The notes below the pieces were generated by a model. It made no database searches and was not told the DNA's origin. It saw nothing but the letters and a program-made list of their open reading frames with translations. A stretch of 64,000 nucleotides of DNA, from the IMG/VR virus record IMGVR_UViG_3300022752_000030, positions 47,238-111,237 of that record. One strand, written 5' to 3'. The stretch comes from a virus. The position numbers were made by a program, and so were the translations under genes. Of the stretch, positions 1 to 64,000 are shown piece after piece. Each line of letters starts with the position of its first letter. Positions within the stretch are counted from its first letter, which is position 1.

Positions 1-1
1 T

Positions 2-29
2 ATTGTACACGAATTAAAATGATTGTCAA
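2..29 (-). promoter_or_regulatory. sigma70-type promoter TTGACA-16-TACAAT for genes left of the window
   Basis: Minus strand reads TTGACA (29-24), 16 nt spacer, TACAAT (7-2). Confidence 0.65.
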
Positions 30-60
30 CACCTGTGTTGTTTTTTTACAACTTGTTTTT

Positions 61-150
61 TGGCGGTGCGACTGAGATTCGAACTCAGAAGCCGGTGTTA
101 ACCGACCGAAGGATTAGCAATCCTCTCCAATACCGTTATGGGACCGCACC
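61..150 (-). tRNA. tRNA-Ser (anticodon GCT), encoded CCA
   Basis: Reverse complement has acceptor stem GGTGCGG/TCGCACC, anticodon arm GAGGA-TTGCTAA-TCCTT, long variable arm, TTCGAAT T-loop and 3' GCCA; 90 nt class II tRNA. Confidence 0.95.
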
Positions 151-277
151 ATTGAAATGCTTTAACATTATCGGCTATTGAACAATATTTTCCTATTTGA
201 ATTTTTGTTCCTTCACCCCATTGAAAAATAGCTATGTGATTTGATCCATAAGTGTGATCACCACATATTAATGACAT
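98..277 (-). pseudogene. N-terminal fragment of a CatB/Vat-like hexapeptide O-acetyltransferase, truncated at the tRNA
   Basis: Manual translation MSLICGDHTYGSNHIAIFQWGEGTKIQIGKYCSIADNVKAF then runs into tRNA sequence; IGKYCSIA is the typical left-handed beta-helix acetyltransferase motif; ATG abuts upstream TAA. Confidence 0.6.
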
Positions 278-787
278 TTAAATATTTTTCCATTTGATTG
301 GTGTTGATACTATCGGCAAAGCAGGATTTCTAAATTCTTCAAGTATTTCCCACAGATGTTCGGAAATTGCAAACTTAGTTAATAATCCAGATTCACGTCC
401 ATAAGCATCAATTTCCCACGGATGGGACCAATATTCAACTTTATCGGAATCTATTTTTTCTCCGCGCCACATAGAGAGTTGATCATTCGTTTCATTGAAC
501 GCAAATTGCTTTAAATGCACCATTTCGTGAGCCAAAGTTTCGAGTATTCTCCTCGCACCTATTCCTGGATGCAACTCTATTAAAAAATCTCTAGCTTGTT
601 TTGCGGTATTATAATCTTCAACCAGACAATAACCATATTCTTGTAATTTTCCATCAAAACGAATTTTGACAGAACAGTTATTTCGTATTCTGGTATTTTT
701 GATTAATTCTTTTGAATAAAAAGAAGCGGCTCTTTCAACAAATGGTTTAAAGTCTTTGTCTGGACAATTAAATACTTTAATTTGCAT
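278..787 (-). CDS. SprT-like/zincin metallopeptidase
   Basis: HExxH motif TLAHEMVHLKQ and downstream PWEIDAY. Confidence 0.75.
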   Translation of the reverse strand: MQIKVFNCPDKDFKPFVERAASFYSKELIKNTRIRNNCSVKIRFDGKLQEYGYCLVEDYNTAKQARDFLIELHPGIGARRILETLAHEMVHLKQFAFNETNDQLSMWRGEKIDSDKVEYWSHPWEIDAYGRESGLLTKFAISEHLWEILEEFRNPALPIVSTPIKWKNI

Positions 788-842
788 CTGACAACCTTTA
801 AAATAACTGTTAAAATACTTAACACTCCTAATCTATTTAGAA

Positions 843-1220
843 TTATTGAATTTTTGTTCCTAATTTCGCATCCCGATAAATGGTGGTGGTATGAATTAGT
901 TCGGGTCTAAAGTATTCTTTTAATATATCAGTAACAACACTTTCGTCATATTCTTTACACGAAAAAACATCCAGATATAAGTCACCAGTATTATCCAAAA
1001 AATGACCCATAATATTTGAAGTTTCAATTAGTTGAATGACGGTCCATCCTGCTTTGTCTGTACCATCAGCAAAATGAACAAGCTGAGGTTCACCGTAGGG
1101 TACCATATCAATTCTTTTAACTAAATCTTTTGTAAAATTTTTAATGTACAAAGAATCTTGTGCCTTATATCGATCACAATTTTTAGCATCTAACATCAGA
1201 TGTTTTCCCCAATGCATCAT
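843..1220 (-). CDS. speD: Pyruvoyl-dependent S-adenosylmethionine decarboxylase-like proenzyme
   Basis: WGKHLMLD N-terminus, LIETSNIMGHF cleavage-site region, YLDVFSCK motif. Confidence 0.85.
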   Translation of the reverse strand: MMHWGKHLMLDAKNCDRYKAQDSLYIKNFTKDLVKRIDMVPYGEPQLVHFADGTDKAGWTVIQLIETSNIMGHFLDNTGDLYLDVFSCKEYDESVVTDILKEYFRPELIHTTTIYRDAKLGTKIQ

Positions 1221-1708
1221 ATCTTTTTAACCTCAATTCCTGCTTTTTCTAGAAAATTTAGACCACTTTCGTCCCTATAAGAATTTCTATAATAGAGAGA
1301 GTTAATACCTGATTGATAAACTAATTTTGCACATTCAATGCAAGGTGCATGTGTAACAAACATTATCGAGTCTTGACCAGATTCATTACTTTTTGCTAAC
1401 TTTGCAATTGCATTACTTTCAGCATGAATCACTTCTGGTTTTGTTTTGGTACCGTACCAAGCATTTTTATTTGGACACCACTTCCAACCTCTCATGACAA
1501 AATTATTAGAACCTAATTCTGGATTATCTTTCGTCCATTCAATAGTTTCACAATCATTGTCCCAACCAGCTGGCGTTCCATTATAACCAATAGAAATGAT
1601 ACGATTATCTTTTACGATAACAGCACCAACTTTTAATCTTTTAGCTGAAGATAACTTACCGAACCTTTCGGCAGTATCCATGAACGCTTCAATCCATTTT
1701 TGTTTCAT
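1217..1708 (-). CDS. cd: dCMP deaminase (start likely ATG 1708, overlapping upstream TAA)
   Basis: VGAVIVKD, SIGYNG, HAE and PCIEC zinc motifs. Confidence 0.93.
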   Translation of the reverse strand: MKQKWIEAFMDTAERFGKLSSAKRLKVGAVIVKDNRIISIGYNGTPAGWDNDCETIEWTKDNPELGSNNFVMRGWKWCPNKNAWYGTKTKPEVIHAESNAIAKLAKSNESGQDSIMFVTHAPCIECAKLVYQSGINSLYYRNSYRDESGLNFLEKAGIEVKKI

Positions 1709-1887
1709 TACCATCTTCCATCATCAATGATGAGTCGAATCCAAAAAGGACCAAAATAAATTGCATTTTCAAAAACATAGCAATCAGAAGGAAATTCTTT
1801 CGTCCTATCTCTAATCCATTCGAATCTCCAGTGAAAAGGATTTAACACAAATCCAATCCAAAGTCCGGAATATTTTAACCATTTCAT
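1708..1887 (-). CDS. 59-aa Trp-rich hypothetical protein (below ORF-track cutoff)
   Basis: MKWLKYSGLWIGFVLNPFHW...IRLIIDDGRW; fills the gap exactly with ATGA and TAATG overlaps. Confidence 0.7.
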   Translation of the reverse strand: MKWLKYSGLWIGFVLNPFHWRFEWIRDRTKEFPSDCYVFENAIYFGPFWIRLIIDDGRW

Positions 1888-2072
1888 TTGATGAACTCCA
1901 AACTATCTTTTCGGATATAACGAACTGGAGTTTTATTTTGTGGTGTTTTTATGACAGGAAGAAAAGCAACACCATCAATCTCTTTGATTTCCCAATTCGA
2001 ATAGGTAAAATATTCTTCCTGATTCGTGCGGACACGAACTTTTTTTAATACAGGTACTTTAATGTTTTTCAT
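1884..2072 (-). CDS. Small hypothetical protein (start likely ATG 2072, MKNIK)
   Basis: ORF track; ATG lies just downstream of a consensus promoter. Confidence 0.7.
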   Translation of the reverse strand: MKNIKVPVLKKVRVRTNQEEYFTYSNWEIKEIDGVAFLPVIKTPQNKTPVRYIRKDSLEFIK

Positions 2073-2081
2073 AATGAATAA

Positions 2082-2117
2082 ATTATACAAAAAAGAAAGG
2101 GCTCTGTCAAGAGCCCT
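2082..2117 (-). promoter_or_regulatory. Consensus sigma70 promoter TTGACA-17-TATAAT embedded in an intrinsic terminator
   Basis: AGGGCTC-TTGACA-GAGCCCT hairpin followed by TTCTTTTTT and TATAAT. Confidence 0.85.
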
Positions 2118-2121
2118 ATTT

Positions 2122-2199
2122 TTATTTACCTTTGTTTTGGAATTTTTCAGGATTATTTAACTGATCCCATTCCTCATCGGATACAGGCCACCAGTTCAT
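2122..2199 (-). CDS. 25-aa peptide coupled to hsp20 (MNWWPVSDEEWDQLNNPEKFQNKGK)
   Basis: ATGA overlap with hsp20 stop; ends just before the terminator. Confidence 0.5.
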   Translation of the reverse strand: MNWWPVSDEEWDQLNNPEKFQNKGK

Positions 2200-2642
2200 T
2201 TTTCTTCCTTAATGGTAATTTTTTTGATAGCGTCTTGAGCTTTGATCATGTTCTCCAGCCAAACCTTGAGCATACCATTTGCCAATTCTGCATCTTTAAT
2301 TTCAACTTTATCAGCCAAAGTAAAAGTGCGTTCAAAAGAACGATTTGCAATGCCTTTGTATAGGTAATCACTTTCAGTATCATCTTTTGTTGCACCTTTG
2401 ATGATAAGTTTATTACCCTCTAAAGTCATTTCAATATCAGATTTTGCAAATCCAGCAACAGCCATTTCGATAACATATTTGTTATCTTTGACTTGTTTGA
2501 TATTGTATGGAGGATACCCAGCGACTTTTGCAGATTGTTCTGCAATTTTTTTAAGTGTGTCTAGGGTTTGATCGAAGCCAACCGTGAATGGTTGAAATTG
2601 ACCGAAAAGGTCTTTACCGAATACATCTTTCATGTATGTCAT
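2196..2642 (-). CDS. hsp20: Small heat-shock protein Hsp20 (IbpA-like)
   Basis: YPPYNI, IEMAVAGF, YLYKGIANRSF, NGML alpha-crystallin motifs; SD AAGGAG. Confidence 0.95.
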   Translation of the reverse strand: MTYMKDVFGKDLFGQFQPFTVGFDQTLDTLKKIAEQSAKVAGYPPYNIKQVKDNKYVIEMAVAGFAKSDIEMTLEGNKLIIKGATKDDTESDYLYKGIANRSFERTFTLADKVEIKDAELANGMLKVWLENMIKAQDAIKKITIKEEK

Positions 2643-2760
2643 TTGTTTCTCCTTAAAAAAGCGAAAAAGTTTTTAAAAAATCCAACCTAAAAAGCGTTGG
2701 ACCGAGTAATTTATTACTAGCCTTAACCTCGGCACTGCTAGTTCCCATCCCTGAGAATAT
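2643..2760 (-). promoter_or_regulatory. Structured 5' leader of hsp20 (GNRA hairpin, pseudoknot, hairpin, ROSE-like SD hairpin)
   Basis: TTCTCA-GGGA-TGGGAA; ACTAGC/GCTAGT crossed by CCGAG/CTCGG; TCCAAC/GTTGGA; TTCGCT opposite AGGAG. Confidence 0.55.
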
Positions 2761-2763
2761 AAT

Positions 2764-2771
2764 TATTTATA
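2764..2771 (-). promoter_or_regulatory. T4-type late promoter TATAAATA upstream of hsp20
   Basis: Exact gp55 consensus in intergenic DNA. Confidence 0.7.
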
Positions 2772-2772
2772 A

Positions 2773-3186
2773 TTATTCAGTATCTTTTTGTGGTTTTTTA
2801 CCGATATTATATTTCGGAATTAATTGCCACTCAGACTTTTCTTTATGTGAAATAATTTTAATTTGAGACAAGAAAATAGGAACTGGATTTTCCGTTTGTT
2901 CTTTTCTCACAATTTCAATTAAACCCCAATCTTGTAATAAGTTTACAATAGCATTTCTTCTTGATAAATCATTTTCAGAAATATCTGTTGGTTTTCCGTC
3001 TAATGCAAACAATTCTTTAAAGTGTACAATATAATATTGTCCTCTTTTGTGTAAAATATGGCATGACTGATACAACATCTTTTCTTTTTTAGAAGCGACA
3101 CCAATTCGTGTTAACGTTTCACGAACTTTTAAAAAATCATCTTTTTCTTTAAGTTTTACCTCAACTAAGTCTTTAATTTCTAGCAT
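2773..3186 (-). CDS. regA: Translational repressor RegA
   Basis: DDFLKVRETLTRIG, LYQSCHILHK, YIVHFKELFALDG. Confidence 0.97.
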   Translation of the reverse strand: MLEIKDLVEVKLKEKDDFLKVRETLTRIGVASKKEKMLYQSCHILHKRGQYYIVHFKELFALDGKPTDISENDLSRRNAIVNLLQDWGLIEIVRKEQTENPVPIFLSQIKIISHKEKSEWQLIPKYNIGKKPQKDTE

Positions 3187-3574
3187 TATTCTTGACTCCG
3201 CCTTTGTCTGTTTTTATTTTTATTTCAGCGATCTGTTCATCTGTGAGAATACTTAAAGCTTCCTTGGCTTTAGTATTAGAATAACCAAAATAGGTTTTCA
3301 CAACGTCAATATTCTCGTCAACTTTAGATTTTTGCCACGGTTGAAATTTCCGTTTCATAGGTCTAATACTATTTAGAAGATATTGGTATTGCATGTCTTT
3401 ATCTAGACTCGGCCATCTGTTCATTTCGTTGGCATACAAAACACAATCCAAATGATAAGACAAGGCACGGTTAACCAAGAAAGGATGATAGTCCTTTAAA
3501 TCTAACTCATCATAGATTACAGATTTTTTAGTTGTGAGTATGGATGGAATAATTTCTTTGAACAGGTCAGGCAT
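3173..3574 (-). CDS. gp62: Clamp loader small subunit
   Basis: YHPFLVNRALS, ANEMN, YFGYSNTKAKEAL; synteny 44-62-regA. Confidence 0.93.
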   Translation of the reverse strand: MPDLFKEIIPSILTTKKSVIYDELDLKDYHPFLVNRALSYHLDCVLYANEMNRWPSLDKDMQYQYLLNSIRPMKRKFQPWQKSKVDENIDVVKTYFGYSNTKAKEALSILTDEQIAEIKIKTDKGGVKNNARN

Positions 3575-3575
3575 A

Positions 3576-4178
3576 TTAATTCATCCATTGCGTTATATCT
3601 TGTTTGTTAATTCTCTTTATATACTTCTGAGAAATAGAATCTTCTTTTTTTCTAGAATCACTAAAGTCATCGGCTTCTGCAAGATTTAAATAAGGTAAAC
3701 GACCAAACATTTTTTGATATTGATAAATTTGTTCACTCTCAACCAATGATAGTAAATTTCTCATACCAACTGCTGGAACATGACTTTTTGGTATTAGAAG
3801 TGCAATATAAAAAGTCTTTTCTGAGGTAGTGTCCTCACTATACAAACTGTGATATAGTTCATACTTTCTCTTTTCAGAACCAAAATTACCATTGGGATTA
3901 CTGAACCTAGGTAGATGTTGTTTCATTCTTGCATGTGGTGCAGTAGTCAAAGAAGGCTCTCTGTGTGCTTCTTTCCTATCTGCTGTATAGTTATCTTTTA
4001 GACCCCCAGCCATACCAAAATAAAAAGTTTCCTCTAACATGAAAGGCCATTGGTTCTGTGGTGGCATAGAATCCAACCAAGAAAAAGCATATACAACACT
4101 TGTCAAGTTTTTTGTGTAATCATAAACTTTTTCTTTTGTTGTCCAAAAGAGATTCATATTTTCGTTTGTATAAATCAT
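3576..4178 (-). CDS. Hypothetical protein, possible divergent GIY-YIG-fold nuclease
   Basis: VVYAF...FYFGMA...RMKQH...VESE...LPYLN follows the GIY-YIG motif order; inserted between gp44 and gp62. Confidence 0.45.
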   Translation of the reverse strand: MIYTNENMNLFWTTKEKVYDYTKNLTSVVYAFSWLDSMPPQNQWPFMLEETFYFGMAGGLKDNYTADRKEAHREPSLTTAPHARMKQHLPRFSNPNGNFGSEKRKYELYHSLYSEDTTSEKTFYIALLIPKSHVPAVGMRNLLSLVESEQIYQYQKMFGRLPYLNLAEADDFSDSRKKEDSISQKYIKRINKQDITQWMN

Positions 4179-5107
4179 TTAAATTCACTTTCAACCATAA
4201 TTTCGGTCAAACAAGCCATTAAATTGATCTCATGATCCGCAACAAACGCTGCTTGGTATTGATACTTAGCAAGAATTAAAACCAATTGTGGTACAGAATT
4301 AGGTTTCAAGTTATCATATAATGCATCATAGATATTGCGGAAAATACGTGTTTGATCATTATCTAAATTATTGGTAACCCATTTACGACAAGACCCAAAA
4401 TCTTTATCTTTCAAAGCACCAATTAATGATTCCATCTTAACGTCAGAAATGGCAGCTAAGATTCCTTTATCAATTTTTCCACTCACACCATATCTTTGCA
4501 ATTCATTCAACACTCGCCTATTATCAGGAAAGTGTTTGGTGATTACAGAAGCGACTACTTCTTTTTCATATTCAATTTTTTCACTTTGTAATATGAACTC
4601 AACTCGACGGAAGAATTGAGAAGCCATTTTAGCTTTACTGCCATTGGCTTTAAAGTCAACTACGGTGCAACGGGAATGAATTGGATCGATGATCCTATTC
4701 TTAAAATTACAGGTGAATATAAACGAACAATTGGATGCAAATTCTTCGATGCCTGCTCGTAGGATCGCTTGAGCATTTGGTGTCAAATAGTCAGCTTCAT
4801 CTAGAATAATGACTTTACGACCGCCCACCAAGGACATAGATGATGCATAGTTCTTGATTTTTACACGAATCGTATCAACGCCGTTTTCATCAGAACCGTT
4901 GATGATGATATAATCACAACCTACTTCTTCACACATGGCACGTGCAACTGTTGTTTTACCGACACCAGCTGAACCTGCCAGAAGTAGATTGGGAATTTCT
5001 TTGCGATTTACATATTCCTGAAACGTAGACTTTAGTGTATCAGGAAGAATACAATCTTCGATTTTATTTGGGCGATATTTTTCCACCCACAACATGTGAT
5101 CTATCAT
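4175..5107 (-). CDS. gp44: Clamp loader large subunit, AAA+ ATPase
   Basis: LWVEKYRP, Walker A GSAGVGKTT, ILDEAD, SRC motif. Confidence 0.97.
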   Translation of the reverse strand: MIDHMLWVEKYRPNKIEDCILPDTLKSTFQEYVNRKEIPNLLLAGSAGVGKTTVARAMCEEVGCDYIIINGSDENGVDTIRVKIKNYASSMSLVGGRKVIILDEADYLTPNAQAILRAGIEEFASNCSFIFTCNFKNRIIDPIHSRCTVVDFKANGSKAKMASQFFRRVEFILQSEKIEYEKEVVASVITKHFPDNRRVLNELQRYGVSGKIDKGILAAISDVKMESLIGALKDKDFGSCRKWVTNNLDNDQTRIFRNIYDALYDNLKPNSVPQLVLILAKYQYQAAFVADHEINLMACLTEIMVESEFK

Positions 5108-5137
5108 TCAAAAACTCCATAATATAAAAAAATAAAT

Positions 5138-5413
5138 TCACTTCACTTCATTCATCGATTCAAACAAAGCTTCAAATTCTTTTGATTCAGCAATTTCAGT
5201 TTGAAATGAATTTTTATGTTGTGTTTTTGCCATACGTTTAAGAATCTTTTTAGGAATCTTCAATTCGTCATATGCAATATCAACAATATCTTTGATTGCC
5301 ATGTTGTTGCCATCATTTTTGTGCATATGTACAACAACTTCGTCAATATATCCTTTTAACTTTTTTAAAGCTTCTTCATCAAAAGAACCAAATAATGTAT
5401 TCACTTTAGTCAA
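5138..5413 (-). CDS. DsbA-like dsDNA-binding protein
   Basis: Size and IKDI...ELKIPKKILKRMAKTQHK pattern resemble the T4 DsbA family. Confidence 0.65.
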   Translation of the reverse strand: MTKVNTLFGSFDEEALKKLKGYIDEVVVHMHKNDGNNMAIKDIVDIAYDELKIPKKILKRMAKTQHKNSFQTEIAESKEFEALFESMNEVK

Positions 5414-5415
5414 AA

Positions 5416-6087
5416 TTATTCTCCAAATTTTGAATGTTTAGCTTCAATTGCGATCCAATATTGCATAGAACCGTCTTCACTCTTGAATGATGCCAAACCT
5501 TTAGATGAAATCTCAACTTCATAGGTATTTGACATCAACTTTAAATTATCTGTCATAAAAACAGCTTTGAATGATTTACCATTGCCCTCTGCAATTTCTG
5601 TAGCATTGATGTGTGCAGAATCATCATCAGCGTTAAAAGTTGTAACGTTAATTGCATCACCGTCTGATTCAAATGCAATGTGGGGTGATTGCAACAAACT
5701 AGCGTTCTTTAATACAGACGCCAAATCATCAGATTTGAATGTAAAAGAAACATCAACAGAAGGAATGTTCAATTCTTTTTCTGGTGCGGTAACGATAGCA
5801 GTTTTCGCTGCGGTACGATACCATGTTTTACTTTTATTTGATTTGAAAATAACATGTTTCTCATCAAAATCAATTTCACAATCTTTATTCACAGAATAAA
5901 TTGATAAAAACTGATTCAAGTCGTAGATGCAAAAATCTTTAGGAAATTCATCTTTAATAGTGGCTTTAGCCAAAATTGTTTTAGTTGGTGCCATCGTAGC
6001 CAACTTATTTCCTTTTTTGAATTCAATGTTGTTATTAATTCCAACAAAGTTTTTCAACACAGTTAATGTTTCACTCGAAATTTTCAT
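5416..6087 (-). CDS. gp45: Sliding clamp (start likely ATG 6087, MKISSETL)
   Basis: TLTVLKNFVGIN, FCIYDLNQFL, C-terminal YWIAIE; SD GGAG before 6087. Confidence 0.95.
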   Translation of the reverse strand: MKISSETLTVLKNFVGINNNIEFKKGNKLATMAPTKTILAKATIKDEFPKDFCIYDLNQFLSIYSVNKDCEIDFDEKHVIFKSNKSKTWYRTAAKTAIVTAPEKELNIPSVDVSFTFKSDDLASVLKNASLLQSPHIAFESDGDAINVTTFNADDDSAHINATEIAEGNGKSFKAVFMTDNLKLMSNTYEVEISSKGLASFKSEDGSMQYWIAIEAKHSKFGE

Positions 6088-6106
6088 AATATACTCCAAA
6101 AAATTT

Positions 6107-6135
6107 ATTGTACAATTTTTAATCAGTTTTGTCAA
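6107..6135 (-). promoter_or_regulatory. sigma70 promoter TTGACA-17-TACAAT for the gp45-44-62-regA operon
   Basis: Direct sequence match. Confidence 0.8.
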
Positions 6136-6463
6136 CTGAATATTTCACGTCATGTTCATACAAAAACATGAGACAACATAAAGCGTGTGCTAAGTGGTGA
6201 ATACCGGATTCAGAATCAACTTGTTCACCTTTTTTCCAAGCCCACACGTGTCTTTGTAAAGCGTCAAAGTACCTACGTTTTGAATCTGGTACTTTTTGCC
6301 AATTATCACGTTCATACTTTTGAGCACCAAAAGTTAAAACTTTAACTGTTTCCTCTAAAGCAAGAGGAGGAAGTAAACCATATTCTAGTTTACCTCCATC
6401 AAATTTACGTCCTAAAGTAGTTGAAAGTGATTTTTCATAATCAACCATCTCCTCAAGAAACAT
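6119..6463 (-). CDS. DUF5664 family dATP/dGTP diphosphohydrolase-like protein (start likely 6463 or 6448)
   Basis: KFDGGKLEYGLLPP, VLTFGAQKY..DNW, YFDALQRH, ESGIHHLAHA. Confidence 0.85.
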   Translation of the reverse strand: MFLEEMVDYEKSLSTTLGRKFDGGKLEYGLLPPLALEETVKVLTFGAQKYERDNWQKVPDSKRRYFDALQRHVWAWKKGEQVDSESGIHHLAHALCCLMFLYEHDVKYSVDKTD

Positions 6464-7281
6464 TACATTTCTCCGACAAAATTTGCAACAGCTGGCATGT
6501 CTCCCGTAAAGTGATATGTTCCGATGTGTTGTGTTTTCATCCAAGGGCATAACCAAATCGTACCGCCTAATTTTCTCCACAATTGACAGAACATATAGTC
6601 TTCTGAAAGATAACGATCTGATCCTCCGCCCGTTGCACTATCGATTGTATCAATCATTGTATCAAAGTATGCGTGAATATAACGTGAACCGTCAAAACTT
6701 GATTGTCCTACGTGATCTGGCCTATATCTAAGATGTGGATATGCAGCTTCAAATTTAGGAAATACCTCACGTTTAATCATCATAAATCCTGTTCCGATCT
6801 CCAGTACTTCTAGAGGCTCAGTAACACTAAATTTATCTGTACCTTTAACAGCATTGAATACGTAATCACCAGTTACTTTAGATAAATTGCTAGCGTCAAT
6901 TTGTGGATTTCTTTCCATTGCTTTTTTGACTGCTTTCCATTTGATGGCTTTCTTTGGATAGGGACCGCCAATAATATCTCTATCTAAAGCCAAAAGTGCA
7001 ATTACATCATTTGGATTAAAGTGAATATCAGCGTCCAAGAAAAGCATGTGTGTGCAATCTGATCGGTGAATAAATTCATCAACAAGATAATTTCTTGCTC
7101 GAGTAATTAAAGATTCATTGAAAAGAAATGAAAATTTAATTGTAATTCCATACTGAATAGCAAGAGCTTGCAAATCAAGGCAAGCTTTTGCATATAAACC
7201 ATGATTCATTCCACCATACATTGGTGTTGCAACGAATATGCTTTTTTTGCGTAGTTCTTCTTTTTTAATTGAAATTTCCAT
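6463..7281 (-). CDS. GT-A fold glycosyltransferase-like protein
   Basis: FVATPMYGG, ESLITRARN, FLDAD (DxD), GTGFMMIKREVF, LSEDYMFC, late His. Confidence 0.75.
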   Translation of the reverse strand: MEISIKKEELRKKSIFVATPMYGGMNHGLYAKACLDLQALAIQYGITIKFSFLFNESLITRARNYLVDEFIHRSDCTHMLFLDADIHFNPNDVIALLALDRDIIGGPYPKKAIKWKAVKKAMERNPQIDASNLSKVTGDYVFNAVKGTDKFSVTEPLEVLEIGTGFMMIKREVFPKFEAAYPHLRYRPDHVGQSSFDGSRYIHAYFDTMIDTIDSATGGGSDRYLSEDYMFCQLWRKLGGTIWLCPWMKTQHIGTYHFTGDMPAVANFVGEM

Positions 7282-7297
7282 TTTCTCTCCAAGAGTT

Positions 7298-7333
7298 AAA
7301 AAAAAGGAGATCCACTTTTGGTGGGTCTCCTTT
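7298..7333 (-). terminator. Rho-independent terminator
   Basis: AGGAGACCCAC-CAAAA-GTGGATCTCCT followed by a T run. Confidence 0.85.
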
Positions 7334-7345
7334 GCGTTTGCTTAA

Positions 7346-7615
7346 TTAAGCGTTAAAAGTGTAACCAGCAGAAATAGCGGTGCGTACCATTGATTTGGTC
7401 GGTTTACCCAAACGATAAACAGCTACTTTGCTGCCGTCACGGCGTGTTTTAGTGTTTGTATAAATTACGTGACCTTCTTTACGTAATTCTTCGATTCGAG
7501 CAGAAACATTTTGAATACCAAAACGTGCTCTTGCTTGTGCAACTGAAAGTGTGTTGTAACCTTCTGTTTTGCTCAAGAAGTTGAGGATTTTAGATTTAGC
7601 GGATAATTTAGTCAT
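7346..7615 (-). CDS. Winged helix-turn-helix DNA-binding protein
   Basis: LSVAQARARFGIQNVSARIEELRKEGHVI pattern. Confidence 0.75.
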   Translation of the reverse strand: MTKLSAKSKILNFLSKTEGYNTLSVAQARARFGIQNVSARIEELRKEGHVIYTNTKTRRDGSKVAVYRLGKPTKSMVRTAISAGYTFNA

Positions 7616-7669
7616 AATAATCTCCTAATGACAAAGTTTAACAAAATCTTGCGTATTGCAAGTTCACAA

Positions 7670-7698
7670 ATCATAACATTATATAGTGATCAAGTCAA
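7670..7698 (-). promoter_or_regulatory. sigma70 promoter TTGACT-17-TATGAT with extended -10
   Basis: Direct sequence match upstream of the HTH gene. Confidence 0.65.
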
Positions 7699-7719
7699 GT
7701 ACTTTTGTGGTACACTTGA

Positions 7720-8979
7720 TCATCTGCCAACTTGTGGCAGATATTTTTCCTTAGTTTGATCCCAATTCAAATAGATAAGGTCATCATAGAAAAGTGTTTC
7801 ATATGAAACATTATTCTTTTTTTGTAATTGTCTGATTCGACCCTTAGCATACTTGGTTTTCCAAATATTGGCAAGAGTTTCTTCACTCGTATCGAAAGAT
7901 TTTACCAATTTACCTTCACCAATTTCTTTTCGTAAGAAATCATTTGTATTATTATACAATGGTGAAAAATAAATTCCTCGCTGATGTTCGGTACGAATTA
8001 AATTTTTAGGAATACCAAGCTTTGAATAAGCAAAGTTTAAAGACCTATTTTTGTGATCACGTTTGAGTGGAAGACCTTGTTGATTTTTGGCTTCCCACCA
8101 TTCAAAATATTTACGGGTATGATTTTCTTTGATCCAATCAAAAACCATTCTCATAGTTTTTTTACTCGGTTCAAAAGCAACCGAACCACTAGAAAAACCC
8201 ATTTTATTCCAGTGTTCTAGACCATCATATTGAGATAAACCTCCAGACTTGGTGTTACCATATAATGAAGTAGTTGTAACTCCAACAAGGACATCACCAT
8301 ATTGTTTTTTCCAATCTTTTTGTACTGTATCAGATAAACACATCAATGCCAACAACTTACCACCCATGTAATTAAAACCTAATGGTTGCAACGGCACAAT
8401 TGTGGAACCAATTGCAGTATGGTTGATCATGTGTTGTTGAGTTTTTACATCACGAGCCCATCCTATTGCATTATCTCTTGGTGTCAAATCTAGAAAATCT
8501 GAAGAAATACAAATAACACCAAGATATTTTCCTGTCACTTCATCAGTAAGAGTGTAAAATAAATTACGACCAATATTCGAATTATTCTTCATTGTTGAAG
8601 AAAATGTACGTATAGCATTCCATGTTTCCGCAAGTGGTCCGTTTGATAAGACCATAACCGGTTTTAATTTTTCAAAATCATCAGGTTCTTGTGGCATCCA
8701 AAAGTTTGATTTAACTTTCTGTATTAGTTTTTCTTGTTCTGTACTTTCCATCTGAAGTTCACTACCAAAAAGAGTAGATACTTCTTTGACTGGGTACCGT
8801 TCTTTAACCTCACACCATTTTTGATATAACGTGTATTCACGAACATCCATTTTTGATGCGTATGTTAAATCTTCAATGAGGATTTTTTTCATTGATTCCT
8901 CATCGATATGTTCAAACGAGCTGTTCTTTTCAGACCACTCTTTCCATTGTTTATCAACAAACTCTATCGGTGTTGCCAT
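7720..8979 (-). CDS. DUF4338 / Druantia DruA-like protein
   Basis: IGRNL, GKYLGVI, RDNAIGW, VPLQPLGFNYMGGKLLA, TTTSLYG motifs. Confidence 0.75.
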   Translation of the reverse strand: MATPIEFVDKQWKEWSEKNSSFEHIDEESMKKILIEDLTYASKMDVREYTLYQKWCEVKERYPVKEVSTLFGSELQMESTEQEKLIQKVKSNFWMPQEPDDFEKLKPVMVLSNGPLAETWNAIRTFSSTMKNNSNIGRNLFYTLTDEVTGKYLGVICISSDFLDLTPRDNAIGWARDVKTQQHMINHTAIGSTIVPLQPLGFNYMGGKLLALMCLSDTVQKDWKKQYGDVLVGVTTTSLYGNTKSGGLSQYDGLEHWNKMGFSSGSVAFEPSKKTMRMVFDWIKENHTRKYFEWWEAKNQQGLPLKRDHKNRSLNFAYSKLGIPKNLIRTEHQRGIYFSPLYNNTNDFLRKEIGEGKLVKSFDTSEETLANIWKTKYAKGRIRQLQKKNNVSYETLFYDDLIYLNWDQTKEKYLPQVGR

Positions 8980-8993
8980 TATATAAATTCCAT

Positions 8994-10712
8994 TTATTTT
9001 GCAATTTGCGAGAAATTATTCTTTTTCTCAAATTTAATTATGCTTCTAAATTTATCAAACAATTGATCACCTTTGTGTGATATAACAAATACATTTGTAT
9101 CTTGTCCCATTTCATGAATTAATTTTAAAAATTCTTCTGTACCAACTGTGTCTAAGCTTGAATCAAAAACCTCATCCAAAATTAACAAGTTTGTATTTGT
9201 AGAGTTTTTGAGTTTTGCAATTTGACGCCATGTAAACAATAACGCCAAATCAATACGCATCTTTTCACCTTCTGAAAAATTAGCATAGGAAAATTCATCA
9301 CGGTGACGACTCTTGATAGTTTCTTCAAAGTTTTCATTGATATTGAAATTAACAAAAAAGTCCATTGCAGACAAATATTTGTTAATTAACTTGTTCATTA
9401 TAGGCAAGTACTGTTTGATAATTTTAGTTTTGATGCCGGTATCTTTTAATAAAGATGAAGCAAATTCATAATAGTGTTTTTGTATAGAAAGTTCTTCTTG
9501 AGATTTTTGTAATGATACTAAATCAATTTTTAATTGTTTAAGTTTTTCATTTTCTTCTTCAAGGTTATCTTTGCGATTTGACAATTCTCTAATTTCTTCA
9601 TTCAACTTTGAAACATATTTCGTTATAGCTGTCATTGTTGACTGATGTTTAATGATTTCATTATTGTGTTCATTTATATGTGTAATGATATCATTAATTG
9701 TTTTTATTTGTTTTGAAATTTTATCAAGCTCTTGCGTAATTTCCTCAAGACCCTTTTTCTGATTATCGACTTTTTCTTTTCGTTCTCTAATTTGTTCTTC
9801 TCTGAAGTGTTCTTCGATGTGTTGTTTACAGGTTGGGCAATTATCATTTTGTTCATAAAATTCAATATCTTTTTCGTTCTTTTTAATGTTACTTTCAACT
9901 TTGGCTTCAATCTGAAAAAGTTTTTTGGATTTTTTATTTAAAGAATCTTTATTATTTCCAATTTTATTCTGCAATACAGATATATGTTTAGAAATCAATT
10001 CAACATCATAAATTAAATTGTTTAACTGTTCATTCGATTTTTCAATCTCATCTTTCTTTCTCTGAATTTCAGCATCATTATGTTTCTTATGTTCTTCAAT
10101 ATTTTGTTTCTGTAAATTAATTTTTTCTTCAGTTAAATTAACTTCATATTTAATTTTTGTTGTAGTATCTTTAAGTGTAGATACTCGATCCTTCAACAAA
10201 GAATTCATTGAAGAAAAAATTTGAATGTCTAGTAAATCTTCAATAATAGTTCTTCTATCTGAAGCCGATAATTGCATGAAAGGAACAAAAGATGCTGATC
10301 CTAATATAACAACTTGTGTGAAAGATTTATAGTTTAATTTAAGAATATTTTTTTCTAATACTTCTTGATAATCTTTAGATGCAGCGTCTTGATTAATTAA
10401 GATATCGTTTTGATATATTTCAAAGATATTTGGTTTGATGCCACGTATGACTTTATATCTTTTTTGACCGATATTGAATTCAATTTCAACCACACAATCA
10501 CGCTGATTGATAGAATTTAATAAATTGGGTTTATTGATTTTTCGAAAAGGTTTACCAAACAAACCGAAACATAGTGCATCCAAAATAGTACTTTTTCCTG
10601 CACCATTTTGTCCGATAATTAGTGTGTTAGTTGATTTGGTTAAGTTTATTTCCGTAAAAGAATTACCAGTCGATAATAAATTACGCCATCTTACTTTTTG
10701 AAAAAGAATCAT
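8994..10712 (-). CDS. gp46: Recombination endonuclease subunit, SbcC/Rad50-like ATPase
   Basis: GQNGAGKST, CPTC zinc hook, FSEGE signature, ILDEVFD. Confidence 0.97.
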   Translation of the reverse strand: MILFQKVRWRNLLSTGNSFTEINLTKSTNTLIIGQNGAGKSTILDALCFGLFGKPFRKINKPNLLNSINQRDCVVEIEFNIGQKRYKVIRGIKPNIFEIYQNDILINQDAASKDYQEVLEKNILKLNYKSFTQVVILGSASFVPFMQLSASDRRTIIEDLLDIQIFSSMNSLLKDRVSTLKDTTTKIKYEVNLTEEKINLQKQNIEEHKKHNDAEIQRKKDEIEKSNEQLNNLIYDVELISKHISVLQNKIGNNKDSLNKKSKKLFQIEAKVESNIKKNEKDIEFYEQNDNCPTCKQHIEEHFREEQIRERKEKVDNQKKGLEEITQELDKISKQIKTINDIITHINEHNNEIIKHQSTMTAITKYVSKLNEEIRELSNRKDNLEEENEKLKQLKIDLVSLQKSQEELSIQKHYYEFASSLLKDTGIKTKIIKQYLPIMNKLINKYLSAMDFFVNFNINENFEETIKSRHRDEFSYANFSEGEKMRIDLALLFTWRQIAKLKNSTNTNLLILDEVFDSSLDTVGTEEFLKLIHEMGQDTNVFVISHKGDQLFDKFRSIIKFEKKNNFSQIAK

Positions 10713-11792
10713 GTTTGTTCAGAATTTAAGGACTCAATATAGAGTTCTTTTAATAAAGTTTTCAACTTGTTGTTATCAATGTTATCTTCTTTAATGGAAT
10801 CAACATAACCATTTAAAATCGTCAATGTGTCTTCTGCTTGATCTACCATATCATCATCAACACCTTCTGTCAATTCGGTAAAATCTTCAGCAATAGTAAT
10901 ATCGATAGGATTGACATTATACAAGTTATTCATGAACTTGTCAAACAGATACGGATTTGTTTTGTTTACAACTACCACTTTAACATATGTGTTGGTATAT
11001 GTTGTTAGGTCTTTTTTTGTTATTTCCGAAATTGATTCGATTTTGTCATCGTAAACAATTCGATGAAACATCCTGTTAGGATTTTCTATAAATTCTAATT
11101 CTTTTGTTTCGATATCAAAAAGATGAAATCCTCTTTTATCATTATAATCTTGCCAAGTAAGTTCATAAGGATTACCCAAATAATAAATGCCATCAGCACT
11201 AGATTTGTGATGGTAATGACCACTAAAGGTATGTTCGAATTTACGAAATATTGATCTATCAAGGCCTTCTTCACATGGCATACCACGATACATTGCGAAT
11301 CCAGCAATTTCGAAATGTCCCATGCAAATATTTGCTGATGTGTTTTTAATTTCTTGCATAGAATTTTCATAGTTCTCTGCACAAATCCAAGGAATCATAC
11401 AAACATCGTGATTTGTATCCGAATATTTCAGATGAATAGTTTGTGGTGAATCAATCACGACTATGTTTTGGTATTCACGCAATAACAAATCAACAGAATT
11501 TACATCATTAGTATTTTTGAAATACGTATCATGGTTTCCTGCCAACATGTAAACATCTATCAATTCTTTTTCAAGAATATCAAAGAACATTTCTTTTGTT
11601 CTTTTAAGAGAGTAAAAATTTACATATTTTCGGCGATCAAAAGTATCACCAAGAATTAAAACAGTTTTAATGTTTTGTTCTTTTAATTTTGGAAAGAAGG
11701 TGTCTCGATAAAATTTTTCGTAAAAATCTAAAAAATGAACTGAATCATTCCTCGCACCGAAAATGCTGGTCGGTTATTACTGCTACTTTCAT
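10709..11792 (-). CDS. gp47: Recombination endonuclease subunit, SbcD/Mre11-like; 1-nt frameshift near 11760
   Basis: MKVAVITDQHF (start 11792, SD AGGAGG) lies in a different frame from GARND...LGDTFD...GNHD...GHYH. Confidence 0.9.
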
Positions 11793-11848
11793 TCCGACAC
11801 CTCCTTTTTCAAAAAATAAATGTTAAAATTAAAATCAAAGAAACAATA

Positions 11849-12277
11849 TTATTGTTTTTTATTCATGATGTCACCAATTCTATTTCTAAGTTCAGTTGTG
11901 CTGAAACTGTGTTTTCTAGAATTGAAATAGACTTCCATCATTAAATTTGAACCAGTATATTGTTTACCTCTGTATTCTTCTCCTATGATTCTAACATCAA
12001 TAGGATAGGATGTCAAGATATCCATCAATTCTTTTTCTGTGGCATATGGTATAATTTCATCAACATATTTACAAGCATCAACTTGCACGTATCTTTCGAA
12101 AACGGATTGTATAGGTTTATTTTTCCATTCTCTGTCGATTGTAGGATCAGTTTGCAAACCTACAATCAAATATTCACATTGCGTCTTTGCTTCTTTAAGC
12201 ATCATTACGTGGCCCGCATGAAACAAATCAAACGCACTTGCAACAAAACCTATTTTTTTACCTTTTATGTTTGTCAT
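11849..12277 (-). CDS. Cytidylyltransferase (TagD/RfaE-like HxGH family)
   Basis: FDLFHAGH, LIVGL, YVDEI, C-terminal STT. Confidence 0.9.
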   Translation of the reverse strand: MTNIKGKKIGFVASAFDLFHAGHVMMLKEAKTQCEYLIVGLQTDPTIDREWKNKPIQSVFERYVQVDACKYVDEIIPYATEKELMDILTSYPIDVRIIGEEYRGKQYTGSNLMMEVYFNSRKHSFSTTELRNRIGDIMNKKQ

Positions 12278-12280
12278 CTT

Positions 12281-12820
12281 TTACTCCATGAATTTTTCAA
12301 CACCCTTTGGTATCTTTAATAATTTCTTTTCTTCTTTTTTTGCATTTCTGCTCACTTCATAAGTCTCAATAAATTCTGCAATATTATCATACATTTCAAA
12401 TTGTTTTGACGTACCATCTTCAAAGTCCATCATTTCAAATTCGTCTAAAACACCAACCTGTTCAGTAGCTTTGTATTTAATGTACAGTTGTTTCTTCTCT
12501 TTTTGAATTCTTCTAAGAAAAGCAAAGTAAATAATTTGAGTAAAATAAGCAAAAGGATTCTTTGATATTGTAGGATTAAAGTTATCAAAATACATCAAAC
12601 AATTTTCAATACCATCAGAAATCATTTCATCTCTGTACGTATAATTAATAAAGTTTGGTTTATGTGATAAACCTTCAGCTATTTTCATCCAACACTCACC
12701 AATATAATCCGGAATCTTCGGTGGAGGTAAATTTGATTTTTCAGCTTCAGAACAAGCGGCCTTGTACTCAACCAAAGCTTTTAAAAAATCTTCATTATTA
12801 ATGTAATTTCGTTTATTCAT
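12281..12820 (-). CDS. gp55: Late-transcription sigma factor
   Basis: YINNEDF, NFINYTYRDEMISDG, NPFAYFTQI, AFLRRIQKEK. Confidence 0.96.
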   Translation of the reverse strand: MNKRNYINNEDFLKALVEYKAACSEAEKSNLPPPKIPDYIGECWMKIAEGLSHKPNFINYTYRDEMISDGIENCLMYFDNFNPTISKNPFAYFTQIIYFAFLRRIQKEKKQLYIKYKATEQVGVLDEFEMMDFEDGTSKQFEMYDNIAEFIETYEVSRNAKKEEKKLLKIPKGVEKFME

Positions 12821-12842
12821 TCAAATATACCATAAAAAGTTG

Positions 12843-12871
12843 TTGACAAACGGCTTGACATATCGTATAGT
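12843..12871 (+). promoter_or_regulatory. Plus-strand (antisense) sigma70 promoter TTGACA-17-TATAGT with a second TTGACA in the spacer
   Basis: TTGACA 12843-12848 and 12855-12860; TATAGT 12866-12871. Confidence 0.55.
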
Positions 12872-12905
12872 TCGGTATGTAGCCCTGATGATATAAATCC
12901 ATATA

Positions 12906-13268
12906 TTAATGAACTGTTATTCCTTTATAAGTTTCCAGTTCTTCTACTGCTTTTAATATTTCCATCATTTCTTCATTTTCTTTAGAAGCTTTTTGTTCTA
13001 AGAACTCATTCATTTTTTCTACTGTATTCAAATAATATTCTTCAAACGATTCATTAGGATCGTACATACAAAGTACATCTTCCATTTTAACAACAACATG
13101 ATTTGTTTTCATTAACGATAATGGAAGCCATTGATTCATAATCAGATTGCCGTTTCTCACTTCAAATACCATTGGATTTTTTATTTCCAACATGTTTTCG
13201 TATAAAAAATAAAAACAAATAACATCAAGCCCATCTTTAAATCTTACTATCTTAATGTTGTTTTCCAT
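12906..13268 (-). CDS. Hypothetical protein downstream of uvsW
   Basis: ORF overlapping uvsW end; IKIVRFKDGLDVI and QWLP pattern. Confidence 0.75.
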   Translation of the reverse strand: MENNIKIVRFKDGLDVICFYFLYENMLEIKNPMVFEVRNGNLIMNQWLPLSLMKTNHVVVKMEDVLCMYDPNESFEEYYLNTVEKMNEFLEQKASKENEEMMEILKAVEELETYKGITVH

Positions 13269-14745
13269 CTTTTAGTCCTATGTTATAAACTTTAAACGGG
13301 AACCTCTCCTCATTATATATCTTTACTCTTTCCACGAAATGTTGAAGTGTAAAATTCATATGTTTTTTATATCTCATATCATCAGCTATATCGTAAAGAG
13401 TTGCTTTATCTTTATTATTAGATTGTCGCAAACCTCTACCAATCGATTGCAAATTTCGCACCCTTGATTTTGACGGTGACGCAAATATAATGTTATGCAA
13501 ATTCCTAATGTTGATTCCAGTAGAAAAAGTACCAAAACTAGCCACAACAATAGCTCCATTTTCATTTTCCATTATTTTTCGTATTGATTCTCTATCTTCT
13601 GTATCTACACCGCCATGCACAAAAAAAACTTTACGACCATTTGCTTTTTCTGTAATCATATTATATAATATTTTGCCATGTTTTTCAACCATTTGATATA
13701 ATACAAGTGTATTTTTTTCTAAACTTATTGTTAAATTTCTTATAAATCTATTTCTATTTTCATTAGATATTAAGTATTCGATTTCTTCTTGATAAGTCTT
13801 ATCTTTCATATTTTCACAAGAATCGTCTGGATGTTTTAAAACTAGACATTTGATATCAAAAGAAACAAGTTGTTTTTTATCAATTAATTCTTTGGTCGTA
13901 ATTACTTTTTCAACCGAACCGAACAATCCTTCTAAAACCAATTTGTGAGTTTTTGTTCCGTCAAGTGTTCCGGTTAATCCAATTCTATATTTTGTTTTAT
14001 TCGCCGATGTCATTATTGTGGTCAATGACTGAGCCTTGAATAAGTGAGCTTCATCACCAATGACGTATTCGAACTGTTCGAAATATTCTTTTGGTAGTTG
14101 GTACAGAGATTGCCAAGTTGAAATGATTAATTTTTTATCTGAATTTTTATCTCGCCCTTGATAAACTCTATGTACATTAGATTCAACGTCAAAATTATTT
14201 TCAGAAGAATAATCAACAAAGTCCGAATAAAGTTGTTCAACTAAAGACGTTGTTGGTACAATAATTAAACCTTTTAGATTTTGAAATTCTAATAATTGTC
14301 TAAAAAGTAAGTATATTATGAGAGATTTACCTGACGCAGTTGGAGAAAGCATTAATGCTCGGCGTCTTTGTATTGCGTGTATGAACGCATTTTTTTGATG
14401 TTCTCTGACTTGTATCGGTTTACCTTGAGAATGTAGTTTTAAAGTATCTACAAATTTATTAAAATGGTATACCGAATATTCATCTTGCAATTCTTCGTAT
14501 TCGTATGTATAATTGCGTTCTGTGCAAAATTCACGGATATAATCGATGAGTCCTACGTAAATTTGATTGTTTTGTAAATTAAAAAGTCTTATGCGACCGT
14601 CCCATATTTTATTTCTATAGGCTGGGACAAATTGATATCCAGGGACAAAAAAAGTAAAATATTCTGATAATTCTTTTGCTATATGTTTTTCACAATTTAT
14701 TTTAGCATAAACCTCATCAATTTTACTTATAATTAAATTATTCAT
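13252..14745 (-). CDS. uvsW: SF2 DNA/RNA-DNA helicase UvsW
   Basis: WDGRIRLF, SPTASGKS, DEAH, QSIGRGLR. Confidence 0.96.
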   Translation of the reverse strand: MNNLIISKIDEVYAKINCEKHIAKELSEYFTFFVPGYQFVPAYRNKIWDGRIRLFNLQNNQIYVGLIDYIREFCTERNYTYEYEELQDEYSVYHFNKFVDTLKLHSQGKPIQVREHQKNAFIHAIQRRRALMLSPTASGKSLIIYLLFRQLLEFQNLKGLIIVPTTSLVEQLYSDFVDYSSENNFDVESNVHRVYQGRDKNSDKKLIISTWQSLYQLPKEYFEQFEYVIGDEAHLFKAQSLTTIMTSANKTKYRIGLTGTLDGTKTHKLVLEGLFGSVEKVITTKELIDKKQLVSFDIKCLVLKHPDDSCENMKDKTYQEEIEYLISNENRNRFIRNLTISLEKNTLVLYQMVEKHGKILYNMITEKANGRKVFFVHGGVDTEDRESIRKIMENENGAIVVASFGTFSTGINIRNLHNIIFASPSKSRVRNLQSIGRGLRQSNNKDKATLYDIADDMRYKKHMNFTLQHFVERVKIYNEERFPFKVYNIGLKDGKQH

Positions 14746-14896
14746 TTAAACTTTTCTTTATCAATTCACTTATTTTCTTTTTATAATCAGGATTTTGCCA
14801 GTTTTTTTTTATTTTTTCTGATCTTTTTTTTGATCCTTGTTTTTGTTTTTCGGTCCTTTCAACACCTTTAAGTAAAGATTTAGGACTAATTGCTAA
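14738..14896 (-). pseudogene. Start-less relic of a homing-endonuclease DNA-binding tail
   Basis: Open frame LAISPKSLLKGVERTEKQKQGSKKRSEKIKKNWQNPDYKKKISELIKKSLNE* resembles NUMOD3-type basic repeats. Confidence 0.5.
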
Positions 14897-14897
14897 G

Positions 14898-15332
14898 TTA
14901 CATACCTCCTATAAATTTTTCATAATCAATAAATGACCTGAGTTGCCATGTTCTTTGTTTCAATTCAGACATAATAGATTCAATTACAGAAATTACTTCT
15001 TCGTGATATATTTTTTTCTCAAGTAATTTGATTAAATCTTTATCTGCTTCTAAGTATGTATTGATATCGGATTTCAAAGCAAATTGAAATTGTTCCCATC
15101 CGTATTCATCAAGTTCTTCTTGGGACATTTTACCTGTGTAATATTCCCATTTAATTTTTCTGATGCGTAGATAATCAAAATGTGCTTTCTTTGAAGCAAT
15201 TTTGTGTTTCGTGAGTATACCCAAATATTTACTGTGATAAGTGGGTATTTTTAAAAGTTCTTTGCTTGGTTCGGTTTGATCGATAACCGAATCAGATTCC
15301 CACATTTTTAAAATTTGTTCAAGTGTTTCCAT
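14898..15332 (-). CDS. uvsY: Recombination mediator UvsY
   Basis: HSKYL, WEYYTGK, YLEADKD, RTWQLRSFIDYEKFIGG. Confidence 0.92.
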   Translation of the reverse strand: METLEQILKMWESDSVIDQTEPSKELLKIPTYHSKYLGILTKHKIASKKAHFDYLRIRKIKWEYYTGKMSQEELDEYGWEQFQFALKSDINTYLEADKDLIKLLEKKIYHEEVISVIESIMSELKQRTWQLRSFIDYEKFIGGM

Positions 15333-15359
15333 AATAATTAAAAATTAAATCAAAATAAC

Positions 15360-15388
15360 ATAATAACACAAATCAGTTATAATGTCAA
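15360..15388 (-). promoter_or_regulatory. sigma70 promoter TTGACA-17-TATTAT for uvsY-uvsW
   Basis: Direct sequence match with TG extension. Confidence 0.75.
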
Positions 15389-15403
15389 TATAAAATATTA
15401 AAT

Positions 15404-15916
15404 TTATACCGTAATTACTTTATAATAGTCATATCGAAATGTTGCTCTTGCGGTGATAATAGTGTCTGCTGATAAAGTGGTATCAAAATTAATATCTGTA
15501 ATGGTTGTGGGAAATGCATTTATAAATTGTATTCTAGCTACAGGGTTGTTTAATGCAGATAGAATTGTCAGGTTTGCGTCCGACAGATTTTTATTAGTTT
15601 TATCTAATGACGTGTCGTAACGTTTCTCAAAACCCTCTGGTGATGCTATGGACGTGAACCAATCGTGTAGATTTTTCCATCCAACTAATGCTTCATCGAT
15701 AATGAAAGAAACTTCTAATGCATTGTATGTTAATTTTGTGCCGGGTGAATATGTGTCAATAAAAGGAGTTGATCTTGTAATTTCTTGCAATGAAAAGCCT
15801 GGTAAATTCACAGATTGACAAAAATATTGTACTGCACCTATTCTATTAAATGTTAATAGAAATTTTGTTGGTTGTAAAATATTTGTATTTTGAGGATTTC
15901 TATTTAGAACAGACAT
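15404..15916 (-). CDS. gp3: Tail completion / tube terminator protein
   Basis: NPQNTNILQPTKF, YFCQSVNLPG, FINAFPT; position after gp23. Confidence 0.8.
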   Translation of the reverse strand: MSVLNRNPQNTNILQPTKFLLTFNRIGAVQYFCQSVNLPGFSLQEITRSTPFIDTYSPGTKLTYNALEVSFIIDEALVGWKNLHDWFTSIASPEGFEKRYDTSLDKTNKNLSDANLTILSALNNPVARIQFINAFPTTITDINFDTTLSADTIITARATFRYDYYKVITV

Positions 15917-15947
15917 TTAATTCTCCTTTGTTTACTATTTAGGAGAC

Positions 15948-15976
15948 AAAAAAAGAGGACACCTAAGTGTCCTCTC
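15948..15976 (-). terminator. Terminator after the major capsid gene
   Basis: AGAGGACAC-TTAG-GTGTCCTCT followed by a T run. Confidence 0.85.
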
Positions 15977-16017
15977 TTAAATGTCACTCTTAACGGTGAC
16001 TTAATCAATCAAATTGA

Positions 16018-17364
16018 TTACATCAAGTTACGTACACCGAAAATACGGTAGTAAACGTTGCTACGTGCGTTCAATGCACCGTTGCCAGTTGTAAGACCTG
16101 TAGCGAATGGGTTTGCAACCATGCCGTAACGAGTCTTGAATCCAATTTTTGGTTGGAATGTGAACTGGTCAACTGCACGAACCATTTGCAATGGAACGTA
16201 TGGGCAGTAGAACAAACCAGCATCATATGGTGATGTACCCTTGTAGCCTACAGTTACCAATTCTTGGTTGGATGTGTAACCACCAAAATATGGATCGATG
16301 TAAACTTTGATACGACCGTGCAACATACCAGCAAATGTATTGCCTGTATCGTCAATTTGCAAATCAGATTGCAAAGCAGGTGTATAAGAAAGAACACCAG
16401 CCATAGCCATAGCGGAAGCAACGTCTGAAGAAACGATCAAAACGTTACCTTTACCTCTACGTGTTTGTTTTGCAATAACGTTAGCATCACGTTCGATTTG
16501 GAAAATCAAACCTTTGAAACGTTCTACAGACCAACGACCGTTAGAGTCGGTGTCTAAATCGAAAGTACCTTGTGTAGTTGTACCATACATAGCACCTTTA
16601 ACAGCACATGTGTAAATTGTACGAATAACTTCACGGTTAATTTCAGCCAAAATTTCTGTAGAAAGAATGTTTGACAACTCTGTTTCAGCGTCAAGACCGT
16701 GAACTGCTTTCAAGTCTTGTGCAAGTTCAAGAGAGTACTCTGCTTTCAAAGCACGTGATTGTGCAGTAACAGTAACTTTCTCGATGGAGAAAGCCATTTG
16801 ATTGAACAAACCAGTTGATGTGTCAGCACCAAGACCTTCAGCAACGCTTGTTTGCATGCCGATACCAGTTGTAAATGAGTTAGCAGTAAAATCAGCAACA
16901 GGATTTGTAGAAATGTCTGTTGTGTTGTTACCAGCAAAACCGTACAAGTTTGTAGAAGAACCAGCACCAGAGAAGATTGTGTTAGCTTCGTTGAAGAAAG
17001 CTTCGTTTGTGTTACTAGGTGCACCAGATTGTGCGCTGTAACGAGCACGCATTGCAAAAATCAAACCTGTTGGGCCTGTCATTGGCTGAACGCCAGCAAC
17101 ATCATAAGCAATCAAGTTTGGCAATGAACGGCGAACCAAGCTAATTAAGATTGGGTCATAGTTCTGAACGCCACCAGCTACGTTAGTTGGTGTAGCAGAG
17201 TATGTAGTTTCGTTCAACTGTTGAGCAGCTTCACGCATTTCTCTTTGTTGGTTTTCCAAAACAAGAGCTGTAACAGCCTTTTTGTATGGATCCTTAATAG
17301 CTTCAAGTTCTGGATGCTCCAAAACTGGTTGCCATTTTTTTTGTAGTTCTTCGGTTAGATACAT
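16018..17364 (-). CDS. gp23: Major capsid protein
   Basis: KWQPVL, DPILISLVRR, GVQPMTGPTGLIFAMR, FQPKIGFKTRYG. Confidence 0.98.
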   Translation of the reverse strand: MYLTEELQKKWQPVLEHPELEAIKDPYKKAVTALVLENQQREMREAAQQLNETTYSATPTNVAGGVQNYDPILISLVRRSLPNLIAYDVAGVQPMTGPTGLIFAMRARYSAQSGAPSNTNEAFFNEANTIFSGAGSSTNLYGFAGNNTTDISTNPVADFTANSFTTGIGMQTSVAEGLGADTSTGLFNQMAFSIEKVTVTAQSRALKAEYSLELAQDLKAVHGLDAETELSNILSTEILAEINREVIRTIYTCAVKGAMYGTTTQGTFDLDTDSNGRWSVERFKGLIFQIERDANVIAKQTRRGKGNVLIVSSDVASAMAMAGVLSYTPALQSDLQIDDTGNTFAGMLHGRIKVYIDPYFGGYTSNQELVTVGYKGTSPYDAGLFYCPYVPLQMVRAVDQFTFQPKIGFKTRYGMVANPFATGLTTGNGALNARSNVYYRIFGVRNLM

Positions 17365-17404
17365 TTAAAATTCTCCTTGTGAGTATCTATTAATGGTAAT
17401 TTAT

Positions 17405-18646
17405 TTATTTTACCAAAGTTTTAGAAATAGTTTTTGCGTATTGTTCAATCATTGGATCAGAAGAACCATTTACTGATTTCTTTTCTTCCTCAATTTGAAC
17501 TTCCTCGTTCAAAGCAGAACTATCGCCGGCTTTAACTGGAATCGTGAAATATGATTCTTTCAATGTTTCCAATTTAGCAGCAAATTCTTCCTCAGTTGAA
17601 AACTCAATACTCTCTGCGAGTGATTTCATTTTTTCTACTTGAGTCTGCGTTAGGCCTTCACAAGCTGTGTGTATAGCCTCTAATTTTTTTTGTTCGTTTA
17701 ATTCTTTTTTCAATTGAACTGAAGATTTGATTTGTTCATTTAGTGAAGATTCGAGTTCTTCTACTTTTGATGTCAATTCTTCAACAATATCAACTTTTTC
17801 TTCTGGAATGTCAATATAATGTTCAATGAATAGATCACGCATACCACGAATAAAGTCTTCTACGATTTCAGCGCGTAAACCTTTTGTGATTGCAATTTCA
17901 TTTTCTCTATACCATTCTTCAGCCATATAATTGATATAGTCGTCTAATTTTTCTGCCAAATCATTTTTGACTTCTTCAACGGCCAATTCAAATTGTTCTG
18001 TCAATTCTTGTTCTGCTTCGGCGATAACTTCTTCGGCACGTGCAATAACAGCAGATTCAAAAATTGTAGTAGCCTTAGTTACGAATTCTTCTGAAAGATT
18101 TTCACCAGAAAGAAGAGCATCGATATCTTCTTTCATTTTTTCTTTCATTTTCTTATGCATTTTTTCTTTGCGTTCGTGTGCAGCAGACTCTTTATCTTCC
18201 ATGCTTTCCATTTCTTCAATTACTTCACCGTCTTCTTCGGTTTCTTCGTAATGTTGGAAAGTAGCGCCTTTGTTCATGGACATAGTTTGAGTAGCAAGTT
18301 TTCCTGGTTTGCGATCACGCATGGAGTCCATGTCTGTTGCATCAGCTTGTATTGTAGATGCCAAATCTTTACGACCCATTGTTTCTTGTGGACCGGATAA
18401 TTTGCCACCTGGTTGTGAACCTACTGGAGGTGTAGCACCTGGAGCTTTTGCTCTCGGAACACCTTTTGTGTAATCTGGATTTTCATCGTCCATTTTAACT
18501 GGATCATGACCAATAACTCCTGCATCTTTTGTACCGTAAGCTACAGATGTTGGCAATTTAGAAGGTTTGTCTTGGCCACCTTGTTTTGCAGATACGTTAC
18601 CTTGCAAAATTTCTTTAGCGGCTTCTGTCAGATTAAATTTTCCCAT
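17405..18646 (-). CDS. gp22: Prohead core scaffolding protein
   Basis: Acidic coiled coil, KATTIFESAV, LDDYINY, LFIEHYIDIPEEK; between gp21 and gp23. Confidence 0.92.
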   Translation of the reverse strand: MGKFNLTEAAKEILQGNVSAKQGGQDKPSKLPTSVAYGTKDAGVIGHDPVKMDDENPDYTKGVPRAKAPGATPPVGSQPGGKLSGPQETMGRKDLASTIQADATDMDSMRDRKPGKLATQTMSMNKGATFQHYEETEEDGEVIEEMESMEDKESAAHERKEKMHKKMKEKMKEDIDALLSGENLSEEFVTKATTIFESAVIARAEEVIAEAEQELTEQFELAVEEVKNDLAEKLDDYINYMAEEWYRENEIAITKGLRAEIVEDFIRGMRDLFIEHYIDIPEEKVDIVEELTSKVEELESSLNEQIKSSVQLKKELNEQKKLEAIHTACEGLTQTQVEKMKSLAESIEFSTEEEFAAKLETLKESYFTIPVKAGDSSALNEEVQIEEEKKSVNGSSDPMIEQYAKTISKTLVK

Positions 18647-18674
18647 TTTGAGAATCTCCTTGATTTATATTGGA

Positions 18675-18682
18675 TATTTATA
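18675..18682 (-). promoter_or_regulatory. Late promoter TATAAATA (gp22-gp23)
   Basis: Exact consensus in intergenic DNA. Confidence 0.75.
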
Positions 18683-18683
18683 A

Positions 18684-19328
18684 TTAAAGTTTTTTGACGA
18701 AGTTTTCGAAAATGCGTAGACTTACTTCTTCAATTTCTCTACGAGAAGCTTGACGAATTTCTTGCTTTGCCTGCTCGTAATGAACTTCAGTCCATACACC
18801 ATTAACTATCATCCACTCTTTGCCCTCCATAATACCTTGCACAAATGCGTTAGGTGCAGAAGGGTCTGCTACAATATCTGCCGCTGTGGCCAGATGAAAA
18901 TCATCTTGAACTATGTTTATGCCATTGACATTCTTGAGAGAACCTAAACCTCTAGAAGAAACACCAACTTGTGCGCCTCCTTCGATAAGATTTCTAACAA
19001 TGTTTCCCATTGGCGTTTCAAGAATTTTTGCTTTGCCTATCCAATCATTTCCATTTTGATGGAGACTCATTGTCAAATGTGAAACTCTATCTAAATTGAT
19101 TGTTGGTGTGTCGGGATGTCCTAATTCACCAAAGGCACGATTTTTATTAATGTAATTTTCTGTATATCTTTCAACTTCTTTGGTCATTGTTTCTCTTAGA
19201 TACTTACGACCATTTCTATTAACCACTTCGCATTGCAAAAATGGTCCTTCTATAAAAAGAGTTTTTTTGCCGTCTTTTTCCTCGGCAATATAACTTAAAG
19301 TTTCTGTTACTTCTTTTATTAATTTCAT
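18684..19328 (-). CDS. gp21: Prohead protease
   Basis: NRNGRKY, GELGHP, GVSSRGLGS, DIVADPSAP. Confidence 0.97.
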   Translation of the reverse strand: MKLIKEVTETLSYIAEEKDGKKTLFIEGPFLQCEVVNRNGRKYLRETMTKEVERYTENYINKNRAFGELGHPDTPTINLDRVSHLTMSLHQNGNDWIGKAKILETPMGNIVRNLIEGGAQVGVSSRGLGSLKNVNGINIVQDDFHLATAADIVADPSAPNAFVQGIMEGKEWMIVNGVWTEVHYEQAKQEIRQASRREIEEVSLRIFENFVKKL

Positions 19329-19339
19329 TTTTTGCCTTA

Positions 19340-19861
19340 TTACGGTGTAATGCCGTATGGTGGGTAGTTGAATGCTGCAGGATCAGCAAATTGACCAGCG
19401 CTGTAATAAGTATTATTTTTATGCAATTCAATGATCAATGTGTATGCAGAATTTGCTGTTGTACCGACTGTTTTAATTGTAACATTTCCTGTTGGATTTA
19501 CTGCGTTGTTTGTAATGACAGGTAGTTGATATTGAGGATTTGTGTCTGATGAACCAACACCAAATGCAAAAGCGGTTTTACTATTTTGTGCAGTATTACC
19601 TTCCCATTTGATTTGTAAGTGGCCAACTTCAGCATCAACACTATAAACAATTCTAGAAATTGTGATTGCATTTGCACCAAAACCTGACGGTAAAGTATTT
19701 CCTGTTTGCCAAATATTTCCGTTGGCGTCTAAACAACCAGCCAAATATCTTGGATCAATAATAACAGTTTCAGATTCATCAGAATCATTTAAACCAATTC
19801 TTTTGATTACTGTTCTTTTAGTCGTATCAATCAAAGTTTGTGTACTATTTGCAATTGCCAT
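19340..19861 (-). CDS. Putative virion structural protein
   Basis: Located in head operon; Asn/Thr-rich beta composition. Confidence 0.6.
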   Translation of the reverse strand: MAIANSTQTLIDTTKRTVIKRIGLNDSDESETVIIDPRYLAGCLDANGNIWQTGNTLPSGFGANAITISRIVYSVDAEVGHLQIKWEGNTAQNSKTAFAFGVGSSDTNPQYQLPVITNNAVNPTGNVTIKTVGTTANSAYTLIIELHKNNTYYSAGQFADPAAFNYPPYGITP

Positions 19862-19873
19862 TTTTAAATCCTA

Positions 19874-20407
19874 TCATTTAAGATGTTTGTGAGCAAAGTC
19901 TACTACTTTACTGAAATGTTCTTTACTTTTGTGTGCCATATCTGAAATTTTTTTCTTGTTTTCATCATTTAGTTGATTGTGCATTTTTAAAACAATATTT
20001 GCAGTCTGCACATCAACCTTCATAGTTTTTCCGTCTTTAAATTTAATAGACTTTGCACTATGATTATCTACAATATTTTTCAAATGAGGAATAACACTTT
20101 CATCCATTGTTGACATTGGATACCAAGTATTTACACCATAAGGTACTGTTACATATTTATCTAATTTATCCACATAATATAAAGCAACTTTTTGACCATT
20201 TGGATATTGGCGAATAGCTTTTCTACGCATAATTAAAATTGCTGGTAAATCGTGTGGTGTTGAAAACACACTTTCCTCCAGGTCACTAATATCCAAAGAG
20301 TCTTTTAACTCTAAAGGTACTTCAACCTCATTTTTTTGTACTTCTGATTGAGGTTGAAGATTTTCTTTTTTTATTACATCACTAATGTAATCTTTAAGTG
20401 TTTTCAA
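19874..20407 (-). CDS. Hypothetical head-cluster protein
   Basis: ORF between gp67-like and gp21 region. Confidence 0.65.
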   Translation of the reverse strand: MKTLKDYISDVIKKENLQPQSEVQKNEVEVPLELKDSLDISDLEESVFSTPHDLPAILIMRRKAIRQYPNGQKVALYYVDKLDKYVTVPYGVNTWYPMSTMDESVIPHLKNIVDNHSAKSIKFKDGKTMKVDVQTANIVLKMHNQLNDENKKKISDMAHKSKEHFSKVVDFAHKHLK

Positions 20408-20570
20408 CTTCTGTTTCCTGCGGTTGAGTAATTAAACTTCTTGCAACTTCAACTTTATGATTTTCAATATGAGCCATCACTCTATCGTGAATAGCTGAAT
20501 AAAGAGCGTCACGAACTCCTTTAGCGTCATCGTTATGTGCATAATCTATAATTGCTCTTGCTTGTTCCAT
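20394..20570 (-). CDS. Small prohead core protein, gp67-like (58 aa, missed by ORF track)
   Basis: MEQARAIIDYAHNDDAKGVRDALYSAIHDRVMAHIENHKVEVARSL; SD GGAG; directly after portal. Confidence 0.75.
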   Translation of the reverse strand: MEQARAIIDYAHNDDAKGVRDALYSAIHDRVMAHIENHKVEVARSLITQPQETEVENT

Positions 20571-20591
20571 AATTTTTTCTCCAAATTAAAC

Positions 20592-20599
20592 TATTTATA
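20592..20599 (-). promoter_or_regulatory. Late promoter TATAAATA overlapping gp20 stop
   Basis: Exact consensus. Confidence 0.7.
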
Positions 20600-22232
20600 G
20601 AATTCTTTTAATCTTACTAAAAGTTCCAATTTCTTCATCTTGTTGTTCTTGGTCTTGTGTATTTTGACCAAGTTCTTGTTGCACTTGTCCCATCATTTGT
20701 TGTTGTGCAACAGAAGTGGTTACACTTGTGGGTAAACCTAAACCAATTTCTTTTTCTTCATCAATTTCTATTTGCATTTCTTTAATTTGATCATCAGTCA
20801 AACGCAATACATTTCTTTGAATCCATGCTTGTGAAAAGTATCGACCAGTGTATGGATCAACAGAACTCAACAATGACAAACGTTCTTTCATTAACTCAGC
20901 TTCTTTAAGTTCTGAGAAATTATTATCTTTAATAAAGTCGAAATAAACGTTTTCTTTAAATACTTCCCATTCATCTTCGGTACAAATACCTTTGAGTACA
21001 CATTGCACACGCAAAGCTTGGTCAAAAACATCCGAAAATTTGTTTCTTAATCTATCAACAAATTTTGAAAATTTTAATTCGTCACGGGTAACTTCAGCTA
21101 CACGACCAATCGAAAAACCTTGATTTGGTTCTAAACGAGAAATAGGAACGTTTAATGATTTATACAGTTTTCTTTCAAAATATTTAACGTCTTCCAATTC
21201 ACCTAGATTTTGTCCGCCAGGAAGTGTAGTGATTTCAGTTCCTTTACCGCCTTCTCTACGTGGTAACCAAAAATCTTCCATCATTGATAAGAATTTACGA
21301 TCATCACGAACTTCACCTGTATTTGCATCATACACAAGTTTATTTTTATACTTGACCATAATATCACGCAGATATTGTTCGGCTTTTAATTTAGGTAAGT
21401 TACCTACATCAATGTAAAAAATACGTCTTTCTGGAGCACGTGAGATTCTGTAAATTACAGTAGCATCTTCAATCATACGCAATTGATTGAGTGGTTTAAT
21501 TGCTTTATGTAAATATGATAAAACAACTGCTCTACGTGAATCCATCAATCCTGAGACAACAGATATAATCGAGTCTGTGGTGATACGAACACCTACAGGG
21601 CCGTAATTGGATGAACTTCCTGTGACAACCTTATCATTGTAAATGTAGTATTCATTAACCACATTCATAATATCAACGCCAGTACGTTCATCTTTTTTCT
21701 TTTTAATCTCACGAACTTTTCTTATTTTACGTGGATCAATATATCTTAATTCTTTAATGCCTTGTTGTGGATTATCTCTGTCAATAATAATGTGGTAATA
21801 TAATCGACCATCAACGTAGTATCTACGAAAAATGTCTTGTGCCATGTTATTATAATTCATCAAACGAAGCACGGTTTGAAATTCTTCTTTGATGGCTTTT
21901 TTGATTTTATCTGATTGTTTTAATTGATCTAAAACAATTTGAATGATTTTACCGTCATCGTCTTGGCAGATTGCTTCATTAACTATATCGTCTATCGCAG
22001 ATTCAATTTCTGGCTGCATAGCCATTTCTCGATACCTTGATATTAGTTCAACTTCGTTTTTTGCTGTACCGTCAAGATCAACATATGTGCCATAATAAGC
22101 GGCAGACGTAATAGTTAATGCGCCATCGTCTTGTGTTGGTGGCGTAAAAGATTGTTGAACAGATTGATCCTGTTCGTTCTTTTCACGGGATATTTGAAAT
22201 CCAAAAAGTGAAAATTTATTTAAAGATGCCAT
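20595..22232 (-). CDS. gp20: Portal vertex protein
   Basis: RAPERRIFYIDVGNLP, EDFWLPRREGGKGTEITTLPGG. Confidence 0.98.
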   Translation of the reverse strand: MASLNKFSLFGFQISREKNEQDQSVQQSFTPPTQDDGALTITSAAYYGTYVDLDGTAKNEVELISRYREMAMQPEIESAIDDIVNEAICQDDDGKIIQIVLDQLKQSDKIKKAIKEEFQTVLRLMNYNNMAQDIFRRYYVDGRLYYHIIIDRDNPQQGIKELRYIDPRKIRKVREIKKKKDERTGVDIMNVVNEYYIYNDKVVTGSSSNYGPVGVRITTDSIISVVSGLMDSRRAVVLSYLHKAIKPLNQLRMIEDATVIYRISRAPERRIFYIDVGNLPKLKAEQYLRDIMVKYKNKLVYDANTGEVRDDRKFLSMMEDFWLPRREGGKGTEITTLPGGQNLGELEDVKYFERKLYKSLNVPISRLEPNQGFSIGRVAEVTRDELKFSKFVDRLRNKFSDVFDQALRVQCVLKGICTEDEWEVFKENVYFDFIKDNNFSELKEAELMKERLSLLSSVDPYTGRYFSQAWIQRNVLRLTDDQIKEMQIEIDEEKEIGLGLPTSVTTSVAQQQMMGQVQQELGQNTQDQEQQDEEIGTFSKIKRIL

Positions 22233-22269
22233 ATTTTTTATACAATTCCAAAATCAAAAAGAAACATAA

Positions 22270-22293
22270 AGGAGGGTTAAAAATAACCCTCCA
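22270..22293. terminator. Hairpin terminator between gp19 and gp20
   Basis: GGAGGGTTA-AAAA-TAACCCTCC inverted repeat flanked by A/T runs. Confidence 0.7.
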
Positions 22294-22300
22294 TAAAAAA

Positions 22301-22843
22301 TCAAGAAGTGGTGTCGGTTTCCCACCATTGATACGCAAATGTGACTGAATATTCTTCAATCTCATCATTTGATGCCCAATTTAAATCAATTGGAGCTAAA
22401 TCTAATGGAAATAAACCAACAAATTTATATTTTTTCAACTCTTGTCCAGCTTTACCGTACTGTGTAACAGAAGCATCAACAGAATAACCTGTGTTATTTA
22501 CTGCTGCACCATTACGTACATTTCCTGCATGGCTGTTGATTGCGTTCATCCAAGATTCTACTGAATTTCGGATTGCAAAATCTTCATCATTGATAATGTT
22601 TAATGTCCAGTCTGAAAACGATCTGTTTCCAGCAAACTTTAATTCACGACCAAAATAATAAACAGGAACTGTTCCGATTGATGAACCTGGAAGTTGTGCC
22701 GCTTTTGCCATAAATGTTACTTTTTGACCAGCTACATTTCCGTTTGCCGCAACCGTTGGAAAAACTAGAGAAACCGAAAATAGATTGGGACGAGCGCCGT
22801 CACCAATCATATTTGCTCTAAATTCTGTTACATTGAATGCCAT
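22301..22843 (-). CDS. gp19: Tail tube protein
   Basis: GARPNLF, AAQLPGS, GRELKFAGNRSF, FAYQWW. Confidence 0.96.
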   Translation of the reverse strand: MAFNVTEFRANMIGDGARPNLFSVSLVFPTVAANGNVAGQKVTFMAKAAQLPGSSIGTVPVYYFGRELKFAGNRSFSDWTLNIINDEDFAIRNSVESWMNAINSHAGNVRNGAAVNNTGYSVDASVTQYGKAGQELKKYKFVGLFPLDLAPIDLNWASNDEIEEYSVTFAYQWWETDTTS

Positions 22844-22871
22844 TTTGTTTTCTCCTATTCGTTAGTATTTA

Positions 22872-24566
22872 TTAGAACTGACCAACGACTGTTGTGAAGT
22901 CAACACCAGTTCCAACAGCAACGAAATTCAACTGAATGAAGTTAATTGAACGAGCAGGCTTGATGTAAATATCACCAATAAATCTATTGGTATCAATAAC
23001 TTGTGGTGTGTTATTTGTTGTGTCACAAACAACTTTAAAGTCAGTAATACCACGGCGACCTTGGATATCACGTAAGAATGGAGTTACAAGAGCAACAAAT
23101 TGAGCGCGGGTAAATTCATCATTCAATTCAAACAATGAATATTGTGCAGCTCTTGAAATTGCTTTTTCTAAAATGATAAACAATCTACGTACATTAATTC
23201 TATCAAATGCGGAAGGCTTAGCTTGTAATGTTTTATCTCCAAACAATACAGTTCCTTGTCCTGGGAAAGAAACCACAGGATTTACACCAGCAGAATACAA
23301 TGCATCACGATAAGTCTTTGATGGATTCCAAGCTAACTTGATGCTATTTTTAATAGCGCCTCTGTTATAACCTGCGGGTGAGAACCATGGATCTCTTATG
23401 GTATCTGTGTATACACATAAACCAGCAATATCAGCATTTAGAGGAATCCAACGGTATACATTATTGTATTTGTCGAATTGATATTTCCAACCAGAATCAA
23501 CAACAACATATGAAGAAGAACGTGATAGTGATGTTAACCAACTATTAATATTAGTAGTTTCGTTACCAGCTTGGTTCACAACGCTTGAATATGGTGGAGA
23601 AATAAATGCAACGCAATCCATACGAGTTGTTGCAATATTATCGATTACATATTGTTGTATTGTGACACTAGCATTACCAGTCATCAACAAAGAAATATCA
23701 ACGGATTCTTTGTTTGCGAAATTTGAATATGCATTTTGTAAATTAGCGTCAGAAGGAACTTCATCGGTACCGCCAGCCAAACTAACCAATTCATTTGAGG
23801 TTAATCTTGCAAAAGTTGTATTTGCAGCAGGTTGACCCCAAGTTGAACTTGTAATCGAGTAACTTACTGGATCTACAGCATAAACGTACTTAGAGTTATT
23901 AAAAATTACTTGTTTGTAGTAATTTGTAGAACCGTTTAAAGAAGCATCACTTGCAGCTGAAACAAAAGCATATGTTTCCAAAACTGTATTTGCTGTTCCT
24001 GTGAATAAACCACCACGATCAACAATAACAATGTGCATTTCATCATTTGAACCGTTGGCAGCAGAAACGTAATCTGAAGTGCCTGGTGCGCTAGTAAAGT
24101 ATGATTTATATGTCCATGTACTAAATGTTGAGTTGTTTGCACAAACCGCAACATCAATAGAATTTCCTAAAACTCCAGGATATCTAGAAATAAAAGCGCC
24201 ATATAAATTGTTTTGACTGACATTTAAATATGAAGCTTCAAAAACATCCTCATTTGTTATCTGAACGTTTGTAGCTGATGTGTTTGCGTCAGCATTGAAT
24301 GAATTTGCACCAACAGCACGAACAATTTGAATATTGTTTCCGTAAGCTAAGAAGTTTGCAGATGTAAAGAAAGATACTGCTGAATTTGAATCGGGTTCAC
24401 CAAAAGTTTTTGTTAAGGTGATCTCACTATCAATTAATTTAAGTTTATTTGCAGGACCCCATTGAAATGTACCAGCAAAAGCACCAGCTGTAGATTGAAC
24501 TGAAGGAACTACTGTCGTTAAGTCAATTTCAGATACGTTTACGCCTGGAGAGATTTGAAATGCCAT
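22872..24566 (-). CDS. gp18: Contractile tail sheath protein
   Basis: SPGVNVSEIDLT, PWFSPAG, FDRINVRRLF, IKPARSINFI. Confidence 0.98.
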   Translation of the reverse strand: MAFQISPGVNVSEIDLTTVVPSVQSTAGAFAGTFQWGPANKLKLIDSEITLTKTFGEPDSNSAVSFFTSANFLAYGNNIQIVRAVGANSFNADANTSATNVQITNEDVFEASYLNVSQNNLYGAFISRYPGVLGNSIDVAVCANNSTFSTWTYKSYFTSAPGTSDYVSAANGSNDEMHIVIVDRGGLFTGTANTVLETYAFVSAASDASLNGSTNYYKQVIFNNSKYVYAVDPVSYSITSSTWGQPAANTTFARLTSNELVSLAGGTDEVPSDANLQNAYSNFANKESVDISLLMTGNASVTIQQYVIDNIATTRMDCVAFISPPYSSVVNQAGNETTNINSWLTSLSRSSSYVVVDSGWKYQFDKYNNVYRWIPLNADIAGLCVYTDTIRDPWFSPAGYNRGAIKNSIKLAWNPSKTYRDALYSAGVNPVVSFPGQGTVLFGDKTLQAKPSAFDRINVRRLFIILEKAISRAAQYSLFELNDEFTRAQFVALVTPFLRDIQGRRGITDFKVVCDTTNNTPQVIDTNRFIGDIYIKPARSINFIQLNFVAVGTGVDFTTVVGQF

Positions 24567-24637
24567 TTGATTCTCCTTGAATTATTATGTTATTTTGGCA
24601 ACTAAAATACCATAAAGATATTTATCAAACACTAAAT

Positions 24638-26317
24638 TTACATTCTTTGTAATGTTTTCTTAATAAAGTTTGAGTAAATTTGACCGGAGTCGGCTTTTTC
24701 CCAAACATCTCCATCATATATTTCAAAATCGTGTTCTAAACCATCCTCAATGATTGGTGCTGGTAAAGATTCTTCATCTACCTGATTCATATTTTCCAAT
24801 TGAATTTGTTTTCTCAGATCGTGATTTACAATTTCTTTGAAATATTTTTGTGTAGCAACCCAAGAAAAAATTACTAAAGTCATTACCAAATCATCATTTG
24901 CATCTTCTTCAGCAGAAAAAGAATTCTTTTGTGCAACAAAAGTTGTCAATTCCGAGTAGGTGTCAAAGTCGTTAATTAATAATTTATCACCTTCAATTAA
25001 CGTTTTTAAGTTTGAACAACCTATTTTTTTAACCTGCGGTGACATTTTGAGACCCATTTGAATGCCACGTGCAAAACCAGCGGAAAGTTGTTGAGGTTTT
25101 TTATTACCCGTAAATACTTTCCATAAGTTTTCATATTCAAAGTCTGCATGTAAAGAATCTGCAACTTGAGGATTGTTGTTAATTTCCACCAAAACATATG
25201 CATCATTATACAATTTTGCTGCATTGTAGATAATTGTCGGAAATAAAATTGGAGAAATCGATGAACTTTTATAGGTTGCCACTTGTTTATATGGCGTCTG
25301 TGAAATATCAATTACCGAAAATGCTGAACTGTCTAAATTCCTACCTTCAGAAACGTCAACGCAAATACAATATAAGTGGTCTTTTTTATTACTTTCACCA
25401 TCATCTTTAATAGGCCTCTCGTAAATCTTCATCATATCGTGTTGTGCAATAGGATCGATATAGACAATTTGTTGAAGTTTATTGCCTGAAATGAGTGTAT
25501 TTGATGAACCTAAGAATTCTGTTTCAAATTCTTGTGCAAACTGTCTTTCTGATGTGTTTCTTATTGTTTCTTCTTTCCATTCATCTGTTCTTCCTGGAAC
25601 ATTTGACCAGTGAATTTCAAAAGGAACGTAATTATTTTTTCTGTTGATTGAATCCATCCAAAGTTTATAAAACAAGTTCATACCATTTGGTGTTGAAACA
25701 ATAATGATTTTAGTTGTTTTACCAGAAGAAATAACAGGATAAACAGAGTTAAAAAACTCATTTGCGATATTTGCAGGAACGAAAGCAAATTCATCCAAGA
25801 AAACAATATTGAAAGATCCACCACGAACAGCAGAAGATGATGTTGACGCTGCAATTATTTTTGAACCATTCTCTAATTCAACATTACCTTTATTCCATGT
25901 GATCACGCCTTGTTGCAACCACATAGGTAAATTTTCATATGCAAGTTGGTATTTTGCTAGAATATCTCTAGCTAAAGAACCTTTGTTTGCTAAAACAGCA
26001 CAGTTTTGAGAATCTGTAAAAAGAGTTGCCCATAAAAGATAAGCAACAGTAGTTGTTGTTTTTCCGACCTGTCGTGGACATTTTGTAATTACAAAACGAT
26101 TATCTTTAAAAAGTTTAATCATTTTTTCTTGAAAGTCCCACATCTTAAAATTTATGAGGCCTTCATCAACGTTAACAATTTTTACATAATTTTTTGCAAA
26201 GTAAATTGGATCTTTAGAACATTTTACATATTCATCAACTTGTTCTTGTGTGTATTCAACTTGAACACCAGATCGTTTAAGTAAAGGATTATCACGGTAA
26301 GAATCTTTATTGTCCAT
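24638..26317 (-). CDS. gp17: Terminase large subunit
   Basis: PRQVGKTT, FLDEFAF, STPNG, VDVSEG, DDLVM. Confidence 0.98.
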   Translation of the reverse strand: MDNKDSYRDNPLLKRSGVQVEYTQEQVDEYVKCSKDPIYFAKNYVKIVNVDEGLINFKMWDFQEKMIKLFKDNRFVITKCPRQVGKTTTTVAYLLWATLFTDSQNCAVLANKGSLARDILAKYQLAYENLPMWLQQGVITWNKGNVELENGSKIIAASTSSSAVRGGSFNIVFLDEFAFVPANIANEFFNSVYPVISSGKTTKIIIVSTPNGMNLFYKLWMDSINRKNNYVPFEIHWSNVPGRTDEWKEETIRNTSERQFAQEFETEFLGSSNTLISGNKLQQIVYIDPIAQHDMMKIYERPIKDDGESNKKDHLYCICVDVSEGRNLDSSAFSVIDISQTPYKQVATYKSSSISPILFPTIIYNAAKLYNDAYVLVEINNNPQVADSLHADFEYENLWKVFTGNKKPQQLSAGFARGIQMGLKMSPQVKKIGCSNLKTLIEGDKLLINDFDTYSELTTFVAQKNSFSAEEDANDDLVMTLVIFSWVATQKYFKEIVNHDLRKQIQLENMNQVDEESLPAPIIEDGLEHDFEIYDGDVWEKADSGQIYSNFIKKTLQRM

Positions 26318-26726
26318 CTTTACCTTTTAATATTTTAGATAGTTCGGCAGTTGAACCTACAAAAATAGCTTTATCGATATTTGTATTGCCTTCTTTTTTA
26401 TTATTTTTGTCCATATCACGCATTTGTTTTTGTATATTCAATAACTCTTTATTAGCGTCTACCATGTTTTTAAGTAGAGTTCCATAAACTTCAAATGCTC
26501 TTGGATGTTGACCTGCCTTGGCAATTTGTAATATTTCTTCCATTGCCTCTTTACCTTGATCAATTAAATCTTGAAGATTATCTTTAGATTGTTGATATGC
26601 ATCAACCAAATCCTCTTTAAGATCAGGTTCACCAATTTCTTTTTTAACTGGAACTAATGTAGTTTCTGTTTTTGTTACAGGAGTTACATCAAATATTTTT
26701 TCCATATTCTTATCAAAAGTACTCAT
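26307..26726 (-). CDS. gp16: Terminase small subunit
   Basis: HPRAFEVYGTL, FVGSTAEL. Confidence 0.93.
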   Translation of the reverse strand: MSTFDKNMEKIFDVTPVTKTETTLVPVKKEIGEPDLKEDLVDAYQQSKDNLQDLIDQGKEAMEEILQIAKAGQHPRAFEVYGTLLKNMVDANKELLNIQKQMRDMDKNNKKEGNTNIDKAIFVGSTAELSKILKGKDGQ

Positions 26727-27706
26727 ACGTCAAATTCAGTAATAATTGTGTTAGCTACATATGGAGTTGTTGCGTTTGCGTTAGCTGGATTTGGAGTAAT
26801 ATCAATTTGAACAAACTTTTTAGGTGCCAAATTATAAGAAGTAAATTTATAATTTGCTCTTGTGTTTATTCCATAAATTGGTTGTGAAGAAACGAAATTA
26901 CCGTTAACTTGTTTGAGTTTTAAAATATTGTTCTTGAAGGATACAACTATTGCAGTTGCAGTTGATACTTTCTGTGAATAACCTTGATAAACAGATTCTC
27001 CTATTTGATATGTTCCTGTACCACTTGAAGAATTTATTATAAAATCAACCACATCATCTTCTGTAATTTCATTATAAATTGAAGTGATTGAATGTGTAAT
27101 AACATTTGCTGTAGATGATTTACCAAAAATAAAACCTTTAGCTGTAAAATTTAAAGTCCAGATAATCATTCTGGTTTCATTTTCTCTCACACCTTCATAA
27201 ATTATTTCGTGACTTGTCGAATTCAAAATAATAGGTATTTCTTTAATTATACCCATTTCTGGAATTAAATTTAATTTGATTGTATAATCTGGTGTAAAAA
27301 ATGGTACAATATGTTCGATAATTTCTGTTGCATCTTCAATATTACGAACATACAAGTACAGATTAAAATCATAATCGTAGGGTACTGGATTATACTGAGA
27401 TAAAATTCCAGTATTTGTTGATGCAAAGTTTTTTATATTTGTGTTTTGTTTTCGACTCGAATCATATTTCAAACCTGTCATTTCAAAAGAAAATCTAGGT
27501 AAAGTAGTTTGAACTTTTTTGTTTAAGTTTAAATCTTCTTCCAACCTCATCACATATCTTTCTTTTGTAGCATATGCAATAGGTACGAGAAAGCGATTAG
27601 ATTGTGTTCCGTCAGGATTATATCTAATTAAAGTGATGTTGTCGAATAAATTACCAAATCCGATAATTGTTTTTCGGATTATTCTATTATGTTCAGTTGT
27701 TGACAT
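26723..27706 (-). CDS. gp15: Tail sheath stabiliser
   Basis: GFGNLFDNI, VPIAY, LPRFSFE, EHIVPFFTP. Confidence 0.92.
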   Translation of the reverse strand: MSTTEHNRIIRKTIIGFGNLFDNITLIRYNPDGTQSNRFLVPIAYATKERYVMRLEEDLNLNKKVQTTLPRFSFEMTGLKYDSSRKQNTNIKNFASTNTGILSQYNPVPYDYDFNLYLYVRNIEDATEIIEHIVPFFTPDYTIKLNLIPEMGIIKEIPIILNSTSHEIIYEGVRENETRMIIWTLNFTAKGFIFGKSSTANVITHSITSIYNEITEDDVVDFIINSSSGTGTYQIGESVYQGYSQKVSTATAIVVSFKNNILKLKQVNGNFVSSQPIYGINTRANYKFTSYNLAPKKFVQIDITPNPANANATTPYVANTIITEFDV

Positions 27707-28590
27707 TAGAGTTTTCCGAAAGGATTAATTTCTGAGAGGTCGATGATATTATTAGCTTGATTGTCAATATACTTATTATCATAAGTTTCATTCTCAGTAT
27801 CATCTTCAAGTGTATCAAAATTTACTGGCTTATAAACTGCTCCACTGCTTGCTCCATACACATCAACGTTTGCTTTAAATTCTCCTACTATCGAATGTAC
27901 ACTCAATACATTTGATGTTGGATTCCAAAGCTTTGACATTGCAACAACAGAAGCATTTGCATATGTTGTGTCTGGTGATTGATATACAATTTCGCCGTGT
28001 GTATACCAATAACCATTGCCTGCGTTCATATTTAATAATAAAGTATAAGCTGACTGGTGCATAACTTGATCAATTTGTGCAACACCTGTAGCAATACTTT
28101 CTTGAGAAAATTTGTATTTTTCCAATTCTAATTCGTAAAAGTAAGGTACGCTTCTTCCTAACATAAAGAAATCTTTTGTCTGATTTACAAATTTAATTTC
28201 ATATAATTCACCAGTTCCATTTAAAAATGGAACATAAATCAAATCACCCTCTAATGGTCTAGGTAGAGTATTTGGTGGTATTCTTTGATTAAAAGAACGT
28301 TTCGATAAAACCACGTTTACATTATTTTTAATTTCAAGACCAAATTTTGAGAAGAATTCTTTTTCACCCATATATTCTAAAGAATTGGATAGATAAAATT
28401 CTATTGCATATGCAGATTTAAAGTTTTTAACAGGATCTTCACCAAACAATGTATCTCTCGAAATATCATTTGTGTTAGGTACGTAATAAGCATCGAAACC
28501 CATAATTTTAATGGATTCGACAATTAAATCCTCAATTACTCTTTGTTCAGCATTTGAGTTATAATTATTAAAATAGTGTGAGGTTGCCAT
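27706..28590 (-). CDS. gp14: Neck protein
   Basis: EDLIVESIKIMG, SKFGLEI, RPLEGDLIY, SEINPFG. Confidence 0.93.
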   Translation of the reverse strand: MATSHYFNNYNSNAEQRVIEDLIVESIKIMGFDAYYVPNTNDISRDTLFGEDPVKNFKSAYAIEFYLSNSLEYMGEKEFFSKFGLEIKNNVNVVLSKRSFNQRIPPNTLPRPLEGDLIYVPFLNGTGELYEIKFVNQTKDFFMLGRSVPYFYELELEKYKFSQESIATGVAQIDQVMHQSAYTLLLNMNAGNGYWYTHGEIVYQSPDTTYANASVVAMSKLWNPTSNVLSVHSIVGEFKANVDVYGASSGAVYKPVNFDTLEDDTENETYDNKYIDNQANNIIDLSEINPFGKL

Positions 28591-28591
28591 T

Positions 28592-29368
28592 TTAGTTCAA
28601 GAAGAATTCTAGTGGAGCACCATAATTCTTTTCCATTTCAGCTTCTAATCTTTCAATTTCATTGACCGCTTCTTGATAGATTTTATCACCATTTAAAGTA
28701 ACACCACCTGGAAGTTGCATACCAGCAAACTTCTTTAGGTTATTACCCCAAGTTCTTTTGATTAATTCTGTGGCATATTCTTTTAACCAACGATCATTCC
28801 AAACTTTTGAATAAACATCGGGATTAATAACCGCATAACATTCTGCAATTACTACTGTTCCTGCTGGTGCTTCTGATTGACCCCAAGCCCAATCAATATA
28901 CAGTCTTTGCATATGTCGTTGAAATCGTATAGGAACTTCACCCGTAAACATTAATTCTAAAGAACGTAAATGTTGTTGTGTTAACGTGTAGTTGATATAT
29001 GATGCAGACGTAAAATCATACAATTCGTTTAATCTAAGTTGATATCTTAAATCAAACATATTAACTGTTGACTGTGAATCTGAGATTGGAAATATACGAG
29101 TAACACCAACAATTTCCATTGCATTGTTGGCTTCATCTTTAGATTCACTCAAGTCAAGATACTTATTTGTTATATCTTGTTGTTGAACTGCTTTGATGTA
29201 ATATACTTTTTGTAGACCATCAAAATGGTAATCTTGCCAGTATTGCAAAGCATCGTCAATACGATCTTCTATTTGATCATCATCAACGTTAATTTCAATA
29301 ACTGGAAAACCTAGTCTTCTTAAACAATAGTCTTTAAAAGTATATCTGTCGGTAATTGGATTTGCCAT
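28592..29368 (-). CDS. gp13: Neck protein
   Basis: YCLRRLGFPVIEINV, WGNNLKKF, QLPGGVTLNG. Confidence 0.95.
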   Translation of the reverse strand: MANPITDRYTFKDYCLRRLGFPVIEINVDDDQIEDRIDDALQYWQDYHFDGLQKVYYIKAVQQQDITNKYLDLSESKDEANNAMEIVGVTRIFPISDSQSTVNMFDLRYQLRLNELYDFTSASYINYTLTQQHLRSLELMFTGEVPIRFQRHMQRLYIDWAWGQSEAPAGTVVIAECYAVINPDVYSKVWNDRWLKEYATELIKRTWGNNLKKFAGMQLPGGVTLNGDKIYQEAVNEIERLEAEMEKNYGAPLEFFLN

Positions 29369-29399
29369 GACGTTATTTACCCATAGTTTTATTGGCTAT

Positions 29400-30659
29400 T
29401 TATATTCTCAATTGTCCGGGTAGTCTAGGCATGCCGTCTTTAATTGCAACTAACCATGCGGATGTAACACAAACATTTAAATTTTTCATCCATTCGTTTG
29501 GAAAATACGTTTCTTTTCTGTATTCTTGAAATCTAATTGTTTTGTTATCTATAAAATTTGCTAGATATGCATCTGTGTAATACAGAAAACTATTTTCGTT
29601 CCAGTAACTTACATGTGTTGGATCTTGAAAAGCGCCACGACCATCTGTACTAGGAACCTCAATAAATGTCCAACCACCTGGTGCCAAAACACGATGTATC
29701 TCAGACATTATTTTTGTTTTATCTGTTAAATGTTCCAAAATATGACTTGCATTTAATACACCAACAGAATTGTCAGGTAAAGGAATTCCTTTATTTAAAT
29801 CGTATACAATATCAGCATCAGGTCGTAAATCAACAGAAATGTAATTTGGATATGGATTCAAACCACCGCCAATATCTACCTTTAAAAGATTTCTATCGAG
29901 TGCATCTTTTTCTGCCAATTCTCTTGCATATTGATTAAACAATTCTTTTGTTTTTATTTGAATTGCTTCATTTCTGGCTATGAATGTGTTGTCTCCAGTA
30001 ATTCTGTAAAGATAAAGAACTTTTGGTATTCTGACCATTTTTGTTTTTAAATAAGTTCGAATACACAATTCGTGATCATCACAAATAGAAAGTTCTACAT
30101 TATGGCCACCCAACTCTTTATATACAGATGTTCTCCATGATCTCACGTGATCTGGTGCCCACCAAATATATCCTAAACTATGACTGGTGGGCTCAAAACT
30201 ATTCATTGCAATAAGTTTTTTTCCTTTCCATTCAAAATCTCTGTAAGTCCATCCATATTCTGATCCGTAAGGAATAAAATTATCTTCCATGTGCAACATT
30301 GCATCATCACTATAAACAAAACCAACATCTGGATTTTGATAGGCTTTATACAATTCTTCTAAACAATCCGGTGTGATAATGTCGTCATGATCCAATTCGA
30401 CAAGAACATCTCCTGTTCCACTATTAAAGGCCGCATTTTTAACTGCACCGACATTTGTATTTTTTTCTTTTGCACAAATGATTACAACACGGTTATCATT
30501 TTTAATTTTTTCTGGTATGTGTTGCGGTGTGCATTTGTTGTTTAGATAAAGAATCCATTCCCAATTCTCATAGGTTTGATTACAAATACTTTCGTATAAT
30601 TCTACTAAAAAAGGAATGTTTTCTGGACTGTGTTCTGGAGTTATTAAACTAAATTTCAT
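29400..30659 (-). CDS. GT2 glycosyltransferase fused to class I SAM methyltransferase
   Basis: SICNQTYENWEW, ELDHDD (DxD), ICDDHEL; C-terminal VDIGGG, SHILEH, RVLAPGG, DPTH. Confidence 0.88.
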   Translation of the reverse strand: MKFSLITPEHSPENIPFLVELYESICNQTYENWEWILYLNNKCTPQHIPEKIKNDNRVVIICAKEKNTNVGAVKNAAFNSGTGDVLVELDHDDIITPDCLEELYKAYQNPDVGFVYSDDAMLHMEDNFIPYGSEYGWTYRDFEWKGKKLIAMNSFEPTSHSLGYIWWAPDHVRSWRTSVYKELGGHNVELSICDDHELCIRTYLKTKMVRIPKVLYLYRITGDNTFIARNEAIQIKTKELFNQYARELAEKDALDRNLLKVDIGGGLNPYPNYISVDLRPDADIVYDLNKGIPLPDNSVGVLNASHILEHLTDKTKIMSEIHRVLAPGGWTFIEVPSTDGRGAFQDPTHVSYWNENSFLYYTDAYLANFIDNKTIRFQEYRKETYFPNEWMKNLNVCVTSAWLVAIKDGMPRLPGQLRI

Positions 30660-30661
30660 AA

Positions 30662-32383
30662 TTAATCAAAGAAAAATAAATGTGTTAATCTTCCGTCTTC
30701 TATTCCTTGACCAAAATAAGGTCCGGCCGAATGTATGCATCGTGCATCCATAATGACGAGTCTATTGTATATATTTGCTGCTGAATCCGTCACATCAAAT
30801 TTTGTGCTGTCATAGAAACCTCCAGCAAAAGCACCGGACGAATCATTATCCGTTGAATGTCTTGTGCCGTTAAGTTTTGATTGATGTAATCTGGTACCAC
30901 TTTCTAAAGGCGCATTTGGAGTTAAATAAATCATTGCGGCCCATTTTTGTAAATCGTAGTGATAAACTTGTGGATCTTCTGCTGTTGTTATTTGAAAACA
31001 ACCATTATAATCATGATTTTCAAAATTGAAAATTTCTTCACCAATAATTTTTTCAAAAGCTTCTTTGAGTCCTTTGGGTCTATATGGTACAACCGAACGT
31101 AATCCTTTGTACCAACGAATGTCTGATTTATATTCAACATTCAGTGCAAATTCTCTTACTTCGTCCGGATTTTGATAAAAATTATCTACGATAAAAAATC
31201 TTTTATTTGTGTTGGTGTTGATAAAGAAAGGTAAAGAATTTTTGTTTTCTTCTTCTACTTTTTGTTTTGCTAACTCATGCAATTTCTGAACTCTGCCTGT
31301 AGGACTATCATGATATAATGACGTATCAATCATCACGACAAACCTAGGAAATACATTTGTTCTTTCTGGTTGCATCATTCTTGTGGTGCAACTCAACATA
31401 CTTTTGTAATCACCTAAATTGTTATATATTTGAGCCAAAGCAAAAAGGTGATCGTTTCTTTCTGGAGCAAATTTTTCAGAAAGATTATAAGTGTTTATCG
31501 CATTGTTTACATCACCAATAAAGTTATAACATTCTCCTGCAAAAAATAATGCCATGTAACACATTTCATCAACTTCATTTTCGCCAATTTGTACTGGAAA
31601 TTTAGTAGATTGTTTGTGTCTTACAAATTCTTCAAAGTAATATATCGATCTTTTTGCGTATTCTTTTTTTTGCGTTTCACCTAATGGAAATGAACTTGAT
31701 TGGTATGCGTCCGTATAACTTTTACCAATGTACCAAAAATGATACAAGTCAGTAGTAAATGATTTTTCTTTGATCATTTTTTCTTCAAGAATCAAAGCGT
31801 CACTAATAAATTTTACAGGATTTGACCAACTCTGACCCTCATTGTATCCAACTTGTCTAAATTTTGGTGACAAATCGATTCTTTCAAAGTTTTCACCAAT
31901 ACCTTCAATATCACAATAAACTGTTTCGTGACAAGTATCGTGATTGAATCTCCAGGGAAGATTTGCGTTCCACATCCAAGCTCTATGATAAATGCATGTA
32001 CCACTTACTGCTGGTATGTGAAAAGCTTGTGTGTTTTTATTTTCTAGTGGTGACCAGTCGAAATCGTCATCAATTTCTAAAACTTCATCACAATCCATTT
32101 TTAAAATCCAATCGCAACCGTGATCTGTTTTTTGGCAGTATTGAATCAAGTGGTCACGATTCCATCCGAAACCAACCCAACCTTCTTCTACATCATACAA
32201 TTCACCTGAAAGTTTATTGTTGATTAAAAAATCTTTGACTATTTGGTCTGTACCATCAGTTGATCCATTATTCTGTAATACATAATAATCAACATATGGT
32301 AAACAAGAATCTAACATTCTTTTGATAACCGATGCTTCATTTTTAAACATTGTTATCATTACAATTTTACAATTTTTCTTCAT
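30662..32383 (-). CDS. GT2 glycosyltransferase-TPR-2OG-Fe(II) oxygenase (DUF6445-like) fusion
   Basis: KNEA, GSTDGT, KMDCDE; TPR-like helices; IVDNFY, HYD...IH...R jelly-roll motif. Confidence 0.85.
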   Translation of the reverse strand: MKKNCKIVMITMFKNEASVIKRMLDSCLPYVDYYVLQNNGSTDGTDQIVKDFLINNKLSGELYDVEEGWVGFGWNRDHLIQYCQKTDHGCDWILKMDCDEVLEIDDDFDWSPLENKNTQAFHIPAVSGTCIYHRAWMWNANLPWRFNHDTCHETVYCDIEGIGENFERIDLSPKFRQVGYNEGQSWSNPVKFISDALILEEKMIKEKSFTTDLYHFWYIGKSYTDAYQSSSFPLGETQKKEYAKRSIYYFEEFVRHKQSTKFPVQIGENEVDEMCYMALFFAGECYNFIGDVNNAINTYNLSEKFAPERNDHLFALAQIYNNLGDYKSMLSCTTRMMQPERTNVFPRFVVMIDTSLYHDSPTGRVQKLHELAKQKVEEENKNSLPFFINTNTNKRFFIVDNFYQNPDEVREFALNVEYKSDIRWYKGLRSVVPYRPKGLKEAFEKIIGEEIFNFENHDYNGCFQITTAEDPQVYHYDLQKWAAMIYLTPNAPLESGTRLHQSKLNGTRHSTDNDSSGAFAGGFYDSTKFDVTDSAANIYNRLVIMDARCIHSAGPYFGQGIEDGRLTHLFFFD

Positions 32384-33090
32384 AATGTTCTCTGTTGTAT
32401 AAATTTTAAAATTTCAGGATCATTTTTTTGATCTTCAGTTGGAGCATATAATGCTCTATTTCTAGTATCTATAACACCTCCAGGTTCAACCATATAGTAC
32501 ATTGCAATACTTTTTCTATAAACTCCTTCAGGACATTTAATAGGATCATTAAATCCGTGCCATGAATTTTGTGAAGTGTCAAATAACAAAGCACGATTAA
32601 ATTTATTTTCAATCGTTATTATTTTTTCTTTTGGTAAATTTGTGGTACTATCGTGTGACCAAAATTCAAGATTGCCTCCCCAATTGGTATTCCAATCTGG
32701 TGTCAGGTAAAAAATTAAATTGAATTTTCTTAGTAGATTTAATTTTGGATGCATCGAATAATCAAGATGCACATTTAGTTTACTGTCTTTACCCTGAATG
32801 TGCCAACCAGAACCGTGAAGTCCTAAATCTGGATATACTTTATTTGTACCTGTTATATCTTGAATTTTTTTTATAAATTCCGATGAATTTAAATATTGAA
32901 AAAATTGATATGTTTTTGGTGGAAAAAAATACCAATTATTACTTGCTTTTTTGATTTCAAGTGGATTGTTGTAAACAAACCAATTAGGTGAATTATAATC
33001 TATAAATTCTTCTGATAATTGTTTTGCGTGATCGTGTTCTAAAAAATTATCAATCACATAATATTTGAAAGGTGAATCACCAACAATCAT
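32380..33090 (-). CDS. 2OG-Fe(II) oxygenase, prolyl-hydroxylase-like (start likely 33090)
   Basis: VIDNFL, VHLD, YLTPDW...GGNLEFW, FNRALLF, SWHG, RKS. Confidence 0.9.
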   Translation of the reverse strand: MIVGDSPFKYYVIDNFLEHDHAKQLSEEFIDYNSPNWFVYNNPLEIKKASNNWYFFPPKTYQFFQYLNSSEFIKKIQDITGTNKVYPDLGLHGSGWHIQGKDSKLNVHLDYSMHPKLNLLRKFNLIFYLTPDWNTNWGGNLEFWSHDSTTNLPKEKIITIENKFNRALLFDTSQNSWHGFNDPIKCPEGVYRKSIAMYYMVEPGGVIDTRNRALYAPTEDQKNDPEILKFIQQRTL

Positions 33091-33662
33091 TTCCACTTAG
33101 GACCTTCAAACCATGCAGCAATACTATATCTGGTTCCTTTTGTTACCGGATATGCTCTGTGTCTTAACATTGAGGGAAAGAAAATGATTGAGCCTTGCTC
33201 CTTTGTTTCTTTTGAATCCAAAGGAGTGCCAGCATCTGTAATTTCGAAATTGCCACCTTCGTAATCTTTTGGATCAGAAAGTTGAATTATACAAGATAGT
33301 TTTCTATGATATAATGGATCATTATTCATCCAAAAAACGTCATGATGTTCTTTATATTCACCGAAATAACTACTATCATATTCAGCCAATTGAACAAAAT
33401 TTAAATGTGTGATGTGTATATTAAAGAAATCTTTATTCGCTTGTATACCTGTTTTCCACAACAAATCAAAAAGGTAGGTGAATCTCCAGTCTGAAGAATT
33501 GATAAATTTTACTTTACTCTTTCTTATACTGGAGTCCACTCTACCATTATCATTTAATCCAACAACAGCATCTTGTGTAGGTATTGCATTTGCATCACGG
33601 ATAATTTTTTCACAAGTCGCTTTATCAATATACGATTTAAAATAACACCACTCACCATTCAT
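33087..33662 (-). CDS. PKHD/P4H-type 2OG-Fe(II) oxygenase (start likely 33662)
   Basis: HHD, RKLSCIIQLS, YEGG, FPSMLRH, PVTKGTRYS; SD AGGAG. Confidence 0.92.
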   Translation of the reverse strand: MNGEWCYFKSYIDKATCEKIIRDANAIPTQDAVVGLNDNGRVDSSIRKSKVKFINSSDWRFTYLFDLLWKTGIQANKDFFNIHITHLNFVQLAEYDSSYFGEYKEHHDVFWMNNDPLYHRKLSCIIQLSDPKDYEGGNFEITDAGTPLDSKETKEQGSIIFFPSMLRHRAYPVTKGTRYSIAAWFEGPKWK

Positions 33663-33680
33663 AAACAAACTCCTAAAAGA

Positions 33681-34766
33681 TTATAATTTAGATTTTATAT
33701 ATTCAATCTGTGATTTTTGTTCTTTTAATGCTTGTACTAATAATGGAACAATTTTTTCATACATAACAGTCAAATATTTTTCACCTGATTTACTATTTCC
33801 ATATTTATCAGTGTCAAAAGGAGCAATTGCGGTTGCTTCAGGTAAAACAGATTCAACTTCTTGTGCAATTAAACCAATTTGTGGGCCGTCAATAGTAACA
33901 CCAAGCTCTTTAGCTTGTTCTGTAAATTCATAATAAACGCCATTTAATTGTTGAATTTTTTCTAGAGAATTTTCAATAACACCAGAAATATCTTTCAATC
34001 TTTTATCTGAATAATTCGCTACAATATTTCCTGTAGCTCGGACACTACCAGTTGGACCTGCTACGGTATTTACACCCAATGCAGCAACTTGAGTTACTGC
34101 ACCGGAAGAACCACCTGTCGGACCTGTTGGACCTGTTGGACCTGTTGGTCCAGTTGGACCTGTTGGACCACTTGTTCCTGTTGGACCTGTTGGTCCTTGA
34201 ACGCCTTGAAAACCTTGTAAACCTGTCGCAGCTGCAGGACCTGTAGGACCTTGAGCACCTGGTACACCAGTTGGTCCAGTAGAACCTGTTGCACCAGTAG
34301 AACCTTGAGCACCTTGTCTACCTTGGAAACCTGTAGCACCTTGAGTACCTGCTGCACCTTGAGCACCTGGTACACCAGTTGGTCCAGTAGAACCTGTTGC
34401 GCCAGTAGAACCTTGAGCACCTTGAAAACCTTGAGCACCCTGAACACCAGGAACTCCAATAGAACCTTGAACACCTGTTGGTCCTGTTGGTCCTTGAACC
34501 CCTTGTAAACCCTGAGCGCCTTGAGCACCTTGAAAACCTTGAGCTCCTTGAACACCAGAAACGCCTGTTGCACCTTGAGCGCCTGGTACACCAGTTGGTC
34601 CTTGAGTACCTGTAGCACCTTGAACGCCCTGAGCACCTTGTGAGCCCGCTAAACCTTGTGGTCCTTTAATGCCGGATTGTGGTCCAATCCAATTACCATT
34701 AGAGTCTAAAACATCTGTTGAACCAACAGTTAGTCCGTTTTTAACGATGAAATTGCTTGTTGCCAT
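33681..34766 (-). CDS. Collagen-like fibre protein C with C-terminal S74 intramolecular chaperone
   Basis: Long Gly-X-Y tract (GAQ/GPT); [28 protein letters not shown]. Confidence 0.9.
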
Positions 34767-36960
34767 TACTTACCTCTATTTTCTAATTTTGTTAGTAACG
34801 CAGAAATTTGTTTCTGTTGTTCTTTAATTGCTTCGATCACAATAGGAACAACCTTTTCATACTGAACTGTAAGATAATTTTCTCCAGTTTTACTATTTCC
34901 ATTTGCGTCAATATCAAAAGGAGCAGGCGAAACAATTTCAGGTGCTGAAGTTTTAACTTGTTGTGCAATTAAACCCACTTGTTTACTATAATCATTGTAA
35001 CCAAAACTTTCAGCCAATTTGCTCTGAGTGTAATAAATTCCACTCCACGCTTGAATTTTTTCCAAACAATTTTCTATTGTACCTGAAATATCTTTCAATC
35101 TTTTATCGGATGCACCAGCCGTAATATTTCCTGATGCTTGAATTGTGCCTGTTGGGCCTACAGCAGCATTGATGCCTAAAGCTGAAACGTTTGGTGTTGA
35201 TGTTGTGCCTCCACTTGCTGAAGGACCTTGAGGTCCTTGTGGACCTGTTGGTCCTGTACCTCCTTGTGGACCTGTTGGTCCTGGAGAACCTTGTGGACCT
35301 GTTGATCCTGCACCACCTTGTGGTCCTCTAGGACCTTGTGCTCCAGTTCCACCAGTTGGCCCAGTTGGTCCCTGAGCACCTTGGAAACCCGAAGCACCTT
35401 GAGCACCTACTGGTGATGAACCTTGTGGACCCTGTGGACCTTGAGGTCCTGTAGCACCTTGAGCACCTGTTGCACCTTGAGCACCTTGGAAACCCGAAGC
35501 ACCTTGAGCACCTACTGGTGATGAACCTTGTGGCCCTTGAATGCCAGCAGCACCTTGAGCACCAGTTCGACCTTGTGGACCCTGAGCACCAGTAGCACCC
35601 TGCACGCCTTGAGCACCTATTGGTGATGAACCTTGTGGCCCTTGAGTACCAGCAGCACCTTGAGCACCTTGAAAACCAGTGGCACCTTGAGCGCCTTGGA
35701 AACCAGAAGCGCCTTGATCACCAGCAGAACCTTGAAAACCTGTTGGTCCTTGAACACCTTGATAAGAAGATGCTGGACCAGTCCAAGTTCCACTTGAGTT
35801 AATGACATCTGTTGATCCAACAGTTAGTCCGTTTTTAACGATGAAATTGCTTGTTGCCATATTAGTTCAAAGCTCCTTCTAATTGTTCTATTTCTTTTTG
35901 TTGTTCTTTAATCGTTTCAACAATTAGAGGTATTAATCTTTCATACTGAACTGTCAAATAAAACTCACCTGTTTTACTGCCATTTCCCTCTGTTACATCA
36001 AATGGAGCAGGCTTAACAATTTCAGGCATAACTTTTTGAACTTCTTGTGCAATCAAACCAACTTGATTTTTATAATTATTGTAACCAAAAATTTCAGCTA
36101 ACTTATTTTGTCTATAAAATACACCGTTTAATTGATATAATTTTTCACCTGCATTTTTAATTGTTTCGATATTATCTTTAAGTCTAATATCGGAATAACC
36201 TGCTATAATTGATCCTGTGGCTTGTAATGTACCTGTTGGACCTGCTGCAATATTTACACCAAGAGCGGTTGCTTGAGTACCCAATGAACCGCCAGTGCCA
36301 GATGGACCTTGTGGTCCAGTACCTCCAGGTGAACCTGTTGGGCCAGTACCTCCAGGTGATCCTGTAGGACCTTGGGCTCCTGGTACACCATTTGGTCCTG
36401 GTGAACCTGTTGGTCCTGTTGGACTCGTTGGACCTGTAGGGCCTGTACTTCCTGCTGGTCCTTGAGAACCTTGTGGTCCTGTTGGTCCTGTTGCTCCAGT
36501 CACACCGGTTGTACCAGTACCTCCTGTTGATCCTTGAACACCAGCTGGTCCTTGAACACCAGCTGGTCCTTGAGAACCTTGTGGTCCTGTTGGTCCTGTT
36601 GCTCCAGTCACACCAGTTGTACCAGTACCTCCTGTTGATCCTTGAACACCAGCTGGTCCTTGAACACCAGCTGGTCCTTGAGAACCTTGTGGTCCTGTTG
36701 GTCCTGTTGCTCCAGTTGTACCTTGAAAACCTGCTGGTCCTTGAACACCAACAGTTCCTTGAGTTCCCTGTGGACCTGTTGATCCTTGAACGCCGGCTGG
36801 TCCTGTTGGTCCTGTTGCACCAGTTGTACCTTGAAAACCTGCTGGTCCTTGAACACCAACAGTTCCTTGTGATCCTTGAGCGCCCACAGTTCCTTGTGAA
36901 CCCTGAGTGCCGGATATACCCGAAAAGCCTTGCGGACCTTGAGCGCCCGCAAGACCTTTC
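34110..36960 (-). repeat. Three 9-nt-period collagen repeat tracts (about 34110-34690, 35215-35760, 36290-36960) with internal block duplications
   Basis: ggacctgtt/gcaccttga arrays; 117-nt tandem duplication near 36466-36699. Confidence 0.9.
34766..35860 (-). CDS. Collagen-like fibre protein B with S74 chaperone
   Basis: Gly-X-Y tract with GSSPxG interruptions; ASDKRLK, GLIAQQV. Confidence 0.9.
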
Positions 36961-37058
36961 ACGTTGGATTGTGATCCTATCCAGTTACCTGAAGAATCTA
37001 TGACGTTTGTTGTTCCAACAGTTACGCCATTTTTAACGATGAAATTTGAATTAGCCAA
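35862..37058 (-). CDS. Collagen-like fibre protein A with S74 chaperone (TTG start)
   Basis: Gly-X-Y tract; YSDIRLK, GLIAQEV; SD GGGGAG upstream of TTG; N-terminus paralogous to B and C. Confidence 0.88.
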
Positions 37059-37094
37059 GGTTCATTCTCCCCTTTTTAAGTGTTATTTTGCTAA

Positions 37095-39611
37095 TCAAAC
37101 AGCGATTAATGTAGCAACAATTTTCGCAGTTGTTGTACTGTTTGTTGGAGTAAACAATACATTCAAATTACCAGATGTGATTGATGCATCAAAAGTTCCT
37201 AATGATGAACCAGACTTAACTTCACCGTATTGTGCAACGTATGCTGTTGTACCATCGTGAATAATATTTAATTCAATCATATGATAAGAAGAACCACTTG
37301 TCATTTGTGCCAATATTTTTGCTGAGCGATATGTTGCTATTGCAAAAGAAAATGCTGTAACTTGTGATGTTGTAGAAGTCGTATATGATGTTGAAGTCAT
37401 ATATGAACTTGTATTGATAGTTACAGATGTATTGGATGACAATGCAGAAGCATAAATTGGGCTGTTAGATGAAATTGCACCAGTTACTACACCACCAGAT
37501 TTTGCTAAAGAATTTGTTGTTGCAGTATTAGCAGCAGCAAATGCAGAGTTAGCATAAGAACCAGCTGTTACTGCTTTGGAGTCTGCTGTAGCTGCATTAG
37601 TTGTAGCAGTATTTGCTTGAGCATATGCAGAGTTAGCATAAGAACCAGCTGTTACTGCTTTAGAATCAGCTGTATTAGCAGCAGCAAATGCTGAGTTAGC
37701 ATAAGAACCAGCTGTTACTGCTTTAGAGTCTGCTGTAGCTGCATTAGTTGTAGCAGTATTTGCTTGAGCGTATGCTGAATTTGCATAAGAACCAGCTGTT
37801 ACTGCTTTAGAATCAGCTGTATTAGCAGCAGTAAATGCAGAGTTAGCTTGAGTGAATACTACGTTAAGTTGTGGTGTTGAAGCTATGTTAACTTCCGAAC
37901 CAGTTGGTCCCATAACAAAAGTACCGTTAGTTTCATTCCAAACGACACGAACATTTGGTTGATCGCCACGAATAACTTGGAAACCAGAATATGTTCTAGA
38001 TACGCCTGAACCAGACTCACCTTTATTTAAATCGATGATGTTATCATCAACGTTTAAGTTTGTTGTGTGTACAGTAGTCGTTGTACCATTGATTGTTAAA
38101 TTACCAGTAATCGTTGCATCACCAGTAACAGTTTGATTGCCAGAAATTTGTACTGTTGGTGCAGTCAATGTAACTTGTGTATTGGAAGTAATTCTTGCTA
38201 AAGAACCTAATCCTGATGCTTCAACAATAACATCACCGTTTTGACCTGTTGTTTGAATTCTTGTTGTTGAATTTGATGTTAATGTAATATTACCTGTACC
38301 ATAAGTTTGTAATTGTATACCTTGATTTGTATTAGCGGTAAAAGTAATATTTTCAGCACTAGATCCTAAAACTGGACTACCATCAACATAAAGAGTATTT
38401 GCACCAAGGTGTAAGTCGTTTGCATAGATACTTGCAAATTTTAAAGTTGGTGATCCAATATTTGTTGTATTGCTTGTTTTTGGTAAAATATTACCATTAA
38501 CTGTAACTGTACCACCAATTGTACCACCTGATGTTACAAATGTATTTCCTACGTTAGCAGCAGCATATGCAGAGTTAGCATAAGAACCAGCTGTTACTGC
38601 TTTGGAATCAGCTGTAGCTGCATTGGTTGTTGCTGTATTAGCTTGACCATATGCAGAGTTAGCATAAGAACCAGCTGTTACTGCTTTGGAGTCTGCTGTA
38701 TTGGCTGCTGTATATGCAGAGTTAGCATAAGAACCAGCTGTTACTGCTTTGGAGTCTGCTGTATTGGCTGCTGTATATGCTGAATTTGCATAATAACCAG
38801 CTGTTACTGCTTTGGAGTCTGCTGTAGCAGCATTAGTTGTAGCGGTATTTGCTTGATCATACGCAGAATTGGCTTTTGTAAATGCTGGAGCAATCTGTGG
38901 TGCCACGTTATTAGCTGCAGCAAATGCTGAGTTTGCAACATTAAATGCTGAGTTAGCATAAGAAATTGCACCCAAATCAACATAAGTATTTCCGTTACCG
39001 TCAACGCCTGTAATATTATTTAATACTTCCAACATTGCTGGACTAATTTGTGCAACGTTTGAAGATAATGTAGAAACAGTATTTGTTAGTGAAAGAAGGT
39101 CAGTTTGATAAGCTAATGTTCCACCATTTACAGATAAACGATTGTCTGTGTTTGCAACTGTCAAACCACCAATAACAACTGTATTTGAAGCATTAACTGT
39201 ATTAACGCTTAATTTTCTTGTGCTAAAAAATACAGCTGTACCAGTAATTGCTTCTGTTAATAAGACTCTTGCTGTATTGTTATTTACAATTTCAATATTA
39301 GCAACTTGTAAATTATGATTGGCATCATATACAAAAAAACCTAGGTCAGAAGAACCTAGGTCGTGTGTTACTGTCCAGGTATTGGATGCAACACCTTGTG
39401 TGTGCAAATATGCTGATTGTGCGGTACCAATTGGTTGCCAAGTCCAATAATTGCTACCGTAATTTAATTCGGTGTAAATGTATGGCGTTCCTTGTTGTAC
39501 AATAATTGTTCTTGGTGCTGGATTTGCTGGAAAACCATTATAATCCGTTTCGAAAATTAGGCCGGCTGTTAGATTCAAGCCTCCTAAAACTCTAATTTGA
39601 TTTGATGCCAT
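37095..39611 (-). CDS. Tail fibre / fibre adaptor with heptad ANSAY repeats
   Basis: N-terminal WTVTHDLG domain, two coiled-coil repeat blocks, beta-rich middle, C-terminal YRSAKILAQ domain. Confidence 0.75.
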   Translation of the reverse strand: MASNQIRVLGGLNLTAGLIFETDYNGFPANPAPRTIIVQQGTPYIYTELNYGSNYWTWQPIGTAQSAYLHTQGVASNTWTVTHDLGSSDLGFFVYDANHNLQVANIEIVNNNTARVLLTEAITGTAVFFSTRKLSVNTVNASNTVVIGGLTVANTDNRLSVNGGTLAYQTDLLSLTNTVSTLSSNVAQISPAMLEVLNNITGVDGNGNTYVDLGAISYANSAFNVANSAFAAANNVAPQIAPAFTKANSAYDQANTATTNAATADSKAVTAGYYANSAYTAANTADSKAVTAGSYANSAYTAANTADSKAVTAGSYANSAYGQANTATTNAATADSKAVTAGSYANSAYAAANVGNTFVTSGGTIGGTVTVNGNILPKTSNTTNIGSPTLKFASIYANDLHLGANTLYVDGSPVLGSSAENITFTANTNQGIQLQTYGTGNITLTSNSTTRIQTTGQNGDVIVEASGLGSLARITSNTQVTLTAPTVQISGNQTVTGDATITGNLTINGTTTTVHTTNLNVDDNIIDLNKGESGSGVSRTYSGFQVIRGDQPNVRVVWNETNGTFVMGPTGSEVNIASTPQLNVVFTQANSAFTAANTADSKAVTAGSYANSAYAQANTATTNAATADSKAVTAGSYANSAFAAANTADSKAVTAGSYANSAYAQANTATTNAATADSKAVTAGSYANSAFAAANTATTNSLAKSGGVVTGAISSNSPIYASALSSNTSVTINTSSYMTSTSYTTSTTSQVTAFSFAIATYRSAKILAQMTSGSSYHMIELNIIHDGTTAYVAQYGEVKSGSSLGTFDASITSGNLNVLFTPTNSTTTAKIVATLIAV
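37520..38960 (-). repeat. Two blocks (about 37520-37850 and 38560-38960) of 21-nt-module repeats
   Basis: Repeated gcagagttagcataagaaccagctgttactgcttt encoding ANSAY/ANTADSK/AVTAGSY. Confidence 0.85.
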
Positions 39612-39840
39612 GTTTTTTTCCTTTTTTGTTCTTTTTAATTATTTTGTTGGGAGGTTTAGCACCAACAAAAATTACTTGTCCGTTCAATGCTCTATGTATA
39701 AGCATAACCAAGTGATACTGGTGACTAATAAATTCTAGTTTTTCATCATCATTCGTATCTTCTTGACTTTTAAAATTCTTTATGTTTTCTTCAATTTTTT
39801 CTATCCAATCGTGTAAATATTGATTAAGTCTACTTGTCAT
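39592..39840 (-). CDS. Hypothetical protein
   Basis: ORF overlapping neighbours in the fibre cluster. Confidence 0.6.
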   Translation of the reverse strand: MTSRLNQYLHDWIEKIEENIKNFKSQEDTNDDEKLEFISHQYHLVMLIHRALNGQVIFVGAKPPNKIIKKNKKGKKHGIKSN

Positions 39841-40061
39841 ATTCTTTTTCTCAATATTAATTCAGCACGTTCAAAAAATTGTTTCATGTACATAACATCT
39901 TTACAATACTGATTTTTAATCTCACCATCACTAAAATCAGCTTCTAATGCATTTTTTTTTAAAACCTTCAAACACTTTGATAATTTAACCATAGAGGTTT
40001 CAAAATCATTAATACTATACAAATCAATATTTGGCATATTATCCATAATTATTAATCTCAA
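39837..40061 (-). CDS. Hypothetical protein (start may be ATG 40046)
   Basis: ORF with ATGA overlap to next gene. Confidence 0.6.
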   Translation of the reverse strand: MRLIIMDNMPNIDLYSINDFETSMVKLSKCLKVLKKNALEADFSDGEIKNQYCKDVMYMKQFFERAELILRKRI

Positions 40062-40067
40062 AAATTA

Positions 40068-40093
40068 TGGAGGGAGATTTTACTCTCCCTCCT
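40068..40093. terminator. Hairpin after the repeat fibre gene
   Basis: GGAGGGAG/CTCCCTCC inverted repeat; U tract weak. Confidence 0.55.
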
Positions 40094-40115
40094 GGCTCAG
40101 TTACAAAAAAACAAA

Positions 40116-41786
40116 TTACAACGTAACAAACGACTCGATAGCCGCTTTGATGTTGTTTGCTTCAGTCAAGTAAACAGTCAATGTGTTTGCGGTTGTTTGT
40201 TCTACTGATACGATATCGTTGTAGAAATAACCATTAGCACGTTCGACCAAAACTGTGAATGAAACGTATGTAGAATTCAAGTTGTGGTTAATTGTGTGTG
40301 TTGTTGCGCCAACGTTTGAACCGTAAGTGAAACGGCGAGCATTGTAGTCAGAACGAATTCCACTTTCAGCTGTGTTAGCAGCTGCGAAAGCAGCATTTGC
40401 CTGTGTAAATGAAGCAGCAATACTTGTGTTCTGAGTTGTGTTAATACCGTCAAGTCTTAAAACTTCAGTATTAGCATAACCATAAGCAGCATTTGCTTGT
40501 GTAAATGAAGCAGCAATACTTGTGTTCTGAGTTGTGTTAATACCGTCAAGTCTTAAAACTTCAGTATTAGCATAACCATAAGCAGCATTTGCGTGGCCAA
40601 ATGAAGCATTTGCTTGTAAGAAAGAAGCAGCAATACTTGTATTTTGAGTTGTGTTAATACCGTCAAGTCTTAAAACTTCAGTATTAGCATAACCATAAGC
40701 AGCATTTGCTTGTGTAAATGCAGCAGCAATACTTGTGTTCTGAGTTGTGTTAATGCCGTCAATTCTAGAAACTTCATTATTAGCATATGTGTAAGCTGAA
40801 TTTGCTTGTGTAAATGCAGCAGCAATACTTGTATTTTGTTCTACATTGATGCCATCAAGTCTTAAAACTTCAGTATTAGCATAACCATAAGCAGCATTTG
40901 CTTGTGTAAATGAAGCAGCAATACTTGTGTTTTGTTCTGTATTGATGCCATCAAGTCTTAAAACTTCAGTATTGGCGTAACCGTAAGCAGCATTTGCGTG
41001 GCCAAATGAAGCATTTGCTTGTAAGAAAGAAGCAGCAATACTTGTGTTTTGTTCTACATTGATGCCATTAAGTCTTAAAACTTCAGTATTAGCATATGTG
41101 TAAGCTGAATTTGCTTGTAAGAAAGAAGCAGCAATACTTGTGTTTTGTTCTGTATTGATGCCATCAAGTCTTAAAACTTCAGTATTAGCATAACCATAAG
41201 CAGCATTTGCTTGTACGAAAGCGGCATTTGCGTACTGACCTGCACTGTTAGCAGCAGTAAATGCTGGCTGAATTTGGTCGCTTACGTTATTAGCACGCTC
41301 ATAAGCAGCATTTGCGTGACCAAATGAAGCATCAATTCTTGTATTTTGCCATACGTCAACACCACGAACTAAAGTAATTTCTGTGTTAACAGCGCTATAA
41401 ACGTTAGCGAGGTTAGAATTTACACCAGAAACTAAGTTGATAACTGTGTTTGCAAAATTAGGATCATCACCAATCGCATCAGCTAATTCTCTTAATGTAT
41501 CAAGTAATACAGGAGCAGAATTAATTAAAGCTGCAATAGAATTATCTGTATAAGAAGTTGCGCTGTTTAATGTGTCTGTAAGATCCTGATCTACAGGTAC
41601 ATATTTTACTGCAACAGCACCAGTTGCATCTAATGTACTGAACTTTAGACGTTTTTGTGTTGTGTTGTACCAAATACGACCAGCACTGACCGGTATTGGA
41701 TCAGAAGCTAAGCGCTCTACGTGTAAGTTTTCTACGAAAGCGCCATTCGCTAACGTAATTCCGTGAAATACTGGATAATTTGCCAT
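40116..41786 (-). CDS. Coiled-coil fibre protein with 32/39-aa tandem repeats
   Basis: LINSAPVLLDTLRELADAIGDDPNFA fibre motif; eight ANTEVLRLDGI-type repeats; C-terminal HTINHNLN domain. Confidence 0.8.
   Translation of the reverse strand: MANYPVFHGITLANGAFVENLHVERLASDPIPVSAGRIWYNTTQKRLKFSTLDATGAVAVKYVPVDQDLTDTLNSATSYTDNSIAALINSAPVLLDTLRELADAIGDDPNFANTVINLVSGVNSNLANVYSAVNTEITLVRGVDVWQNTRIDASFGHANAAYERANNVSDQIQPAFTAANSAGQYANAAFVQANAAYGYANTEVLRLDGINTEQNTSIAASFLQANSAYTYANTEVLRLNGINVEQNTSIAASFLQANASFGHANAAYGYANTEVLRLDGINTEQNTSIAASFTQANAAYGYANTEVLRLDGINVEQNTSIAAAFTQANSAYTYANNEVSRIDGINTTQNTSIAAAFTQANAAYGYANTEVLRLDGINTTQNTSIAASFLQANASFGHANAAYGYANTEVLRLDGINTTQNTSIAASFTQANAAYGYANTEVLRLDGINTTQNTSIAASFTQANAAFAAANTAESGIRSDYNARRFTYGSNVGATTHTINHNLNSTYVSFTVLVERANGYFYNDIVSVEQTTANTLTVYLTEANNIKAAIESFVTL
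40380..41220 (-). repeat. 96/117-nt tandem repeats
   Basis: Repeated caagtcttaaaacttcagtattagcataaccataagcagcatttgc. Confidence 0.9.
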
Positions 41787-41861
41787 TTGATTCCTCTTTT
41801 TTTTGTTTTTAAAGTTTAGCTAAACATAACAAAATTTCAATCAATCTTTTTCTATTAAGAA

Positions 41862-42170
41862 TTATATATCAAATACTTCGATTGGACCGATATAGAAAAT
41901 AACATCAACAAAACCTGTAATAGCTTCCGTCAAATCAATTTGAAAAGCATTTTTATCAATAATCGTAATCAAAGCATAAAATTCTTGATTATCACTATCT
42001 CTCAATGTAACCTGAATCCTGTCCGAGTTTACATTATGTCGAATATACCATTGCAAGGAAGGAGTCTTTACATTATATCTCCTATAAACAAAATTCGCAG
42101 CCGCAACATTCTTGTTAATAGGTGCAAAGTTAACAACTTTACTTGATGCTGGGGATACAGAGACCTTCAT
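41862..42170 (-). CDS. Small structural protein with WxIxHN domain
   Basis: WYIRHNVNS...LTEAITG resembles the 39611-gene N-terminus and 41786-gene C-terminus. Confidence 0.6.
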   Translation of the reverse strand: MKVSVSPASSKVVNFAPINKNVAAANFVYRRYNVKTPSLQWYIRHNVNSDRIQVTLRDSDNQEFYALITIIDKNAFQIDLTEAITGFVDVIFYIGPIEVFDI

Positions 42171-42187
42171 TTTTTAGTCAACAAATA

Positions 42188-42195
42188 TATTTATA
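42188..42195 (-). promoter_or_regulatory. Late promoter TATAAATA
   Basis: Exact consensus in intergenic DNA. Confidence 0.7.
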
Positions 42196-42208
42196 CGAAG
42201 CGTATCTG

Positions 42209-42565
42209 TTACGGTACTGTTACACTTGGAGATACATTGACAATTCCTTCCATAACTCTTGTTATGATGGTATTAGCGGCATCTAAAGGATCGTCCAACA
42301 CTATTACATCATAAACATACCTACCTGGAGATATGTTTGCTGTATTAGCATTATTTATTCTAAGTGTAATTCCTCCATTTAATGGATCGGTTATAGTTGC
42401 TTGAAATTCAGCAACCAAAGAATTGGTATAATAAGACCTTCTGATTTGGCTTTTACAACCGTAACCAGTTAAATTTAAAGGAACGTCATAATTATCCGTA
42501 ACATATATTGATGTTGAATAATCTGCGCCTTGTTCTACAAATAATTCTTGATATGCTGCTGACAT
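42209..42565 (-). CDS. BppU-like/Ig-like fibre adaptor protein
   Basis: ELFVEQGADY, PLNLTGY, SQIRRSY, GRYVYDV, RVMEGIVNVSP. Confidence 0.7.
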   Translation of the reverse strand: MSAAYQELFVEQGADYSTSIYVTDNYDVPLNLTGYGCKSQIRRSYYTNSLVAEFQATITDPLNGGITLRINNANTANISPGRYVYDVIVLDDPLDAANTIITRVMEGIVNVSPSVTVP

Positions 42566-42566
42566 G

Positions 42567-44882
42567 TTATTTATTTTTCTTTAATTCGTCTATTTGTTTT
42601 TTAAGCTCTTTAATCGATTCGATTACCAAAGGCAAAAGTCTTTCATATTGAACTGTCATATATTTTTCATCTACCGGTGCCGGAACAACAATTTCCGGCA
42701 TAACTTTTTTAACTTCCTGTGCGGAAACACCAACAGATCGTTTAATTGGATAACCTAAATCTTGTGCAACTTTGTTTGGTTCATAGTAAAAACCAGTGAG
42801 TGACAATAATTTATCCAAAGCATTATCAATAGCACCTAATCTGTTTTTTAATCTATCGTCCGAGTATCCTGATGAAATGCTATCTGTGGCGCGAATTTCT
42901 CCGGGATTACCTGAAGCAGGAGTATTCACACCTATCGAATTAAAACGAACATCACTTGAAGTTGCAACAGCTTGACCAATAGATAGTGTAAATGATGATC
43001 CTGTTCCACCACCGGAAATTCCTGTTCCGTTATTAATTGTGACGGAAGAAATTTTAGAGTTTGCAGTAGAAAACGCAGAGTTGGCATAAGAACCAGCTGT
43101 TACTGCTTTGGAGTCTGCTGTAGCAGCATTAGTTGTAGCAGTATTTGCTTGAGCGTATGCTGAGTTTGCTTGAGTAAATGCTGGAGCAATCTGTGGTGCC
43201 ACATTATTAGCAGCAGCAAATGCTGAGTTGGCTTTTGTAAATGCAGAGTTAGCGTAAGAACCAGCACTATTAGCTGATGTAAATGCAGAGTTAGCGTAAG
43301 AACTAGCTGCTGCAGCATTAGTAGTAGCGGTATTTGCTTGAGTGTAAGCAGAGTTAGCATAAGAACCAGCTGTTACTGCTTTGGAGTCTGCTGTAGCAGC
43401 ATTGGTTGTTGCTGTATTAGCTTGAGCGTATGCTGAGTTTGCTTGAGTAAATGCTGGAGCAATCTGTGGTGCCACGTTATTAGCAGCAGCAAATGCAGAG
43501 TTAGCATAAGAACTAGCTGCTGCAGCATTAGTTGTAGCAGTATTTGCTTGTGTGTATGCTGAGTTTGCATATGTTCCTGTTGTATTTTGACTAGAATATG
43601 CAGAATTAGCCCTTAAGAAGGCAGAATTAGCATAAGAACCGGCTGATGCGACAGCTGCTTGTAAAAACGTATTTGCAGCAGTAATTACATTATTTAAATT
43701 ATTTGCAACATTTGCTGTAGCTACATCTGTTGTGCTTGTCGATAATAGTGTATCATTTAAATATTCATTTGTTATTATTCTATAATAGTTGTTTGACGTT
43801 ACATTGATAATATCAAAATATTTTGATGGTTCATTCCAACGAATTATGGCATTCGCTCCAGAAGAACCTCTATTTACACCAATATAACTTAACTGTGCTG
43901 TTCCAGAACCCGCATTTATTGTAAATACATTTGAGTTGTATACAGTAGTTCCGTTAATAACAAAGTTACCACCTACACTTAATTGCCCTGTTGTTTGTAA
44001 TGTATTAAAAAAAGCAGCTGCTGAAGTTCCATTTAAAGAACTTGTGACATTAATTACCGGCGTTGTGAAAGTTACGTTTGCGGTAATGGAATTAGCTAAT
44101 ATTGAAGTTCTAGCATTGATTGAATTATTGGCTAATACATTATTTGCAATCAAATTATTTGTTACGGAAATTGTTGCTGTATTTACTGATACATTGGATT
44201 GTAATGTATTTACAAATGAATCACCCGTAACACTTAAAGTTGATGTATTTACTGATACATTGGATTGTAACACATTAACGAAACTATTACCTGTAACACT
44301 TAAAGTTGATGTATTTACTCTGGTATTTGCTTGTAATATATCAACAAAACTATTACCTGTAACACTTAAAGTTGCGGTGTTTACACTTGTATTTCCTTGT
44401 AGAATATTTGTGTATGTTGTTCCTACAATACTTGCATTTGAAGTATTTACTGTACTATTTGCTTGTAAATTTGTTGTTATTGTGTCGTTAACAATTGTGG
44501 TATTTCCACCAACAAACGCATTATTTGCAACATTTAAACCAATGTCTGATCCTAATGCATAAAGTAAACCACCAACATTGGCTTGACCTGAAGTAACTAA
44601 ACTGAGAGTTGAATTTGTTAAATAAACTTGTCCACCTACAGTAAGATTATTTTGTATTGTAGCGGAAGAACCTAAGCCTTGAACTAAAAGTTGTTTTTGT
44701 ATAACAATATTTCCATTCGCCTGTAATGAATTTTGTGTTGTTTCATTTAAATATAAAGTTCCTGAATTCTTTACGTAGTCTGCGGCCGCAAGTGAATTAT
44801 TCTCGACAATTAGAGCATCGGTCGCAACTAACCAATCACCAAAAGTGTTTGCATAACTTAATGTTGTAATTGTATTAGCCAT
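42567..44882 (-). CDS. Tail fibre with beta-helix repeats, heptad repeats and S74 chaperone
   Basis: NTFGDW N-terminus, five 22-aa LQxNxxVNT repeats, ANSAY block, YSDDRLK...VQYERLLP. Confidence 0.85.
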   Translation of the reverse strand: MANTITTLSYANTFGDWLVATDALIVENNSLAAADYVKNSGTLYLNETTQNSLQANGNIVIQKQLLVQGLGSSATIQNNLTVGGQVYLTNSTLSLVTSGQANVGGLLYALGSDIGLNVANNAFVGGNTTIVNDTITTNLQANSTVNTSNASIVGTTYTNILQGNTSVNTATLSVTGNSFVDILQANTRVNTSTLSVTGNSFVNVLQSNVSVNTSTLSVTGDSFVNTLQSNVSVNTATISVTNNLIANNVLANNSINARTSILANSITANVTFTTPVINVTSSLNGTSAAAFFNTLQTTGQLSVGGNFVINGTTVYNSNVFTINAGSGTAQLSYIGVNRGSSGANAIIRWNEPSKYFDIINVTSNNYYRIITNEYLNDTLLSTSTTDVATANVANNLNNVITAANTFLQAAVASAGSYANSAFLRANSAYSSQNTTGTYANSAYTQANTATTNAAAASSYANSAFAAANNVAPQIAPAFTQANSAYAQANTATTNAATADSKAVTAGSYANSAYTQANTATTNAAAASSYANSAFTSANSAGSYANSAFTKANSAFAAANNVAPQIAPAFTQANSAYAQANTATTNAATADSKAVTAGSYANSAFSTANSKISSVTINNGTGISGGGTGSSFTLSIGQAVATSSDVRFNSIGVNTPASGNPGEIRATDSISSGYSDDRLKNRLGAIDNALDKLLSLTGFYYEPNKVAQDLGYPIKRSVGVSAQEVKKVMPEIVVPAPVDEKYMTVQYERLLPLVIESIKELKKQIDELKKNK

Positions 44883-45102
44883 TATTTTTATCCAATAGTT
44901 TTAACATCAACTGTTTTATTTCCAACATATCGTTTTTGATGTTATCGATTTCTGACATTACTTTATTTATTTCTCTTTTTTGGCTCTCTATCATACGGCG
45001 TTTCATATTATATTCTTCTAAGCCAGAAGTATCTTTACTGACTAAAGCCATGGTGTTTGTATCACGATATAATTCTGTTCCTGGTATTTGTACGAGTGCC
45101 AT
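44875..45102 (-). CDS. Small coiled-coil hypothetical protein
   Basis: LYRDTNTMAL, EIKQLMLKLL; tightly spaced in the operon. Confidence 0.7.
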   Translation of the reverse strand: MALVQIPGTELYRDTNTMALVSKDTSGLEEYNMKRRMIESQKREINKVMSEIDNIKNDMLEIKQLMLKLLDKNNG

Positions 45103-45104
45103 GA

Positions 45105-48100
45105 TTATACTGATGCATTTACATTAGATGGTAGTGCTAAAGCACGTAAATCTGTCAGGAAAGGAACATAAGTGTGATCTGAAGATGTCAAAACAACTTT
45201 AATTGCAAATTGACCAAAAGTTGTATAAGTCTGGCCAGTTGTGCTTGTATAAGAAACATAACCTTGCGACACACCAGATGTGCCTGGAGCAAAAGAATAT
45301 TCATACAAATCATTTCTTGTCTGTGAATAAACAGGATCAGAACTATTAATTTTAGTCATCAATTGCCAAGAACCATCTTCAAATTTTTGCGTATCATTTC
45401 TGTTCAATATCTTGTAATAAACATTAATGTCAGTATTCACAGGACGATAAGCAGTTAAGTAAACATTTAAATCACCAGAATCAAAACCTGGTTGTAAAAT
45501 AACCTTCTTCGTTACATATTTAGCGAGCACATTTCCACCATTAGGTGAAGTTTCTCCTATAACAACAACAGTTGCACCTGTTCCTGGAGTTGTATTTGAA
45601 TCTGCAATTGTAATTGTTGGTGTTGTAATATAACCAGAACCGTTACTTGTAAAATAAACAGACTGTATTATACCACCAGATATATTTGCCGCAGCGTATG
45701 CTTGTGAACCACCAACTCCTGTTGGAGATGAAACTGATACTGTGGTTGTATTAACATTATAACCACTTCCACCACTACTTAAAGTGATCATACTGTTAGA
45801 ACATTCTGCATTGTTTATATTCCAAGTAATTGCATAAACTGAAAGTCCTGCATCCGAAATTACTGGACTAACCGCATCATCGGAAGATATTAATTGAGAA
45901 TATAAAGAAAAAGATGTATTTGAGTTGGCTAAAAGTATACGTTCACCCTTACCGTCACTCAAGTAAATATCATCTTGTGTTGGAGTACCAAATTTTCCTG
46001 GATTAACATTTATTAATCCTGCAGCTGTACCATTAACTAATGTTGCATTGTATGAATAATTTGCAGAAGTCGTTGTTGGAATAAAATCTGTAGTGGTTAT
46101 ATTAAATGCATCAACAAGAACATCAGTTGTAGATATACTATCAATTGTACTTGACACATTATTTGCGTTCAGATAGTAATCAATACTTTGATCGATCAAT
46201 GTTCTTTGTGGTAATTTATTTGGTACTACATATTGAATTGTCGGAGTTAATGCGGTATTGAACACACATCGATCTACAACAAACATTAAACTTTGATTTT
46301 GATCAGCATTCCATGTTATTGCGTTTTGTGAAATGAATAAACCACCAACATATGGAGCTGAAGCAATCTTTGTTATAGTTGATGGTGTAGGATCTGTTGG
46401 TAAATTTTTTGTTGAAGAAACAAGAGCAGTATCACCATTCAAAGCCGTCCATAATGTATATTCTTTCGAATTTGATTTCAACATGAAAGCATATAATACA
46501 TTAGATTGTATATAAACAGGAACATCAAACGTAAAGGTTGTTGATGTAGTTGAATCCAAATATTGGGGTGATGATGATGTCTTTATTTGATTTGGTGTCA
46601 AAGTAACAATTGAATAATCCAATGTTTGGCCGTTTGGATAACCATTTTGTGTGCCAATAATAGACAACGTGATTGGTGAATTGTCTGATACTGGTTTTGA
46701 AGCAAAGAAAAACTTAACCGACTTTATAAACATTCCATTAGGATAATTATCTTTGTCGATAATAAATGATTGTGCAACGGGATCGCCCCCTGCTGGCGGT
46801 GGCGGTGTCGTATCTACTGTTCTTGTACTAATTAACGTATTATTTGCGTAGTTTGTTCTTACAAAAGTATTTTTTGCGCCGGCAGGAGATGCTCCAAAAT
46901 CTAATTTTTGTGATGTTGTCTGTAAACCTTCTGCATAATAAGTTCCTTGAACAAACGTTGTTGCTGTTCCTTTATTATTGTTTATTGAGTTATCTACACG
47001 GAAAGTTCTTTGACCATTATGGAAAGTATTTGCTGGAATATTAAATATTCCATAAAAAGAACCTTCTTCGTCTGTCGTAAATGTTCCTATAGAATAAATG
47101 TCACTATTTGCAGTATTTAATGAAGTTGATAGTGTTGCAACTTTAGTTACACCATTATAAGAAGAAATATTAGCGGATAAACCAATACCTGTACCCGAAT
47201 TAATAAAGATTGTATTTCCGTTATAATAGTTATTTGCAGAAGATGCTAATGGTGATAACTTTATCTGTGTACTTGACACTACATTTTTGATTTGTCCCGC
47301 AAAGTGACTTGTGTTCAAAATAGTACCTGATGCTGTTGTTGAGCTGTATAAACCATTAGTATCAAAGTAACCATTTTGTAATTGGTTTCCACCACCTGCA
47401 TAACTGGAAGGTGTGCCGTCAGCAGCAACATAAAGTCTTACTTTTGTTGTGTCTGGATACGTATAAATTCCAATAATTCGTCCAGTTGGATAAAAAGTAC
47501 CACTTGAGTAATATCCGATAATATCATCTTCTTTAAAAGTACCAGAAACACTTGAAAGTTCGATAATATTTGATTTTCTAAAATACGGATTGACATTCAA
47601 ATCATCAAAGAAAGTATTGACCGGAGTCAATAACAACATACCTTTTGCTCTAATAACAGTTTGTTGTGGTCGAATAAAAGGTAAAACACTTATATCTGTG
47701 ATATAATTATTATCAAATGCATATGTGTTATTAATTTTTTCGTAAGCACCAACTAAATTTTCCTGTGAACGATTTGCATATGTATTTGTTGTTTGTAAAA
47801 AACCTTGATTGGTTACAGTTTGATATGTTGTTCCCGGAATAGTTTTCCAATCACCAACAGTAAGTGTATTAATTGTGCTTGTTTGACGATAAACTGTTAA
47901 ATTAGGATCAACTATCAATAAGGCTGGATTGTATTTTGTGTCCACCCAGTTATCTACGTTAGGTGATAAAGATATAACACCTTCTCTCAATGAAACGGCA
48001 AAAGGATTAACATTAACCGTTCTAGATGCAAATTTTTGAGAAATTGCATTTGCTGTTGAATATGGTAAACTCAAATAGTTGATGTAACCGTCAGAATCAA

Positions 48101-51100
48101 TTGCATATCCTAATGATGATGAGGAAGTAGATGATAATTTGTTTGCACTATAGGCTACAGCCAAAGGTTTTAAAGGATAATTTTGAATTGACTGTGAAGC
48201 TGTCATTATCCTTTCTCTACGGTTAATAGTTGCAAAATAATCGGTACTGAATGTGTCAGCAGCAGCATAACTTGAAAAATCATCAACCAGAATACCATTT
48301 TTAAATCTATTCAGACCATACGCATCAGAAATTTGTAAGTTTTTAGTTTTTTGTTCTAATAGATTTAGTGATGTGTAATACTGCAAGTTGTTAATGCGTT
48401 CTTCTAATCCTGCAATGTCTTTCATTGTATATCGTTTGTGTCGAACCTTTTCAATAGAAAGATCAGGAGTCGTACCTGTGGGTGCCTCAGTTGGAATATA
48501 CGCAGTATAAGGATTGTGGTTTAATTTTGCAACAACCAATGATCCGTCTGGTTCTGATGGTAATAAAGGTGTCAAAGAGGGTGAACCTTCTATAATCTGA
48601 AAGCTTCTATCTTTGGTTAACACTAATTTGTCTTTTCTACCCAAGTAATATGAATAGTCGGTGGTAAATGTTGATAGATCAGTAGGAATAAAAATACCCT
48701 GCCTGTTATCGCCTGTTGTATTGTATTTGTAAGTAAAAGATGTTGTTGCATTAACTCTTGCGGGTCTAAAATCAACAGAATCACGTAAATTATATACTGT
48801 TCCGTGGCGACTGGTATACGTTGTTATCGACTGATAAACGTCAGGTAATGTTGAATTGAGATAAGAAGTGAGGCAGAAATAACCATCACCACCAATATGT
48901 TGATAATAATTTAACAATACAAGAATATTACCTTGTGGTTGCGGCGCACCAGGTTTTAATGTAATTGAAGCATGATCATAATAACTATCTCTTTGTCCGT
49001 TATCGAATGTATAATTGTTTGTTATATCATACGATGGATTGGTCAACATCGAAACGGTTGGTGTTGTTCCGGACGATTTTGTGTCAATAATTTTTACAAT
49101 ACTCTTTACATCCGAAAGATATAAACTTTGTCTATTTCCTGGTGTTACAAGTCCTGCTTTTTGAATATAAACTTGACCTGTTGAAGTTAATGGAGCGTCA
49201 TCGACAAAAGTGTATGTCGCTACTTGTGTTCCGTTTGTCTTAACTGTATTTGTATTTGCGGAAATTAAATTTTTATATTTCAAAATGTGACTAGTATTGT
49301 CAGCATTTGTTACAAAAACTTTTTCTAAAATTGTAGCTGTAAAACCCGAAGTGACGTTTGCAGTAGGTATACTTAAAGTTGCTGTTTTTGCATCAGAACT
49401 GAGTGTAATTGTTCCTGATTTTGTTGTCCATGGAACAATTTCACCAACATTAAGTGAAGAACTTCCTTTGTTTGTGACGACAATGATAAAGTTTTGTTTG
49501 ATAACATCTGAAGACAATGAAGATCCTGGTGTACCCAGGTGTTTTACAACATCGGAGTAATCACCTGTGTAATTCAAAGTGGCAGTTGCAGCACTACCGG
49601 CTACAGTAAACGCAACACTTCTGGTAAGTTGTTGTGAACTGTAGGAAGCATCACTCATCGATGCTACGTATGGTGTTCCAACTTTAAATAACAATTCAGG
49701 AACATCAGGATTTTCTAAAATTGTATCACCAGTAGCGACACCACCGACACGGCCAGTGGAATTTATGTTTGCATAACCTTTAATTGCGGCGGGATAAGAA
49801 GTTGTGTCTGAATACACAATTGTTTCAACGTCTTTAATGCCAAAATTTAACTGAAAGACTGAAGTTGTATCTGGTGTAACAGTCCAATTCTGATTAATTG
49901 TTGCAACTCTTGTCGTTCCGTTGTATGCTGTAATTGTTCTGAAATCACCGGCACTTGAGCCTTTGGTGATAGAAATAGTCACACCAACATAAGCGTTGTT
50001 AGCTTGAGAAAATATTCCTGGTAAAGTGATGCTGCTTGCGGTTGCTGAAATTGCATTTGCAGAAGGAACAGCATTTTGAATATCGTGTACAAAAGCTTTA
50101 TACACATATGTATTTGAGTCTGCATTATTTGTAGCAAATTCATATACAAAATTTCGAATATAACCAGTTCCAACTAATGTGGAATTATATGTTGATGTAT
50201 TTGTGGTAATAATATTTGATGTGGTAACACAATGTAAATCAATAGCTTGCGCCGTTGTTACATCAAAGAATGATCCACTTGCTCCACCTCGAACTGTATC
50301 GACATAAAAATAAGAACCATAATCTATGTAAACTGGAGTATTATTTTGTGATTCTGTTGTTCTTGCTCTATTTGACGTTAATGTGATGTTTGTTGGATTT
50401 TCCAAACGATAACCGCGAACATAAGCAAGACCTTTACCCACACTTAAATCATATTTGGTCAAATCTGCATTTGTTTTTGGCGTTAACTTAAAATCTTCGA
50501 CAACGTAATCACCGTTTGTTTCATAATCACGTTTTGCAAAGTAGTCATCAATGACATTATAAACTGAACCGTCAACAAGTTTTGCGACTGCGCCAGATTC
50601 AACACGAACCAATTCAACAAAATCTTGATCATCACCAAATTGAATAGGTCTCGTATCAAGTGCCAAACTAATTACATAACGATCAGCCCCCGGTGCTTGA
50701 TAGTTGGATGCACCAATTGCTGGATCCAATAATGATGCATCATTCACGTAATCATAAATTGTTTCTGTGATTGTCAAACCAACACGTTTTGTTGGTGTGC
50801 TGTTATATTTTTCTAAAATTATTGTGTCTGGTTGTATCTGTACAAAATTTCCAAGAATGTAAAACACACCTTCAGAAATAGATACAACAGAAGAACTACC
50901 TGTTGAAGAAGAAGTGATCGCTTGTGCTGCCAAATTTGAATTTACATCATAGATAACATCATTATCTGTGAATTGAGATCCTGTCTTATATGAGACTACA
51001 ATAGTTGGAGGGTCTCCTGCACCGCCGGTTCCTGTAGCTGCAGCTACTGCTAATACCTGAGCAATAACTGTACCTGTTGCATTTTGAACTAAAAGACCTT

Positions 51101-51374
51101 CAAATTTCGTTACATCGATGGGAGAATTATTATATGTCTCTTGTAGTTTAATATAAAAACAATTAAAGTTTGTGGTTATTTGTCCACCGGTTACGGGTGA
51201 ATTTTGTTTAAAAATGTTATCTGCAAATTTTGTAATTTGGTCCTGAAGAATTGTCTGCGACTGTGTTAATTCTCTAGCCTGAACAGCAGCGCCCGGCTTA
51301 AAAAGAATACGGTGAAAATTCTTTGTCTGGTCGAAATCGTCATAATATGGTTCTACGTTGAAATTCAGAGACAT
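45105..51374 (-). CDS. Large virion structural protein, DUF4815 (VrlC-like)
   Basis: FNVEPYYDDF, FKPGAAVQARELTQSQ, APGADR, RFKNGILVDDF, DPVAQSF. Confidence 0.88.
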   Translation of the reverse strand: MSLNFNVEPYYDDFDQTKNFHRILFKPGAAVQARELTQSQTILQDQITKFADNIFKQNSPVTGGQITTNFNCFYIKLQETYNNSPIDVTKFEGLLVQNATGTVIAQVLAVAAATGTGGAGDPPTIVVSYKTGSQFTDNDVIYDVNSNLAAQAITSSSTGSSSVVSISEGVFYILGNFVQIQPDTIILEKYNSTPTKRVGLTITETIYDYVNDASLLDPAIGASNYQAPGADRYVISLALDTRPIQFGDDQDFVELVRVESGAVAKLVDGSVYNVIDDYFAKRDYETNGDYVVEDFKLTPKTNADLTKYDLSVGKGLAYVRGYRLENPTNITLTSNRARTTESQNNTPVYIDYGSYFYVDTVRGGASGSFFDVTTAQAIDLHCVTTSNIITTNTSTYNSTLVGTGYIRNFVYEFATNNADSNTYVYKAFVHDIQNAVPSANAISATASSITLPGIFSQANNAYVGVTISITKGSSAGDFRTITAYNGTTRVATINQNWTVTPDTTSVFQLNFGIKDVETIVYSDTTSYPAAIKGYANINSTGRVGGVATGDTILENPDVPELLFKVGTPYVASMSDASYSSQQLTRSVAFTVAGSAATATLNYTGDYSDVVKHLGTPGSSLSSDVIKQNFIIVVTNKGSSSLNVGEIVPWTTKSGTITLSSDAKTATLSIPTANVTSGFTATILEKVFVTNADNTSHILKYKNLISANTNTVKTNGTQVATYTFVDDAPLTSTGQVYIQKAGLVTPGNRQSLYLSDVKSIVKIIDTKSSGTTPTVSMLTNPSYDITNNYTFDNGQRDSYYDHASITLKPGAPQPQGNILVLLNYYQHIGGDGYFCLTSYLNSTLPDVYQSITTYTSRHGTVYNLRDSVDFRPARVNATTSFTYKYNTTGDNRQGIFIPTDLSTFTTDYSYYLGRKDKLVLTKDRSFQIIEGSPSLTPLLPSEPDGSLVVAKLNHNPYTAYIPTEAPTGTTPDLSIEKVRHKRYTMKDIAGLEERINNLQYYTSLNLLEQKTKNLQISDAYGLNRFKNGILVDDFSSYAAADTFSTDYFATINRRERIMTASQSIQNYPLKPLAVAYSANKLSSTSSSSLGYAIDSDGYINYLSLPYSTANAISQKFASRTVNVNPFAVSLREGVISLSPNVDNWVDTKYNPALLIVDPNLTVYRQTSTINTLTVGDWKTIPGTTYQTVTNQGFLQTTNTYANRSQENLVGAYEKINNTYAFDNNYITDISVLPFIRPQQTVIRAKGMLLLTPVNTFFDDLNVNPYFRKSNIIELSSVSGTFKEDDIIGYYSSGTFYPTGRIIGIYTYPDTTKVRLYVAADGTPSSYAGGGNQLQNGYFDTNGLYSSTTASGTILNTSHFAGQIKNVVSSTQIKLSPLASSANNYYNGNTIFINSGTGIGLSANISSYNGVTKVATLSTSLNTANSDIYSIGTFTTDEEGSFYGIFNIPANTFHNGQRTFRVDNSINNNKGTATTFVQGTYYAEGLQTTSQKLDFGASPAGAKNTFVRTNYANNTLISTRTVDTTPPPPAGGDPVAQSFIIDKDNYPNGMFIKSVKFFFASKPVSDNSPITLSIIGTQNGYPNGQTLDYSIVTLTPNQIKTSSSPQYLDSTTSTTFTFDVPVYIQSNVLYAFMLKSNSKEYTLWTALNGDTALVSSTKNLPTDPTPSTITKIASAPYVGGLFISQNAITWNADQNQSLMFVVDRCVFNTALTPTIQYVVPNKLPQRTLIDQSIDYYLNANNVSSTIDSISTTDVLVDAFNITTTDFIPTTTSANYSYNATLVNGTAAGLINVNPGKFGTPTQDDIYLSDGKGERILLANSNTSFSLYSQLISSDDAVSPVISDAGLSVYAITWNINNAECSNSMITLSSGGSGYNVNTTTVSVSSPTGVGGSQAYAAANISGGIIQSVYFTSNGSGYITTPTITIADSNTTPGTGATVVVIGETSPNGGNVLAKYVTKKVILQPGFDSGDLNVYLTAYRPVNTDINVYYKILNRNDTQKFEDGSWQLMTKINSSDPVYSQTRNDLYEYSFAPGTSGVSQGYVSYTSTTGQTYTTFGQFAIKVVLTSSDHTYVPFLTDLRALALPSNVNASV

Positions 51375-51383
51375 TTTTTTCCT

Positions 51384-52751
51384 TTAATAACCTAATACAA
51401 AACGAAATTGCTCAATACCATCCGCACTTCTTTGTACACCAGTTCTATTTTCAATAAAAGAAATATAACCAGAGTAAATAACAAAATTTGGAGTGCTATA
51501 AGTCAGCAATGTTCTAGTAGTTTTTGATGTGTTTCCGAAAACAGGTGAATTGGTTATCGGAGTTCCTGTTATATTTATTAGATTAACCACATTGGTTGAG
51601 GTATTAAAACTCAAAACTTTTGCAGTAAATGTTGCTGTTTCGAGACTGGTTCCTTGATAAACTGTCTCGTCCGCAGTATAAACACCAAATCCGGGAGCAA
51701 CAATAAAGTCTGTTGTTGTTCTATATATTGTTCCGTTAGCTGGATTAGGGCTTAATTCTTTTGTGGTCGGATTTACCATCAATCCAACTTGATGAAAATC
51801 TATGTCGGTTGGTATAACACCACCCTCACTACCATTAAACTCAGTTGTAAACATAATATGTGAACATCCTAACTCGGAGATAGGATCAAAACCGTGACCA
51901 CCAATTGGTGATGTCGGTGCAAAAGCAGATGCATTAGATCCTACAGTTGATGTGATTGAAACGTTTGCATATGTGTAATTACTACCAGGTGAAACTACAA
52001 TCACATCTTGTATTACACCACCAACAACATTTGCTGTTGCAACTGCACCTGTTCCATCACCTGTAACCGTTATAGTTACAAATGAATTTGCAGGGTCATA
52101 TCCTGATCCGCCATTTGTAACATTAATTGCATCAATACTTCCTGCACCAGCTGAAGTTAGTAGTGGGTTTGGTGTGTTCGAACCAACTGTTACTGGAATC
52201 CATGTTTTGTCCATGAACTTAACTTTTAGTCCGGTGTCAATTGTGTAAATGTATTTCCACTTGTAATTATCTGCACCTTTGAAAATATTGTTGGTACCAT
52301 ATGAACCTGGTTCAAAATAAGGTTCTACTGTAGATGGTGTACCGTTATTGTTCCAAAGACATTTGAAAACTTGATCGTATTTGTTTTTTACATAAAACTT
52401 ATTGACAAGATTTCCGTTTTCGTCCTGTTCAATCATGTTAATATCGTCACGATAATAACTGTAAACAATACCAGAACTCCAATCAATTCTTTCAATGACC
52501 GGTGATATATCACTTGTTTTAATTAATTTTACCGCAAAAATATTTTTAAAAACTTGCTTAAGTGATTTTTGATCAGAAGCAGGAAGGGGAGGATTGTTTT
52601 CATCGTCCCAAGGATCAACCTTTGACAAGAAACAATATATTGTACCCAATGGTATATCAATATTGGGTGGAACAACCGCAACAGGTGAATAATATACCTG
52701 TTGGACTTGTACAACCTTAGCTTCAGTAGTGATTATGTTTTTATTTGACAT
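51384..52751 (-). CDS. gp8: Baseplate wedge subunit
   Basis: RIDWSSG, VFKCLWN, DNYKWKYIY, PIGGHGFDP. Confidence 0.9.
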   Translation of the reverse strand: MSNKNIITTEAKVVQVQQVYYSPVAVVPPNIDIPLGTIYCFLSKVDPWDDENNPPLPASDQKSLKQVFKNIFAVKLIKTSDISPVIERIDWSSGIVYSYYRDDINMIEQDENGNLVNKFYVKNKYDQVFKCLWNNNGTPSTVEPYFEPGSYGTNNIFKGADNYKWKYIYTIDTGLKVKFMDKTWIPVTVGSNTPNPLLTSAGAGSIDAINVTNGGSGYDPANSFVTITVTGDGTGAVATANVVGGVIQDVIVVSPGSNYTYANVSITSTVGSNASAFAPTSPIGGHGFDPISELGCSHIMFTTEFNGSEGGVIPTDIDFHQVGLMVNPTTKELSPNPANGTIYRTTTDFIVAPGFGVYTADETVYQGTSLETATFTAKVLSFNTSTNVVNLINITGTPITNSPVFGNTSKTTRTLLTYSTPNFVIYSGYISFIENRTGVQRSADGIEQFRFVLGY

Positions 52752-52761
52752 GATTTATTTA

Positions 52762-53976
52762 TTACGAATATGAGACAGAAACGTATGTATTTGCTAGTGT
52801 TGTACTAAAAGAATAATATTTTAATATTGCGGTTGTTCCGCCTCCGAGTGAAAATGTAGTCGAACCAACACTTGAATTAATTGCAGAACATCCGTGGGTT
52901 ATAGTATGTGTTGAACCTGGACCAGTCGATACATTGGTAATAAATAAAATTATTTCACTTCCTGGAACAAAATTAGCGAGAGTTGCTGCAAAATTTGCTG
53001 CAATATTTGCTCGAGACCAATTATCATTATTAAAATTTAATGTTAGTGCTGTTTGATTTCCTGAATAACTTTTTGTTGTGTAGATAAAATCGTTTGCATA
53101 AACTGTTCCTGAAACTGTTATGTCTCTATTGAAGATTACATTATTGGATGTAATATTATCAATAGATGCTGATTGATTTAGTCCATTTGCAATCAAGTTT
53201 CCTGTGAGTGTCAAAGAATTGATATTGATGACACTTGTATTTTGTACTGCGGTATTTGTCAACGCAAAGGCTGAATTGGCTTTTATAAACGCTGAGTTTG
53301 CATAAGAACCTGCACTATTAGCTGCAACAAAAGCAGAATTTGCATATGTTCCTGAAGCTAAAGGTGATGTGTTTTGTGTTGTTCCGTCAGCGTAAATAAT
53401 TCCTTGTGATGGTGCAATTGTACCTGTCACTCTTAGATTTTTCAAAAAGTCAAAAACCGAAGGACTGATTCTACCGACAACGTTACCTGAAAGTGTTCCG
53501 CCTGCAATAATTACTACGTTAGCGTTTGCGGATGCAGTACCAACAATCAAATTGCCCGTATAACTTACGTTTGATTGACCATAAGAAAACAAATAACCAT
53601 CATATGGTTTCATTGAAGAATATTCTGGATCGGAAAATAACCGACCATTGATACCCATATCAATAAAACTATTTGCATTATTACTGTCACTTGTTGAAGC
53701 AACATAGTCGGCCGAACCATTTGCATCAAAATTTTGATTATTGATTTGTAAATACGTTACAGAATTTCCAGAAAATTGACCGACCACATTTTGATATTGA
53801 ACGGGATTACCACCAACATTCAAAACTTCATTTGAAAATAAACCTTGTGCAATTGTGTGTGCAGTAAATTTTCCTGTCACACCAGAAGGAATGTCAACAC
53901 CAACAAATAACGTATTCGACGTATTTGAATTAAGTTGTGAAATTGCCGATAATTGTGATATTTTTACTGAACTCAT
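52762..53976 (-). CDS. Virion structural / fibre-like protein
   Basis: VKISQL N-terminus, short ANSAF block; between gp7 and gp8. Confidence 0.65.
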   Translation of the reverse strand: MSSVKISQLSAISQLNSNTSNTLFVGVDIPSGVTGKFTAHTIAQGLFSNEVLNVGGNPVQYQNVVGQFSGNSVTYLQINNQNFDANGSADYVASTSDSNNANSFIDMGINGRLFSDPEYSSMKPYDGYLFSYGQSNVSYTGNLIVGTASANANVVIIAGGTLSGNVVGRISPSVFDFLKNLRVTGTIAPSQGIIYADGTTQNTSPLASGTYANSAFVAANSAGSYANSAFIKANSAFALTNTAVQNTSVININSLTLTGNLIANGLNQSASIDNITSNNVIFNRDITVSGTVYANDFIYTTKSYSGNQTALTLNFNNDNWSRANIAANFAATLANFVPGSEIILFITNVSTGPGSTHTITHGCSAINSSVGSTTFSLGGGTTAILKYYSFSTTLANTYVSVSYS

Positions 53977-53982
53977 TTTCTA

Positions 53983-56775
53983 TTACCCCAATAGGATTGT
54001 ATATCCATTTTCCGTTGTTAGTGTCCTGCCGTCTTCTGTTATAAGTTCTGGAATATATTGTTGACCGATAGGACCAAAAATTCTTACATTAGTTGTTTCG
54101 AAAGTTCTATTTACTGCCAAATAAGAATTTGCATTTGCACTCAAATTACTTGTTAAATATATTTTACCATTGATATAATCAACACTTGAAACTGATTTAC
54201 TTGTATTGTTTGCAACTAAAACAGTATCACCTGCATATACAATATCCATCAAAGGATATGTTGTATTGCTATAATTTCCGTTGTTGATAATATCATATGC
54301 ACCAGTTAACGATGTTATATTTATGACGTTGGATCCTGAGTTTCCGGTTATAAGAGCAACATTTGCATAAGTCAACCATGTGTTGCTGCCAATCGTAATT
54401 GTATTCGATGCAACATTAACAGAAATCACATCAGAAAAAACATTTGGTCCGTGTTGTGGAGTAATTGCAATATAACTTGTATTTGGAAAAATAAATGTAG
54501 AAATATCAGAACCTGCCAAATTGTTGATTCTGATAATATTATTACTTTTGTTTGTAAAATCAGCAAGAATCTGAGCACTTGTTGCAAGATATCCAGTGTA
54601 ATAACTTATTGGGTATCCTTGGTAAAGAGCCTCAAGGCCGTGATAACTCATTGCATTATTAGATTTCAATGCATAACGACCGAGAACTTTCATGCCTGTC
54701 GGATGCAACAAACTCAATAACACATCACGATACTTTGCAATTTCTTTTTCGACTGTGATTTGATATGTGAAGTTATTGTAATTTTGACTCTGCAACACAT
54801 CAAAAGAACTTGGTTGTCCTTGTGAGGTTAAGTATTGACCCTGACTAATCACAAGACCATTCAAGAAAGATGCATTTGCTTTTGCGGAACCATCACCGTA
54901 AATTCTCACACCATTACTGTTATAATTTTCGTTATAAGCAGTATTTGCCATGATCAAATTGATATTTTTTCCGACACCAATTTTTATTGGTTTTGTTGGG
55001 TCTGGCAATGAATTATAATTAAATACTCTTAAATTATAAAGAGACAATTCTGAATTTGCATCGGGTGCAAGTAATGATGCGGAATTAACTGTTGATGTGT
55101 AAGTGGCGGTATTAATACTTGTGCCCTGATATGCAACATCACCTTTTTGTGGAGCATTTAATATGTTCACGTTTGATACAACAATATCTTGAATTTTAAG
55201 TGAAACACTAGGTGTTGAAATGTAATCTTCACCAGGATTAGTAATATCAATTGTCGTGACAGCACCAATTCTATCCGCAACAACTGAAAATGTCGCACCT
55301 TCTCCTAAAATACCAGGTACATACAGACTTGCACCTGTCGCTTGAACATTAGAGGAATTTACGGATAAACTAGGTAAATCAGTTGATCTATAACCCATAC
55401 CTCCTAAAGGATATGTTTTTGTTTGACTTGCCACATATGCAACATTAATTATTGATCCTGTTGCATTAACGGAAATAACATTTGCTCGAGCTCCGTGACC
55501 TGAACCACCAGAAAATACAATGATGTCATTTGCTTGATATCCTTTTCCGCCATTTGTAATTTGAATTGGAGCTAAAATACCAAGTGAAGATATGAAAGCT
55601 GTATTACTTACCTCATTTTGATATGTTGAAATTGCAGAAACTTGAGGAATACTTGTGACACCTCCTCCACCATTTGTTACAGTAAGTGTGGATATTGGAT
55701 ATAACGAAAAAGAAGTAAAAGAAAAAGCTTCAGCTAAAGTTGTGTTGATGTTTGATACTGCTGTATTCGAGAAAAAATAATTGGAATTACTTAATTTAAT
55801 AAATCTCTTTAAATTTATTGTATCAACAGGAACTATAGCTACGTTTGCTGTTTTTTGTGGATTAGGATCGAGTGATGTGACTATTGCTGCAGCACCCGGA
55901 GCATTTTTAATCGTCACGTATGTATTTGGTAGTAAAGAATAACCATAACCTCCATTAACGACTTGAATACTTTGAATTGATCCTGACGTTGTTGCTCCGA
56001 CTTGTGCAACAGCACCAATGTCGGTATTTGATGCTAGGCCATTATAAACAATCACTGGATCACCAGTTTGATATAAAAGTCCTCTATTTTTCGGATCTAT
56101 TTTAATTTGACTAATTTGACCAACAACTTTGGCTCTAAGTGGTTGTCCATCAAAAAGTACATCTTGATTGTTACTATCAACAACACGAACAAACTCACCA
56201 GACTGAAACAATCTTTGGATGTCTGAAATGAAAACTTCTGTTTTTGTTCCTGCAATAACAGTTGTTTCAACTGTTGCAATCGATTTTGTCAACTCACCAA
56301 ACAAACGATAATTTTTTACGTTTAGAAAATTAGGATCAAGAGTGTTTAATTTTAAACTCTTTGCAACATACCATGTACCGGAAGATGCTTTAAGTACAGC
56401 ATCTTTTGTGTAAAATATATCAAAGTCGGAGTTATAAAGTATTCTAAAAAGAAATTGATAAGATGCGGGTGTACCTTTTGACTGATACAATTGTCTTGCA
56501 ACTTTAACAGCTTCTTGTTGACTAATTAATGTTTCTTTTGGAAAATAGGGCAGAAAATCGTTGACAAAATAATCCAAAAAATCATTTGTTGTCGTATCAA
56601 TATCTTTATAACTTAAAAGATTCTTTGATCTTTCCGTTACTTGATTATTTTCTTCCAACCACTCATAGTATGCCTGTAAAAACAAAGTAAAATTGGCATA
56701 GTCAGGATTATCCCGAACGAATTCGGGAAGTTGAGAGGGTATGAGTAGAGAGGTTTTTTGTTCGCTCGTTATCAT
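53983..56775 (-). CDS. gp7: Baseplate wedge initiator
   Basis: QLPEFV, FLQAYYEWLE, YQSKGT, LLHPTGM; follows gp6. Confidence 0.8.
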   Translation of the reverse strand: MITSEQKTSLLIPSQLPEFVRDNPDYANFTLFLQAYYEWLEENNQVTERSKNLLSYKDIDTTTNDFLDYFVNDFLPYFPKETLISQQEAVKVARQLYQSKGTPASYQFLFRILYNSDFDIFYTKDAVLKASSGTWYVAKSLKLNTLDPNFLNVKNYRLFGELTKSIATVETTVIAGTKTEVFISDIQRLFQSGEFVRVVDSNNQDVLFDGQPLRAKVVGQISQIKIDPKNRGLLYQTGDPVIVYNGLASNTDIGAVAQVGATTSGSIQSIQVVNGGYGYSLLPNTYVTIKNAPGAAAIVTSLDPNPQKTANVAIVPVDTINLKRFIKLSNSNYFFSNTAVSNINTTLAEAFSFTSFSLYPISTLTVTNGGGGVTSIPQVSAISTYQNEVSNTAFISSLGILAPIQITNGGKGYQANDIIVFSGGSGHGARANVISVNATGSIINVAYVASQTKTYPLGGMGYRSTDLPSLSVNSSNVQATGASLYVPGILGEGATFSVVADRIGAVTTIDITNPGEDYISTPSVSLKIQDIVVSNVNILNAPQKGDVAYQGTSINTATYTSTVNSASLLAPDANSELSLYNLRVFNYNSLPDPTKPIKIGVGKNINLIMANTAYNENYNSNGVRIYGDGSAKANASFLNGLVISQGQYLTSQGQPSSFDVLQSQNYNNFTYQITVEKEIAKYRDVLLSLLHPTGMKVLGRYALKSNNAMSYHGLEALYQGYPISYYTGYLATSAQILADFTNKSNNIIRINNLAGSDISTFIFPNTSYIAITPQHGPNVFSDVISVNVASNTITIGSNTWLTYANVALITGNSGSNVINITSLTGAYDIINNGNYSNTTYPLMDIVYAGDTVLVANNTSKSVSSVDYINGKIYLTSNLSANANSYLAVNRTFETTNVRIFGPIGQQYIPELITEDGRTLTTENGYTILLG

Positions 56776-58850
56776 GTTGTCTTAGCTGTAACATTCACAA
56801 CAATAGCATTTGGGTCATATGGATCAACTGTAATAATTCTATTATACGTTGAAGAAATGATTGATGTTGTAGGATTTGCAGAAACTGTTAATTGACCCAA
56901 AGGATTATCCACACCATAAGGATTAAAAGAATTTAAAGTGATAACACCTTCAGTATAATCAACTATACCAACATTATTATTGAAAATAGTTTTTACATTA
57001 CTGTCATTATAGTAATATGTTCTGAGTGCTCCGTATCGACCTTCAAGTGTTACTGTTGCTGCACCTAATTGTCCGGTTGTGTCACCAGCAACAGGAGTTA
57101 TAGATACAATTGCACTTGTATATCCTGTACCCTTTGCTAATACTTTAATTTCTCTAATTGTTCCGTTTGAATTGATGATTGCTTGTGCTGTTGCACCTGT
57201 TCCATCACCTAAAATTGAAACTGTAGGTGCATATTGATAACCAAAACCAGGATTTATGACTGCAATTGATTCTACACCACCTGTCGATGTTGGAACTTCT
57301 TCAATAAAAACACCATCGATAATATTTTCTAAATTGATTGGATCTCTAAATTGTAAACTTGGATTACTATTGATACCACTCAAGAACATTCCTCGTTTGA
57401 GTGGTGCACCATAGTATAATCTATATGTGGTTGGTGTTGATAAATTTGGCAGAAACTTCTTTTGTACTTGCAAAATAATTTCATTTGTGATGATTGAAGG
57501 ATCCGCCAAATTGATTGCATTATTAAATTCAGAAGATTTAAAAGTTGAATTGAATGTGTTTAATGATGTTGATGCAAGATTATAAATTGCCGTTCTGACA
57601 GAATTTTCAATCTGTGCGGAAGAAGATGATGTTTTTTTCGGATCATAATAAATATTTGCAGTAATTTGTAAATAAGTATAGTCAGGATCAACAATGGTTG
57701 GTTCAACCGTCATAACTGAGATTGGTTTAATTACATCATTAATTAATCTTTGTTTTTGTGTTTGTGTCAAAGAATATGCACCAGCTGGTTTAACAGAAAT
57801 GAATACTTGACCGTAAACTGGAGTTGCATTTTCTTGACCACCCCAAACACTTACTGCATCAAAAGAATAACCTAAATTATTTTGTTGAATTGCTGTAATG
57901 TAATCTTCTTTTGTAACCGCACGACTTTGAGCTGCATAAGATTTTGGCGCTTGGAATTTAATTGAATCAATCGATTCTTTTGATCCGCCTTGTGATGTTG
58001 CAGTAATCGGATAAACAACTGTATTTGAATAACCAGAAATTGGATCCATCAATACAAAGTTGTTTGCACCTGCGGCTGCGGTGCCTTGTGTAATAACGTA
58101 AGTAAGTGTAACGATGTTACCATCAGTTAGTTGCTTACCTAAAACATTATCACCAAAATATATCTCATAATAACCATCAATTCCTTCTTGCAAGAAATAT
58201 ACAAGAGAATCCGATTCGAGTGTTAGATAATTTGAAGCGAGGTTGTATATGTTATAAGAATTATTTGATGATGATTCTTTGACCGAAACTGTTAATGTGG
58301 AAGTATCAACATTCACATCAGGTATTTTAAATGTGTATTTTGGATTTGTAATTGAATCAACAGTATAAGAAATTGAAGAAGGAAGACCCTGTTTTAAAAC
58401 AATATTATTAAACTGTGCAGTATTATTCGTAACATTGACTGTTGTTGAATCTGAAGTTACAAAATTATAATTGACACCATCAATAGATTCAGATATAAAA
58501 TTTGTAAATTTTGGCAATGTCAAAGAAGTATCTGTGACTTGATTGACTTTTAAATTAATGACAGCTGATGGTGCAATAGAAGATTTTGGTATGTAATTTA
58601 ATAATTTAGCCTGAGAAACAACGGACGATCTTTGAATTGCGGAATCTAAAAACAACTCATTTGCAACCATATTCAAGTAATATGCATTATACTGTGTATT
58701 GTATGCGAGAACATCCAGTAAAACAGAAAGTGCAGAACCTTCGTAGTTGTAGTCTTTTAACGTGTCCTGAGATTGTAAAAATGTTTTCAGATTGGTTTTA
58801 ATTGTGTTAAAATCCAAATCTGTTATATTAATACCAGTATTTGCAGCCAT
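56772..58850 (-). CDS. gp6: Baseplate wedge subunit
   Basis: LDFNTIK, DYNYEGS, LAYNT, QSRAVTKEDY. Confidence 0.95.
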   Translation of the reverse strand: MAANTGINITDLDFNTIKTNLKTFLQSQDTLKDYNYEGSALSVLLDVLAYNTQYNAYYLNMVANELFLDSAIQRSSVVSQAKLLNYIPKSSIAPSAVINLKVNQVTDTSLTLPKFTNFISESIDGVNYNFVTSDSTTVNVTNNTAQFNNIVLKQGLPSSISYTVDSITNPKYTFKIPDVNVDTSTLTVSVKESSSNNSYNIYNLASNYLTLESDSLVYFLQEGIDGYYEIYFGDNVLGKQLTDGNIVTLTYVITQGTAAAGANNFVLMDPISGYSNTVVYPITATSQGGSKESIDSIKFQAPKSYAAQSRAVTKEDYITAIQQNNLGYSFDAVSVWGGQENATPVYGQVFISVKPAGAYSLTQTQKQRLINDVIKPISVMTVEPTIVDPDYTYLQITANIYYDPKKTSSSSAQIENSVRTAIYNLASTSLNTFNSTFKSSEFNNAINLADPSIITNEIILQVQKKFLPNLSTPTTYRLYYGAPLKRGMFLSGINSNPSLQFRDPINLENIIDGVFIEEVPTSTGGVESIAVINPGFGYQYAPTVSILGDGTGATAQAIINSNGTIREIKVLAKGTGYTSAIVSITPVAGDTTGQLGAATVTLEGRYGALRTYYYNDSNVKTIFNNNVGIVDYTEGVITLNSFNPYGVDNPLGQLTVSANPTTSIISSTYNRIITVDPYDPNAIVVNVTAKTT

Positions 58851-58851
58851 T

Positions 58852-59244
58852 TTATCTATTTCTCTCTAAAAGGAGTGTTACGGTTGTCGGCAATGTTGCA
58901 TTTTCTATATAAAAAGTAATAGTTACATTATAAGCATTTTGATCTGTATTAGGAGAAACAGTAATATTGTCAATCAAAGCCCTAGGTTCGTAATTTTCAA
59001 TTGTTGTTCTAATTTCATTTTCTAATGAAGAAGATGTAATACCTGAAATGTTCTCAAATAACAACGCATCTAGGTTTGAACCAATGTCCGGATCAAAAGG
59101 TCTTTCGTAATGTTTTGTCGATAATAAATTGCGAATTGAACGAATGACCGCTTGATTATCAAAACTGAGAGCAACATCACCCACCACCGGTTTTTTGGTG
59201 AACGTGAAGTCCAAATCTGAATATATTTTAGTTAAAGTTGCCAT
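58852..59244 (-). CDS. gp25: Baseplate wedge subunit
   Basis: YSDLD, SIRNLL, ERPFDPDIGS, IENYEPR. Confidence 0.95.
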   Translation of the reverse strand: MATLTKIYSDLDFTFTKKPVVGDVALSFDNQAVIRSIRNLLSTKHYERPFDPDIGSNLDALLFENISGITSSSLENEIRTTIENYEPRALIDNITVSPNTDQNAYNVTITFYIENATLPTTVTLLLERNR

Positions 59245-59275
59245 GTTTTATTTATCACTAAATCCGAAAACGCTT

Positions 59276-60166
59276 TTAACTTGGTGGTCCAGTTTTTCCG
59301 CCCTGTGGATCAGAATGTGTGTGATTATCTAAACTAATTCCTGCACCTATCACATCACCACTTGCAACAACTTGACCTGTAACGTTTACATCACCAATAA
59401 AGTTAAATGATGAAGCTTTTCCTGTAAATGAACCATTTGTTAAAAGAGTTACATTACCATCTACAGTTATATTACATGCACCTTTGATGTGAACATTATT
59501 GTCCGATAAGTAAATTTCGTAATTTTTTCCTGCAACTTTAGTGACTTTTGATCCGTCCGGTGCAATTTCAAAGAAAGTGTTTGCTCTATGTGCAAGTTGT
59601 ATTCTTTCTGCACCTGGAGTATCATCCATTTCAAATACATGACCAGATTCTGTCTCAACTACTCTGTTATATGGATTTTTCGCATTGTACTTGGATGCAG
59701 GTTCACTCCAATAACCTCCTGTTGCTGTTGGAACATTAGTGTCTAAATTACTGTTGTGATAACCAATAGGAGATTCATTGATTTTCTCATTACGAAATAA
59801 TCTACTTGTTGTAGGTTCTCCGACTGGATAGAATGTGCCCTCTGAAAATCCTTTTGACTCGCTTGGTCCATTTTTTGGTATACCAGGAAATACACCGATG
59901 ATAACAGGCGATTGAGAAGAAGAACCGTCAGTAAAAAAACCAAACGCATAATCACCGATAACTGGTGTTCCATCTGTCATTGATCCGTTTGGTGGCAAAC
60001 AAGGTAGAGCCCAAGATAATCCTTCTGTTGGTAATTCTTCTTTATTGTCGGTATGATGACCAAACATTCTCACACGAACACGACCTAGACCCAAAGGATC
60101 ATCACGATCTTCGACAACGCCTAACCACCAAAAGAAACCATCTTTTCCGATAAAATTATTCATCAT
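59276..60166 (-). CDS. gp5: Baseplate central spike, lysozyme-less, with HxH apex
   Basis: WWLGVVEDRDDP..LGRVRVR OB fold, YPYN-like...ESGHVFEMDDTPGAERI, terminal SLDNHTH. Confidence 0.9.
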   Translation of the reverse strand: MMNNFIGKDGFFWWLGVVEDRDDPLGLGRVRVRMFGHHTDNKEELPTEGLSWALPCLPPNGSMTDGTPVIGDYAFGFFTDGSSSQSPVIIGVFPGIPKNGPSESKGFSEGTFYPVGEPTTSRLFRNEKINESPIGYHNSNLDTNVPTATGGYWSEPASKYNAKNPYNRVVETESGHVFEMDDTPGAERIQLAHRANTFFEIAPDGSKVTKVAGKNYEIYLSDNNVHIKGACNITVDGNVTLLTNGSFTGKASSFNFIGDVNVTGQVVASGDVIGAGISLDNHTHSDPQGGKTGPPS

Positions 60167-61542
60167 GCGGTGACAGCTCCTTTAATATTAGGATCACCAT
60201 TATTAATCTGATCAAATTCTGTAGGTGAACTGTCTTTTGCTATTTCCATTACGGTTTGATAGACACCTCTTGCTTGTATGGTGTGTCTGACTGCTACAAC
60301 AAGATATTTTCCAGACAAGAATTTATCGAGTTCTTTTTTGTTTGTAGAAGGTTTTAGTGTAGGTAAGTTAAATTGTATTGTTCTTCCTGCGGTAATACCA
60401 GGATCACCAGGCACAACAATTTTCATATTTGTAAAATTAGCTAAAGATATTTGTGCAGTTCTAAGTGGAACATAAACTTCTGCAAATATATCTTTTGCAA
60501 TTCCACCTTCTTTCTCTTTGATGTATGGTACTAAACTCTGATTGGAATTTCCCGTCATAACTTTTAGTACACTTTCGGGAGATTCATTTTGAACTTTGCC
60601 TAATCTATTTTGTAACTGCTTGAGTATCGAACTGTTATTTAATTTTTCAGCAACTTTTTCGAAACTCTTTAAATTAAAATCCGTTACATTAAATGATCTT
60701 GTGAGTGGATCAATTGAAACTAAACGATTCGCAAAAATTCCTGACGCAATATCACTAAGCGCATCATAGGCTTTTCCAATTTCATACTGTAAAACATTTA
60801 AAGTTTTATCTTGAAAACTTTGTTCATCATCACTTAGATTTTTAGGTTCATATTTGTAGGTTGCATAAATCTCATCTTTGAACATTGACTGTAAAGACCT
60901 GAAATTGTATCCGTCTTTTGTCTCAAAGAATAACATATCTGCACCAAAATTATATTTTTGTGGTCTTGCATATGTTGATATCCAGCTGATTGCTTCAAAA
61001 GCCTTCATTTTAGGTATCGTAAAATCGTACATACCGGTTGTTGGTTCAATTCTGTTTATTTTATCAGTTTTAACTTTTAATTTTTCTGTTAAAATGTCTT
61101 CAACAATGTCTGAAATTTTTTGACCGATATATGCTTTTGATATCTTTGTTTGTTCGGATAATAAAAGTTCTTCTGAACAGAAATAGAGTGTGAAACCTTC
61201 TGAATTATTATTTCCACTTGGAATTTTATTATCAATTTTATAAACTCTGAACAATTGATCTGTCGAGTTTTTTCCGTTTTTAACTTTACCAAAATTAACT
61301 TCTAGATATTCGTTACCTGTAATTCTTAACAATTCAACAAAACCCTGAGCATCAATCAATGAAATATAACCAGACGAACAAAATGTGTAAATGTCTTCAT
61401 AGTAAGACATATCAACCATGAGTTTTTTCAACTCTATTTTTTTTCCGTTTCCGGTTAAAAGATTGAGTGTCTTTAATGAAAAATCTTGAGGATAATATGC
61501 ACCAGGTGAATCTGTTGGTGCTGGTTGAGACAATGGATTCAT
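60163..61542 (-). CDS. Baseplate hub protein (gp27-like)
   Basis: YYEDI, LFFET..GYNFRS, PGDPGITAG, LSGKYLVVAVRH; between gp53 and gp5. Confidence 0.75.
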   Translation of the reverse strand: MNPLSQPAPTDSPGAYYPQDFSLKTLNLLTGNGKKIELKKLMVDMSYYEDIYTFCSSGYISLIDAQGFVELLRITGNEYLEVNFGKVKNGKNSTDQLFRVYKIDNKIPSGNNNSEGFTLYFCSEELLLSEQTKISKAYIGQKISDIVEDILTEKLKVKTDKINRIEPTTGMYDFTIPKMKAFEAISWISTYARPQKYNFGADMLFFETKDGYNFRSLQSMFKDEIYATYKYEPKNLSDDEQSFQDKTLNVLQYEIGKAYDALSDIASGIFANRLVSIDPLTRSFNVTDFNLKSFEKVAEKLNNSSILKQLQNRLGKVQNESPESVLKVMTGNSNQSLVPYIKEKEGGIAKDIFAEVYVPLRTAQISLANFTNMKIVVPGDPGITAGRTIQFNLPTLKPSTNKKELDKFLSGKYLVVAVRHTIQARGVYQTVMEIAKDSSPTEFDQINNGDPNIKGAVTA

Positions 61543-61544
61543 AA

Positions 61545-62141
61545 TTAAGTCATTAACTTAGTAAATTCTTCTTCTAATTGATTTGCGTAAATGTAGTTTA
61601 CAATTTTGATTTTTCTTTTAGACTCATTTAAAGAAACCTCATAATCATAGACACTCACGGCATTTTTTTGTACGGAAACAGTTACACTTCCTGATGGTAA
61701 ATTGTATGTGTTGGTACTTTCAACAAGTGTGTTATATGTATCCTCATCGATAATTACGGTAGTCGTTGTAGTAGTACGACTCATGTTATCGACTTGAGTG
61801 ATTATTTTTTCATAATGTTGAATAACTGATTTTGGATCAATAGACGGATACTTATCTTGCATGTATCTATTGAAATTATTTGAATCTAATGGCCAATCCC
61901 ATTGTGGATCACTAATTTTATTTGCAAGCAGAATGATCCAATAACGATACATATCATCATAATATTTGTGTGCAACGATTTCAGGTGTATCGCCCTCTTG
62001 TATGTCATACTCATAGTAGACTAAAGGATTTGACAGTATCTTGGGAACAATGCTACATCTTGCCACCAAGTTTGTTAATATCATTGATACCTTATTGGCA
62101 TCAGTTGATATGATCTTAGGTAAAGTGTCAAAATACTGCAT
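61545..62141 (-). CDS. gp53: Baseplate wedge subunit (LysM-like)
   Basis: YFDTLPKI, EGDTPEIVAHKYY, WIILLAN, DWP, LNESKRKIK. Confidence 0.92.
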   Translation of the reverse strand: MQYFDTLPKIISTDANKVSMILTNLVARCSIVPKILSNPLVYYEYDIQEGDTPEIVAHKYYDDMYRYWIILLANKISDPQWDWPLDSNNFNRYMQDKYPSIDPKSVIQHYEKIITQVDNMSRTTTTTTVIIDEDTYNTLVESTNTYNLPSGSVTVSVQKNAVSVYDYEVSLNESKRKIKIVNYIYANQLEEEFTKLMT

Positions 62142-62143
62142 TT

Positions 62144-63115
62144 TTAGAATCCGTCTTTTTCAATTTTAATTCTATCAATAAGTTCAATTTCTTTAAAACC
62201 GATTGTGAGTGTTGTTTGAACTGGTGCACCATCTGTATGTGCTGCCCAACCGTTAGGTGAATAATTCACATCAATACTTTCGATTACACTCTCAGCAACT
62301 TTTGAAATGTTCTGGTTTGGTTTTCCGTTAAATAAGAAATCTAAATTGAAAGTTGAAGGAGGAATAAAAAACATACCCGAACCAACTCCACCAGGAACTA
62401 ATCTTGGTGCTGCATGTGATCTGAAAAGTTGTATAATTTTCTTTACTGTGTCTGCTTCATCTTTAGAATAAGGCGTAAATGTAAATGCCATCTGATATGT
62501 TCTAAAGTCTATTCCATCAAACAATAATTGTTCTTGTGGATTGATAGCTAGACCTTGTGTTGCAAGAAAAAGTTTTGTTGTATCTGCTTGAGCAATTGAA
62601 GTTGCTGCACCGGCTACACCACCAACTACACCACCAACTATTGGAATGCTTTTTGATGCGTTAGCTAATTCCATTGCAACATCTCTCAAACTTAAATTTC
62701 CATAACTTGCGGAATTTGTAAAATTTACCGTATCTGGCATATAAAGAGCAATTGTTGCTTTTACTTTAGATGTCCTTTTTTTTAAACTTAAATTGAAATT
62801 TTGCTGAACAGCATTAAAAGTTCCGTCTAGACTTTTTGTTTGTATCGCAGCGTTTGTTATATTTGATATACTATTTTTTGCACCTTCAAATAATTCGCTA
62901 ATACCATATTTTTTGCCCTCCTCATATCCAATTGGTTTCACTTCATTAATTGAAAATTTAATGTAATGTCCTTTTTGTGTCGAGGTTAAATCTCTTGGGT
63001 ATTGATGAAATTCTGAATCATACTTTGATTTAAAAAGCTTACCCAAGGGACCCTTAAGTGCAGCACCAGGTACGGTCAGTCCACCTACAGATGTTGGAAT
63101 TGAAATGATTGCCAT
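62144..63115 (-). CDS. gp48: Baseplate tail tube cap
   Basis: IALYMP, NPQEQLLFDG, FRTY.MAFTFTP, VNYSPNG, FKEIE. Confidence 0.85.
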   Translation of the reverse strand: MAIISIPTSVGGLTVPGAALKGPLGKLFKSKYDSEFHQYPRDLTSTQKGHYIKFSINEVKPIGYEEGKKYGISELFEGAKNSISNITNAAIQTKSLDGTFNAVQQNFNLSLKKRTSKVKATIALYMPDTVNFTNSASYGNLSLRDVAMELANASKSIPIVGGVVGGVAGAATSIAQADTTKLFLATQGLAINPQEQLLFDGIDFRTYQMAFTFTPYSKDEADTVKKIIQLFRSHAAPRLVPGGVGSGMFFIPPSTFNLDFLFNGKPNQNISKVAESVIESIDVNYSPNGWAAHTDGAPVQTTLTIGFKEIELIDRIKIEKDGF

Positions 63116-63147
63116 ATTACTTTCTAGAGAAGATTATATATATATTT

Positions 63148-63222
63148 ATGGCATATTCTGGAATATTTAGACCAACAAATCCCGAAAGCTTTATTTTTTC
63201 ATTAATTTCAGTTCCTTTATAA
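63148..63222 (+). pseudogene. Orphaned original 5' end of gp4
   Basis: MAYSGIFRPTNPE matches typical T4-like gp4 starts (MAYSGxFxPxNPxKY), then unrelated sequence and stop. Confidence 0.75.
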
Positions 63223-63252
63223 ATAAAAATAAAGGAGTAAAAAATAATGAAA
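63197..63252 (+). promoter_or_regulatory. Late promoter TATAAATA inside an RBS/AUG-sequestering hairpin
   Basis: TTCCTTTAT/ATAAAGGAG and TTTCATTA/TAATGAAA arms; TATAAATA at 63218-63225. Confidence 0.75.
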
Positions 63253-63891
63253 TGTCAAATTTGCAATCACAGTTCTGACAATCTCAGAAAATTGTCAAAG
63301 CACATAAGAGATGCACACAAGATAAAAATAAAAGATTATTACGATAATTATATTAAAAAATGCACAGATGGTTTGTGTGTTATTTGCCGACAAGAAACAA
63401 AATATGTAGGAATCGGTGTGGGATACTCGAAAACTTGTTCCCAATCTTGTAGTGCTAAACTTTTTAGAAAAAATTTAAAAAATGATGAAGAAAGAAATAA
63501 ATTATTTTTGGAAAAAGTAAAAAATAATATGAAAAGAGAATGGGAAAAAAGAGAAGCTAACGGAGAAAAAAAAGAAATTATTAATAAGATGAAAGATACA
63601 AAAAAAGAAACTGTATCAAAAATGTCAATTGAAGAAAGAAAACAAAAATTTGGTTGGATTAATAAATTATCAGACGAAGAAAAAAAAGAAAAAACTAAAG
63701 AACTTGTAAAACCTTTAATTGATTTTTGGGAAAATGCTACGGATGAACAAGTTTCTTCTATTTTCAGAAAAAGAATGAATACTATTATTGAAAAATATGG
63801 ATCACAGTTTCCAAATTATTTAATTGAATATAATGAAAAAATGGATAAACAACTTTGTGAATTATTTGAAATAGACTATGGCAAAACCTGA
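63247..63891 (+). CDS. Zinc-finger, homing-endonuclease-associated DNA-binding protein with no evident nuclease domain
   Basis: CQIC...H....H and CVIC...CSQSC motifs, Lys/Glu-rich helical repeats, TIIEKYG motif. Confidence 0.7.
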   Translation: MKCQICNHSSDNLRKLSKHIRDAHKIKIKDYYDNYIKKCTDGLCVICRQETKYVGIGVGYSKTCSQSCSAKLFRKNLKNDEERNKLFLEKVKNNMKREWEKREANGEKKEIINKMKDTKKETVSKMSIEERKQKFGWINKLSDEEKKEKTKELVKPLIDFWENATDEQVSSIFRKRMNTIIEKYGSQFPNYLIEYNEKMDKQLCELFEIDYGKT

Positions 63892-64000
63892 ACCTTATAA
63901 GTGGAAACCTAAAAATCCACAAAAATATAGAGGAGATCACACAAATATTTGGGTAAGATCATCTTGGGAAACAAGAGTTTGTGTTTGGTTAGATACCTCA
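63879..64000 (+). CDS. gp4: Head completion nuclease (TnsA-like), 5' part, runs off window
   Basis: MAKPEPYKWKPKNPQKYRGDHTNIWVRSSWE matches PxNPxKYxGD...RSSWE. Confidence 0.88.

Follow-up and report, generated by a model that had tools for sequence, protein, structure and literature searches.

The locus analysed here raises the question of whether a bacteriophage can modify its own collagen. On a 111-kb IMG/VR contig from an uncultured T4-like water phage, of which a stretch of 64,000 nucleotides (the window) was analysed, three collagen genes are followed by two 2OG-Fe(II) oxygenase genes (ox1 and ox2), a GT2-TPR-DUF6445 fusion gene and a GT2-methyltransferase fusion gene, all seven on the minus strand. 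Animals and giant viruses are known to mature collagen enzymatically, by hydroxylation and then glycosylation; no description of this in a bacteriophage was found in the literature searched. In marine viromes, genes resembling prolyl-4-hydroxylase rank with the most abundant 'auxiliary metabolic genes' (PMC9301287), and the glycosyltransferases of such phages are usually linked to changes in host LPS (PMC7029224). The cassette offers a concrete alternative, namely that the enzymes serve the virion.

Organisation of the cassette

Pfam and PHROG searches upheld every domain call made in the initial annotation, both for the seven cassette genes and for gp13, which serves as a landmark outside the cassette (Table 1). 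The genes had been described as co-oriented and separated by at most about 20 nt. This holds within the cassette, where the gaps are 1, -1, 18, -4, -4 and 2 nt when the likely ATG starts are used, but the gap from the GT2-methyltransferase gene to gp13 is slightly larger, at 31 nt. No ORF of at least 60 aa is present in the cassette besides the seven genes, and no strong terminator-like hairpins were found between them. The cassette lies within the structural gene block, with the gene for an 838-aa Ala-rich repeat fibre directly upstream. A T4-type late-promoter motif, TATAAATA, comes only after the cassette, at its 3' edge, where it overlaps the stop of the GT2-methyltransferase gene, 28 nt ahead of the gp13 start. 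Given that TATAAATA occurs in the window no more often than expected by chance, its position is the sole argument for a promoter motif.

Table 1. Features of the collagen cassette and its 3' border, in window coordinates.
Feature	Position	Strand	Basis
Collagen chain alpha, Collagen (PF01391) + Peptidase_S74 (PF13884)	35862-37058	-	Pfam
Alpha S74 intramolecular-chaperone/autoprotease domain	35865-36194	-	PF13884, E 7e-14
Collagen chain beta, Collagen (PF01391) + Peptidase_S74 (PF13884)	34766-35860	-	Pfam
Beta S74 domain, from Ser251	34769-35110	-	PF13884
Collagen chain gamma, Collagen (PF01391) + Peptidase_S74 (PF13884)	33681-34766	-	Pfam
Gamma S74 domain, from Ser253	33684-34010	-	PF13884
ox1, 2OG-FeII_Oxy_3 (PF13640)	ORF 33087-33668; ATG start 33662	-	Pfam
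ox2, 2OG-FeII_Oxy_3 (PF13640)	32380-33096	-	Pfam
Glycos_transf_2 + TPR + DUF6445 fusion	30662-32383	-	Pfam
DUF6445 oxygenase, fusion residues 386-573	30665-31228	-	
Glycos_transf_2 + Methyltransf_11 fusion	29400-30659	-	Pfam
TATAAATA, T4-type late-promoter motif	29397-29404	-	Position only
gp13 neck protein, head-tail adaptor	28592-29368	-	PHROG 211, E 2e-42; synteny gp13-gp17

Three matched collagen chain types

In the alpha chain (398 aa), about 75 Gly-X-Y triplets link an N-terminal domain of 35 aa to the S74 chaperone domain, and the gene has a TTG start after a GGAG Shine-Dalgarno sequence. The beta chain (364 aa) contains about 58 triplets and the gamma chain (361 aa) about 62, with a run of GPT at the distal end of the latter. 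When runs of at least six are counted, each chain holds 58-75 triplets, matched by PF01391 at E 6e-21 to 2e-30, and PF13884 matches all three chains at E 1e-6 to 7e-14. The S74 domains open with S-D-(K/I)-R-L-K at residues 289, 251 and 253, the alpha version being S-D-I-R-L-K with Ser289 and a Lys at +5, and 66/68 enzyme-linked collagens contain the Ser/Lys motif S-D-x-R-x-K.

The composition of the tracts agreed with the earlier description of them as nearly Lys-free, with Pro mostly at X and Thr or Gln at Y. In the window tracts Pro occupies 26-33% of X and 2-6% of Y positions, and Y is Gln in 35-55% and Thr in 22-37% of triplets. Lys accounts for 0-2% of X and Y positions combined in the window, for about 0.1% in cassettes with both ox1 and ox2, and for at most 0.1% in most collagen sets. 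Towards the distal end of enzyme-linked phage collagens, the frequencies of GPT and of Thr at Y climb. Composition gave no clear split between enzyme-linked and unlinked phage collagens, the latter comprising only 5-12 proteins.

In all 16 non-redundant sets, each of the three types of C-terminal domain (alpha, beta, gamma) occurs exactly once; the gamma clade has support of 100/99, and the gamma type is always the third collagen gene in relatives. Chain lengths within sets correlate (r 0.95-0.98), with set means spanning 254-795 aa. Three orthologous chain types with co-varying lengths suggest an alpha-beta-gamma heterotrimer. The chains probably form a triple helix, for which the matched lengths are indirect support.

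Oxygenases related to protein prolyl hydroxylases

The ox1 product is a PKHD/P4H-type 2OG-Fe(II) oxygenase (191 aa from an ATG that follows AGGAG) in which the catalytic residues H108-x-D110, H170 and R180-x-S182 are conserved. The ox2 product (about 236 aa) is OGFOD1/Tpa1-like, with H110, D112, H180, R194 and S196 invariant, and carries the JGI automatic name 'Rps23 Pro-64 3,4-dihydroxylase Tpa1-like'. The DUF6445 oxygenase has the corresponding residues H475, D477, H551 and R565. Across 35-38 homologues, the HxD...H...R residues of the oxygenases and the DxD of GT2 are invariant or nearly so.

Profile searches matched ox1 to PiuC/Sbal_3634 (PiuC 1.7e-11), the P4Hs of Chlamydomonas (5e-7) and B. 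anthracis (2e-6), and P3H1, and matched ox2 to OGFOD1 (3e-13), P4H and PHDs. The predicted model of DUF6445 was nearest to OGFOD1 (Z 14.1), Trichoplax PHD (13.0) and PPHD (12.6), on a shallow gradient in which sugar- and small-molecule oxygenases follow at Z 11-12. Prolyl hydroxylases as a whole score 12-14, compared with 10.5 for the lysyl-hydroxylase (LH) domain of L230, 10.1 for LH3 and 9.5-10.3 for NgTET1 (10.1) and the AlkB family. As judged from profiles and the predicted fold, protein prolyl hydroxylases are the group to which each of the three oxygenases comes closest.

The collagens themselves co-vary with one of these enzymes. Among 28 lineages, Pro at Y reaches at least 3% in 15/21 with ox1 and in 0/7 without it (medians 7.0% and 0.5%; MWU p 0.007, Fisher p 0.0014, uncorrected for shared ancestry). 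The three window chains contain nine X-Pro-Gly sites; with such sites present and co-varying with ox1, the earlier exclusion of classic X-Pro-Gly hydroxylation was too strong.

Glycosyltransferase fusions

The GT2-TPR-DUF6445 fusion (573 aa) comprises GT2 and a helical TPR region over residues 1-381 or thereabouts, with a D97-x-D99 motif, and its fold was compared using an AF2 model (pLDDT 89). Residues 1-327 matched SunS/ThuS at Z 19.9-21.2 (rmsd 3.2-3.7 Å over 275-283 residues), the next-best glycosyltransferase reaching Z 16, and Foldseek returned the same enzymes at E 1e-14 with a TM of 0.54-0.62 normalised to the target. On this model, the GT2-TPR part has a peptide-glycosyltransferase fold, GT2 with a C-terminal TPR-like domain as in SunS/ThuS. 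Weak sequence matches include GmaR and GalT1, both named glycosyltransferases in the PDB, which act on proteins (flagellin and Fap1). The GT2-methyltransferase fusion (419 aa) has D-H-D-D in its GT2 half and V-D-I-G-G-G, the SAM motif I, in its class I methyltransferase half.

No transmembrane-like segments were found in the cassette enzymes, the highest 19-residue Kyte-Doolittle mean being 1.02. The cassette lacks the hallmarks of two known types of system: those of a Gtr-type O-antigen modification system, with no membrane flippase/glycosyltransferase partner and no hydrophobic segment in the enzymes, and those of a TET/JBP DNA hypermodification cluster, with no TET/JBP or C5-methyltransferase Pfam match and a methyltransferase of the Methyltransf_11 type that is fused to a GT2.

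Linkage of the enzymes to collagen across viruses

Co-occurrence of the enzymes with collagen, which the initial annotation had proposed as a check, was assessed in 103 non-identical enzyme-anchored viral loci, 54 of them informative. Collagen ORFs lie within 10 kb in 44 of the 54 (median gap 1.3 kb) and farther along the same record in two more, compared with 3/31 gp13-anchored relatives without the enzyme pair (Fisher p 6e-11, uncorrected for relatedness). Every complete set of three collagen genes that was found is followed by the enzymes (18/18), and in the cultured cyanophage DSL-LC02 an operon of GT, MT and DUF6445 sits directly between collagen-S74 and tail fibre genes. Dozens of non-identical viral contigs share the gene order, which puts the arrangement far outside what chance would give; on this comparative evidence, the four enzyme genes move with the collagen genes as a single accessory cassette.

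The association is strong but not exclusive, as phages and bacteria also carry the enzymes at sites with no collagen alongside. S-CRM01 carries a lone GT2-MTase (53% identity) near psbA and hli, in a non-structural region 50 kb from its collagens, and in S-SSM7 and Sf-FS3 DUF6445 lies within a large sugar-synthesis cluster. In two contigs (L055 and L060) both fusions adjoin ThyX and ribonucleotide reductase; the 54-62 kb of these records, which are only 31-37% complete, contain no collagen. Among bacterial homologues, collagen was nearby in none of 80 ox2 loci (±8 kb), 13 ox1 loci or 9 DUF6445 loci (both ±9 kb). Of nine bacterial ox2 neighbourhoods inspected, about six belong to glycan or flagellin-glycosylation loci, with GT2, methyltransferases, sugar dehydratase/aminotransferase and RgpF as neighbours, and Wzy_C (O-antigen ligase family) as a weak match just under the Pfam cut-off. 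Given these surroundings, collagen hydroxylation is not a secure assignment for all of the oxygenases, and some of them may tailor sugars.

Candidate substrates of the cassette enzymes

Since the genes for the matched collagen chains run straight into genes for enzymes of the hydroxylase, sugar-transferase and methyltransferase types, the phage probably decorates its own collagen fibres. The reading preferred here, with moderate confidence, is that a T4-like phage carries among its structural genes a module for glycosylating and hydroxylating its fibres. The proposal that the fibres are hydroxylated and glycosylated by their own cassette is supported in part. It gained from the linkage, the GT2-TPR fold, the kinship with prolyl hydroxylases, the structural-block position and the association of Y-position Pro with ox1. 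It lost some ground to the glycan-locus relatives of ox2 and to the enzymes found apart from collagen, an outcome that the initial annotation had named in advance as refuting and that was partly borne out. Linkage and fold point to collagen as the putative acceptor, and some of the cassette enzymes may build or trim sugars instead.

An alternative is that the enzymes remodel the host surface, altering the LPS or envelope glycan of the infected cell, for example to block superinfection, and that they adjoin the fibre genes only through membership of a hypervariable host-recognition region. Glycosyltransferases of the pelagimyophage host-recognition cluster have been interpreted in this way (PMC7029224), and the idea would suit the bacterial ox2 homologues beside glycan-synthesis genes, the DUF6445 of the S-SSM7 and Sf-FS3 sugar cluster and the solitary GT2-MTase of S-CRM01. 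However, the products of the cassette are all soluble and include neither a membrane protein nor a flippase, polymerase or ligase, the first GT has the peptide-glycosyltransferase fold with a TPR domain, the cassette lies in the structural gene block, and the co-occurrence with collagen is far above what region membership alone would give. Host-surface remodelling is considered unlikely.

In collagen-free relatives, structural-looking proteins of other kinds share the slot before gp13 with modifying enzymes: RCC1 propellers with DUF6445, a sulfotransferase and a methyltransferase (L192), Gly_rich_2 proteins with two oxygenases (L161), or a GT with a sulfotransferase, ox1 and GT1 (L191). These slots, together with the repeat fibre directly upstream of the cassette, could mean that other virion proteins (Ala-rich repeat fibres, neck or capsid) are glycosylated or hydroxylated rather than the collagens. 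That seems improbable given that, where gene order shifts, the enzymes go with the collagen genes and not with the Ala-rich fibre, and that the collagens' own Y-position Pro co-varies with ox1.

The oxygenases could also act on host proteins or other non-fibre targets, for example by prolyl hydroxylation of ribosomal protein uS12 or EF-Tu that reprogrammes translation, or by TET-like DNA base oxidation followed by glycosylation and methylation. In favour are the ribosomal prolyl hydroxylase OGFOD1 as the best solved relative of ox2, the Tpa1-like JGI name of ox2, the EF-Tu hydroxylase PPHD among the fold neighbours and the description of viral P4H gene use as 'cryptic' (PMC9301287). Phage DNA hypermodification clusters, too, combine an oxygenase with a GT and an MT. 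There is little to recommend this option when no Tet_JBP or DNA-methyltransferase Pfam match was found, the methyltransferase is generic class I and fused to GT2, NgTET1 and the AlkB family score well below OGFOD1, and the tight collagen linkage is left unexplained.

A proposed route of fibre maturation

Under the preferred reading of a fibre-modifying module, the three collagen chains would be produced from the gene block that also supplies other virion parts and would probably assemble as one alpha-beta-gamma triple helix. The three different S74 chaperone domains would set the register of the chains and then self-cleave at the conserved Ser of S-D-x-R-L-K. The four soluble enzymes would act in the cytoplasm, before or during helix folding, in a presumptive order. 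The P4H-like ox1 would hydroxylate the sparse X-Pro-Gly sites, and the SunS/ThuS-like GT2-TPR enzyme would attach the first sugar to a fibre side chain, the candidate acceptors being Thr/Ser of the Thr-rich distal end or a residue hydroxylated by the fused DUF6445. The GT2-methyltransferase fusion would add a further sugar and methylate it, and ox2, with its bacterial relatives in surface-glycan loci, may tailor sugar rather than protein.

Taken to its full extent, this would be a phage-run 'procollagen' pathway, in which a heterotrimer formed through self-cleaving S74 'propeptides' is hydroxylated at its sparse X-Pro-Gly sites by a phage P4H, O-glycosylated by the peptide-type glycosyltransferase with its fused hydroxylase and capped by the GT-methyltransferase to give a sugar-coated collagen whisker, presumably on the virion; this complete version is put forward tentatively, as a doubtful extension. 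It would explain the commonness of P4H-like 'auxiliary metabolic genes' in aquatic viromes. If the enzymes do serve the virion, an entire category of phage genes labelled 'metabolic' would have to be re-annotated, phage-host recognition or shielding would have glycosylated collagen as one of its means, and soluble compact enzymes with a three-S74 heterotrimer-registration device would become available for making defined modified collagens in bacteria.

Comparison with known systems

The Bacillus exosporium collagen BclA has GPT repeats and O-linked methylated sugars, with a methyltransferase involved in its glycan. The phage cassette resembles it in combining Gly-Pro-Thr collagen with a methyltransferase, although the phage chains are mostly Gly-X-Gln instead. 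Mimivirus (L230 lysyl hydroxylase-glucosyltransferase, R699) is likewise a virus that encodes collagen-like proteins together with hydroxylase and glycosyltransferase activities of its own (mimivirus and animal collagen modification: PMC9546862, PMC5802723). Both L230 and LH3/PLOD3 (with COLGALT1) join GT-A and a 2OG oxygenase in one polypeptide, as here, and LH3 and the L230 lysyl-hydroxylase domain are among the fold matches of the phage fusion. The analogy drawn earlier with these enzymes stands as a likeness of logic only: the phage tracts are without Lys sites, the phage oxygenases are nearer to prolyl hydroxylases (14.1 vs 10.1-10.5), the GT is nearest to SunS/ThuS with the TPR region placed between GT2 and oxygenase, and the host is bacterial rather than amoebal or animal.

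P4Hs (B. anthracis, Chlamydomonas), PBCV-1 vCPH, OGFOD1/Tpa1, PHD2, PPHD and PiuC/YbiX dominate the profile and fold matches of the oxygenases; ox1 and ox2 both match PF13640, with the HxD...H...RxS residues conserved. Unlike the case of collagen P4H, the best matches are, for ox1, a PKHD group that is uncharacterised and, for ox2 and DUF6445, ribosomal hydroxylases, the phage Pro is mostly at X rather than Y, and the bacterial homologues are not beside collagen. The glycocin glycosyltransferases SunS/ThuS (PDB 7msn, 7msp, 7msk), soluble enzymes that glycosylate peptide side chains, are the best structural match, with the DxD invariant. The phage enzyme differs from them in its 14-15% identity, its fused 2OG oxygenase and its presumed substrate, a collagen fibre; no glycocin precursor gene is nearby (ORFs of at least 60 aa), the neighbours being collagens. 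Finally, the Peptidase_S74 chaperone of endosialidase and phage T5 fibres is matched by Pfam in all three phage chains, but here each phage genome has three distinct orthologous S74 types, suggesting heterotrimer registration rather than homotrimer folding.

Layout of the collagen cassette

The window covers the last 64 kb (3' end) of a linear, 111-kb virus record in IMG/VR, whose completeness is estimated at 67%. Its terminase shares ~55% identity with those of T4-like cyanomyoviruses, the minus-strand order gp13-gp14-gp15-gp16-gp17-gp18 and onwards is the same as in T4, and no psbA gene was present in the 111-kb record. Seven co-oriented genes lie between a large repeat fibre gene and gp13, the gene of the neck protein, and the domains named for them in the initial annotation were all confirmed by Pfam and PHROGs. 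Three proteins consist of Collagen and Peptidase_S74 domains, two carry a PF13640 2OG-Fe(II) oxygenase domain (ox1 of the PKHD/P4H type and ox2 resembling OGFOD1/Tpa1), one is a GT2, TPR and DUF6445 fusion and one is a fusion of GT2 with Methyltransf_11 (GT2-MTase).

Coordinates of the cassette, its borders and the loci of relatives described in the text
Feature	Source	Positions	Strand	Remark
Large repeat fibre gene	window	37095-39611		upstream edge of cassette
Collagen genes alpha, beta, gamma	window	33681-37058	-	
ox1	window	33087-33662	-	
ox2	window	32380-33096	-	
gp13	window	28592-29368	-	downstream edge of cassette
Terminator-like hairpin	window	40069-40092	-	
Pre-gp13 slot	L192	1-10000		no collagen
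Pre-gp13 slot	L161	4000-9600		no collagen
Pre-gp13 slot	L191	3700-8100		no collagen
gp13-gp14-gp15 and inverted copy	L158	10000-17800		
Flagellin and ox2 homologue	L337	4300-9400		
Giant ORF with ox1-like domain	L460	~7800-13000		
Giant ORF with ox1-like domain	L461	~7000-13100		

Within the cassette the intergenic gaps are 1, -1, 18, -4, -4 and 2 nt, with ATG starts behind Shine-Dalgarno sequences, and the last enzyme gene is separated from gp13 by 31 nt. The stop of the GT2-MTase gene, directly before gp13, overlaps a T4-type late-promoter motif, TATAAATA; the interior of the cassette has none, and its genes are not separated by any strong terminator-like hairpin. Since TATAAATA is no more frequent in the window than expected by chance, the late-promoter argument is one of position only, and the case for an operon is built on the spacing of the genes and the absence of strong intergenic terminator-like hairpins. 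Of the terminator-like hairpins in the region, the strongest (9 pairs, 6 G-C) is located upstream of the small ORFs preceding the 838-aa fibre gene, and the transcription unit of fibre, collagens and enzymes may therefore start near 40060. The collagen genes of the alpha and beta C-terminal types have a TTG start behind a good Shine-Dalgarno sequence (37050-37058 in the window, and the first two collagen genes of the related locus L001), whereas the gamma gene begins with ATG, a difference that might tune the stoichiometry of the chains.

Collagens and enzymes are linked among relatives

Relatives in IMG/VR were fetched for both fusion enzymes, gp13 and the collagen C-terminal domain, and the resulting 309 loci were annotated by HMMs of the window proteins and first-round matches together with a Gly-X-Y counter. 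The order of three collagens, ox1, ox2, GT2-TPR-DUF6445, GT2-MTase and gp13 was seen in dozens of contigs, with enzymes only 50-78% identical to those of the window. As a unit, the cassette is both conserved and mobile. Among 103 non-identical enzyme-anchored loci, 54 had sufficient flank to be judged, and 43 of these showed a collagen ORF of at least 30 triplets within 10 kb, at a median gap of 1.3 kb. Locus L084, with three short collagens, adds a 44th, and two further enzyme-anchored records have collagen genes farther along the record. The whole block is mostly absent from the closest gp13 relatives (70-83% identity), and collagen was found in 3 of the 31 gp13-anchored loci without the enzyme pair, all of which have at least 6 kb upstream. 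The co-occurrence of collagen-S74 genes with these enzyme families that the initial annotation put forward for examination across T4-like genomes is thus present (44/54 vs 3/31; Fisher p 6e-11, uncorrected for relatedness), and the contrast indicates that collagens and enzymes enter and leave genomes as one. Complete collagen triplets number 18 in addition to that of the window, and enzymes lie downstream of every one. The cultured cyanophage DSL-LC02 has an independent arrangement, in which a small operon for a mannosyltransferase-like protein, an FkbM-type methyltransferase and a DUF6445 protein is immediately flanked by the gene of a collagen-like S74 protein on one side and by a tail fibre gene on the other.

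Two further features were observed in these loci. In one lineage (L008, L010-L014, L018 and L078) the large terminase gp17, downstream of gp16, is split into parts of 295 and 403 aa by a 187-aa ORF, which could be an inserted mobile gene (perhaps a homing endonuclease), an intron or an intein. In L158 a second, inverted copy (gp15-gp14-gp13) comes after the gp13-gp14-gp15 block, probably the result of chimeric or fold-back assembly.

Three chain types and a predicted heterotrimer

When the non-collagen C-terminal parts were placed in a maximum-likelihood tree, three types were resolved, with clade support of 100/99 for gamma, 100/96 for alpha and 94/90 for beta. Gamma is invariably the third gene, and alpha and beta swap places between contigs. 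All 16 non-redundant sets comprise exactly one alpha, one beta and one gamma chain, among them those of the window, L001, L008, L015, L021, L025, L031, L035, L084, L087 and L230. Sets differ widely in mean chain length (254 to 795 aa), yet within a set the three lengths are a median of 9 aa apart (r 0.95-0.98), and the S74 Ser/Lys motif S-D-x-R-x-K is retained in 66 of 68 linked collagens. The simplest reading of these sequences is that the three chains would assemble as an obligate alpha-beta-gamma triple helix, in which three distinct self-cleaving S74 domains may select the chains and set their register. Recent gene conversion among the window's chains was excluded, the C-terminal parts being just 51-60% identical to one another.

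Proline at the Y position co-varies with ox1

The collagen tracts of the window are composed as first described, with Pro mostly at the X position of the Gly-X-Y triplet (26-33% of X, 2-6% of Y), Gln (35-55%) and Thr (22-37%) at Y, and almost no Lys. Composition of this kind was considered as a marker of enzyme-linked phage collagens and rejected, since with only 5-12 unlinked proteins to compare the separation was unreliable. Collagen P4Hs use an X-Pro-Gly site, that is, Pro at Y. When the cassettes were collapsed to 28 lineages (GT2-MTase less than 90% identical), Pro made up at least 3% of Y positions in 15 of 21 lineages with ox1 and in none of the seven without it. Median Y-Pro was 7.0% and 0.5%, respectively (Mann-Whitney p 0.007, Fisher p 0.0014), in a comparison that ignores phylogeny and in which ox1 may lie outside some of the fetched loci. 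The other enzyme-residue pairs tested gave no clear signal. Nine X-Pro-Gly sites are present in the three chains of the window, mostly V-P-G-A-Q and S-P-G. Across enzyme-linked collagens, Y-position Pro occurs in 5.5% of triplets and is followed by G-A-Q in 28% of those. GPT and Thr at Y become more frequent along the linked collagens, from 3 to 11% and from 10 to 23%, respectively, as the C-terminus is approached.

Catalytic residues and folds of the enzymes

Alignments of 35-38 homologues showed conservation of the GT2 D-x-D (D97, D99) and of the catalytic residues of DUF6445 (H475, D477, H551, R565), together with H110, D112, H180, R194 and S196 of ox2 and H108, D110, H170, R180 and S182 of ox1. 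With ox1 and ox2 profiles as queries against the PDB, nearly all matches were protein prolyl hydroxylases. The matches of ox1 were the PKHD proteins Sbal_3634 and PiuC (1e-11 to 1e-13), Chlamydomonas P4H (5e-7), Bacillus anthracis P4H (2e-6), PPHD, P3H1 and PHD2, and those of ox2 were OGFOD1 (3e-13), a Dictyostelium prolyl hydroxylase, Trichoplax PHD and PHD2; the literature search found no paper on the function of PiuC. If the cassette decorates the fibre, ox1 may be a genuine collagen prolyl hydroxylase, a role with moderate support.

The AlphaFold model of the 573-aa GT2-TPR-DUF6445 fusion (pLDDT 89) superposes over residues 1-327 on SunS and ThuS, which are glycocin peptide glycosyltransferases, with Z 19.9-21.2 and rmsd 3.2-3.7 Å over 275-283 residues. 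Both the GT2 and the helical domain are covered, and the matches stand five Z units ahead of the next glycosyltransferase. In a fibre-decorating cassette the SunS-like glycosyltransferase would be the protein-directed initiating transferase, a role with moderate support. Multi-domain fold matches of the fusion to LH3/PLOD3, AspH and P3H1 had low TM-scores. No solved structure was found for DUF6445 by sequence profile, and only the fold search was informative. Modelled alone (pLDDT 91.5), DUF6445 is nearest to OGFOD1 (Z 14.1), Trichoplax PHD (13.0), Pseudomonas PPHD (12.6) and Tpa1 and PHD2 (about 12), along a shallow gradient that continues to the sugar and small-molecule oxygenases AviO1, HygX and the Evd enzymes (Z 11-12), lysyl hydroxylases (~10) and TET/AlkB (~10). 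GT2-MTase has weak sequence matches to chondroitin synthase, TarS and GalT1 (5hea), the last of which belongs to a protein-glycosylation pathway (Fap1). Its family is almost wholly viral in the ESM Atlas, with no homologue at E <=1e-15 in 401 sampled Pseudomonadota genomes.

Enzyme homologues away from collagen genes

The enzyme families are not confined to collagen neighbourhoods, which counts in part against a role in fibre maturation; examples among phages are S-CRM01, S-SSM7, Sf-FS3, L055 and L060. S-CRM01 encodes a full-length GT2-MTase (53% identity) alone amid psbA, hli and small ORFs, 50 kb from collagens that lie before gp13 with no oxygenase adjoining. In S-SSM7 and Sf-FS3 a distant DUF6445 protein is located within a large nucleotide-sugar and glycosyltransferase cluster. 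In L055 and L060, whose records are 31-37% complete, both fusion genes adjoin those for ThyX and ribonucleotide reductase, and the 54-62 kb available contain no collagen. Where the slot before gp13 lacks collagen, modifying enzymes are paired with other structural-looking proteins, namely RCC1 propellers in L192 (three proteins, accompanied by DUF6445, a TPR protein, a methyltransferase and a sulfotransferase), and Gly_rich_2 proteins with two 2OG oxygenases in L161. The same slot of L191 holds a GT2, a sulfotransferase, ox1 and a GT1.

A profile of ox2 run against 185,579 species genomes recovered homologues over the full length, 43-54% identical, across many phyla, with no collagen ORF within 8 kb in any of the 80 loci kept; a search for homologous proteins returned close metagenomic relatives only and no new context. 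Nine bacterial neighbourhoods of ox2 were annotated by Pfam, and about six are surface-glycan or flagellin-glycosylation loci. Their genes include GT2, methyltransferases, Wzy_C (weak, just below the Pfam cut-off), a DegT aminotransferase together with a 4,6-dehydratase, FdtA together with flagellins, and RgpF (also a weak match). Within 9 kb, collagen was absent from nine loci of DUF6445 homologues and 13 of strong ox1 homologues in 401 Pseudomonadota genomes. Given these non-collagen contexts in phages and bacteria, sugar tailoring, in place of proline modification, becomes plausible for ox2 and possibly for DUF6445.

In Methylophilus glucosoxydans (L337), and also in L364 and L356, an ox2 homologue (~50% identity) adjoins a flagellin gene and an FdtA-type sugar isomerase, with several similar-sized ORFs beside the flagellin (one checked by Pfam). 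The locus looks like a flagellin-glycosylation island and hints that the ox2 family serves protein-linked glycans in bacteria. In two further Pseudomonadota (L460 and L461), an ox1-like domain is contained within giant ORFs of 1,709 and 2,031 aa that share a downstream gene pattern.

Probable fibre decoration and comparison with known systems

The cassette well supported here as a genomic unit is, on balance, probably a fibre-decoration module of the structural gene block, which accounts for the larger part of the evidence; its biochemistry is predicted from sequence. Four observations favour this reading: the cassette is very strongly linked to one specific kind of collagen set, it lies within the structural block, its first glycosyltransferase combines a peptide-glycosyltransferase fold with a TPR domain, and ox1 co-varies with Y-Pro. 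Remodelling of host glycans, the published alternative (PMC7029224), is less probable but is favoured by the bacterial contexts of ox2; it leaves unexplained the collagen linkage, the peptide-glycosyltransferase fold and the absence of any membrane partner, no transmembrane-like segment being found in any of the proteins. Under fibre decoration, each of ox2, DUF6445 and GT2-MTase may have any of several candidate roles: acceptor hydroxylation, sugar tailoring, or chain extension and capping.

The literature search turned up no account of a phage cassette for collagen maturation. In the papers found, collagen modification was described for mimivirus and animals, viral P4H genes were called cryptic (PMC9301287), and the collagen repeats and glycosyltransferases of pelagimyophages were treated as separate matters (PMC7029224). 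The analogy to animal and mimivirus collagen maturation drawn in the initial annotation holds in part. Membership of the LH3/L230 family is not supported, as the phage tracts are without Lys sites and the nearest folds of the phage enzymes are different; LH3/L230 and the phage fusion have in common only the logic of a hydroxylase joined to a glycosyltransferase.
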